NCBI GenBank assembly: GCA_040752695.1
Contig: JBFMGO010000044.1
Span: forward strand, 1-40,507
Origin: a bacterium
GTDB lineage: Bacteria; SZUA-182; DTGQ01
Reading direction: 5' to 3'
Length of the DNA stretch: 40,507 nucleotides
Shown here piece by piece: positions 1-40,507 of the stretch; within the stretch, counting starts at the first letter, position 1, and the number at the start of each line of letters is the position of its first letter. A program made the translations under genes and the position numbers. The notes beneath the pieces are model-generated. The model was not told the origin of the DNA. It ran no database searches and saw only the letters and a list, made by a program, of their open reading frames with translations.

Positions 1-112
1 CTGGGCAAGCGACAAGGCATGTTTAATAAGGAACAAGATATTAAGATGCATAATTTATTCCATGGCTGGCAATGGTGTCGGCTGCATACAGGAGGGGAAA
101 AAATCTGGAGAG

Positions 113-156
113 GGCCTCAACATCTTACCCTCTGATGCGGGGAAGATGTTGAGGCC
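113..156 (-). terminator. Inverted repeat closing the phage-like operon (probable terminator)
   Basis: Perfect 14-bp arms ggcctcaacatctt (113-126) / aagatgttgaggcc (143-156), about 28 nt past the last ORF; a T6 run follows about 9 nt later on the minus strand. Confidence 0.6.
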
Positions 157-183
157 ACCAGGAGAGGTGTCATTCAATTCCAT

Positions 184-510
184 TCAATTCAAACATCTCA
201 AGCAGGGCTTCTGCACATCGGCCCGTATCTTTTGTTCGTGAACAAATCTTTGGACTGTATTTCGAATAGCGTAGGGGTTCATCCCCAGCATTTCGCATAT
301 ACAGCGGAAACTGAATGGATAGCTGTAATTATCGATGGATATCCAGTAGACTGCCGCATCTTTTCCCTCATCAGTAATAATGTCTTGCAGTGCCTGATCC
401 AGGATTGCTTCAGCCAGGGCTTTGATGCCCGATGGTATGGAATTTTGATGAAACTCGAACAGGTATTCTTCTTCAAGCTGAATAGGTTCTGTTACATCGC
501 TCATAGTCAT
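184..510 (-). CDS. Hypothetical small helical protein, possible HTH-type regulator
   Basis: ORF track gives 184..555; ATG at 510 has GGGAG 8 nt upstream. Pattern LAEAILDQALQD...A..WI.....PFSF..ICE.LG..P..IR resembles a recurrent phage/bacterial hypothetical family (recognised from memory). Confidence 0.6.
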   Translation of the reverse strand: MTMSDVTEPIQLEEEYLFEFHQNSIPSGIKALAEAILDQALQDIITDEGKDAAVYWISIDNYSYPFSFRCICEMLGMNPYAIRNTVQRFVHEQKIRADVQKPCLRCLN

Positions 511-554
511 ATTTTTTACTCCCATCCCCCCAAAAAATGAAATTGTTTTATCCA

Positions 555-818
555 TTACGAAGTTTTACGGAAAACAATTTTTTTGCCGGTCTTCAAATCC
601 AGCTTTTTTTGAATATGCCCCCTCCACCATTCCTCGAGCATTTGCTGATCAGCCTCATAGGTGGAATTGCTGTTGCTTCCCCTGGTGATAGGGGCACCCA
701 GGGTAATATACTCTATGACCTTTCTCCATCCGGTACCGAAAAATCCGGCAATTGCCTGTTTGCCTATCAATGGCCGACCCATAGTACCATCTTCCTCCCT
801 TCTTGTTTTCAAAGTCAT
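555..818 (-). CDS. Small winged-HTH DNA-binding protein (lambda gpNu1 DNA-binding domain / excisionase-like)
   Basis: IGKQAIAGFFGTGWRKVIEYITLGAPITRG...D......W fits the Nu1/MerR-like wHTH pattern; alternative start ATG 782. Confidence 0.55.
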   Translation of the reverse strand: MTLKTRREEDGTMGRPLIGKQAIAGFFGTGWRKVIEYITLGAPITRGSNSNSTYEADQQMLEEWWRGHIQKKLDLKTGKKIVFRKTS

Positions 819-842
819 ACGTACTGAACTCTTTCACTTTCT

Positions 843-3056
843 TCAAAAGATACGTGCCCGCACTCTCTGAACCACGGCCGGATCATCCAGGCTTTCAATC
901 ACTTTTTGTCTGATGATCTGTCCATCGACGATTATATCGATGGTAATCTGTCCGGACTCTTTGAGGTCAAGCAGCATGGGGCCAAGAGCCCTGCCCACTT
1001 CCTGGCCGATATCCTGGGCCAGATTCCCGGATGCATTTCCTTCGCCCGCAAGCTGTGCCCCTCCTCCACCTTCCGCCCCTGGGATGGGGGTGTAGCCCCG
1101 GGCGTCCTGCACCCAGGGCATGATTTCGACGCCGGTCCGCACGCCTGCAATTTCAGCACCATAGTCAGTACTTACTCCCTGCAGCCAGGGCAGATAGTGT
1201 GAGGTCATGAAATTAGCATAGGTGGAAAATGCCGCAGGATCAGCAAGGGCGTTTGCGTAGAGTTCATCCTTCAGGCCCTCAAGCCCGGCCATACTCTCGG
1301 CCGGGGCCAGTGAGCCGGTATCAAGGCTCAGCAGGAAGTTATTGACCGGACCGAGAATTGCCTCGGTATTCTGCCCAACTGCCGTTGTGTTGAGACCAAG
1401 GGCCTGGTTAAGCTCCTGAAAGGTTGTATTCAAGGTCTCCCAGATCGGCTCAAAACCATTCAAGGTGCTCGTCAATTCACCAGCCATCTGAGTCAGATAG
1501 CCTTGCACCTGATCGAGGGGCAAGTCCCCGCTCAGGTACTTTTGCAGCACATCACTTATGGCAGGTCTTTCTTCAGTTCCGTAGAATGGCTGAAAGACAA
1601 TGGGCAAAAGCTCCTGCTCAGCGAATCCTTTAATCAGGGATTGCTGCACGCTGCTCAGGATACTTTGCTTGAAATTCTGCTCAAAGGTTTGAAATTCTCC
1701 GGTCTTGAGAGAAGCGGCAAATGCCTGCCCCATACCGGCAGTGACCAGGTCAAAAATTCCGTTGACCTGCTGGTCAAGATCGTTGAAAAATTCATTCCAG
1801 GGTTTTTGACTGTCTTCCGATCCCAGGGCGATTTCTCCCCGCGTAAACCAGCCCGGAATTACGGTTTTGGCAAACTGCTCCAGTTGACTGAAGGTTGCAT
1901 CGTTCATATCCCTATCGGGGTAGATGGACGTGAACAGATCGAATATCGAACTGGACCGTATTCCAGGTCTGCCGACGGGGGAGAAGATGGCCTGGCTAGC
2001 CATCCAGTTTTCGAACTCCTGCATGGCCTGTCCGGCTGGCATGGAAGTGAACTGATTGAATTTCCAGTCCATATATTTTTGAAAACTTTCACGGTCCTGG
2101 CCAAAAGCAAACATGCCAAGATTCTGGCCCATGGTATCCATAAAAACTTTTTTCATTTCTTCCTGAAAGGCCGGGCCGAATACCTCAGAGAGCTGGCCAT
2201 AAGAGCCAAAAGCAACTTTGATCAATCCTTGTGCTGTCTTTTGGTTCAGGATATCCTCAATCGATCTTCCCACACCGCCCAGGCTGAACTCAAAAGAAGG
2301 GATATCCTCTCCTCCCGCTACCAGTGCCAGTTTTCGTACAAAATCCAACTGGCTCTGCCAGACTTCCTCGGCAGCGGCCACGATTCTCTGGTCACGGCCC
2401 ATATTCTGCCAGGTTTCGGCTACACGCTCGATCTGCCCGTCTATGGTCTGCCAGAGCAGATGAAAGGAGGGAATTTCAGGCTCGCACTCGCTCACCTTAT
2501 GCGTAAGTACATCGATAAGACTGTCAGCCATGACCCCAAGATGCCCGGCGATCATGCCAGATTCGATACTTGAGATCAACCCGTTTTCAAACACCGTCTC
2601 GGCAGCGCTGCCAGAGCCGCCCACATCGGTCCAGCCGGCCTGGCCAAACCCTTTGAGCTGGCTGTCCAGCAATATCGGTAAAATGCCGGAAGTGACGGAA
2701 GCATCCAGGAAAGATCCAGATCCCGCCAGCGACCGCTGAAGGGAAATAGTCTGTTGAAGGGATTTTCCTGCCTCGTCCTGGGCCGAAGAGAGCCTCTGCC
2801 ACCTGGTGATCTGGCGCTCGATCTCCAGCGAGCTGAGGGCCGCAGCCAGATCCGCTGCGGCCCCTTTCTGAAGGAAGAGATTCTCGCCTACATCGGCGAG
2901 AGCATTTCGGAGTCTGTTTAGTTTTTCGGCAGTCTCCTCAGTGTGTTTTCCCGTATATTCAATGGCCTGGCCAAGGTCTCTGACCTCTCTGGCTGAAAGC
3001 TTATCTCCAAATAAAAAGTCTAGGACTAACTCACGATTTGCGTCATTCGACATCAT
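843..3056 (-). CDS. Tail tape measure protein
   Basis: 737 aa, helical and A/Q/G/L-rich, directly after the tail tube and chaperones; C-terminal ITIDIIVDGQII beta-strand typical of TMP ends. Confidence 0.7.
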   Translation of the reverse strand: MMSNDANRELVLDFLFGDKLSAREVRDLGQAIEYTGKHTEETAEKLNRLRNALADVGENLFLQKGAAADLAAALSSLEIERQITRWQRLSSAQDEAGKSLQQTISLQRSLAGSGSFLDASVTSGILPILLDSQLKGFGQAGWTDVGGSGSAAETVFENGLISSIESGMIAGHLGVMADSLIDVLTHKVSECEPEIPSFHLLWQTIDGQIERVAETWQNMGRDQRIVAAAEEVWQSQLDFVRKLALVAGGEDIPSFEFSLGGVGRSIEDILNQKTAQGLIKVAFGSYGQLSEVFGPAFQEEMKKVFMDTMGQNLGMFAFGQDRESFQKYMDWKFNQFTSMPAGQAMQEFENWMASQAIFSPVGRPGIRSSSIFDLFTSIYPDRDMNDATFSQLEQFAKTVIPGWFTRGEIALGSEDSQKPWNEFFNDLDQQVNGIFDLVTAGMGQAFAASLKTGEFQTFEQNFKQSILSSVQQSLIKGFAEQELLPIVFQPFYGTEERPAISDVLQKYLSGDLPLDQVQGYLTQMAGELTSTLNGFEPIWETLNTTFQELNQALGLNTTAVGQNTEAILGPVNNFLLSLDTGSLAPAESMAGLEGLKDELYANALADPAAFSTYANFMTSHYLPWLQGVSTDYGAEIAGVRTGVEIMPWVQDARGYTPIPGAEGGGGAQLAGEGNASGNLAQDIGQEVGRALGPMLLDLKESGQITIDIIVDGQIIRQKVIESLDDPAVVQRVRARIF

Positions 3057-3405
3057 GGTCTTGTCTGTTCTCCTTCAGGAACCTTTCCACTCTCTTGATC
3101 TTATAGATAATATCCAGTTGCTCTTGCGCTTCGATATCCATAAGATCCATAATTCTGACCAAAAATCCGTAGTCCAGGTTCCCGCTCAAATCCCCCCTGG
3201 CCTCAAAGCACAGATCATGGACCTCCAGACACGTTTCATTGACCAGAAGAAGCCGTGGCTGTCTCCTGCCCGGATAGCTTGCCTCGCACTCATCACAGGG
3301 CGGAATCCGGTTTTGGCTGTTCAATTTCTTCCGGCACTTCGCACAGTACTTCGGGTTCTCCCCTTTGTCTTTTATGCGCCAGCGCCAGAAGCCGATAAGT
3401 TTTTT
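3043..3405 (-). CDS. Tail assembly chaperone, frameshifted C-terminal part (gpT-like) with CxxC...CxxC
   Basis: The -1 frame from the slippery site reads KLIGFWRWRIKDKGENPKYCAKCRKKLNSQNRIPPCDECE... and continues as ORF 3043..3324, which has only a TTG start. Confidence 0.7.
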   Translation of the reverse strand, partial: KKLIGFWRWRIKDKGENPKYCAKCRKKLNSQNRIPPCDECEASYPGRRQPRLLLVNETCLEVHDLCFEARGDLSGNLDYGFLVRIMDLMDIEAQEQLDIIYKIKRVERFLKENRQDHDVE

Positions 3406-3779
3406 ACCTCTTCCTCCCGAACCTCCGCAGCCCTGGCCTGAGCGTCGAGACAGGCAGCAGCGACCAGGTTGGTGAGAACGGGAAATTGCTCGACCAATAT
3501 TTTTTTATTTTCCTCACTGAACGGAATGCTTTGACCATGGCCATCCTTAAGCTCCCAATCGAGGCAGCAGTTCATGAAAATCATCGGCAAAGCGATATCC
3601 TGATCAAAACTTCTGGTCGAGGTTTCGGCTTCCCTTCGTACCTTGCGAAGCTCGGTTCTGGTCAAGGGTTTGATCTTGACCCGAAAGTGTAGCCCCTCAA
3701 ATTCCGACTTTTCAAAAACCCGGTGGCTGCCGTCGATCCAAACTCCATCTTTTTGATGTAAATCAAGAAAAAGGTCCAT
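3372..3779 (-). CDS. Tail assembly chaperone (gpG-like)
   Basis: Lies between tail tube and TMP; AGGAGGA RBS before ATG 3779; ends EEEVKNL, typical of G/GT chaperones. Confidence 0.75.
   Translation of the reverse strand: MDLFLDLHQKDGVWIDGSHRVFEKSEFEGLHFRVKIKPLTRTELRKVRREAETSTRSFDQDIALPMIFMNCCLDWELKDGHGQSIPFSEENKKILVEQFPVLTNLVAAACLDAQARAAEVREEEVKNLSASGAGA
3399..3405 (-). other. Programmed -1 ribosomal frameshift heptamer A_AAA_AAC
   Basis: GAG GTA AAA AAC TTA gives X XXY YYZ in the correct phase; the -1 frame is open into the next ORF. Confidence 0.75.
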
Positions 3780-3806
3780 AAATCCTCCTTGCAAGAACCT
3801 GTTGTT

Positions 3807-4760
3807 TCACTCATAACTCGGCTGGCTGTTGACCAGCACTACCCGAAAATCACTGGCTTCCTGGGCATCATGATAATAACCGATGAAGCCAAGGTCCAGA
3901 TAGGCTCCTCCAGGGCCGTTAATCGCCGGTGATTCCTGGCTGTACTCAATTTCGTCAGCCAGAAATTCTATGGAATGAGCACCGGCAGTGCAGATCACCG
4001 AGAGCGAGCTTTTGGTATGGTTTCTTCCCTTGGAGATAATGGTATCGGCATCGAACATACCCTTGATTTTACCCTCAAGAGAGGGAGTACCCTCGCCCGC
4101 TATTGTTCCTTCCCCACTGCCAGCCAGACCAAAACCCATGACTGTATTGTTCTGAAAGTTGAAACTGATTTCCTCAAGGGTTTCGATCGGAGTTCCGCCT
4201 TCACTGACGGCAGCATCGCAGTTATGGAATACAGTAACCGGCCTGCTGATATCGGTGGCAGGAGTCTCCTGGTACGAGCTTGAGCTGTACACTTCTCTGG
4301 CACCGATAATCGGCACGGTGTAGCGCAGCTCGCCACGGCCGCCAAAACTGACGCTGAACCCGGTCGCCTTGCAGCCCGAATAGAGATAGTATTTGTTCTC
4401 ATCCGGCCAGCCCTTTTCGATAAGAAACGAAGGTGTATCAGAACCTATCGTGAAGGTGTGCGTATAAGGATCACTGGAGCCGGTCGTAGTCGGCGGCCCG
4501 AAAACCATTTTGAGAATGTAACCGATTGCTGTCAAGTCGATCGGCCCGGTCAAATTACCGGTAACCGACTTGTTTGCGTAGAATGGTCTTCCAGCATGAC
4601 GGCCAGATCCCAGAATAGTTGAGACTTGAGGCTTCTGGTCCACTTTCAGGTCGCAGGTGCTAAATGGCAGCCTGACAGCAACCGGTGAGAGCGGCAGCGT
4701 TTTAAACGCTGTTTCAAAATCCAACAGCAATTGGCTCTTGGCATTGCTTACCCAACCCAT
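3807..4760 (-). CDS. Tail tube (major tail) protein, non-contractile type
   Basis: 317 aa; YTHTF...PSF.IEKG...Y.YSGC pattern, GGAGGAGG RBS, no sheath gene adjacent. Confidence 0.75.
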   Translation of the reverse strand: MGWVSNAKSQLLLDFETAFKTLPLSPVAVRLPFSTCDLKVDQKPQVSTILGSGRHAGRPFYANKSVTGNLTGPIDLTAIGYILKMVFGPPTTTGSSDPYTHTFTIGSDTPSFLIEKGWPDENKYYLYSGCKATGFSVSFGGRGELRYTVPIIGAREVYSSSSYQETPATDISRPVTVFHNCDAAVSEGGTPIETLEEISFNFQNNTVMGFGLAGSGEGTIAGEGTPSLEGKIKGMFDADTIISKGRNHTKSSLSVICTAGAHSIEFLADEIEYSQESPAINGPGGAYLDLGFIGYYHDAQEASDFRVVLVNSQPSYE

Positions 4761-4789
4761 ATCTATTCCTCCTCCTTCCTCTCCCCATG

Positions 4790-5224
4790 CTACCAGTTCT
4801 TGTGTCTGGTATAGGCAAAGGTTATGGTTTTTTTCTGAATCATCTCTTGTTTATCGTCCTTGAGTGACTGGCTGGGATCTTCGGCTATCGGAAAGACATT
4901 CTGCACGCCGGGAAGTTTCTGATCTATCAGACTGGCTACAATATCACCTGACATAGCCAGAACGCCGTGAGTGCCCATGATCGATTCTTCAGGCCTGAGA
5001 ATCCGCTGAAAAACGGTTATCCTTACCTCAGCACACTGGAGGTAATTCCTGGCCAGCATCTGCTCATTCCTGATTGAACCATCTTTGATGGCAATGGCTG
5101 GAAACATGGCGGCAGCCGGAATCTGAGTATCATCACTGGTGATGTAAATATCAATATCGCGTATGTAGCTCAGGTTTGCATCAGCCTGAAGATGTGTTTT
5201 GATTGCTTTCAAAAGCTCTTTCAT
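4790..5224 (-). CDS. Putative tail terminator / head-tail joining protein
   Basis: 144 aa from ATG 5224 (MKELLKAIK); position between adaptor and tube; FPAIAI motif. Confidence 0.55.
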   Translation of the reverse strand: MKELLKAIKTHLQADANLSYIRDIDIYITSDDTQIPAAAMFPAIAIKDGSIRNEQMLARNYLQCAEVRITVFQRILRPEESIMGTHGVLAMSGDIVASLIDQKLPGVQNVFPIAEDPSQSLKDDKQEMIQKKTITFAYTRHKNW

Positions 5225-5252
5225 GATTACCTGTCCTTTTGGTTCCAGCCTT

Positions 5253-5921
5253 CTAATAACGGTCCAGCGTCCCGGAAGACGAATCCGAGATACGGCCCAT
5301 CGTGAAAATCCGGTCAATTTCGCTGCCAGATGCCCTGGGTCCCGGATCATCGTTCGTATCCGGTGCATCAGCTCCCAGATAAGCAATCCCATTGGCTACA
5401 TTTTCCAGGAACCTGACCACGGACTGGTACCGGTCCCGTCTGTCATCAGGTGCTCCCTTACGCCGGGCATAGAGATTGTAGATTGCTATATCTACACTGA
5501 TCTTGCGGACCATTATCGGCACGAGGGCAAAGGGCAGATTCGCGTAACGGGCTGCACAGTAGCTGTCAATCTCTGCATCGGCATCGGCAATGGCCCGCTC
5601 AACCACTGACATGATTATGGTATTCAACTCTATGACCGCAGCTCCGGTGCAGTGAGCCGCGGGCGTGGTCTTATTTACCCCTCGTAGGCAGTAAATCAAC
5701 TGATTGCCGATTTTCCCGGTATAATCAATCTGCTCCAGATCAATTTCGATTCTGCCGGATTCAGGAAAGCCCGAAGCATCAGTGAGGATAATCGTTGTCG
5801 CTGCGGCGCTGATGTCCCCATTCAGGATGCTGGAAGAAAGTACGCTCCTGTCATCGGTCAATTGGATGAGGTCATCCTCTTTGATTTGCTCTCTTAAATC
5901 TGCGAGTGTGCAGTAAGCCAT
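5253..5921 (-). CDS. Mu gp36-like (DUF1320) head-tail adaptor with inserted domain
   Basis: MAYCT..DL.....L.QLTDD...AIADADAEIDSY...RY..LP...DIAIYNLY.RR motifs, interrupted by a ~75-aa insert. Confidence 0.75.
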   Translation of the reverse strand: MAYCTLADLREQIKEDDLIQLTDDRSVLSSSILNGDISAAATTIILTDASGFPESGRIEIDLEQIDYTGKIGNQLIYCLRGVNKTTPAAHCTGAAVIELNTIIMSVVERAIADADAEIDSYCAARYANLPFALVPIMVRKISVDIAIYNLYARRKGAPDDRRDRYQSVVRFLENVANGIAYLGADAPDTNDDPGPRASGSEIDRIFTMGRISDSSSGTLDRY

Positions 5922-5969
5922 ACGTTCTTTCCTTTCGACCAGTGTGGTCAGTGATTCAATGATCAGGGG

Positions 5970-6005
5970 AAGGGGAGATTTCTCTTAAGCTTAAAATCTC
6001 CCCTT
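5970..6005. other. Stem-loop just downstream of the major capsid gene (mRNA stabiliser or partial terminator)
   Basis: 12-bp arms aaggggagattt / aaatctcccctt. Confidence 0.5.
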
Positions 6006-6028
6006 AAGCCCCCTTTTTTGCCCGCTCT

Positions 6029-7009
6029 TTAACTGGCGATAGTGTTGTACCATAGATATCCGAGGTCCGGGCCGGTCTGGGTAATGCAGACGTTCTCCTT
6101 CACTTCGTACACATCCTGATTCTCGGCAGGCTCATTCCAGGTTCTGGTGCTTCGGGGAAGTCCATTCGGATAGGGTACTCTGACCTGATAGCCTGAGCTC
6201 GGGGTCTTCAACCCCGGTACCGGCGGGCGGTAGAAGAGAAAAGCCGAGCCATTGCCAGGGACCTTTTCCCAGATTCTGGCAGCCGTAAACTCGGTGCCTT
6301 CCAGTCTCTCTCTGGCCGAGGAGTAGATCGCTCCGCCGATCAGGACCTCGTCCAGATCGAAGAGCGCTGCGATCAGCTCAGCCGAGATAATGCCGCGCTG
6401 GGTATATTTGATTCTCTCAAGAACCGTGGCTTCCATTTTAAGCTCCTTCAGGGTGTTCGAAGAGAGCAAAAGCACATTCGGCCGAAAGCCGGTATTGCTT
6501 TCAACCCGGTCAATGGCGGTTTCAACGTCACAGATGAAGGTATTGCCCGCTCCGGCAGCCCAGAGACCTCCAGCGTCCTCGCCGCCAGGCAGGTCTGACC
6601 ACGTGCTGTTGAATACGATCTCGGACACCCGGCGTTCCTTTTTCAGATCGATCTTCATAGTACAAAATTCAATGGCATCCTGCTCCGGCTGTAAAGGGGG
6701 AGTGTTTGGCAGTGCAGCTAATTGCCGGTCCTCTTCGGTGACCTCTTTGGCAAAGGCAAACTCCGTGGCGCTGATAGCCACGGTATCTACTTTATAGCCG
6801 CCCCTGGCCGCCTTCGTTCCGGGTGCTCTTATGGCAGCCTCATCGCGAAACCAGTCGCTCTTGAGATATCGGCCGATTTTAGCTTCAGGCGAAGGGCTGT
6901 CAAGGATCGGGAAGACCCGGTCCGCAATATAGGCCCGGTTTCGATAAGCAAGAGAAACATTGGCCAGAGGCCCTGAAACCAATAAACCCCGTACGTTTGG
7001 TTGTCCCAT
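6029..7009 (-). CDS. Major capsid protein (lambda gpE-like family)
   Basis: 326 aa; L.NVSLAYRN..YIAD.VFP start and RAPGT.A.R and G.RPN motifs; position after protease and decoration genes. Confidence 0.8.
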   Translation of the reverse strand: MGQPNVRGLLVSGPLANVSLAYRNRAYIADRVFPILDSPSPEAKIGRYLKSDWFRDEAAIRAPGTKAARGGYKVDTVAISATEFAFAKEVTEEDRQLAALPNTPPLQPEQDAIEFCTMKIDLKKERRVSEIVFNSTWSDLPGGEDAGGLWAAGAGNTFICDVETAIDRVESNTGFRPNVLLLSSNTLKELKMEATVLERIKYTQRGIISAELIAALFDLDEVLIGGAIYSSARERLEGTEFTAARIWEKVPGNGSAFLFYRPPVPGLKTPSSGYQVRVPYPNGLPRSTRTWNEPAENQDVYEVKENVCITQTGPDLGYLWYNTIAS

Positions 7010-7192
7010 GGTTATTATCCTTCCTCTCTTCTTGTGTAGGCAGCGGGCCGCAAGGTATAATAAGGTGCCTGCTCCACTGGTTGTTCACTACTATTGGTTA
7101 CCTAAATAATGAATGGTTTACCCACAATGAATTGATTCTCTCTGGTTATTACTCTGTTCATTACTCTGGTTAATGCTTTTTAAGCACTCTCT

Positions 7193-7963
7193 TTAATAGA
7201 CCATTGTTCCAAGACTGTAGATGGTCGCGTTCGATGCGTCGTTCATAACGCACAGAAATCGCCGGCAGTTGTTCTGAGCAATGGTCATGGTGCCGGACAG
7301 GGTTACGCCGCTGCCGGCAGTTACGGTGATCGTCTCGGCTGCATCGGCGGTGTTGCGGATGATAAACTCAAAGCTCAAACCAGCTATGGTACTGCCGCAT
7401 CCGGCGTCCATGAGAGCGGCTGCGATCTGTGCTCCTGTCGGAGTCAGGTCAGACCGGCTGCTGCCATTGGGATCGCGCAGGATGAGACCGCCGAGGAGCT
7501 GACTCGCGGTATACGTAGCAACATCAGCCGTGTTAATGGATGAAACGCTCGTCCTGCCAATGAAAAGATCTACGCCACGGGGGAAAGGCCCGATAAGCTC
7601 CACGGAGCATATATCACCTTCGGCTCCGGCAGCTTCGAGTACGCGGCCACGCGCATATTTCCAGTTGGCGTCTGCATTCTGGCCCTTACCCGCATCACTG
7701 GCACTTACGTATTCGGGCTTGACGAATGTGCCGAGGCCAAGGCTGGCATTGGCCACCAGTTTGCTCTTGCCAAGCAGCATGACGCTGCCAGCCTGGCCGC
7801 TGGCTGGTGCATCCTGCAGGATGCCAAGGGCCACTTCATTGCTCGAATCCGGTAGTCTGATCTTGCCTGAAGCTGGATCCAGGACCACAAAGTGATACTG
7901 GTAATTCGAGAGGTCTTCTGCCGCCTCAAATGAGAGGCGGAGAACCGAACTTTCTGTGCTCAT
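7193..7963 (-). CDS. Capsid decoration/cement protein (DUF2190-like) with C-terminal extra domain
   Basis: N-terminal ~125 aa (A.EDL...QY.FV...A.GILQ.AP..G....V...G.SK...LEAAGA.GD) typical of the gene before the MCP. Confidence 0.65.
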   Translation of the reverse strand: MSTESSVLRLSFEAAEDLSNYQYHFVVLDPASGKIRLPDSSNEVALGILQDAPASGQAGSVMLLGKSKLVANASLGLGTFVKPEYVSASDAGKGQNADANWKYARGRVLEAAGAEGDICSVELIGPFPRGVDLFIGRTSVSSINTADVATYTASQLLGGLILRDPNGSSRSDLTPTGAQIAAALMDAGCGSTIAGLSFEFIIRNTADAAETITVTAGSGVTLSGTMTIAQNNCRRFLCVMNDASNATIYSLGTMVY

Positions 7964-8061
7964 CTTGCTTTCTCCTTATTCTTACCTGATAAAATACGGG
8001 TTAAGATGCCTGTTAAGATTTTTTAGCAGAGGGAATTTCTCTGGAATTACGAGTCCTTACA

Positions 8062-9381
8062 TTATCTGGCCAGGTGGATTTCCTGCTCATAATCCCTGAC
8101 CAGATCAGGGTTTTCCCTTTGAACTTCGCTAAAAGCGCTCATATAATCGAGCCTTGGGTTATCTTTCATCTTCCTGGTAATCAGGTCGTTCAACTGCTGG
8201 CCTGCGCTGCCTGAGGCAGCGACATTTTTGCTCCTGGTGGCAAACTCGCCGAAATTGATCGTTTTGGGCAGCTCGGTGAGAAAATCACGAAACCACTGAT
8301 ATTGGGTTCCCTTTTTACCCTCTGCAAAATTAAGGGTTTCTTCGGCTCCTAACCCTTCCATAAATTGAGCAAGTCCCAATTTCTCCCAGGCAGGCAAGAT
8401 CTGACCGGAGTGAATACCACTGGTGATAAATTCTCCAATTTCCTTCTTTCTGGCCGATTCTCCATCCTTCCTTCGCTGTTCGGCAAAGTCAGCGGCTGCC
8501 TCCCTGCGGCCCTGCTCTTTGGCATCCTCTATTTTCCTGTCAGCCTCACTGGCGACCTGGTTCAGCCGCTCGGTAAGCTCCATTATGCGCTTTTGCAGCT
8601 TCTCCTCGAATTCAGCGGTAAATCTCTCCTTTTGCTGTTCGAGAAGAGACTGGAGATGTTCCTCTGTGTGTGACATGTTCTGGCTCTCCTTTCCTTCGGT
8701 ATGGTTAATGGTTAATGCCGTTTTGGCTTGTGTGTTATCAACTGCATCTTCCTTGTTTCCTGCGGCGTTCTGATTTCCCTGGTTCAGGGCGGCATCCCGG
8801 CTTCCGGCGGCCTTCTGGTTTCCGGTAGTCTCCTGGCTTCCTGTGGTCTCCCGCTCCCCAGTTGCCACCACCGGGTCCTCGGCAGCAGACAGATTTGCTG
8901 AAAATTGATCACAGATCTTTAATCCCAGGGCATCAGCGAAAAGCATACACCGCTCACCCTCTTCGAATTTGAGATCAGTCAAACCCTTAACAGCCGGTGG
9001 CATTCCGCCCAGGAATCCCACATGGCGCAGGCGGCCATCCGGATAAAAACTGGCCGAGCGCTTCTTGTATAATCCCTGCCTGACAGCCTGAGCAAACTCC
9101 GGCACTACATCCTTGAATTTAGCCATGAGCACATTGATTTTGCTTCCATCCTTGAGCTTTTGGGTGACTTTCCTGAGTGCGCTCACCCAGCCAAAGGCCG
9201 GGGAATTATCCTGGGGATGGCCAACCGTCAGCGGCGGTTCGTGATATTCAGGGTCAAACTGTTCAATGGCCTTATCAATCATTTCATCTCCATCGTGTGC
9301 AAGACCGCGGCTGTCAATTTGTTTGCCGCCGGCAAAGATTGGCACCCAATCATCAAATCCTGAAAGATCCTTATTTACCAT
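8062..9381 (-). CDS. Mu I-like prohead protease/scaffold
   Basis: W..IF..G, P...GHP..NSPAFGWV..L, YKKRSASFY, LRHVGFLG..PPAVKGL; coiled-coil scaffold C-terminus. Confidence 0.85.
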   Translation of the reverse strand: MVNKDLSGFDDWVPIFAGGKQIDSRGLAHDGDEMIDKAIEQFDPEYHEPPLTVGHPQDNSPAFGWVSALRKVTQKLKDGSKINVLMAKFKDVVPEFAQAVRQGLYKKRSASFYPDGRLRHVGFLGGMPPAVKGLTDLKFEEGERCMLFADALGLKICDQFSANLSAAEDPVVATGERETTGSQETTGNQKAAGSRDAALNQGNQNAAGNKEDAVDNTQAKTALTINHTEGKESQNMSHTEEHLQSLLEQQKERFTAEFEEKLQKRIMELTERLNQVASEADRKIEDAKEQGRREAAADFAEQRRKDGESARKKEIGEFITSGIHSGQILPAWEKLGLAQFMEGLGAEETLNFAEGKKGTQYQWFRDFLTELPKTINFGEFATRSKNVAASGSAGQQLNDLITRKMKDNPRLDYMSAFSEVQRENPDLVRDYEQEIHLAR

Positions 9382-9384
9382 CTC

Positions 9385-10644
9385 TTATCCTCCTTTCACG
9401 ATACTGTGTAATTCCGGACTCCCGGCACCCATCACCTCTTCACCCTCAAGGGGCTCTGGCAGGCCATAGGCTTCATAAAAGTATGATTTGGCGATCGGCA
9501 GCCCAATCTCAGCCACTAATGTCTTATCTATCTGGCTGCGGGTGCCAAGATCGGGCTTTTTGCCTGAATGGGTCACCAGGCGGGGGTAGCTGGTCACTCC
9601 CGGAAAATTGAAATCGACAATCCAGGGTATGAGCACTTTGTTCAGATACGCGTCAAGCAGGTCCGCATCCGCCTCGATAATATCCTGCCTGACCTCGTCA
9701 TGAATCTGCGAGGCTGCATACGATCCCCTGCTGCCGACATCGGTAGTCAGGGTCTGGCCAAGTACTGTCTTCGATATTTGCCGGTCGAAGTACTCACAGG
9801 CCGTGACATACGAACCATCTCCCTGCCTGGAGGCTTCCATCAATTCTATGCTCATGGTATCCGGTATAACGATGCCGGTTTCGGTTCTTATGGCGTCGAT
9901 AGCTTCGAGCAGTTTAATCCGCTGCTCCTTGGCCTGGGTCGGATACTTGCCGATGGGTGTAGGCATGCTGAATTTTTCCATAAAGATGACCCAGAACTTG
10001 ATGCCGTGCTTCTTGAACCAGACAGGCCACCAGAGTTTCTGGCCCAGGCCGTTACCATACGGGTTATCGCTGTCGCCATACTGGAAGATAAGGAATTTAC
10101 GGTCCGGAATCGGCTCTCCGTTGACGATAGAGGCGGGGGTCAGCAATCGCGGCTCCCTGTCCAGCGTAAAACAGAACCGTCTTGGATGCTTGCTCATGAA
10201 CCGGTCGATGACAACAGCCCCGTTTTTTATCTTCCAGATAATTTCAGCTCCGTAGTAGCCGTAGAGAATCGCCTGTAAAATTTCAAGGCGCAGTTGGTCG
10301 AAGTTACAATCCATGAGCACGGATTCGACAAACTGAGCAGTCTTAACATCCCGCACATCCCGCCTCTGCCTTCCGACTCTGGGGTGATTCACGGCTTGAG
10401 GCACCACACTCCACTCCTTGCCGACCACAGCCAGATAGCGGGTCTGCAGCACGGAAAAGGCATGTGCATCGCGGCTGATCTCATCGTAGAGTCTGATCCC
10501 CTTGCCCCTGGCCTCGGTAAACAACACAGGATCAGGATTTTCGAGACGGTTGAGCCATCCACCGAAAATATCCAGGTCTTTGCCAGTGGTGGCAATTTCC
10601 TTCTCAATAGGTTTTGATTTCCTTATCACATTTGATTCAGTCAT
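9385..10644 (-). CDS. Portal protein, Mu gp29-like (DUF935)
   Basis: NPYG.GL, W..F.EKF.MP..GKY, ISK..LGQTLTT, GS.AA..IH..VR.DI..AD motifs; GAGGAG RBS before ATG 10644. Confidence 0.9.
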   Translation of the reverse strand: MTESNVIRKSKPIEKEIATTGKDLDIFGGWLNRLENPDPVLFTEARGKGIRLYDEISRDAHAFSVLQTRYLAVVGKEWSVVPQAVNHPRVGRQRRDVRDVKTAQFVESVLMDCNFDQLRLEILQAILYGYYGAEIIWKIKNGAVVIDRFMSKHPRRFCFTLDREPRLLTPASIVNGEPIPDRKFLIFQYGDSDNPYGNGLGQKLWWPVWFKKHGIKFWVIFMEKFSMPTPIGKYPTQAKEQRIKLLEAIDAIRTETGIVIPDTMSIELMEASRQGDGSYVTACEYFDRQISKTVLGQTLTTDVGSRGSYAASQIHDEVRQDIIEADADLLDAYLNKVLIPWIVDFNFPGVTSYPRLVTHSGKKPDLGTRSQIDKTLVAEIGLPIAKSYFYEAYGLPEPLEGEEVMGAGSPELHSIVKGG

Positions 10645-10655
10645 GGGTAACTCCT

Positions 10656-10700
10656 CATGCAACACATGCAACGCATGCAACATATCCAACACATGCAACT
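10656..10700. repeat. 5 x 9-bp tandem repeat (catgcaaca)
   Basis: catgcaaca catgcaacg catgcaaca tatccaaca catgcaact, filling the gap between the TerL stop and the portal RBS. Confidence 0.85.
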
Positions 10701-12334
10701 CAGTAACTGTTCACTGCGCTGACATAATCACACCTTCTTCCGGTGCTCTCAAAATCGAAATAGGTGGTTCGGGTACGAAAGTATCTAAGCGCCATGCTCA
10801 GCATGTCCGCTTGGTCCATAGTCGCCCCAAGCGGAAAATTGCCGATTTCCAGCAGAAAGTCGGAAAGCCAGGGTGCTGACTCGGGCAGCCAGACGTTACC
10901 AGCCTCAATGGCCGGAGTCTCGACTGCCAGTCTGGTGATTTTGTCCGACTCAGGCTCGAAGGGCAAAAGAGGAATCGTCGTCTCCATGGGCAGGTCCTGA
11001 AGCAGTGAAGAACCGGTTGACTTGTCCTCGATCAGGACCACCTGCGGACTGTACTTCTCGGCCAGGGATTTGACCATGCGCTTTCCCTGTGGATAGGTCA
11101 GCCAATCCCGCATGACGTCAATGAGATAATAGCCGGTTTTAGTTCTGACCCAGGTTCCACAGACCCAGGGACAGTTGAGCAATTCATCCGCCTTCTGGGC
11201 AGTGTCCCAGCATTGAATCACCTCAATCCACTGATCCTTGGAAGGGATCACCCGAAAGGTCCGAAACCAGTCGATCCGAACCAGACCACCGCTGGATGGG
11301 ACCGGGCACTGCTGCAATTGCCCGGCTGTACCAAAGGTTCCAAGCACCCTCTTTTGTTCATCAAGCCATTTGCGGTCAAAGCGGGCAGGCCACAGCAATT
11401 CACCCTCATTCTCCCGCGGGTCCTGCACGCCAAGGCTGGTTATGCACTTTCTTCCAGGTTCATACTCCATGGGAAAGCACAGGTGTTCCCAGCCCTCATC
11501 CTTGAGAACATGGCCGGTCAGGTCATCTTCGTGAAGCCGCTGCATAATGATGACAATAGCGGACTTCTTGGGATCATTGAGCCTGGTAAAGAGCTCCTGG
11601 TCGAAAATATCGAGTGTATTCCGGCGCTCCACGTCCGAGAACATGGCCTGTTTGGCATTATGGGGATCATCGATGATCAGGATGTCCCCACCCTCGCCAG
11701 TCACGCCGGAGGTCATGCCGAAGGCCATCCGGCAGCCGGTGCGGTTATTCTCATACCTGGTCTTCTGGTTCTGGTCCGGGGTGAAACGGAAACGTCCACC
11801 CCACCCGGTCTGAAACCACTGGCTGGAGATAATTCGCCTTGACTTCAGACAATCGCGGGTGGCCAGCGCGTCCTTGTGCGATCCGGTCAAAAAGCGCCTG
11901 GTCGGATTTTGCAGCCAAACCCAAACGGGCCACATGACCGACACGATAGTCGATTTTGAGGTCCGGTAGGGCACATTGATCACCAGACGCTGAATATCAC
12001 CCCTGGTCACAGCCTCGAGGTGTTCACAGATCGAGTCGATATGCCAGTTGCCAACAAAAGAACGGCCAGGCTCAACCACATGCCAGGCAGCCTCAATAAA
12101 GGCTCGGAGAGATTTCTCTGCCTTATCATACGTGGCCTCGTCATACATCGCCTGCCCTGAGGCGCAAAGCCAGGGCTCCTGATCCAAGACACCGCAGGAT
12201 CCCTGTTCAACTGCCTTTTTACCCTTTGTCTTCTTTACCTCCTTTTTTACTTTCTTTTCCTCTTTCTGTTTAACTGCCCTTTTTACCTCTTGTTCTACCT
12301 CCTTTTCCGTTTCCCTCTTCTTCATAATCATCAT
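10700..12334 (-). CDS. terL: Terminase large subunit
   Basis: Walker A-like INVPYRTSKST, Walker B ILIIDDPH, MQRLHEDDL, nuclease WDTA, IEDKSTGSSL, DQAD; K/E-rich N-terminal extension. Confidence 0.9.
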   Translation of the reverse strand: MMIMKKRETEKEVEQEVKRAVKQKEEKKVKKEVKKTKGKKAVEQGSCGVLDQEPWLCASGQAMYDEATYDKAEKSLRAFIEAAWHVVEPGRSFVGNWHIDSICEHLEAVTRGDIQRLVINVPYRTSKSTIVSVMWPVWVWLQNPTRRFLTGSHKDALATRDCLKSRRIISSQWFQTGWGGRFRFTPDQNQKTRYENNRTGCRMAFGMTSGVTGEGGDILIIDDPHNAKQAMFSDVERRNTLDIFDQELFTRLNDPKKSAIVIIMQRLHEDDLTGHVLKDEGWEHLCFPMEYEPGRKCITSLGVQDPRENEGELLWPARFDRKWLDEQKRVLGTFGTAGQLQQCPVPSSGGLVRIDWFRTFRVIPSKDQWIEVIQCWDTAQKADELLNCPWVCGTWVRTKTGYYLIDVMRDWLTYPQGKRMVKSLAEKYSPQVVLIEDKSTGSSLLQDLPMETTIPLLPFEPESDKITRLAVETPAIEAGNVWLPESAPWLSDFLLEIGNFPLGATMDQADMLSMALRYFRTRTTYFDFESTGRRCDYVSAVNSY

Positions 12335-12426
12335 CCTCCGTGTTGCTTTTGGGTGGCATAGGTAAAAGACTGCTCATCCTCCCGTTTCTTTTTGTGCACA
12401 GCACATCTTTTTACCGATAAGCCCGT

Positions 12427-12474
12427 AAAACAAAAAAGCCCGGTCAAAACCATTTCTGGTTTCAACCGGGCTTT
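12427..12474 (-). terminator. Intrinsic terminator in the leader of the phage-like operon
   Basis: Minus-strand RNA AAAGCCCGGUUGAAACCA-GAAA-UGGUUUUGACCGGGCUUU forms an 18-bp stem (2 G-U pairs) with a GNRA loop and ends in U6GU4. Confidence 0.8.
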
Positions 12475-12607
12475 CAGTTACGCTTTTGCAAGGAGCGTCT
12501 TTCAGTAACCGATTATTATGAATCTAATCTAATATAATTATATTTATATATTGAAAGTTCAATTTTAAATTAACATCATTTAACTTATTTTTATTAGCTA
12601 CTTCTTT

Positions 12608-12636
12608 AATATATCAAATATCACTCGATGTTTCAA
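12608..12636 (-). promoter_or_regulatory. Sigma70-type promoter facing terL
   Basis: TTGAAA-17 nt-TATATT with an extended TGn, in an AT-rich region. Confidence 0.55.
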
Positions 12637-12756
12637 GTATTATTTTTCACTATTTTCATTGATGTTACATTATTTCCATCCCCGAATCTTGTGTCGTCAT
12701 CATTTATTATATCTCCATTATCTGTTATATCCCCTTAATAACCACCCACATTTATC

Positions 12757-12785
12757 TTGACCTTCTTTCAGATTAGCCTTATCAT
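12757..12785 (+). promoter_or_regulatory. Sigma70-type promoter of uvrA
   Basis: TTGACC-17 nt-TATCAT ending 8 nt before the ATG. Confidence 0.55.
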
Positions 12786-12793
12786 AAACGGGT

Positions 12794-15736
12794 ATGAAAA
12801 CAAATGATTACTCTCCGTCAGAGCTCAAGAGCCTGGTTATTCAGGGTGCCCGTGAGCATAACCTTAAAAATATCGACCTTGAGATCCCCAAGAAAAAGCT
12901 GGTGGTTTTCACCGGGGTAAGTGGTTCCGGCAAGTCTTCCCTGGCCTTCGATACCATCTACGCCGAGGGGCAGCGGCGCTACGTGGAGTCTTTGTCCAGT
13001 TATGCCCGCCAGTTTTTAGGCCAGATGGAAAAGCCGCATTACGATTACATCCGGGGGCTTTCTCCTACCATTGCCATTGAGCAAAAGGCGGCCAGCAAAA
13101 ATCCCCGATCAACCGTAGGCACCCTGACTGAAATCTATGATTACCTGCGGGTGCTCTTCGCCCGGCTTGGCACTCAGTACTGCTACCGTTGCGGAAGGTC
13201 AATCGGTGCCCAGTCCCCGGAGCAAATTGTGGCCGAGGTTTTGCGCCTTCCTCCGAAGACCAGAATTCTGCTGCTGGCCCCTTTAGTGCGGCAGCGGAAA
13301 GGGGAATTTCGCGATCTTCTGGCTGATGTCCAGCACAGCGGCTTTGTCCGGGTCCGGTTGGACAAAGAGGTAATTGAGCTTTCGGAAATTCCAGCCCTGG
13401 ATAAAAAGAAAAAGCATACCATTGAGGTTGTTGTTGACAGGCTGATCATTTCGGATCAGATCAAGGAGCGGCTGACCGATTCGGTCGAGACTGCCCTGCG
13501 GGTAGGCAAGGGGCAGATCGTGGTCTCCTGCCTTGATGGCGGGGGGGCGGGGCTTCAAGCGAGGACAGGGACATCGGACAGCTCTACGGCGGTGTCAGAG
13601 CAGTCGCAGCCAGCCAGTCCCGGCTCCTTTCATGACCTTCCTTTCAGTGAGCACCTGGCCTGTGATGTATGCGGCATCAGCTACCCTGAGCTCTCGCCGC
13701 AGATTTTTTCTTTTAACAGCCCTCTCGGGATGTGTCAGGAGTGCAACGGCCTGGGTACGCGGGCCGAAATAGACGCCAGTCTGATTGTGCCCGACCCTGC
13801 CAAATCCATCAATGGCGGGGCGCTGGAGGCCATCGGCTTTTCCATGAAAAACCAAAAGGGCTGGTCTTATCAGATTTTTTCGGCCATTGCCAGAGAACTT
13901 GGCATTGATCTTGACATACCCTTTAACCAGCTCAGTGAGGAGCATCAAAGGATCGTGCTCTATGGGGCGGGAGAGCGGGAATTCGTGGTCAATTATACCG
14001 GCAAGAAATTCGACCTCGACTATACCACCAGACACGAAGGTGTTATTCCGACCCTTTTGCGCCGCATGAAGCAAACCAGCTCCGAGAGCCAGAAGAGCCG
14101 CTACGAGCAGTACATGAGTGATGCCCTCTGCTCTGCCTGCCAGGGAACAAGGCTCCGCCCTGAGGCTTGTAGCGTGAAGGTTGGAGGCAAGACCCTGCCC
14201 GAACTCACTTCAATGAGCATCGAGCACCTTGACAGATTCTTTAAAACCCTCAAGGTCGAGGGGGAAAGCCGCGCTCTGATCGCAGCCGAACTGGTCAAGG
14301 AACTGCAATCCCGCATACGCTTTTTGCTGAATGTGGGCCTTGGGTACCTGTCCCTTCACAGGGCAGGGCCATCGCTTTCCGGCGGCGAGTCCCAGCGCCT
14401 GCGCCTGGCCAGTCAGATGGGCACAGAGCTTACCGGTGTGCTCTATGTGCTTGATGAGCCCAGCATCGGACTTCACCAGCGGGATAACCGCAAACTTCTC
14501 GATGCATTGTTGCATCTTCGGGACATCGGCAATTCCCTGATCGTGGTCGAACATGACCGCGAGACCATGGAGGCGGCAGACCATATTGTCGATTTTGGCC
14601 CCGGTGCCGGTGTGCACGGAGGTGAGGTCATCTTTTCTGGCTCTCCGGAAAAGATGAAGCAGGACCCCCGTTCCGTAACCGGCCAGTATCTGTCCGGCAG
14701 GAAAGAAATCCCGATCCCCAAAATCCGCAGGTCCGCAAATGAGTGGATCACCATCCGGAGTGCCAGCGAAAACAACCTCAAAGGTATCGATGTTCCGATT
14801 CCCCTTGGAGTTCTGTGCTTCGTGACCGGTGTCTCCGGCGCAGGGAAAAGCAGTCTTATCCGCCAGATTCTCTATCCTTTTGCCGCCAATCACTTGCATG
14901 CTGCCCGGCTTCCGGTGGGCAGACATCAGGGAATCGAGGGGCTGGATCGCCTGGACAAGATCATCAATATCGATCAAAGACCCATTGGCCGTACTCCCCG
15001 CTCCAATCCTGCCACGTATGTCAAGGTCTTCGATCTGATCAGGGAGGTATTTTCCTGGCAGACCGAGGCCAAGATCGCAGGGTACGATAAGGGACGGTTC
15101 AGTTTCAATGTGAAGGGCGGACGGTGCGAGGCCTGCTCCGGTGATGGAATGGTCAAGGTTGAGATGCACTTTCTGCCTGATGTCTATGTGCCGTGCGAGG
15201 TCTGCCACGGTACCCGCTTCAATGAGGCAACCTTACGCATTACCTATAAGGGTAAGAACATTGCCCAGCTTCTCGATTCGACCGTGGAAGAGGCCATGTC
15301 GCTCTTTTCCAATCACCCGAAAATCCTCCGCATTCTGCAAACACTGGCCGATGTAGGACTGGAATATATCAAACTGGGTCAGTCATCAACCACCCTTTCC
15401 GGAGGGGAGGCCCAGAGGATAAAGCTCTCCCGTGAGCTGGCCCGGCTTGATACCGGCAGAACCCTCTACCTGCTGGATGAGCCTACTACTGGGTTACATT
15501 TCGAGGATATCCGCAAGCTCCTCATAGTCCTCAACCGCCTGGTGGATGCTGGCAACAGCGTTCTGGTTATCGAGCATAACCTTGATACCATCAAGACCGC
15601 GGATTACATTATTGACCTCGGCCCTGATGGAGGAGATAAGGGCGGAAGACTGGTGGCAGCCGGAACTCCGGAGGAGGTCTGCCGCGTTCTTGAATCTCCT
15701 ACCGGCCAGGTGCTGAGGCCACTGCTCGGAGGTTAA
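12794..15736 (+). CDS. uvrA: Excinuclease ABC subunit A
   Basis: [33 protein letters not shown], two ABC ATPase domains (LSGGE, LDEP), Zn fingers. Confidence 0.98.
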
Positions 15737-15827
15737 CAAAGAGGGAATTTCATCGCGTACCAATAACGGAACATGAATGTTCTGGATTCTGAGAGGATGG
15801 GCTCTAAGGCGTGCATTTCCATAGGCA

Positions 15828-15850
15828 GGCGGGGTTTTTCAAACCCCGCC
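15828..15850. terminator. Hairpin between convergent uvrA and cytochrome b genes
   Basis: ggcggggttt-ttc-aaaccccgcc; no clear downstream U-tract on either strand. Confidence 0.5.
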
Positions 15851-15911
15851 CGAAAAAGACATAATGCTCACTAAAGAGCAATACGTATAGCATGTTGCTT
15901 ATGCAGCAGGA

Positions 15912-16658
15912 TTAATGGGTGTGCGATTTTTCAAAGACCCTGCCGCTGATAATCGAAGAAATCGTACCCTTTTTGAAAACAATATCATACCAAAAGGCCA
16001 GATAGGTATGAACGCAGATAAACAGAACAAATCCCCAGGTCAGGACATGGTGGATGAAACGAACTCCGGCCAAGCCGTTCATCGTGCCTTCCACTGGATA
16101 GAGGACTGCCGAGATGAAGCCGCCCAGTCCAGCCTTGTGGAGCGCTCCGTAAAGGATCAGACCGGTTATGACCACCCCCAAAACCATAATCAAGAGAAAA
16201 CCATAGGCCGCAGATTGCAGGGTTCCATAAAGTCCTGTATGCTCCGGCAATTCGATATCGATGAGGGTGTAAAACTTGATCTGCTTATAAAGATTTTTAA
16301 AGTCAAGCCAGGCGAAAAAATCCTTCCAGTCCGCATGAAAGCGTGAAAAAAAAGCCAGATAGGCGCGCCAGGCAAGAATCGCTGTCAGGATAAAGCCAAA
16401 GAGAAGGTGAACGAAACGCACATCAGCCATGGAAAACTTTTGCCATGTTTCCCCTGCTGCTACGGTAAAGGGCTTGCCGATATACAATCCACTGACAATT
16501 AAAATTACGATACAGACGGCCATAGCCCAATGGTTAATGCACATGGCAACAGACCACTGCTTTCTCGCTATCAGGGATCCTGCCATATTTTTATGCAAGT
16601 CTACTTCTTCGAAATCATGTCGATGTAACTGTTCTTTCATTCTCAACGGTGCTGACAT
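15912..16658 (-). CDS. Ni/Fe-hydrogenase b-type cytochrome subunit, second copy
   Basis: Four hydrophobic helices with heme His in NHW, FVHLLFG, FIHH and CVHTY; close paralog of 17117..17797. Confidence 0.9.
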   Translation of the reverse strand: MSAPLRMKEQLHRHDFEEVDLHKNMAGSLIARKQWSVAMCINHWAMAVCIVILIVSGLYIGKPFTVAAGETWQKFSMADVRFVHLLFGFILTAILAWRAYLAFFSRFHADWKDFFAWLDFKNLYKQIKFYTLIDIELPEHTGLYGTLQSAAYGFLLIMVLGVVITGLILYGALHKAGLGGFISAVLYPVEGTMNGLAGVRFIHHVLTWGFVLFICVHTYLAFWYDIVFKKGTISSIISGRVFEKSHTH

Positions 16659-16823
16659 ACCTAACCTTCCTTTCTCCGCTGGGCCTTAAAACTCCTCTCC
16701 ACCTAACCTCAAGAACCTCTCACCATAGAAACGAATACCTTTTTTCACTTAATCTTATGGTTTTTTTGACCTTATGACTTCGCGAATCAGTTTTATAGAC
16801 AAGGATATGTTCCTTCTCTTAAT

Positions 16824-16853
16824 ATAGTACCCATATTGCTTCCTTCAAGTCAA
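16824..16853 (-). promoter_or_regulatory. Sigma70-type promoter for the second cytochrome b
   Basis: TTGACT-18 nt-TACTAT. Confidence 0.5.
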
Positions 16854-16993
16854 GCTAGGACTAGCTTAAGGCTATGAAAATAAAGATAAAATACAATTTT
16901 AAAATGATCTGAAAACACGGAGGCTTACCGTGAAAGCAGCGATCTGAAAGGTGAAAAGGCGGGGGGGAAGAATCAGTTTGATGCCTATGGTGG

Positions 16994-17046
16994 AAAAATA
17001 AAAGCATCCCCTCCCTCGATTCACGGCAGGAGAGGGGAGGGGATGC
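16994..17046 (-). terminator. Intrinsic terminator of the hydrogenase operon
   Basis: 12-bp arms gcatcccctccc / gggaggggatgc followed by TTTTATTTTT on the minus strand. Confidence 0.7.
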
Positions 17047-17116
17047 AGAATAATAAGAGCTCAAGAACAAATACTATTGCGCACAATAAGCACTTAAAAG
17101 GAGCGCGTAAAATCAA

Positions 17117-17797
17117 TTAATGCTCGCCTGATCTTTTCAGCATTCGTCCATGGATGATCGAAGAAATAATACTCTTTTTCAACACGACATCAGTCCAAAG
17201 CGCCATATAGACATGGATACACATGAATAAAACAAAGACCCAGGTCAGAACATGATGGATGAACCGGACCCCGGCCAGGCCGCTCATAGTGCCTTCCAGG
17301 GGGTAGAGAGTTGCCGAGATAACACTTCCCAGTCCTGCCTGGTGGAGAGCGCCGTAAAGAATCAAACCGGTTATAACGACCAGGAAAGTCATGATCAGTA
17401 ATACACCGTAGGCACCCGATTGCACGGTTCCATACAGTCCGGAATGTTCCGGCGGCGGTTCATCGGAAAGAAGCATATAAAACTTGACCTGCTTGACAAG
17501 GCTCTTAAAGTCGAGCCAGGCGAAGAAATCCTTCCAGTCCGCAGAAGATCGCGAAAAGAAGGCCAGATAGGCACGCCAGGCAAGAAGCGATGTCAGGATA
17601 AAGCCAAAGAGAAGATGAATAAAGCGGACCTTTGCTATGGAAAATTTCTGCCAGGTTTCTCCTGCACCCAGTATGGTCAGGGGCCTTGCGATATACAGCC
17701 CGCTGATAACCAAAATGACGATACTGGCGGCCATGGTCCAGTGGTTGATACGTAAGGCTAAAGACCACTGTTTTTTCATTATCAGGGGTTCTGACAT
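17117..17797 (-). CDS. hyaC: Ni/Fe-hydrogenase b-type cytochrome subunit
   Basis: RINHW, FIHLLFG, FIHH, CIHVY; directly after the large subunit; start chosen by match to the paralog's RBS and N-terminus. Confidence 0.9.
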   Translation of the reverse strand: MSEPLIMKKQWSLALRINHWTMAASIVILVISGLYIARPLTILGAGETWQKFSIAKVRFIHLLFGFILTSLLAWRAYLAFFSRSSADWKDFFAWLDFKSLVKQVKFYMLLSDEPPPEHSGLYGTVQSGAYGVLLIMTFLVVITGLILYGALHQAGLGSVISATLYPLEGTMSGLAGVRFIHHVLTWVFVLFMCIHVYMALWTDVVLKKSIISSIIHGRMLKRSGEH

Positions 17798-17814
17798 ACC
17801 TGATCTTCCTTTCT

Positions 17815-19488
17815 TCACTGGATCTTAAAACGTTTGATTTCATTCTTTCGCGGATCGATAATATGGACCGCACAGGCCAGACAGGGATCGAAAGAGTGAA
17901 TGGTGCGGATAATCTCAAGGGGCTGATCGATATTAGCCAGCCTGGTTCCTATAAGAGCCTCTTCGTACGGACCTCTTTGTCCCTGTTCGTCTCTGGGTGA
18001 GGCGTTCCAGGTTGAAGGCACGATGGCCTGGTAATTGGCAATGGCCTTGTTTTCTATTCGCACCCAATGTCCAAGAGCGCCTCTAGGGGCTTCGCTCATT
18101 CCCCTGCCTTGCGCTGATTTCGGGATATCGCAGCGGGTCCAGGTTCTCTGGTCGCCACCTTTGATATTGCCTACCAGTTCGTAAACCCACCCGGCAACCT
18201 GGTCTGCTACCAGTTTGGCCTCAAGGCACCGGGCAGCAGTACGGCCAAGGGTTGAAAAAAGGGCTTGGGCCGGAATATCGGCAGCGCTGAGAACCCCGTT
18301 GACTAACTCCCTGATTTTGGTATTCCCTCTGGCATATCCTACCAGCATGCGGGCCAAAGGACCCACCTCCATGGGTTTGCCATTGTAGCGGGGAGCCTTG
18401 ACCCAGCTATATTTCTCGTTTCCCTTCAGGTTTCCCTGCTCATCAAAGCCGGTATAGTGCGGCTTGGTCTCCCCTTCAGAAGGATGTCTCGAACTGTTTC
18501 CCTCATACCAGGAGTGGGTGACCTCTTCCTTGATCTTTTCCTCATCGATATCGTGAGCCTGGCTTAAATTTCCGCCCCACACCACACCGCGGGGGAAAAG
18601 TGTCTCCTGCCAATGATCGTCAAGGGGAAAGCCCCCGTAGCTCAGGTAGTTTTTCACTCCGGCACCTATATTTGCGGCTCCTTCGCCCTTATAGAATTGG
18701 GCTGCCAGCAAAACGTCAGGGAAATAGGCGGTTTCGATGAAATTTTTCACCTCTTTCAGCCGGTAGAGGTATTCGCCGAGGCGGTGGGCATCCAGGGCAT
18801 CCATTACGCTGGTCACTCCACCTACTACCAGACTTTGGGGATGGGGGTTTTTGCCGCCGAATATGGCCATCATCTGTGCTGCCACCCGCTGGACGCTCAG
18901 GGCATCCAGATAGTGGGAGGCAATGACCAGGTTGGCTTCGGGCGAGAGCTTATAGGACTCGTTTCCCCAGTAGGCATGAGCAAAGGGGCCTAAGCGGCCG
19001 CTCTGGACAAAGGCGGTCAAGCGTTTTTGCACTTCCGCATAGTGACTGGCCGAGCAGTTGTAAGGATTTTCGCAAATACTGCGGGCCAGATCCACCGCCC
19101 CACTCGGATTGGCAGACAGGGCACTGACCAGATCCACCCAATCCAGGCCGTGAAGGTGATAAAAATGGACTATTTTATCGTGGAGGTATTGAGCACCCTT
19201 AATAAGGTTTCGAATCAGGCGGGCATTTTTCGGAGGGACCACGCCGATAGCATTCTCCACTGCCAGAGTGGCTGCCTCGTAATGAGAATAGGTGCAGACA
19301 CCGCAGAATCTCTGGGTGATCAAGCCCGCATCTCTGGGGTCTCTTCCTTTTAAAATCAGCTCGAATCCCCTCCACAGGGTAGCGGAACTCCAGGCATCGA
19401 CAATGCGGTTATCTGCATCCACTTCCACCTCGATTCGAAGATGCCCCTCTATTCTCGTGATCGGATCAACGATAATTCGCCTGGACAT
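17815..19488 (-). CDS. hyaB: [NiFe]-hydrogenase large subunit (group 1b-like)
   Basis: DPITRIEGH, L1 QRFCGVCT, L2 SFDPCLACAVH, followed by a cleavable 15-aa tail. Confidence 0.97.
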   Translation of the reverse strand: MSRRIIVDPITRIEGHLRIEVEVDADNRIVDAWSSATLWRGFELILKGRDPRDAGLITQRFCGVCTYSHYEAATLAVENAIGVVPPKNARLIRNLIKGAQYLHDKIVHFYHLHGLDWVDLVSALSANPSGAVDLARSICENPYNCSASHYAEVQKRLTAFVQSGRLGPFAHAYWGNESYKLSPEANLVIASHYLDALSVQRVAAQMMAIFGGKNPHPQSLVVGGVTSVMDALDAHRLGEYLYRLKEVKNFIETAYFPDVLLAAQFYKGEGAANIGAGVKNYLSYGGFPLDDHWQETLFPRGVVWGGNLSQAHDIDEEKIKEEVTHSWYEGNSSRHPSEGETKPHYTGFDEQGNLKGNEKYSWVKAPRYNGKPMEVGPLARMLVGYARGNTKIRELVNGVLSAADIPAQALFSTLGRTAARCLEAKLVADQVAGWVYELVGNIKGGDQRTWTRCDIPKSAQGRGMSEAPRGALGHWVRIENKAIANYQAIVPSTWNASPRDEQGQRGPYEEALIGTRLANIDQPLEIIRTIHSFDPCLACAVHIIDPRKNEIKRFKIQ

Positions 19489-20690
19489 TATTTATCCCCT
19501 CCTTTCTCTTTCCCGACACCCCTGATGGTGCTTCCTACGGCGTGTACACCGATTCCGGCTAGGGTGAGTGCAGCCAGACCGATACCGATTTTGTCAACCG
19601 TCGCTTCCACTCCGGCCAGGGGAAGCGGAGCCTGGTCAGCGATTGGTTTTTCCAAAGGAGCCATGGTGTCCCAAAAGCCCGGCTCGGTACAGCCCATACA
19701 TCCATGCCCTGCCATTACCGGCCAGGAAACGCCCTGATTAAACCGGACCTTGCTGCAATTGGCATAGGTATACGGCCCCTTGCACCCCACCTTGTAAAGA
19801 CACCATCCCCTTTTGGCGAACTCATCTCCCCATTCTTCCACAAATTCTCCCGCATCATAGTGAGGCCGACGTTCACAAAAATCATGGATCCTTTTCCCAT
19901 ATGCCCACAGCGGACGTCCCAGCTTGTCAAGGGCAGGAACGGCCCCGAAAAGGATATAATGAAGCAGCGTGCCGACAAAATTGGTTGCATTGGGTGGACA
20001 TCCCGCAATATTGACAGCGGGTATCTTCAGAGCATCCCTGATTCCGCGAGCCTGCGTCGGATTCGGTTTGGCTGCCGGAATATTGCCGAAAGAAGAGCAT
20101 GAGCCGATATTTATGACCATGGCGGCTCTTGAGGTTACCTCTTTGGCTAATTCGTATCCAGTCTTGCCCTTGGCACCGATAGTGAGATATTTTCCATCCA
20201 TTCCCATGGGAATGGCACCCTCGATTACACAGACAAACTGTCCGGGGAATTTTTCCAGTGCTTCTTCCAGGCACTCCTCTGCCTGATAACCCGATGCCAC
20301 CAGCAGGGTTTCGTGATATTCCAGGGAGATCGTGTCCAGGATGATATCATCGATGTTCGGGTAGGAGCTTCTGAGCAGGGACTCGGTACAGCCAGTGCAT
20401 TCGGACAGATTGAGCCATACCACGGGAATCCGGTTGGCCATCTGGGCAGCTTTAGCCACGCGGGAAGTGAAAACTGGCGGCAGCATCAAGGCAGTGCTCA
20501 TGATCGAGCACCATTTCAGGAAGCTGCGCCTGCTTATTCCGGCACAGCTCAAGGTTTCATTCAACCTTTCCGCAGGCGGTGGAAGTTCCTGATGCATTCT
20601 CTCAAGGTGGAGATCACATCTTTTCATCAGGGCATCGTAATAGACCCTCGATTGCCCTTCTTTGCCAGAGAAAATACCGTCTAGTGCCAT
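19488..20690 (-). CDS. hyaA: [NiFe]-hydrogenase small subunit with Tat signal and C-terminal membrane anchor
   Basis: SRRSFLK, ECTGCTES, GCPP, HDFC, CLYKVGCKGP, GHGCMGC. Confidence 0.97.
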   Translation of the reverse strand: MALDGIFSGKEGQSRVYYDALMKRCDLHLERMHQELPPPAERLNETLSCAGISRRSFLKWCSIMSTALMLPPVFTSRVAKAAQMANRIPVVWLNLSECTGCTESLLRSSYPNIDDIILDTISLEYHETLLVASGYQAEECLEEALEKFPGQFVCVIEGAIPMGMDGKYLTIGAKGKTGYELAKEVTSRAAMVINIGSCSSFGNIPAAKPNPTQARGIRDALKIPAVNIAGCPPNATNFVGTLLHYILFGAVPALDKLGRPLWAYGKRIHDFCERRPHYDAGEFVEEWGDEFAKRGWCLYKVGCKGPYTYANCSKVRFNQGVSWPVMAGHGCMGCTEPGFWDTMAPLEKPIADQAPLPLAGVEATVDKIGIGLAALTLAGIGVHAVGSTIRGVGKEKGGDK

Positions 20691-20760
20691 AAAAGCCCTC
20701 CTTCCCTAACCAACTACACACTTATTTAGTTGAGCTTTGGGATTATCTAATGAGGTTATA

Positions 20761-21249
20761 CTACACGTGCATGAGGATTCCGCCCAGGCTCTCGATCTCC
20801 TCCTTTACCAGATGTTCCACCTTGTGAAGAGCATCGTGAAGAGGCGGGCTTAGCTCCATTCCCATTTCCGTAATATCTGCCGGGATTACAGCAATGATCG
20901 TTGTCTGCGGTGCTTCTCCCATTAACTGTGCTTTAACGAGTACATCTAAAAATTCTACCTCGTGGGCATTGGTCGCATAATCCAAACTGGTTGGAATTGC
21001 TTCCGGGCTAAAACGATAGATAGATCCAGGCTTATCGTCGGCTTTCACCGTGTCGACAACCAACAGGCGTTCTGTCTGACAGATACTGTCCATCAGAGCA
21101 TAGCCGAGTGTTCCACCGTCAATAATCACCATATCTTCAGGCAAACGATACCTCTCCTGAAAGTAATGGATGAAATGTACACCGAAGCCTTCATCTTTCA
21201 GCAGCAGGTTTCCCAAACCTAAGAGGGTAAGCTTATATGTTTTCTTCAT
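20761..21249 (-). CDS. hyaD: Hydrogenase maturation protease
   Basis: LGLGNLLLKDEGFGVH, IDGGT, AHE; start could be 21282. Confidence 0.92.
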   Translation of the reverse strand: MKKTYKLTLLGLGNLLLKDEGFGVHFIHYFQERYRLPEDMVIIDGGTLGYALMDSICQTERLLVVDTVKADDKPGSIYRFSPEAIPTSLDYATNAHEVEFLDVLVKAQLMGEAPQTTIIAVIPADITEMGMELSPPLHDALHKVEHLVKEEIESLGGILMHV

Positions 21250-21312
21250 TATTTTAAGGGAGCAGTTAAACAAAACATTCATTGGGGCTAAAGGAACTTC
21301 AAGTATATCTAA

Positions 21313-21341
21313 ATTCTACCTGCATTGTCTTTTTCCGTCAA
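21313..21341 (-). promoter_or_regulatory. Sigma70-type promoter of the hydrogenase operon
   Basis: TTGACG-17 nt-TAGAAT. Confidence 0.6.
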
Positions 21342-21691
21342 GGAAAGCGCACCCCAAAATGAGGGGAAAAGAGCAAAAATTTTAAGCAGGATAATGGCCC
21401 CGTGCTTTTGCGCACCAGGGGGTATTCATATTATGATTTTACCAAAGGAGATATAGAAAGGAGATATAGAATTGATCTTTTTTTAAATAGCGAATCGATG
21501 AAAAAGATATTGCCCTAATGTATGGAAATCTAATATATAGAAAATCTAGTTAGTTAGTTACAGTAACTTTTAACTGGATTTTATGAGCGAGGACAGGCTT
21601 AAAAGACTGCCTGCCCTAGCTCATCTTCGCTACCCTCTATAAAATTAAAAAATGAAATATAAAAATTAACAGAATGAACTCATCCCCAGCC

Positions 21692-22342
21692 CTAATAACG
21701 CCACAGAGGTAATACAGGATTTGCCAGCCAGGGAGAAGGAAGTATTGGCCCAAAAGAAAATGTCGAACGGAAAGGCTGAAGCCCTCCAAAACCTGATATT
21801 ACTGCCGGTGCTGTGGCAGTAGTTGTCGGAAGAGTAGTAGCTGGAGTAGTTATCGGCACAACCGTGGGTGTTGTGACTACCGGAGTTACAGGCACTACTG
21901 TCGGTGTGGGCGGCACATAGCCGCTCGGATAAATAAAAACTGTAAGCGGTGCTACGAGAGCAGATAATTTGATGCCGGGAATCCCCGTGCCGGGCTTGAT
22001 CGACACCCTTAAATTGGTCGATGAGGGAGGAATAAAAACAGTTGTCGCTCCATTGATAAATGCATGAGCTGTTCGCAGCGGGGTTACGGGCGATAAGCTT
22101 CCCGTATATGGTGCCGAAGGCAGCAGCCCATTATTTGTACCCCATTGGTTGAGAAGTGGGGATAGAAAATCATAAGAATATCTGGGAAACGTCGGAACAG
22201 TCAAAAAAGGTGAAAGCCACAATGGATTTTGAGCATCGGCAGCCGGCAGAGAAGAAATTCCAGCTATACCAAAGATGATCAAGGCTACAATACATAAGAA
22301 GACCCGCTTCATTCTCTTTTTCTGGTTAAAGCACCGTACCAT
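21692..22342 (-). CDS. Secreted Pro/Thr/Val-rich protein of unknown function
   Basis: Basic N-terminus plus hydrophobic helix and ADA|Q cleavage site; PTPTVVPVTPVVTTPT tract; GAGG RBS before ATG 22342. Confidence 0.7.
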   Translation of the reverse strand: MVRCFNQKKRMKRVFLCIVALIIFGIAGISSLPAADAQNPLWLSPFLTVPTFPRYSYDFLSPLLNQWGTNNGLLPSAPYTGSLSPVTPLRTAHAFINGATTVFIPPSSTNLRVSIKPGTGIPGIKLSALVAPLTVFIYPSGYVPPTPTVVPVTPVVTTPTVVPITTPATTLPTTTATAPAVISGFGGLQPFRSTFSFGPILPSPWLANPVLPLWRY

Positions 22343-22404
22343 AGGATTACCTCTTTCCTCGTTCGGATGAACTGACAATGAATTCTTCAGAGAGAACCCA
22401 CTTC

Positions 22405-22556
22405 AATGAGCCGCAATCACAATGAACCGCAATCACAATGAACCACAACCACAACGAGCCACAACCACAATGAGCCGCAATCACAATGAACCACAACCAC
22501 AATGAGCCGCAATCACAATGAACCACAACCATAACGAGCCGCAATCCCTATGAGCC
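22405..22556. repeat. 9.5 x 16-bp tandem repeat (aaYgaRccRcaaYcac)
   Basis: Contiguous units from 22405 with no spacers. Confidence 0.95.
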
Positions 22557-22692
22557 ATTACTTGCCCGAACCTCAGAAAAATAGGTAACTTTGATTCTGA
22601 TTATCACTCCCTTTCTTATTTTTCTCTTGTAAGCCCCTGTTAAGTGAGGATAAAGAGGGTTAAGTGTTGCCACTACCTTTCATTAAAGGTAC

Positions 22693-22708
22693 GCAAGTCT
22701 GGTGCCAA
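22693..22708 (-). promoter_or_regulatory. Sigma54 -24/-12 promoter
   Basis: TTGGCAC-CAGAC-TTGC matches the consensus TGGCAC-N5-TTGC. Confidence 0.8.
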
Positions 22709-22736
22709 TATCATCTTTCCATGGATAATATCAGAT

Positions 22737-22749
22737 AATCAATAAATTA
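22737..22749 (+). promoter_or_regulatory. IHF binding site
   Basis: AATCAA-TAAA-TTA matches WATCAA-N4-TTR, located between the sigma54 promoter and the dyad. Confidence 0.65.
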
Positions 22750-22779
22750 CTAGACTAATTAGAGAGGAGGATAATAAAA

Positions 22780-22830
22780 AATATGCAATGGCGTTCATAA
22801 ATATTAAAACTATGAAAACCAATGCATATT
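22780..22830. promoter_or_regulatory. Putative enhancer (UAS) for a sigma54 activator
   Basis: Imperfect dyad aatatgca-N6-ttcata-N11-tatgaa-N6-tgcatatt, 70-120 bp upstream of the -24 box. Confidence 0.5.
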
Positions 22831-22902
22831 TGCCGGGTTGCGAATCGAAGACAACAGGCAATCTGAAGTTAGACCAGGAACAGGCTGATAATTCTGCACG
22901 TT

Positions 22903-22939
22903 AAAAAAGCCGGCCAATGCAGGAGGACATTGGCCGGCT
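22903..22939 (-). terminator. Orphan intrinsic terminator (possible sRNA 3' end)
   Basis: 12-bp arms agccggccaatg / cattggccggct ending in T6 on the minus strand; loop UCCUCCUG. Confidence 0.65.
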
Positions 22940-23363
22940 GCCTACAGGAAGTAGAGAAAAACATGTCTACCTTATTAATCGAAATATCAGTGTTATTTCT
23001 TCGCTATTTTTTTGCTGCTTTACAGCTATTTATATGTAAATTACAACCATATTTTCCTTCGTCACAGAGAATGTACAAGTTGCAGAAACAAAACACCCAT
23101 AGTAGCCATACGGCAGGAAATCTCTCTTCTCGTTGTGGGGCCTTCAAGGCAGTCTCAATAATACTTAAAATTGATGTTTAATTTACAGTAATTTAGTCCT
23201 TTTTTGCCTATACAGTAATAAATTGAAATGAGAATAACCGATTCTGGATAAGATTGGTGGAAAATCACTACCTTTTATAGGGCAAGCACTTTGGTCAGGG
23301 ATAACTATTTCAGTCGGCAAGAGTACATTATGTGAAAATAGCTGGATAGTGCAGGAGAAATTC

Positions 23364-26300
23364 ATGATAAATTATGCATTTTTAAAAATAAAAGGTGTCA
23401 TTTCTATTACTGTATTTTTTACCTTTCTCCAGTGCAGTTTAATTCCTGCCGGAGCATTAGGGGAGAGAAGAAAAAAACCTCAAGCAGGAGGCAAAATCCG
23501 TTCCTCTGCCGGTAAAAATACAAATTCTCTCAATACTGCAACTGCCGGCAACAGCGCTCTGCCTGAAATGGATGGATCGTCTCGTGAAGGCACAAAGAGC
23601 ATACTCAAAAAGAACGCCTCACAGACAGAGCAAGATAATGATAACAAAATTTGGTCGTCCGGGGGGGAGGCTGTCCGCTCACAAATGCCGCCAGCCACAG
23701 TGGGCAGCGAAAGGACAAATGGATTATATCAGGGCAGAAAGGGCCTTGGAACATGGGAGGCACATGAGCAGGAGGAAATCCTGCCTGACCATAGCCCTTC
23801 ACTTGCCAATGATGGTCAGGGCACCGTTTACCTGGTCTTTGAACATGGTAATGAGCTTTGGTGGGCATCTGACAAAGGCAGTGGCTGGGTGCATAATGGG
23901 AAATTACCGGGGCAAGGAGGGATGCGGCCTGTTGTTGTCTATATCCCCGGACTCTTTGAGCAGGGCGCATCGAATGGAAAGGATCAGAGCACGATTCCTT
24001 ATGAAGACGCAGGCCAGGCTGCTTCTGGTCAGCCAGAGGCCGGGGGCCTTTTTTGCGTCTTCGAATCACTTGAATCCCCCAGAAAAATCATGAGTTCTGT
24101 GGGCAAATTAGCGGGTGAAGAGGTGATCTGGAGTGAACCTCAGCCACTCACGATGGATGATCACAGCGACTTTGGCCTTGCCCTTTGTACGGACAGTGAC
24201 CGGAACCCCCTGGTACTCTGGCTTCAGCAGGGCTCACCTGAAACCGATGATGCCGACCTTTACTATCAGGTGATCACCGTAGCCGATTCTCACCTTGTCT
24301 GGCCCGACCGGCTTGAGAGTGCTCTGACTCAGCAGCAATCCGGTCAATCGCAGCAACAGGAACAATCGGGCACTCCTAAACTGAAACCGGACCCGACCAT
24401 TCCGGTCTTTCCCTTTGGAGATGCGGATTGCCTTGGCCGTATCCTTTGCACGGGAAGCAGCCTTGTTCCACGGTTCATTCCTGTTATCGGGGGTGTACAC
24501 AACTACCAGTTGTGGGCAACGTCGTGTGTTCCTGCGGTTTTTTCTCCGGGTGCCGCAACAGCCGGTCTTCCCTTATCCAGCACCTCTTTAGGATTCGGTC
24601 TGCTCCTGCTCACCTCCATGGGAAGGCACATCACTACCGGTACGATAGGAAGCGTTTTGATTCAGCGCAATGTCCCGCCGGGTCCGGCTCTTCCTCAAGG
24701 CGGTGCACCTTCCAATTCTTCGGAAACAAGCGACAATCCTCAGAATACCAGTCTCAGCAATGTCTACACCGTTTCAGGAGCCGGTTACATCAGCTATCTT
24801 TCCTTCCCGCTGCCTCTTTGCATCAATCATGTTCCTGTGGGGAAAATGAGACTGGGCGTCATGGGCCAAACCGGCCTTCAGGGCATTGTAACTCTCGGTG
24901 CAGGGTATGCCGGTCAGCAGGGTGGGGGGTATGCCGGCCAGCAGAGCGCCGCAAGCCTTTCGGCAGCATTACCGGCCGGTGGTACTGGTGGTGGGAACGA
25001 TGGTGGAGGCACTTTTGAGGACAGTGGCAGTGATACTGATGGAGAAGGCGCATTTTCAGGGGATGGGGAATCCGACAGTTCCACGATCAAAAGATCCGAT
25101 TTCTCTAAAACGCTTGAAGGGACTGAGTTCATGTTCGATGTAGGATTAGGCGGTGAAGGTACTCTCACAGCTTTTAAAGGCGGGGTGCTGGGGCTTGTCT
25201 ATCTGGTGGGCGGTCTCTCGACAAGATATACAGTACCTACACGCGCTGTGGCTACGTTCACGGCAGCACCCTTTATCGCTCTGACAGGGGCAATTGGGGT
25301 CCTTGGACCATGGAATGGTGTGTTAAGAACATTTCACCGCAGCTATATCTGGGATGGAGTGACTTTTAACCCGCCCAGTTTCAATGCCGCCATACCAAAA
25401 GGCCCGGTAAATTCATCGGTTGCGCTGCTGCCCTCTGCGACAAGCTCAAAGAATGTGCCATCGGCTCCGGTATGCTCATCGAAGGACGACCTTATCCGGA
25501 CCATTTCCCAGGCTTTGAAAAATAGGGTATCTCTCCGTGAACAGATCGAGGGGGTATCCATCCGTGAAGAGGTCGAGTATGTCAAGAAGCCTTTCACAGG
25601 AACTGGCTCGGTGTATGAAGGCAAGCCCATACTGGGGGATATATCGGCAGATGTATACAATGACGGAGTTCCTTCCGTGGCCAGAAGCGGATCAGGGGAC
25701 ATCATGGCGGTCTGGGCTAAGGCCTTTGCTTCCTCGGCCCTTGGTACTAAAATCTACAGCGCCCGCTATACCCAAAAGGGCTGGAGCAGCGTTTTGGAGG
25801 TAACTCCCGGGATTGATTTCCATAAAGACCCGGCCATAGTCTTTGACTCGCACGGTAAACCCTTGGCTGTCTGGTCGAGCGCGCCCAACGAGGGACTCGA
25901 CTACGAGCGGTCTTCGGCTGTAGAGATTCTTGAGGCCATTGATAAGGCAGATCTCATGTATTCCTGGCATGAAGAGGGAAAGTGGACAGCGCCGAAGCTT
26001 CTGGCTGCACTTCCTGGTCTGGACGATCAGGTGGATCTTGCTGCCGGACCCGATGGGAAGATAACAGCAGTGTGGATCAATCAGTCAGGCAAAAGCTCAC
26101 GTCTTTACGGCTCGCTGTGGAACGGAACCTGCTGGACCTGGCCGAAATGTATCGCTCAAGCTGTGCTGGCAGAATCGCCTGAGATTACCTATGCAGCCGG
26201 AAGACCTTCTGTAGTCTGGGCCCAGGATACGGACGGGAAAATAGAGACAACTGATGACTGGAGGATGTACATCGCAGATTGGAGCGGCACATCCTGGCAC

Positions 26301-26423
26301 TCTCAGGCCTTATCGGTTGATGGAAAGAAAAGGGAACAGGGAAATGGACAAGGAAGTCCGGGGAAAAGGAACCTGCCCGCAAGAAGGAGAGGAAAAAAAC
26401 GAGGGGCTGCCTTGTTCGATTAA
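23364..26423 (+). CDS. Large secreted protein, paralog 1 (split beta-propeller-like repeats)
   Basis: AGGAG RBS; signal-like N-terminus; repeated P.[IL][AV].D..G...[VL]W blades. Confidence 0.8.
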   Translation: MINYAFLKIKGVISITVFFTFLQCSLIPAGALGERRKKPQAGGKIRSSAGKNTNSLNTATAGNSALPEMDGSSREGTKSILKKNASQTEQDNDNKIWSSGGEAVRSQMPPATVGSERTNGLYQGRKGLGTWEAHEQEEILPDHSPSLANDGQGTVYLVFEHGNELWWASDKGSGWVHNGKLPGQGGMRPVVVYIPGLFEQGASNGKDQSTIPYEDAGQAASGQPEAGGLFCVFESLESPRKIMSSVGKLAGEEVIWSEPQPLTMDDHSDFGLALCTDSDRNPLVLWLQQGSPETDDADLYYQVITVADSHLVWPDRLESALTQQQSGQSQQQEQSGTPKLKPDPTIPVFPFGDADCLGRILCTGSSLVPRFIPVIGGVHNYQLWATSCVPAVFSPGAATAGLPLSSTSLGFGLLLLTSMGRHITTGTIGSVLIQRNVPPGPALPQGGAPSNSSETSDNPQNTSLSNVYTVSGAGYISYLSFPLPLCINHVPVGKMRLGVMGQTGLQGIVTLGAGYAGQQGGGYAGQQSAASLSAALPAGGTGGGNDGGGTFEDSGSDTDGEGAFSGDGESDSSTIKRSDFSKTLEGTEFMFDVGLGGEGTLTAFKGGVLGLVYLVGGLSTRYTVPTRAVATFTAAPFIALTGAIGVLGPWNGVLRTFHRSYIWDGVTFNPPSFNAAIPKGPVNSSVALLPSATSSKNVPSAPVCSSKDDLIRTISQALKNRVSLREQIEGVSIREEVEYVKKPFTGTGSVYEGKPILGDISADVYNDGVPSVARSGSGDIMAVWAKAFASSALGTKIYSARYTQKGWSSVLEVTPGIDFHKDPAIVFDSHGKPLAVWSSAPNEGLDYERSSAVEILEAIDKADLMYSWHEEGKWTAPKLLAALPGLDDQVDLAAGPDGKITAVWINQSGKSSRLYGSLWNGTCWTWPKCIAQAVLAESPEITYAAGRPSVVWAQDTDGKIETTDDWRMYIADWSGTSWHSQALSVDGKKREQGNGQGSPGKRNLPARRRGKKRGAALFD

Positions 26424-26486
26424 GTTGTTGAGGGTGTTCAAGATTACATTAATAGTCCAGTGGTGTTCAGCGAGGAGCGAGAGATT

Positions 26487-29400
26487 ATGCAAAAACGGCT
26501 TGAAACTGCGGGAGAAGTGCACGATGTATCGGGCATAATAAAGAGGAAGGATCTCATCGCCATCATTCTATTCCTTATCTTGCTGCAGGGGAATCCGATT
26601 CGGGCGGGAGCCCTTGGAGGAAGGAGAAGGTCTCAGGCAGGAGGACGTCTTTTTTCCGGCCAAAACATCGGTTCCAAAAGAGAATCGGCTCCTGGCAGTC
26701 CACTGGAGAGTTTGGGAGGGAATAAGGCAAAGCAAACGGGAGGCGGGGATGATTGGATATCCAGGGCCGTCCGTTTTGAAAACTACCTGTCAGGCATGGA
26801 GGAAGGAGAAACAGGCCGCACCCTTTTGGTCAAAAGGGGACCGCGGATGAAAAGAACCGCTGTTCAGAAAGCGGAGAAAGCCCCTGACCACAGCCCTGCC
26901 ATGACCGCAGATGACAAAGGAAATATCTATCTGGTCTGGGAGCACGGCAATGAGCTCTTTTGGGCGGTCAATAAAGGAGGGGCCTGGACCGGCAGCGGAA
27001 AAATGCCGGGTGCGGGAGGGAGCCGTCCTGTTATCGTGTATATTCCGCATTTTTTCGCTCATGACCTGTCCATGGATCAAAATGGACCGAAAGACATGAA
27101 CACTCACCCGTCCGCTGACCAGGATCAGTCCGCGAATCCGGGCACCAACGCGGACCAGGATGCAATAGCCGGTGCAGCAGACCAGGGTGCAGAGGTTTGT
27201 GCGGAGCTTTTCTGTGCCTTTGAGTCGCTTACTGCACCCAAAAGGATCATGGGGTCGGCAGGTACACTTACTGACAGCGGAATTACCTGGAGTGAGCCAC
27301 TGGCACTGACCAGCGACAGGAATGAGGACTCCGGCATCGCCCTGATTGCAGACACGAGCGGACATCCTTTAATGCTCTGGCTGCAACGGGCATCTTATGA
27401 AGATGACTCCGACCTCTACTACCAGGTGATTGCCTCAACCGATTTATCCGCGACTGCAAACCAGATAGTGGCAGCCTCAGGCAGCGCAATGCAGGCGACA
27501 AACAGCGGGGGACAGGCTGCCAGCGGAGGTCAGACTCCAAACGGCAGTCCGGCTGCGGGTTCAGCCTCAGGCACTGGCACTGACGATGGCCGGGCCGCAC
27601 CCGCACCTTCAGCCGGAGGAGACCCTGTGCCGCCTTCGAACTGGGTGGGACAGGCTCCGGCCCCGATTGACATAGCCGGGCCCTTTTCTCCCTACGTTAC
27701 TTCAAACTGTGTGTCAATCCTTCTGACCAAAGCTACCATCAATCTCCCCAGCCAGATCCCAATGCTGGGAGAGACGGCCGAACTGGAAATAACGAACTTT
27801 ACATGCGCTAATTCAGGCGTTTCCACTGTCAGTTCTTCCGGTGTTCTGACTCCTGTAGCCATTGATGAACTGACTGCCCAATTAACCCTCGGCCCCCATC
27901 TTACTCTGGGCTTTAATTTATTCTCCCTTGGACAGGCTGCCATAGCTGCGGGGACCACTCCTGCCGGCGGGGGCTGCTGTCCTGCTGTTCAGGAAACGAT
28001 CTGGTCCCATGGTGGAAGTACTGCCTTTCTATATCTTTCGGAGCCTTTTCTTTTACATGCATGCGGCCAATCACTTGGAATATCCAGACTGGGCGTAGTC
28101 GGCGGGGTCGGAGCATCGTTCTCCTATATCAGATTTCCCGAAAATCCTGAAGTACCGAACCAATTCGTGACCCAACTCGCTGTGGCGATGGGCCCCCAGG
28201 AAGTTTTCAGCTCTTTGGGAAGTAAACTTCAGGGTTTTATTACTCTTGCGGGCGGCTATTCATTATCCTGGAGTGCCTCGGCCCGCTCCCGTCCTTCGTT
28301 TATCGGGACGCCCTTCATCGCTTTGAGCGGAGCGGTCAGATACGGCGGGGTCTGGGCTGGCGTATTGAGAAGGTTTGCCAGGGCTTATACCCCTGAAACG
28401 GGCGGAGGAAGCGGTTACCGAAGAGGCTGGTGCTGGGCTGGCTCCGCTAATGGTGGAGGCAGACCCTTTCGTGATCCCAATGTCAGCTATTCCAGTTCCG
28501 ACACCGCATCCTACCAGAGGGTGAGACCATGGAGCTATACAAGTATCAATAGGGGAGGGGGGAGCTTATGTGATCCCAATGCCGCTTTCTATCAAAGAGT
28601 ATGGCCATGGATCAGCCCCTATGTCTCGGAAGAAAAGGCAATGTCACAAAACAGCGTCTATTCCCTCCAGGGAGTAACCGAATCGGGCGATAATCTTTCC
28701 CCTCTCGATGAAGGTGATCTTCCTTACACGCAAAAACCATTAACCGTGCAGTCAGAAAAAGGCAAGCTGACCGAAACGATGTCCAGTATCATCGAGGAGG
28801 GGAAAGCACTGATGGATGAAATGCTGGAAACAGTCAAAGAGCCCCTTATCGGAACAGGTAATGTGTACGAAGGAAAGCCTGTCCTTTCGGATATATCAGG
28901 GGATATTTACAATGATGGAGTTGCGGCTGCTGCCAAAAACGGATCAGGAGAAATCGTGATCGTCTGGGCCAAGGCGTTTGCCGCCCAGACGCTCGGAACT
29001 AAGATCTGCACCGCTGCCTATACTCCCGCAGGAGGCTGGAGCAGCCCTGTTGAAGTGACTCCAAAGATCGATTTTCACGATGATCCGGCCATAGTCTTTG
29101 ACTCTGGTGACATTCCCATGGCCGTATGGCCGAGTGCATCCAATGAGGGACTTGACTATGAACAGAGTTCGGTTATGGAGATCATCGCAGCTTTTGAAAA
29201 AAAGGACCTCATGTATTCTCGGCGGATTGGCGGAAAGTGGTCGGATCCGAAACTCCTGGCCAAACTCCCTGGTATGGATGAGCAGGTCAGGCTTGCTGCC
29301 GGGCCCAATGATGAGATAACGGCCGTATGGATCAACCAGTCGGCCAAAGGCTCTTGCCTCTATGGCTCTTTATGGAACGGAAGCCGGTGGACCGAGCCGA

Positions 29401-29723
29401 AGGCTATCTCCAATGCTGCCCTGGCCGAATCACCGCAAGTTGTCTACACAGACAAAACCCCTTCCGTTGTCTGGGCTCAGGATACGGATGGCCAGATAAA
29501 CACATCAGAGGACTGGAAACTTTATTTTTCCCGTTGGGACGGCACATCCTGGCGTTCCCAGCCGTTACTTTTCAGTGAAGACACGCCTGGTGAAAAGGCT
29601 ATAAATCGAAGGAGACTCCCAGGCAGATTGAATGTACGTACTCCTGTAAGAAAAAGAGGTGGTGGAAGAAGAGCCACTACCGTCTTCAAAGAAGGAGCAA
29701 CAGATTATGCAAATAAGACTTAA
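26487..29723 (+). CDS. Large secreted protein, paralog 2
   Basis: GAGGAG RBS; shares PDHSP, EHGNEL.WA, DD.DLYYQVI, D.YNDG and VWAQDTDG blocks with its neighbours; exact start uncertain. Confidence 0.8.
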   Translation: MQKRLETAGEVHDVSGIIKRKDLIAIILFLILLQGNPIRAGALGGRRRSQAGGRLFSGQNIGSKRESAPGSPLESLGGNKAKQTGGGDDWISRAVRFENYLSGMEEGETGRTLLVKRGPRMKRTAVQKAEKAPDHSPAMTADDKGNIYLVWEHGNELFWAVNKGGAWTGSGKMPGAGGSRPVIVYIPHFFAHDLSMDQNGPKDMNTHPSADQDQSANPGTNADQDAIAGAADQGAEVCAELFCAFESLTAPKRIMGSAGTLTDSGITWSEPLALTSDRNEDSGIALIADTSGHPLMLWLQRASYEDDSDLYYQVIASTDLSATANQIVAASGSAMQATNSGGQAASGGQTPNGSPAAGSASGTGTDDGRAAPAPSAGGDPVPPSNWVGQAPAPIDIAGPFSPYVTSNCVSILLTKATINLPSQIPMLGETAELEITNFTCANSGVSTVSSSGVLTPVAIDELTAQLTLGPHLTLGFNLFSLGQAAIAAGTTPAGGGCCPAVQETIWSHGGSTAFLYLSEPFLLHACGQSLGISRLGVVGGVGASFSYIRFPENPEVPNQFVTQLAVAMGPQEVFSSLGSKLQGFITLAGGYSLSWSASARSRPSFIGTPFIALSGAVRYGGVWAGVLRRFARAYTPETGGGSGYRRGWCWAGSANGGGRPFRDPNVSYSSSDTASYQRVRPWSYTSINRGGGSLCDPNAAFYQRVWPWISPYVSEEKAMSQNSVYSLQGVTESGDNLSPLDEGDLPYTQKPLTVQSEKGKLTETMSSIIEEGKALMDEMLETVKEPLIGTGNVYEGKPVLSDISGDIYNDGVAAAAKNGSGEIVIVWAKAFAAQTLGTKICTAAYTPAGGWSSPVEVTPKIDFHDDPAIVFDSGDIPMAVWPSASNEGLDYEQSSVMEIIAAFEKKDLMYSRRIGGKWSDPKLLAKLPGMDEQVRLAAGPNDEITAVWINQSAKGSCLYGSLWNGSRWTEPKAISNAALAESPQVVYTDKTPSVVWAQDTDGQINTSEDWKLYFSRWDGTSWRSQPLLFSEDTPGEKAINRRRLPGRLNVRTPVRKRGGGRRATTVFKEGATDYANKT

Positions 29724-29881
29724 GTCAGGCCGCGCTTTAGATATCGACCAGTTTTTTTGCGGGTTTTTCTGCATTGCAGGAAATAAAGAGCAGGGCTTTG
29801 CCCTGCTTATTCTTTTCCCTGCCGATTCCAACTGGCCGCGTATTGAAGCCGTCATGTACTTGGGATTTGCAGGAGAAAGCT

Positions 29882-32836
29882 ATGATATATTCCAGCATGT
29901 TAAAAAGAAAGGGCTTGATTGCGATATTTATATCCCTTGCCCTGCTGCAGGGCAACTCAATTCCGGCTAAAGGGGTACTGGGAGGAAGGAGAAAGCTTTC
30001 GACGAGGCGCCAGATTCGTCCTCCCGTCGAAAGGAATACTGAAGACATCAATACCGCAGACAACGGCATGGATCGAAGCTGTGGAGGTCTGGACCTGGCC
30101 GTTGATAGGGAGGATTGGCTATCCAGAATTATCCATATCGAAAATTTCCCATCAGCCAGAGCGGGGGCAGGTGACAGGAAAGCGGACGGATTTCCCGTTG
30201 CGGGTAAGGAGAGTATTGCCGGGGCTATTCGGAGAAGGAAAAAGGCACCCGCTCAGGAAAACGAGAAGGCCCCGGACCATAATCCTGCCGTGGCCAGTGA
30301 TAATGAAGGGAATATCTACCTGGTCTGGGAGCATGGCAACGAGCTCTTTTGGGCTGTCAACAAAGGAGGAACCTGGACCGGCAGCGGCAAAGTGCCGGGC
30401 ACCGGAGGAAGTCACCCTGTACTAATTTCCATCCCTCGAATCCCCGCAGACAATGCACCGATACCTGCAGGCCAGGACGCAACAGCGAATGAAGGCCAGG
30501 GGAGCGGAAGCCAAAAGAGCTGTGCCTGTCTTTTCTGTGCCTGGGAATCCCTGACCTCCACTACAAAGATCATGGGTTCAAAAGGCACACTTACGACCAC
30601 GGGGATCGCCTGGAGCGAGCCGCAGGCTCTGACCGGGGATGAAAACGGCGACTTTTGTCCTGTTCTGGTTGTAGACAAAAGCCAGCGTCCTGTTATGCTC
30701 TGGCTGCAGCGTGCATCTTTCGACGATGATTCCGACCTCTACTACCAGGTGATTACCTCACCTTGTGCATGTCCTGATGCCGATCAGGCAATAGTCTTAG
30801 CTCCTGATGGCGGAATGCAGGCAACAGGCTCAGAGGAGGGAAGCTATCTACCGGATTCAATCAGTGCACTACAGGCATCAAATTCACAGGCAGCAGCTTC
30901 GACTTCGACCCCTGGGGGCAGGGCTGCGCCATCGACTCCGGCAGGGGGAGATCCGCCTTCGAATTGGGTTGGCCAGCCAGCTCCTATTGACCTGACCGGG
31001 CCTATTCCTCCCTATCTTTCTTCAAACTGCGTGGCCATTGTTCTAACCAAAGCCACCATCAACTTTCCCAGTCAGATCCCAATACTGGGAGAAACGGCTA
31101 ATCTGGAAATAACGGGCTACGTGTGCGGCAATTCAGGCGTTTCCCTTCGTGGTTCTCGTGATATCGTGGCTCCCGTGGCCATCGACGAACTGCAGGCGGT
31201 ACTGTCATTCGGCCCCCATCTTAGCCTGGGATTTAACATGTTCGCTCTTGGTCAAGTTGTTCTCACTACCCCTGGTAACGCTCCTGCCGACAGTGAGGGA
31301 ATCGGCTCCGCTGTTCAGGGAACGGTCGTGACCTATGGCGGAAGTGATTCATTTTTGTATCTTTCCAATCCTATCCCTCTCTCTGCCTGCGGCCAGCAGA
31401 TGGGATCTACCAGACTAGGCACAGCCGGTGCGATCGGCGTATCCTTCTCCTTTGTCAGGGCACCCAACAATCCTGAAATACCGCGTGAATTCGTAACCCA
31501 GATCAGTCTGGGACTCGGGCCTGAGCAAACTTTCCGGTCTTTGGATAGTAAAATCCAGGGCTTTCTTCTTCTTGCCGGAGGCTATGCGTTGAATTATATC
31601 GTTCCATCCCGCTCCCGCCCTACACTTTCACAAAAAACCTTTCTCAACCTGAGTGGGGCATTGAGATTCGGAGGGGATTGGGCCGCCCTGCTAACCAGGT
31701 TTACCAAAACCTTTACCCTGAGGGAACTGGGCGGATGGGGCGACCCGAATACCGCCTCTAACCGAAGGTGGGGGAATTGGCCCTCCGTGGGGAAAAAGAT
31801 CAACTGGGGTGATCCCAATTCCGCCAGTTATCGTAAAGTGCGGCCATTCGGTTATTGCTCTTCCTATGGAGAAAATGAGGGGAGTGATCCCAATTCCTCT
31901 CAAAGGCCGGGGCAGTCGCGAAAAGATAAGCTGGTGAAAACCATGACCAGCATCATGGAAGATGGAAATATTCTGGTAGATGAAATGATGGAAACCGTCA
32001 AAGAGCCCCTTACCGGAACAAGCAATGTCTATGAAGGCAAGACTGTCCTTAAGGATATATCAGGGGATATCTACAATGATGGAATTCCAGCGGTAGCCAG
32101 AAGCGGATCAGGGGAAATCATGGTGGTCTGGGTCAAAGCCTTTCCCGCTCAGGCCCTTGGTACCAGGGTCTATGCTGCAACCTATGATACAGAAGGCTGG
32201 AGCAGCCCCGTTGAAGTGACTCCGAAGATCGATTTCCACGAAGCCCCGTCCGTAGCCTTCGACTCCTGCGGCACGCCTATGGTTGTGTGGTCGAGTGCAT
32301 CCAATGAGGGGCTTGACTATGAACAAAGCCCGGTTATGGACATTCTTGCGGCTTTTGAAAAAGAGGATCTCATGTATTCTCAGCGGGTGAAGGGAAAGTG
32401 GACAGAACCAAAACCGCTGGCCAAACTCCCTGGTACGGATAAGCAGGTGGACCTCGCTGCAGGTCCCAATGGCGAGATCGTTGCAGTGTGGATCAATCAG
32501 TCGAAAAAAGGCTCCTGCCTCTGTGGCTCTTTCTGGAATGGAACGCGGTGGACAGATCCTGCGGTTATCGCCAGGTCTGTGCTGGCCGAATCACCTGAAG
32601 TTATCTACACAGCCCAAAAACCTGCGGTCATCTGGGCACAGGATACGGATGGCCAGATAGATATAGCCGGCGACTGGGGACTTTATTTTTCAAGATGGGA
32701 TGGCGCATACTGGCGGTCTTTGCCTTTATCGTTGACTTCCTCCCCCAGTGAAAAGGACATAAAAAAGAAGACACTGCGCGGGCTCAGGAAAAACCTGCAC
32801 CAGTCCGGGAAAAAGGGGGGAAACAGGGAAGAGTAA
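29882..32836 (+). CDS. Large secreted protein, paralog 3
   Basis: AGGAG RBS before ATG 29882; same conserved blocks. Confidence 0.8.
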   Translation: MIYSSMLKRKGLIAIFISLALLQGNSIPAKGVLGGRRKLSTRRQIRPPVERNTEDINTADNGMDRSCGGLDLAVDREDWLSRIIHIENFPSARAGAGDRKADGFPVAGKESIAGAIRRRKKAPAQENEKAPDHNPAVASDNEGNIYLVWEHGNELFWAVNKGGTWTGSGKVPGTGGSHPVLISIPRIPADNAPIPAGQDATANEGQGSGSQKSCACLFCAWESLTSTTKIMGSKGTLTTTGIAWSEPQALTGDENGDFCPVLVVDKSQRPVMLWLQRASFDDDSDLYYQVITSPCACPDADQAIVLAPDGGMQATGSEEGSYLPDSISALQASNSQAAASTSTPGGRAAPSTPAGGDPPSNWVGQPAPIDLTGPIPPYLSSNCVAIVLTKATINFPSQIPILGETANLEITGYVCGNSGVSLRGSRDIVAPVAIDELQAVLSFGPHLSLGFNMFALGQVVLTTPGNAPADSEGIGSAVQGTVVTYGGSDSFLYLSNPIPLSACGQQMGSTRLGTAGAIGVSFSFVRAPNNPEIPREFVTQISLGLGPEQTFRSLDSKIQGFLLLAGGYALNYIVPSRSRPTLSQKTFLNLSGALRFGGDWAALLTRFTKTFTLRELGGWGDPNTASNRRWGNWPSVGKKINWGDPNSASYRKVRPFGYCSSYGENEGSDPNSSQRPGQSRKDKLVKTMTSIMEDGNILVDEMMETVKEPLTGTSNVYEGKTVLKDISGDIYNDGIPAVARSGSGEIMVVWVKAFPAQALGTRVYAATYDTEGWSSPVEVTPKIDFHEAPSVAFDSCGTPMVVWSSASNEGLDYEQSPVMDILAAFEKEDLMYSQRVKGKWTEPKPLAKLPGTDKQVDLAAGPNGEIVAVWINQSKKGSCLCGSFWNGTRWTDPAVIARSVLAESPEVIYTAQKPAVIWAQDTDGQIDIAGDWGLYFSRWDGAYWRSLPLSLTSSPSEKDIKKKTLRGLRKNLHQSGKKGGNREE

Positions 32837-32881
32837 GAGGGGGAACAATAAGGCCGCAAGTCAGAAGGATCACCTTGAAAT

Positions 32882-32935
32882 AATGGGTGAAGGGGCGGAA
32901 TTTTAAAATTTCCATCCTTCACCCATTTTCATTTT
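32882..32935 (+). terminator. Intrinsic terminator after the three paralogs
   Basis: 12-bp arms aatgggtgaagg / ccttcacccatt followed by ttcatttt. Confidence 0.7.
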
Positions 32936-33016
32936 CTCCCTTGCAGCAAAAATCGGTTGTCCGGACGATAAGTCTATATGTCTTTTTCCCATTATTTCGA
33001 TAAAAGGTATTCATTT

Positions 33017-33066
33017 GGTTATTGACGGTTATTGACGGTTATTGATGGTTATTGACGGTTATTGAT
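33017..33066. repeat. 5 x 10-bp tandem repeat (ggttattgaY)
   Basis: Directly visible; ends 3 nt before the AAGGAG RBS. Confidence 0.95.
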
Positions 33067-33081
33067 GGCAAGGAGAAAAAA

Positions 33082-33528
33082 ATGAAATTGTTTAGCAACA
33101 GCTTTCAACACCAGCAAAAGATACCTGCCAAACATACATGTGATGGACAAAATGTTTCTCCTCACCTTTCCTGGTCTGATGCACCAGCAGAAACCTCCAG
33201 TTTTGCCCTTTCTCTTACTGACCCGGACGCGCCGGGAGGGAATTTCATCCATTGGCTGATTTACGATATACCCAAAGGCGTTTTTGAAATCCCTGAAGAA
33301 GGACCCCTTCCTGCAGGGGCAAAGGAAGTCGCCAACGATTTCGGAAGAAGAAGTTATGGAGGTCCCTGCCCTCCTTCAGGGACTCACCGGTATTTCTTTA
33401 CACTCTATGCTCTGAAGGCCAGAGAATTAAGAGAAATTACCAGGATGAATTTTCAAAAGGAGATTCAAAAAAATACCCTGGCCACAGCAGAATTGGTAGG
33501 ACTGTATTCGCGCGAAAAAAACAGGTGA
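33082..33528 (+). CDS. YbhB/YbcL family Raf kinase inhibitor-like (PEBP) protein
   Basis: TCDG.NVSP.L.W, DPDAP, F.HW, YGGPCPPSGTHRY.F.LYAL. Confidence 0.93.
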   Translation: MKLFSNSFQHQQKIPAKHTCDGQNVSPHLSWSDAPAETSSFALSLTDPDAPGGNFIHWLIYDIPKGVFEIPEEGPLPAGAKEVANDFGRRSYGGPCPPSGTHRYFFTLYALKARELREITRMNFQKEIQKNTLATAELVGLYSREKNR

Positions 33529-33687
33529 TAACGGTTTTTGGCTGTCACCTGCCTGCATGAGTCACAAGGAAAAGGAAAGGGGTGACGGGGCGGGCTGGTA
33601 AACCGCCATAGCCAGGCAGGTTCGTTCAGTGAAAGAAGTCGTTTAAGGGAAATAAAAAGGCACAAGAGGGCAGGCGAAAGAAAGGAA

Positions 33688-34932
33688 ATGGATTCCGTGT
33701 CAGGCAAAGCAGGAAACCATGAATATCAGCCCACTCCACCGGCTTTTTACTGTCAGGGTACCAAACAAAAAAGGCAGAGGGCCAGATTCCGCTTCCTTGC
33801 AGCCTTGATGGAAGGTATGATGGAGACTGTTCTGATAGTAAATCCGAAAACCGGACTCGTCGAGTACGCAAACAAGGCTGCACTCAAGATGTTTGATTGT
33901 CGACTCGAAGATGTACTCAATCATCCCCCTGATATTTTCTGCCATTGGGAAAACCGGCTAAAATTCCATGAAGAGGTCATTCGCTCCTCCCTTAAGGAGA
34001 GTGGATGGGAGGGAGAGATCAGGGGCGTGCGCAAAAACGGCGAGCCTTTTACCTCCTGGCTGCGGGCCTTCAGTCTTAAAAACAGAGATGGCCTGCCCTG
34101 GGTGCTGGCTATTGTGCAGCGTGATCTGACGGCGGAGAAAAGCCTCGACGGGCAATTCCTGCAGACAGGCAAATACTCCGCCGTTGAGCAAAAAGCCAGG
34201 GAGATCGCTCATGAATTTAACAACCTGACCACTATCCTGTATGGCTATATCGATTTTATGCTCCGAAAGGAGGGATTGACTCCCGAGCTTGAGAAAGACC
34301 TCAAAACTATTCATGGTATCGGCCAAAAAGCTACTCTCATAGCGCGGCAGTTGTTGAACCTTTCCCAGCCCCCGGAGAAGAAGAGAACGGTCATGGAACT
34401 GGCACCTTTGATCCACGAAACACTCCGGATAGTTTCCCAGGAATTTGAAAATCAGGGGATTCAAGCGGAAATTATTCATCATCAGCCCACCTCTGTCCTC
34501 CTCGATCCTGCTCAAATCAGCCAGGTTCTCCTCAACCTTTGTATCAATGCGCAGCAGGCCATGGCTGAAACACCTAAAAAGGTCTTGCGTATCGAAACAG
34601 GCCAGGAAGAAGGCTTCGCCTTCCTGAAAATTTCCGACACAGGATGTGGAATCTCAACAGAAAATCAACATAAGATCTTTCAACCCTTTTTCACAACCAA
34701 GGAGGTAACCGCCGAGGGCGAAAAAGGCTTAGGTCATGGGTTGGGCCTGGTCGTTGTCAAGAAAATCGTAGAAGATCACGGAGGGACGATTACCGTGCAG
34801 AGCAGTGCAGGAAATGGGACGGTCTTTACGGTTTACCTGCCGCTCTCGCTCCCCGATGTCAGCCGGGAGGAAACGTACTTCCACCCAAAAGACTTTTCAT
34901 TTCCAGGGGAAGATGATTTTAATTACCGATAA
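33688..34932 (+). CDS. Cytoplasmic PAS-domain sensor histidine kinase
   Basis: PAS/PAC (W.GEI...RKNGE.F), H-box IAHEFNN, N-box NLCINA, DTGCG, FQPFFTTK, GHGLGL. Confidence 0.92.
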   Translation: MDSVSGKAGNHEYQPTPPAFYCQGTKQKRQRARFRFLAALMEGMMETVLIVNPKTGLVEYANKAALKMFDCRLEDVLNHPPDIFCHWENRLKFHEEVIRSSLKESGWEGEIRGVRKNGEPFTSWLRAFSLKNRDGLPWVLAIVQRDLTAEKSLDGQFLQTGKYSAVEQKAREIAHEFNNLTTILYGYIDFMLRKEGLTPELEKDLKTIHGIGQKATLIARQLLNLSQPPEKKRTVMELAPLIHETLRIVSQEFENQGIQAEIIHHQPTSVLLDPAQISQVLLNLCINAQQAMAETPKKVLRIETGQEEGFAFLKISDTGCGISTENQHKIFQPFFTTKEVTAEGEKGLGHGLGLVVVKKIVEDHGGTITVQSSAGNGTVFTVYLPLSLPDVSREETYFHPKDFSFPGEDDFNYR

Positions 34933-34963
34933 GGGTTCATCAGCGACCAGTGGCTGGCGGTCG

Positions 34964-35072
34964 GTAAGCAAGACCGGCCTCAGAGTGAGCAGGGCCGGGG
35001 ACAGTGAGCAAGCCCGACTGCGCAAGTGAGCAAATCCGGTGTTCAGTGAACAAGTCCGGTGTTCAATGAGCG
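34964..35072. repeat. About 6 degenerate ~20-bp direct repeats (gtgagcaa..ccgg)
   Basis: Cores start at 34964, 34985, 35004, 35026, 35046 and 35066. Confidence 0.6.
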
Positions 35073-35257
35073 AGGACAGCAATTCTCCGTTTATGGTACA
35101 AAATTTGCAGGAATCAATGTATGTCTCGTATTATCCATCTTGGTTTCACTCTACATTTTATGAGGTCTTGATATATACCAAAAGGCGCATCCTAAAAGTG
35201 ATGAGCAGTATGGTTATGGTAATACCAAAACCTTCACATCAGGCGGGAGATGAATCT

Positions 35258-35500
35258 ATGAAGAGGGTACAAATTTTAGGTACTAATTGTTCAAGATGCA
35301 AGAAACTGGCGGAGAATGTGGAAGCTGCCGCTAAAGCTCTTGGCTTGCTCTATAAGATTGAAAAAGTAGAGGTTAACAATCCCGCCGCGATCATGAATCT
35401 GGGTATGACCTTGATGCCGGCACTTGCCATTGGCGGCCAGATCAAAATTGCAGGCAGAGTGCCTTCGGTCGCTGAGCTTCAGAAGATGCTGATTTTATAA
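35258..35500 (+). CDS. Small redox-active disulfide protein (thioredoxin-like, MTH895 type)
   Basis: ILGTNCSRCKKL...PALAI.G.....GRVPS; 80 aa; GGGAG RBS. Confidence 0.85.
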   Translation: MKRVQILGTNCSRCKKLAENVEAAAKALGLLYKIEKVEVNNPAAIMNLGMTLMPALAIGGQIKIAGRVPSVAELQKMLIL

Positions 35501-35576
35501 TCAGGTCTCTTCCCTGTCAGAAAATAGCACCCCGGCTGTAATTTCCTGTCATATCAGCGTTGAGCCGAAATGGGGA

Positions 35577-35604
35577 GGGGCACCCAGCTCAAAAAGGGTG
35601 CCCC
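35577..35604. terminator. Hairpin between convergent genes
   Basis: ggggcaccc-N10-gggtgcccc. Confidence 0.45.
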
Positions 35605-35647
35605 ATGGAGAAGAAAAACATTTTTCTTCTGTGAAAATATGGATCTT

Positions 35648-38641
35648 TTACCTGTATATTTTTTCTACAATTATCTTCCTCTTTAATTCCTTGCTGACTT
35701 TTTCCTGGAATGCCTTATACTTTTCGTAGTCTTCGAGAGGTATGTAAATATCTCTTGTTTCATAGCGCAGATGATAGGTGATGGTACGGTCTTTCAGCGT
35801 ATATTCCGAAGTATAAAGGATTTGCGGAATCTCCAGGGTCACGGGCGGGGGCAGGTAACGCACACTGATGTTCTGGGGCAGGGTTATATGAACAATGTTT
35901 TCCCCTAAAGAAGTATTTCCCAGGAAAACAGGATACTTACGATCGTCAATAATGGCAGACTGATTAGCCCCTAATACCGAAGCCTTCATGAATCCGATAC
36001 CGTCCGCCCACTCGATAAAATCCGGCGCAGTATAGGTAATGTCGAGTTGATAAGGCTGGTTTTGATCATCCGGGTCATTGAATCTGAAATCAACGAGTTC
36101 TCCGCCCGGAGCCCGTGCTGCGACCATTGCATCCAGATACTGCTTGCGGTATATCGGGTCAAGGGACTTGAGATATGCCCGGCTGCCGATGGCATTGATT
36201 CCTGTCGATGTGGTAGTTGAAAAGACTGTAGCGAATGAATCCTCAGCTATCCGGATATCTACAATCTCCTTGTCCAGATTTTTTTCCGGCGGGACTACTG
36301 GTATTTTGGTAAATTGACATCTATCATCAAATATCACCAGCGCTTCACGGTCCTGATCCCCGGCAGGGATATCTCCGAAAGAGCTTGATTCCGCAGTAGG
36401 ATCCATCCATATCCATTGACCGTCGATAATACTAAGGGTAATTACATGGTCAAAGGCACTGAGCTGCGGGACTGCCTCCTGGGCCCTGCGGCCTCCGTAG
36501 AGGGTACCTAACCATACAGGGTAAGCACTGATCCCTGCCTCCCTGAGCATGGTAACGAGCAGCATCGTTTGATCCTTGCAGTCACCATATTTATTTCTGA
36601 ATACTTCGTGTGCCTGATGCGGCCTCCAGCCTCCCTTGCCATATTCCAGACCGACATAACGTATCTGCGAGGCTACGTAATGAAAGAGTGCTCTGGCTTT
36701 CTCTTCTTCGGTAGAGAGGTTTTGAGTCAATTCATTCACCGTGGCTTTAATGTCGTCATCAGGGACAATGGCCTGAAATTCGAGTTCGCGCCAACATTCG
36801 GCCATTGTCTCCCAGGTGGGAATAGAACTTATCAGGAGTGTAGGACTGACGTCGAAAATTGGCGGCATCATCGGTTCAGTAATTATCCCCGGTAAATCGG
36901 ATAGCTCCCAGGTAAAATACTTCATGCCTCCATCTACCACAATCTCCGGCTCCAGATAATCTCCATTGACAACGCTTATCTCGAATTCCCGGTCTGCCGG
37001 TACCGAAACCTCGATTCTGCCTCTCTTGACAGGATCGATGGAGTCAAGAGCAAAGCCTGAATCAATCTCCCGGGGAGTGAAGATCCGGGATCCGGGTATG
37101 TCTTCTATGGTAATCTGATATTCGATGATGGATCCCACGGTCACTCCAGGCATGGATATGATTAAGACTTTTATATTGTTATAAAAGGGGAAATTGACCC
37201 AGGGAGTAACTTCCTGGATATCCTGCTGGCTGGCGCCGATAATCGTCCCGTCAGGTTTGATAACCCGGGCCAGATCAACGGTTATATTTTGAAACGTCGA
37301 GTCATAAGACATCTTAATTTCGCTTGCATCTTTCCCCCGCTCATCCAGAATCTTGAACAGCCTGTGGGTCTTGTTTATTAAGGTATCGTCCGGTAATAAC
37401 TGATACTTGACCTCATCGAGAAGTATTACCAGCGAATGATCAGGCATATCCTCGGGTTCGGGTGCGGACATGATCAGCATGGCCACTTCCTGCTCTTTTA
37501 TATCCCCGGCAGTGGAGGCATCTCCCACCATTTCGATATCCTGAACGTGATCCCTGGCCTGTGAGGCCCAACTGCTGTCCGGGGCAAGGTCTACAACTTT
37601 GCTGTAATATTCCCTTGCCTCAAAAAACAGGTGCTTCTCCTCAAGAATGAAACCTGTGGTACAGAGGATCTCAAGGTCATCCGGGTCCATCGTTTCAGCC
37701 TTCTGCAATTCCTTCAGCGCCCTGGTAAGATCATTCGCTTTAAAATATGAGAGAGCCAAACCCTTGACCGCATCCGTACTGTTCGGATCCTGTTCAATTA
37801 CCCGACCGTATTCTCTGATTGCTTTACTGTATTCACCCTGCTGGTAGTAGACCTTGGCTAACTGCAATCGTGCTTTCGGGCTGTAAAGCTGAAAACCGGC
37901 AGCCTGCTCCAGGTATTTTTCTGCATCTCTAAGATATATATTACCAAGTGCCGAATATGACATTCCAAGCATAAGACATACTTCTTCTTTGCCTGAAGGT
38001 AAATTGATTGAATTCTTCAATTCATTGATAGCATAGTCATACTGACCGTTGAGAAAATAGGTTCGTCCCAGGGATAGATGATCAACCGGTAATGCCCACC
38101 CGTTGTACTGGCTGTAGCCGCCATAGAGATTTGCAGGGAATAATTGTGCAGTAGAATAAGACAATTGATTTACAGGAAAGCTGATTGTCTGATTTGTCGA
38201 AGTATTAAGGACCGAAGTATTAAGGACCGAAGTGTTAAAGATCGAAGTACTCAAGGAGGGAAAAGAAAAATTATAGGAATAACTCCCCGCAAAATTCGAA
38301 AAAAAACTCTCCTTCCACAAGGTGTTCTCACCTGGGATTGAAAAGCCGGAAGCATTCGAAGATAATGAGGTTAGGGTCCCATCTAACGTGCGGCTCACCC
38401 GAAAGAGGCTTTCCCAGGGAGAGTCACTGATGGGCTGTGAGATAGATTGATTCCACAAATCAACAGGAGTACGATAATTATAAGATGGCCATACGAGGGA
38501 TACACTTTGAACCGCTGGGATCTGCCAGTCTGTAAATTCCGCCTCGCCACGAGGAACATAGTAAAGAGATACGAAACAATAACCAACGAGCAACAGGAGC
38601 ATGATACAGTAGTTTTTCGCTTCAACCATAACGAAACCCAT
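35648..38641 (-). CDS. Secreted TPR + DUF3857 + transglutaminase-like protein
   Basis: Signal-like N-terminus, S/N/Y-rich linker, TPR repeats, P.V..GSIIEY, IRYVGLEYG, catalytic YGDCKD, FDHVI, W.DPT. Confidence 0.88.
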   Translation of the reverse strand: MGFVMVEAKNYCIMLLLLVGYCFVSLYYVPRGEAEFTDWQIPAVQSVSLVWPSYNYRTPVDLWNQSISQPISDSPWESLFRVSRTLDGTLTSLSSNASGFSIPGENTLWKESFFSNFAGSYSYNFSFPSLSTSIFNTSVLNTSVLNTSTNQTISFPVNQLSYSTAQLFPANLYGGYSQYNGWALPVDHLSLGRTYFLNGQYDYAINELKNSINLPSGKEEVCLMLGMSYSALGNIYLRDAEKYLEQAAGFQLYSPKARLQLAKVYYQQGEYSKAIREYGRVIEQDPNSTDAVKGLALSYFKANDLTRALKELQKAETMDPDDLEILCTTGFILEEKHLFFEAREYYSKVVDLAPDSSWASQARDHVQDIEMVGDASTAGDIKEQEVAMLIMSAPEPEDMPDHSLVILLDEVKYQLLPDDTLINKTHRLFKILDERGKDASEIKMSYDSTFQNITVDLARVIKPDGTIIGASQQDIQEVTPWVNFPFYNNIKVLIISMPGVTVGSIIEYQITIEDIPGSRIFTPREIDSGFALDSIDPVKRGRIEVSVPADREFEISVVNGDYLEPEIVVDGGMKYFTWELSDLPGIITEPMMPPIFDVSPTLLISSIPTWETMAECWRELEFQAIVPDDDIKATVNELTQNLSTEEEKARALFHYVASQIRYVGLEYGKGGWRPHQAHEVFRNKYGDCKDQTMLLVTMLREAGISAYPVWLGTLYGGRRAQEAVPQLSAFDHVITLSIIDGQWIWMDPTAESSSFGDIPAGDQDREALVIFDDRCQFTKIPVVPPEKNLDKEIVDIRIAEDSFATVFSTTTSTGINAIGSRAYLKSLDPIYRKQYLDAMVAARAPGGELVDFRFNDPDDQNQPYQLDITYTAPDFIEWADGIGFMKASVLGANQSAIIDDRKYPVFLGNTSLGENIVHITLPQNISVRYLPPPVTLEIPQILYTSEYTLKDRTITYHLRYETRDIYIPLEDYEKYKAFQEKVSKELKRKIIVEKIYR
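38198..38256. repeat. 4 x 15-bp in-frame repeat (encodes TSVLN-like units)
   Basis: cgaagtattaaggac units. Confidence 0.8.
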
Positions 38642-38886
38642 CCTTCTTTGTAAATAGAGATTATTTATAGAAAGTTTTTAATATGACCTCCAATTTTTTA
38701 TTGATTGGATAAAGCCCGTTTCCTGAAAAAATAATCAGTTTTATAGCTACCATTATAAGGTAGCATTGTCTCTGGAAAATGTCAAAAGTTTGAAGAGAGG
38801 AAAGGAATAAGAAGACTGTTAAGAGGAGGATCGGCGGAATAGGTGACCAGATACATCCTGCCATCTTACGGAATATGCGCAAAATG

Positions 38887-38918
38887 AAGCGGGTATCCCC
38901 TTGAGGGGATACCCGCTT
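38887..38918 (-). terminator. Terminator of the Gly/Tyr-rich gene
   Basis: Perfect 14-bp arms aagcgggtatcccc / ggggatacccgctt, then CATTTT on the minus strand. Confidence 0.7.
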
Positions 38919-39012
38919 ATCGCAAACTCAACCGGTGCACGATTTTTACTTTTCCGATTACTTCAGATAAGATGACGTGCCGTGCCGGTTAACAAACTCG
39001 AAAGCTCCTGGT

Positions 39013-39741
39013 TTAGATGCTCGTGGCCGTGCTGTATGCTCCACTACTGAGGCCGCTCAAACCGCCAAGCCCCCCGATCATCGAATAGGGACTCATGCTG
39101 CTCGAATAATAGGGAGTTATACTACCCATAATTCCCAAGCCGCCGTACATACCGCCTAATCCGTACATGCTGCCCAATCCGCCGTACATACCGCCTAATC
39201 CACCGTACATGCTGCCTAATCCGTACATGCTGCCCAAGCCATACATGCTGCCCAATCCGCCGTACATACCGCCTAATCCACCGTACATGCTGCCTAATCC
39301 GTACATGCTGCCCAAGCCGCCGTACATACCGCCTAATCCGCCGTACATGCTGCCCAATCCATACATGCTTCCCAAACCGCCGTACATGCTGCCTAACCCC
39401 CCATATAGGCTGCTGCCATACAGGCTGCTCAATCCGCCGTACATACTGCCCAATCCATACATGCTTCCCAAACCGCTATACATACCACCTAACCCCCCAT
39501 ACAGGCTGCTGCTGCCATACAGGCTGCTCAATCCGCCGTACATACTGCCCAATCCATACATGCTTCCCAAACCGCCATACATGCCGCCTAACCCACCATA
39601 CAGGCTGCTGCCGTAGGTACTGCCCAATCCGCTGGAATAAGTAGAGTATTGCGCGCAACAAGTGCTGGCAAAGATAAATAAAAATCCTAAAAAGGCAATT
39701 AATGAAAATAAAACTGAATTAACTCTGTTTTTGCAAGACAT
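39013..39741 (-). CDS. Secreted Gly/Tyr/Met/Leu/Ser repeat protein
   Basis: Signal peptide ending CCA|Q, then about 20 YGGLG[SG]M / YGLGSM units. Confidence 0.8.
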   Translation of the reverse strand: MSCKNRVNSVLFSLIAFLGFLFIFASTCCAQYSTYSSGLGSTYGSSLYGGLGGMYGGLGSMYGLGSMYGGLSSLYGSSSLYGGLGGMYSGLGSMYGLGSMYGGLSSLYGSSLYGGLGSMYGGLGSMYGLGSMYGGLGGMYGGLGSMYGLGSMYGGLGGMYGGLGSMYGLGSMYGLGSMYGGLGGMYGGLGSMYGLGGMYGGLGIMGSITPYYSSSMSPYSMIGGLGGLSGLSSGAYSTATSI

Positions 39742-39982
39742 TTTCCTAACCTCATTTTTGGCTTTATTCAGATTGCACTGAACCTTAGGTTCTAAAAATC
39801 AGTAATAAGACCCTCGTATAAAACTCTCTTTGAACTCTGATAATTTTCAATAAAAACTATATTTTATTATAAATTTACATCTTATTTCCTTACCCTCCTT
39901 TATCAGTGCCTGCACCAAACCCCATTTTCAGGCAAATAAACACCCAGAGGTCTTGGGATGGGCTCTTAATGTGAACCGGCAC

Positions 39983-40339
39983 TTACAAGGCATCAATAAT
40001 CTGATCCAGTACCTGGAACATTTGGCTGTTCTTACTGATACACTCGTAAGCACCAAGCTCCTTGGCTTTCACAATATTTCTGTGATCAAGATAAGCAGAA
40101 AGAATAATGACCTTAAGGCCAGGTCTGATTCCAATGATGATTTGGAGAAAATCAAGGCCTTTTATATCCTTTAGATTCAGATCAAGTAATACAAGATCGA
40201 ATTGCCAAAGATTTATATTTTTTTGAAAATCATGGAAAGAAGTACATGACTCCACACGATACCCTCTTTGGGTGAGATGATATCGTAAAGCATTACAAAA
40301 GATAATTTCATCATCCATAACCAAGATATTATTAACCAA
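39983..40339 (-). CDS. Single-domain response regulator (receiver)
   Basis: ILVMDDE, DLVLLD (phospho-Asp), VIILSA, GA...ISK. Confidence 0.9.
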   Translation of the reverse strand: MVNNILVMDDEIIFCNALRYHLTQRGYRVESCTSFHDFQKNINLWQFDLVLLDLNLKDIKGLDFLQIIIGIRPGLKVIILSAYLDHRNIVKAKELGAYECISKNSQMFQVLDQIIDAL

Positions 40340-40444
40340 CGTCTTAACACCATGAGAGGCACATCATCCTAAGAGAGGCGCATCACCAGAAGAGGAAATC
40401 TCAAGTTTGCCAAAATAACAATGAACTATATGAGAAGGGAAGTA

Positions 40445-40460
40445 TGCATTCATTATGCCA
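40445..40460 (-). promoter_or_regulatory. Possible sigma54 promoter for the response regulator
   Basis: TGGCAT-AATGA-ATGCA (GG-N10-GC). Confidence 0.45.
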
Positions 40461-40507
40461 TCTTTATCATTTTACGAGATCACCTTATACATCAAGGTAA
40501 TAAGGCT

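Follow-up and report, generated by a model that had tools for sequence, protein, structure and literature searches.

A candidate domesticated virion operon with an unlinked tail-tip locus in a genus of uncultivated bacteria

We describe an operon, kept between host genes, that encodes a phage head and tail shaft but none of the genes for autonomy, together with a separate tail-tip locus in every one of three genomes. In our judgement the chances are about even that the operon is the remnant of a siphovirus of the Mu-portal family which lost its autonomy genes and is now kept by the host lineage, as a domesticated two-locus particle system resembling a gene transfer agent (GTA) and switched by read-through. 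It is a good candidate and not a demonstrated system, the case being one of comparative genomics on MAGs from a single genus. The window, by which we mean the whole 40,507-nt stretch of DNA that was analysed, is an entire contig (C44) of genome G000 and starts 113 nt after the operon; G001 and G002 are genomes of the two sister species. All sources are MAGs or metagenome contigs.

RESULTS

Anatomy of the operon

The original prediction was of a single operon, ordered from TerL to the tape measure and followed by two small ORFs, with a promoter and leader at one boundary and a hairpin at the other. Family matches confirm the gene order, and both boundaries were found. Positions 113-12636 form a single minus-strand operon of the late type, with 13 uninterrupted ORFs that span 12334 to 184 in the ORF list of the window. 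Most ORFs had been credited with clear ribosome-binding sites, and a Shine-Dalgarno-like motif is indeed present at 11 of the 12 operon starts. The gene uvrA (12794-15736, plus strand) lies near the promoter end. The features, in operon order, are as follows.

12608-12636, minus strand: sigma-70-type promoter TTGAAA-17-TATATT, TG-extended (consensus scan)
12419-12518, minus strand: conserved leader of about 100 nt, with an invariant CGGTTACTGAAAGACGC, a small hairpin and a 19-pair intrinsic terminator with a T run
10700-12334, minus strand: large terminase TerL (phrog_38, 1.5e-86; Terminase_6C, 1.4e-10; dN/dS 0.05-0.08)
9385-10698, minus strand: Mu-type portal (Portal_Mu PF06074, 2.4e-104; phrog_113; dN/dS 0.06-0.09)
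8062-9381, minus strand: prohead protease (phrog_976, 4.2e-60; dN/dS 0.09-0.12)
7193-7963, minus strand: scaffold (phrog_673 'head scaffolding', 7.2e-50)
6029-7009, minus strand: major capsid protein, MCP (phrog_1005, 5.4e-64; dN/dS 0.06)
5253-5921, minus strand: head-tail adaptor (Mu Gp36 PF07030, 9.4e-32; phrog_195, 3e-34)
4790-5224, minus strand: tail-terminator-like protein, 144 aa (Phage_tail_terminator_7, E 0.05; phrog_3907, E 0.025; both weak)
3807-4760, minus strand: tail tube protein (PF18906, Phage_tube_2, 9.4e-33; 69% identity to the tube of prophage C85)
3043-3794, minus strand: tail assembly chaperone G (3372-3794; phrog_313, 5e-6) with a T part in the -1 frame
843-3056, minus strand: tape measure protein, 737 aa (position after G/GT; phrog_167 faint, E 0.007)
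555-818, minus strand: small conserved protein, 75 aa from the ATG at 782 (dN/dS 0.19-0.25)
184-555, minus strand: small conserved helical protein, 108 aa from the ATG at 510 (alignment; model pLDDT 78)
113-160, minus strand: terminal hairpin followed by a T run, also an assembly break point (-36.9 kcal/mol)

The limits of this unit are sharp. Homology between lineages begins abruptly about 10 nt upstream of the -35 element and runs to the last stop codon, with identical limits in all lineages, and the promoter block AAAAATAATACTTGAAA..TGATATTTGATATATTAAA is kept in four of them. The 19-pair stem of the leader terminator was located by a scan at 12475-12434, about 100 nt before the TerL start. 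A covariance model of the leader (R1) scores 99-108 bits in five cluster lineages, with one copy per genome. No Rfam family matches the leader, and no homologue was found at E below 0.1 in 38 other Mu-like loci or elsewhere in the three genomes. Beyond the last ORF neither a shared terminal sequence nor inverted ends could be seen, and each lineage has its own hairpin.

Gene families present and absent

The conserved start of TerL is probably the ATG at 12325. The protein encoded at 7193-7963 had been called a decoration protein, a label whose only basis is a Phage_cement_2 hit at E 0.008, under the family cut-off; its phrog_673 match makes it a scaffold instead. The MCP is 88-91% identical in the sister species. 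In the adaptor the Mu gp36 domain covers residues 100-190, and the N-terminal 100 aa lie outside that domain. The ORF listed for the terminator-like protein (4790-5392) begins too early, with conservation confined to residues 57-200. The earlier 'terminator' label holds weakly, through the two marginal family matches and a 50% identity to the gene that precedes the tube gene in C85, a related prophage resident in G000.

The chaperone gene carries a correctly phased slippery sequence, A AAA AAC at 3405-3399, which is conserved in five cluster lineages and in C85; the T part lies in the -1 frame, which extends ORF 3043-3324 without a stop back to 3504. Along 557 aa, as far as the C-terminus, the tape measure shares 56% identity with an 854-aa protein in the tape-measure position of C85. 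The first 60 aa of the 75-aa protein are nearly invariant across five lineages, and it is probably an HTH_17/excisionase-like DNA binder, a putative assignment for which its atlas neighbours (phage and HTH_17-like clusters) are a lead only and its structure model is poor (pLDDT 52). For the 108-aa protein the model gave no informative fold match, and a 41% homologue follows a tail-fibre-like gene on contig C144.

The list of missing functions was predicted correctly: family searches found no integrase, transposase, repressor, replication, lysis, TerS, MuF or tail-tip families in the 13 ORFs. The cluster also has no neck1/stopper gene. Small terminases are hard to detect by sequence; for TerS there is no family match in the cluster and no ORF between the leader and TerL, and the TerS of C85 used as a query has no match in G001. 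At the stopper position, G002 and G001/L083 have a 93-aa ORF that is absent from G000, L082 and L085. The description of the head as Mu-like stands for the portal and the gp36 adaptor, which belong to Mu families, but not for the MCP, protease and scaffold (phrog_1005, phrog_976 and phrog_673) or TerL (phrog_38). The MuF gene (PF04233) of a Mu head module is absent from C44, and present on C85, C185 and C189.

Genomic setting

In G000, G002 and L083 the operon is flanked by host genes at both ends. Prophage genes directly to the left of the window would have spoken against the original prediction. The first 152 nt of C44 are the last 152 nt of contig C68, with one mismatch, within the hairpin, and the last 20 kb of C68 are host genes (multihaem cytochrome, PAS histidine kinases, a sigma-54 regulator and an M48 peptidase). 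In G002 the cluster is mid-contig, at 103-116 kb of 286 kb, flanked by DnaK/GrpE/DnaJ-like and TPR genes on one side and by radical-SAM, Dus, VapBC and uvrA genes on the other. In L083, a G001-type contig of 55.7 kb, the neighbours are a sulfatase-TPR gene and, on the other side, beta-helix/dockerin genes. The G001 contig starts 120 nt after the operon, and contig breaks coincide with hairpins. Flanks differ in every lineage compared (G000, G002, L081 and G001/L083). Synteny with uvrA is partial: the gene is adjacent in G000 and 5.4 kb off in G002, but not in the neighbourhood in G001.

Conservation and selection

The cluster is known from one genus, and is not confined to a single strain. It occurs in three of three species of the genus, with close MCP matches in both of the other species and in none of three other genera of the family. 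All 13 proteins are colinear in both sister species, and the same gene order recurs in at least three further metagenome lineages (L081, L082 and L085; 77-90% nucleotide identity). The truncated clusters group as a single clade in a tree of 29 MCPs (support 99/95), and their sister, L030, still has a neck gene.

Relaxed selection, against which the original prediction was to be checked, was not seen. For all 13 genes dN/dS is 0.05-0.26, in 25 of 26 gene pairs (dS is saturated in one pair), and the dS of the cluster against G002 is 0.65-1.75. Seven host genes, in a set that includes uvrA, recA and hydrogenase genes, have dS of 1.05-1.97 and dN/dS of 0.05-0.20. In at least three species, separated by dS of about 1, none of the ORFs is interrupted. 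By these measures all 13 cluster genes are under purifying selection with host-gene-like divergence, and the operon is not decaying. An element under horizontal spread, or one that a helper phage completes, would be expected to show purifying selection as well. Codon usage, which had also been proposed as a check, is host-like (r 0.94) but does not discriminate, because that of a resident prophage is also host-like (r 0.93).

Related prophages

G000 and G002 each carry a fuller prophage (C85, G002:C9 type) with a tail module related to that of the cluster. In C85 the tube, G/GT and tape measure are shared at 56-79% identity; across both genomes the tube is 57-69%, the chaperone 73-79% and the tape measure 56% identical, and the slippery site is the same. 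The fuller prophage also encodes TerS, MuF, an amidase, a neck protein and the tail tip; past the tape measure C85 has tip genes, lysis genes, TerS and Ant. The cluster genes are closer to their sister-species orthologues than to the co-resident prophage, and the tip genes have mixed relationships with the prophage copies. G001 has one Terminase_6C gene and one Portal_Mu gene, both within the cluster; neither MuF, a C85-type TerS nor another Mu-like TerL or portal was found in this genome, though prophage contigs can drop out of MAGs. A transposable Mu-like prophage with MuA, MuB and Gam is present on contig C120 of G000.

The phrog_1005/976/673 family accompanies the Mu portal and MuF in prophages of many anaerobes. 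Mu-portal siphovirus prophages (C85 and L031-L052, the latter from Thermodesulfobacteriota, Nitrospirota, Planctomycetota, Chloroflexota and other hosts) have the same protease, scaffold and MCP families as the cluster, with MCP identity of 52-64%, and likewise a Mu portal and gp36 adaptor. A MuF-like gene follows the portal in 18 of 22 prophage loci; those without are L040, L044, L046 and L050, the last of which (2,353 nt) is too short to tell. The cluster differs from these prophages in having no MuF, neck1 or TerS, and in a TerL from another family (phrog_38).

Orphan tail-tip loci

A search for unlinked tail-tip genes had been proposed, and such genes were found in three of three genomes. 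Each has an orphan locus among host genes, with a gene for a 139-aa protein and one for a J-like hub/fibre of about 1100 aa (G000:C74, G002:C33 and G001:C135; host genes precede each). This locus is a new observation here. In the related resident prophage the same two genes follow the tape measure. For the tip genes dN/dS is about 0.1. Over its first 230 aa, J is 74% identical between the G000 and G002 orphans, which also have a common upstream non-coding block, and 51-64% identical in the other pairs. In G001 the J gene is interrupted by an IS whose ends are 18-bp inverted repeats and which includes a DDE fragment.

We infer that the orphan tip locus belongs with the head-tail operon. Copies of the tube and 139-aa genes are balanced at 2:2, 2:2 and 1:1 in the three genomes. 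The pairing is based on this balance and not on phylogeny, because the 139-aa orphans are about as similar to the prophage copies as to each other.

DISCUSSION

Since selection has kept this reduced gene set intact throughout the genus, and the missing tail tip is encoded at another locus, the operon probably serves to produce virus-like particles. Such particles may carry host DNA. We hypothesize that the operon and the tip locus would jointly build DNA-filled tailed particles for the host, as a multi-locus GTA. The switch would be read-through of the leader terminator, with antitermination by some factor; we place it there because the promoter is near consensus. Since no TerS was found, TerL would package DNA without site specificity. 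Should the two loci lie far apart, self-transfer would not be possible with this layout.

The original claim of a GTA or other host-used particle is borne out in that the unit is non-autonomous, lies between host genes, occurs in all three species under purifying selection and has a tip locus; it is weakened in that neither TerS nor a stopper or lysis gene turned up in the cluster. The broken tip gene of G001, the variable flanks and the one-genus range also count against a GTA. We put forward more tentatively, as a possibility that we would not yet expect to hold, that this is an independently evolved two-locus GTA of Mu-portal origin, with a TerL that would act alone without a small terminase and antitermination at a unique conserved RNA leader, in an uncultivated lineage without named close relatives.

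A rather unlikely explanation is that the operon depends on a helper. It would be expressed and completed only on induction of, or infection by, a related Mu-like siphovirus (C85 or G002:C9 type), from which the antiterminator, TerS and lysis functions would come, and perhaps the tail tip as well. The role of the operon would then be that of a structural parasite, with packaging drawn off into its own heads, or of a decoy in interference or defence. The fuller prophages of G000 and G002 fit this, with their closely related tail module, identical slippery site and TerS, amidase, MuF, neck and tip genes, as do the mixed relationships of the tip genes and a near-consensus promoter followed by a terminator, a layout that an incoming antiterminator could exploit. 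However, the cluster has no visible mobilisation route, because it has no integrase, replication, regulator or conserved end sequences. Furthermore, G001 has no other Mu-like TerL, portal, MuF or TerS (subject to the loss of prophage contigs from MAGs), the leader is without a homologue in the other Mu-like loci at the threshold above, and the cluster genes side with their sister-species orthologues. We consider it improbable that the operon is a functionless defective prophage, intact by chance or through recent loss, with the orphan tips as unrelated debris of other prophages. The missing TerS, MuF, neck, tip and lysis genes, the 93-aa ORF that comes and goes among lineages, the IS-broken J gene of G001 and the flanks rearranged in every lineage would suit such a remnant. 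But the ORFs have stayed open, with dN/dS in the range of uvrA, recA and hydrogenase genes, the promoter, leader and frameshift site are conserved, and the unit has the same boundaries in every lineage.

The differing flanks (G000, G002, L081 and G001/L083) would also be explained by a mini-Mu, a non-autonomous Mu derivative that transposes by means of the transposase from a resident Mu-like phage, and a true transposable prophage is at hand on C120. This is very improbable: homology stops at the last stop codon, the hairpins are lineage-specific, neither a conserved terminal sequence nor inverted ends were seen, and divergence tracks host genes. There is hardly any chance that the operon is part of a complete prophage cut by contig ends. 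The window does start just after the operon, as the G001 contig does, but the operon is internal in the G002 and L083 contigs with host genes on both sides, the start of C44 overlaps the host-gene contig C68, and the breaks fall at hairpins.

The preferred reading, a domesticated particle system, can be set against known systems. Two traits of the GTA class are present: a phage-derived structural cluster without replication, integration or lysogeny modules in its 13 ORFs, and host inheritance with purifying selection, in the one genus sampled. Like RcGTA and CcGTA of Alphaproteobacteria, the cluster is a head-to-tape-measure operon (12-15 kb) that lacks replication, integration and lysogeny genes, is passed on with the host under purifying selection, and probably has further structural genes at another locus. 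Unlike them, it has no detected TerS, its entire tail tip is unlinked and not just the fibres or spikes, its range is one genus and not an order, and its particles and their DNA content are putative. The cluster is not homologous to them as a set, and membership of the RcGTA-like family, defined by a homologous set of HK97-type portal, capsid and tail genes, was rejected on its PF06074 Mu portal, Mu gp36-type adaptor and phrog_1005 MCP, for which the nearest phage MCPs are only 25-33% identical. One report describes the RcGTA 'genome' as spread over five loci, with phage-mediated exchange at the host-recognition loci (PMC5026251), and another describes control of the Caulobacter GTA cluster by activation and antitermination (PMC11150451). 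Known GTAs are described in a review as having a putative TerS without a DNA-binding domain (PMC11841831).

Other classes were also considered. A transposable Mu-like prophage was rejected: neither the cluster nor its flanks contain a transposase, and past the last ORF no terminal sequence is conserved. Integrase, regulator and replication functions are all encoded by capsid-forming PICIs and other satellites, which borrow whole tails. The cluster resembles them in its compact head and packaging gene set, in not being infectious alone and in having to draw missing virion parts from elsewhere, but it encodes its own tail shaft and co-diverges with the host. A phage satellite (P4, PICI or cf-PICI) was rejected, as no integrase, master regulator or replication module was found in the 13 ORFs or the flanks examined. 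PBSX-type defective prophages have regulation, complete tails and lysis in one locus. These too are chromosomal, non-infectious phage derivatives kept by the host; in the cluster the tip is unlinked and no lysis or regulator genes were found.

To our knowledge only a handful of independent phage domestications into GTAs have been described, and mechanistic work on them is almost all alphaproteobacterial. The present candidate comes from a different phage lineage and an uncultured bacterial lineage, with a delimited operon, a separate tip locus and a putative switch made of a promoter plus a terminator. If true, it would be a second independent example of a virion module pared down, split and brought under the control of the cell. 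That a small terminase appears to be missing is relevant to how such particles would package any DNA. If the head takes a genome of Mu size, it could hold the whole 12-kb operon, unlike the heads of the classic small-headed GTAs, and this too counts against a GTA.

A candidate two-locus system

The minus-strand cluster at window positions 113-12636 and a pair of orphan tail-tip genes elsewhere in the same genomes may together make virions, as a domesticated system of the gene transfer agent (GTA) kind divided between two loci, a reading to which, judging from sequence, we give about an even chance. The window is the entire contig C44 from a 6.05-Mb assembly of 239 contigs, G000; it is compared here with two sister species, G001 and G002, and all of the evidence comes from MAGs and metagenome contigs of this one genus.

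Gene content of the operon

Thirteen uninterrupted minus-strand ORFs run from 12334 to 184, the majority of which were named by Pfam and PHROGs. A Shine-Dalgarno-like motif is found at 11 of 12 operon starts, and the operon is closed by a hairpin (-36.9 kcal/mol).

Signals and named genes of the operon
12636-12608, minus strand: near-consensus promoter, TTGAAA-17-TATATT, TG-extended
12475-12434: 19-pair intrinsic terminator, ~100 nt ahead of TerL
First gene of the operon, minus strand: TerL (phrog_38, Terminase_6C)
Minus strand: Mu-type portal (PF06074, 2.4e-104)
Minus strand: prohead protease (phrog_976)
Minus strand: scaffold (phrog_673)
Minus strand: major capsid protein (phrog_1005)
Minus strand: gp36-type adaptor (PF07030)
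Minus strand: tail tube (PF18906)
Minus strand: tail chaperone (Pfam/PHROG search)

The scaffold had been labelled a decoration protein in the original prediction, on what proves to be a sub-threshold Phage_cement_2 match. The proposed G/GT chaperone was borne out: from 3504 the -1 frame that continues into the downstream ORF carries no stop, and at 3405 there is an A AAA AAC in the right phase. This slippery sequence is common to five cluster lineages and to a resident prophage on another G000 contig, C85. The C85 tube is 69% and the chaperone 79% identical to those of the window, and the gene at the tape-measure position is 56% identical to the 737-aa protein of the operon, which is the tape measure, assigned by position. 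The protein preceding the tube has weak terminator-like similarity. For ORF 184-555, Pfam and PHROG searches gave no family, while its structure model (pLDDT 78) had no Foldseek match at E <=0.001 and VIA-align Z scores of <=5.7, the noise level for helical bundles. The model of ORF 555-818 (pLDDT 52) was too poor as a search query.

The G000 operon has no stopper or neck gene, and no lysis gene was identified. A neck-gene remnant between the adaptor and the terminator was considered and rejected, with no similarity there (E >=0.13). At this position, the expected place of a head-closure (stopper) gene, there is a conserved 93-aa ORF in other copies of the cluster (L008:10472-10753 and L010:5144-5425, both minus strand; G002, G001/L083), for which a family search found no family; it is missing from G000 (window ~5224-5253), L082 and L085. 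Two gaps within the operon are unusually long, the 107 nt between capsid and adaptor (5928-6019 lies within, minus strand) and the 183 nt between scaffold and capsid (7010-7192). The sole Rfam match at E <=1, to Clostridiales-2 at 5928-6019, is sub-threshold, at 23 bits vs a gathering score of 58.6.

Tail tip genes and resident prophages

C85 (L012, L013) hosts a near-complete siphovirus prophage of the Mu-portal family, with a counterpart on contig C9 of G002. Its genes are Ant, amidase, TerS, TerL, portal, MuF, protease, decoration, gpT-type capsid, neck, tube, G/GT, tape measure, tip genes and methyltransferase; downstream of the tape measure come genes for a 139-aa protein and a J-like protein of 1153 aa (Phage-tail_3, phrog_31). 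The search for unlinked tail-tip genes suggested in the original prediction was rewarded, as each of the three genomes has homologues of just these two genes in isolation, surrounded by host genes.

Orphan tip loci
G000, contig C74: divergent from lexA
G002, contig C33: after an iron ABC/TonB operon
G001, contig C135: after a GH15 gene

For the tip genes dN/dS is ~0.1, and copies of the tube and of the 139-aa gene are in balance, at 2:2, 2:2 and 1:1 in the three genomes. Among the 139-aa proteins, the orphans resemble the prophage copies as closely as they resemble each other; the J N-terminus alone groups the G000 and G002 orphans (74% vs 51-64% for other pairs). An upstream non-coding block is also common to the orphan loci of G000 and G002. 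In PDB sequence searches the J protein matched nothing at E <=1, and the 139-aa protein had chance-level matches only (E >=0.57). In G001 (L029:2141-3669, contig C135) the J-like gene is split by an IS of ~1.5 kb with 18-bp inverted repeats and a DDE_Tnp_1 fragment.

Other phage loci are present in G000. Contigs C120 and C189 (L016, L015) carry a true transposable Mu-like prophage with MuA-like, MuB-like, Gam, endolysin, phrog_38 TerL, gp36, portal and MuF genes; a ~125-nt repeat at both ends of a contig of this prophage is common to many other contig ends. Contig C144 combines replication genes, DnaB-like among them, with a 41% identical relative of the operon's last ORF (L014:11982-12266), which comes after a tail-fibre-like gene, and, in another ORF (L014:8294-8854), a 57-aa stretch that is 56% identical to the protease C-terminus.

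Genomic context

In each lineage the flanks are host genes, different each time. In G000, uvrA is divergent from the operon (from 12794) and is followed by NiFe-hydrogenase genes; in G002, chaperone-like and TPR genes lie to one side and radical-SAM, Dus and VapBC genes to the other; G001/L083 has a sulfatase-TPR gene and beta-helix/dockerin genes, and L081 an AAA_5 ATPase upstream. The synteny with uvrA that had been proposed for study thus holds in part: uvrA adjoins the operon in G000 and lies 5.4 kb off in G002, past the radical-SAM, Dus and VapBC genes, but in G001 it is elsewhere, beside a hydrogenase. The original prediction had also named prophage genes just left of the window as a finding that would speak against it. 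The final 152 nt of contig C68 recur, but for a single mismatch in the hairpin, as the first 152 nt of C44; since host genes occupy that end of C68, the DNA to the left of the operon is not prophage. A further 31-nt overlap joins the start of C68 to that of C74, which hints at the contig order C74(reversed)-C68-C44 and would place the tip locus ~61 kb from the operon. In both G000 and G001 the assembly is interrupted immediately 3′ of the operon, where strong hairpins or palindromic repeats lie (window 1-160; L083:17020-17200; start of G001 contig C133).

Conservation and alternative explanations

The operon proteins are colinear, 13 of 13, in both sister species, and at least three more lineages, 77-90% identical in nucleotide sequence, come from metagenome contigs and keep this gene order as far as the contigs reach. 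That the cluster is an assembly artefact is hardly credible. Homology between lineages starts ~10 nt before the -35 element and stops at the last stop codon, therefore the conserved unit is the bare operon without element ends. A mini-Mu is very improbable, as no conserved ends were found across the lineages. Somewhat less remote, but still improbable, is a functionless remnant. The dN/dS analysis called for at the outset indicates purifying selection: of 26 comparisons (13 genes, two species), 25 give values of 0.048-0.258 and one a saturated dS. Operon dS against G002 is 0.65-1.75. For seven host genes (uvrA, recA, lexA, two hydrogenase subunits, cytochrome b and HycI) it is 1.05-1.97, with dN/dS of 0.046-0.198 in 13 of 14 comparisons, and nucleotide identity to G002 is 73-83% for the cluster and 76-80% for the host. 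This pattern excludes a freely decaying remnant. It also fits co-divergence of the operon with its host, without being proof of it. The codon-usage comparison was of no help here, since the cluster is not distinguishable from a prophage.

A helper-dependent element, completed by resident Mu-like phages, is the alternative that we take most seriously, while considering it rather unlikely. G000 and G002 have such prophages. In G001 the sole TerL and Mu portal are the cluster's own, and neither MuF nor a C85-type TerS was found.

Relatives and origin

The capsid protein has close matches (88-91%) in both other species of the genus, and three further genera from the family (genomes 76, 95 and 91% complete) have none; of 61 genomes, six gave a match in all, three of these at 24-31% only. 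The RecA of the host is at most 74% identical to that of any named genus (best Geomonas and Geotalea, 73-74%), and RecA matches at >=80% carry no label beyond 'bacterium'. The wider capsid family (838 proteins at E <=1e-10 among 6590 candidates; ~60% identical, 325±2 aa) is found in prophage-like loci of Thermodesulfobacteriota, Nitrospirota, Planctomycetota, Chloroflexota and others. A MuF-like gene comes next after the portal in 18 of 22 loci with capsids 52-64% identical, the exceptions being L040, L044, L046 and L050 (2.3 kb), and none of the 22 matched the window's tape measure or two small ORFs. In a tree of 29 capsid proteins, which omits loci with less than 50% identity and the incomplete L084 and L085, the truncated clusters form one clade (99/95) whose sister is an IMG/VR fragment that retains a neck gene (100/100). 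From this topology the cluster is a once-reduced derivative of this capsid/phage family.

Expression and comparison with known GTAs

The ~95-nt leader contains an invariant CGGTTACTGAAAGACGC, a small hairpin and the terminator, and is conserved far above coding DNA. A leader regulon was rejected: R1, a covariance model built on the leader, detects it once only in the genome of each of the three species, in agreement with blastn, and not at E <0.1 in 38 other Mu-like loci. The leader matches no Rfam family, and compensatory changes were seen in 0 of 25 pairs because the sequences are too alike. Given the promoter-terminator layout, expression would require transcription to pass the leader terminator. 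In Caulobacter, activation and antitermination together govern the GTA cluster (PMC11150451).

The multi-locus layout is comparable to that of RcGTA, whose 'genome' is spread over five loci and whose recognition loci have been exchanged with phages (PMC5026251). The small terminase may count against GTA membership: known GTAs have a putative TerS, lacking a DNA-binding domain, according to a review (PMC11841831), and none was found in the cluster. A non-exhaustive literature search turned up no published GTA with these genes or from this lineage.

The lexA promoters and other features

The lexA promoters of all three species carry the palindrome TACCACTC-N4-GAGTGGTA between the -35 TTGACA and the -10 TATTTT (G000 C74 27764-28138, equivalent to L026:15760-16140, compared with L087 and L088). 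It has eight genome occurrences at <=1 mismatch per half-site, the mismatch-free copy being only at lexA, and probably serves as the operator for LexA in this lineage. The palindrome is unlike classical LexA boxes. SOS control of the operon was rejected, as the palindrome is absent from the cluster, the tip promoters and the sister-species loci. Although not adjacent to lexA in G002 and G001, the regions upstream of the tip genes in these species hold a GTCAAGAG..AAAA block matching the lexA -35 region. A 15-nt block upstream of the tip genes has 18 genome matches at <=2 mismatches, in no interpretable pattern.

Elsewhere in the window, two cytochrome-b561-type (Ni_hydr_CYTB) genes (15912-16658 and 17117-17818, minus strand) flank a 460-nt gap and adjoin the NiFe hydrogenase operon (large subunit, small subunit and HycI protease). 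Three consecutive plus-strand ORFs of 1024, 1087 and 1020 aa (23349-32836), with no Pfam family at E <=1e-5, are paralogues, 46-57% identical over the C-terminal ~320-430 aa and ~32% in their N-terminal parts, and have weaker DNA matches in both sister species.
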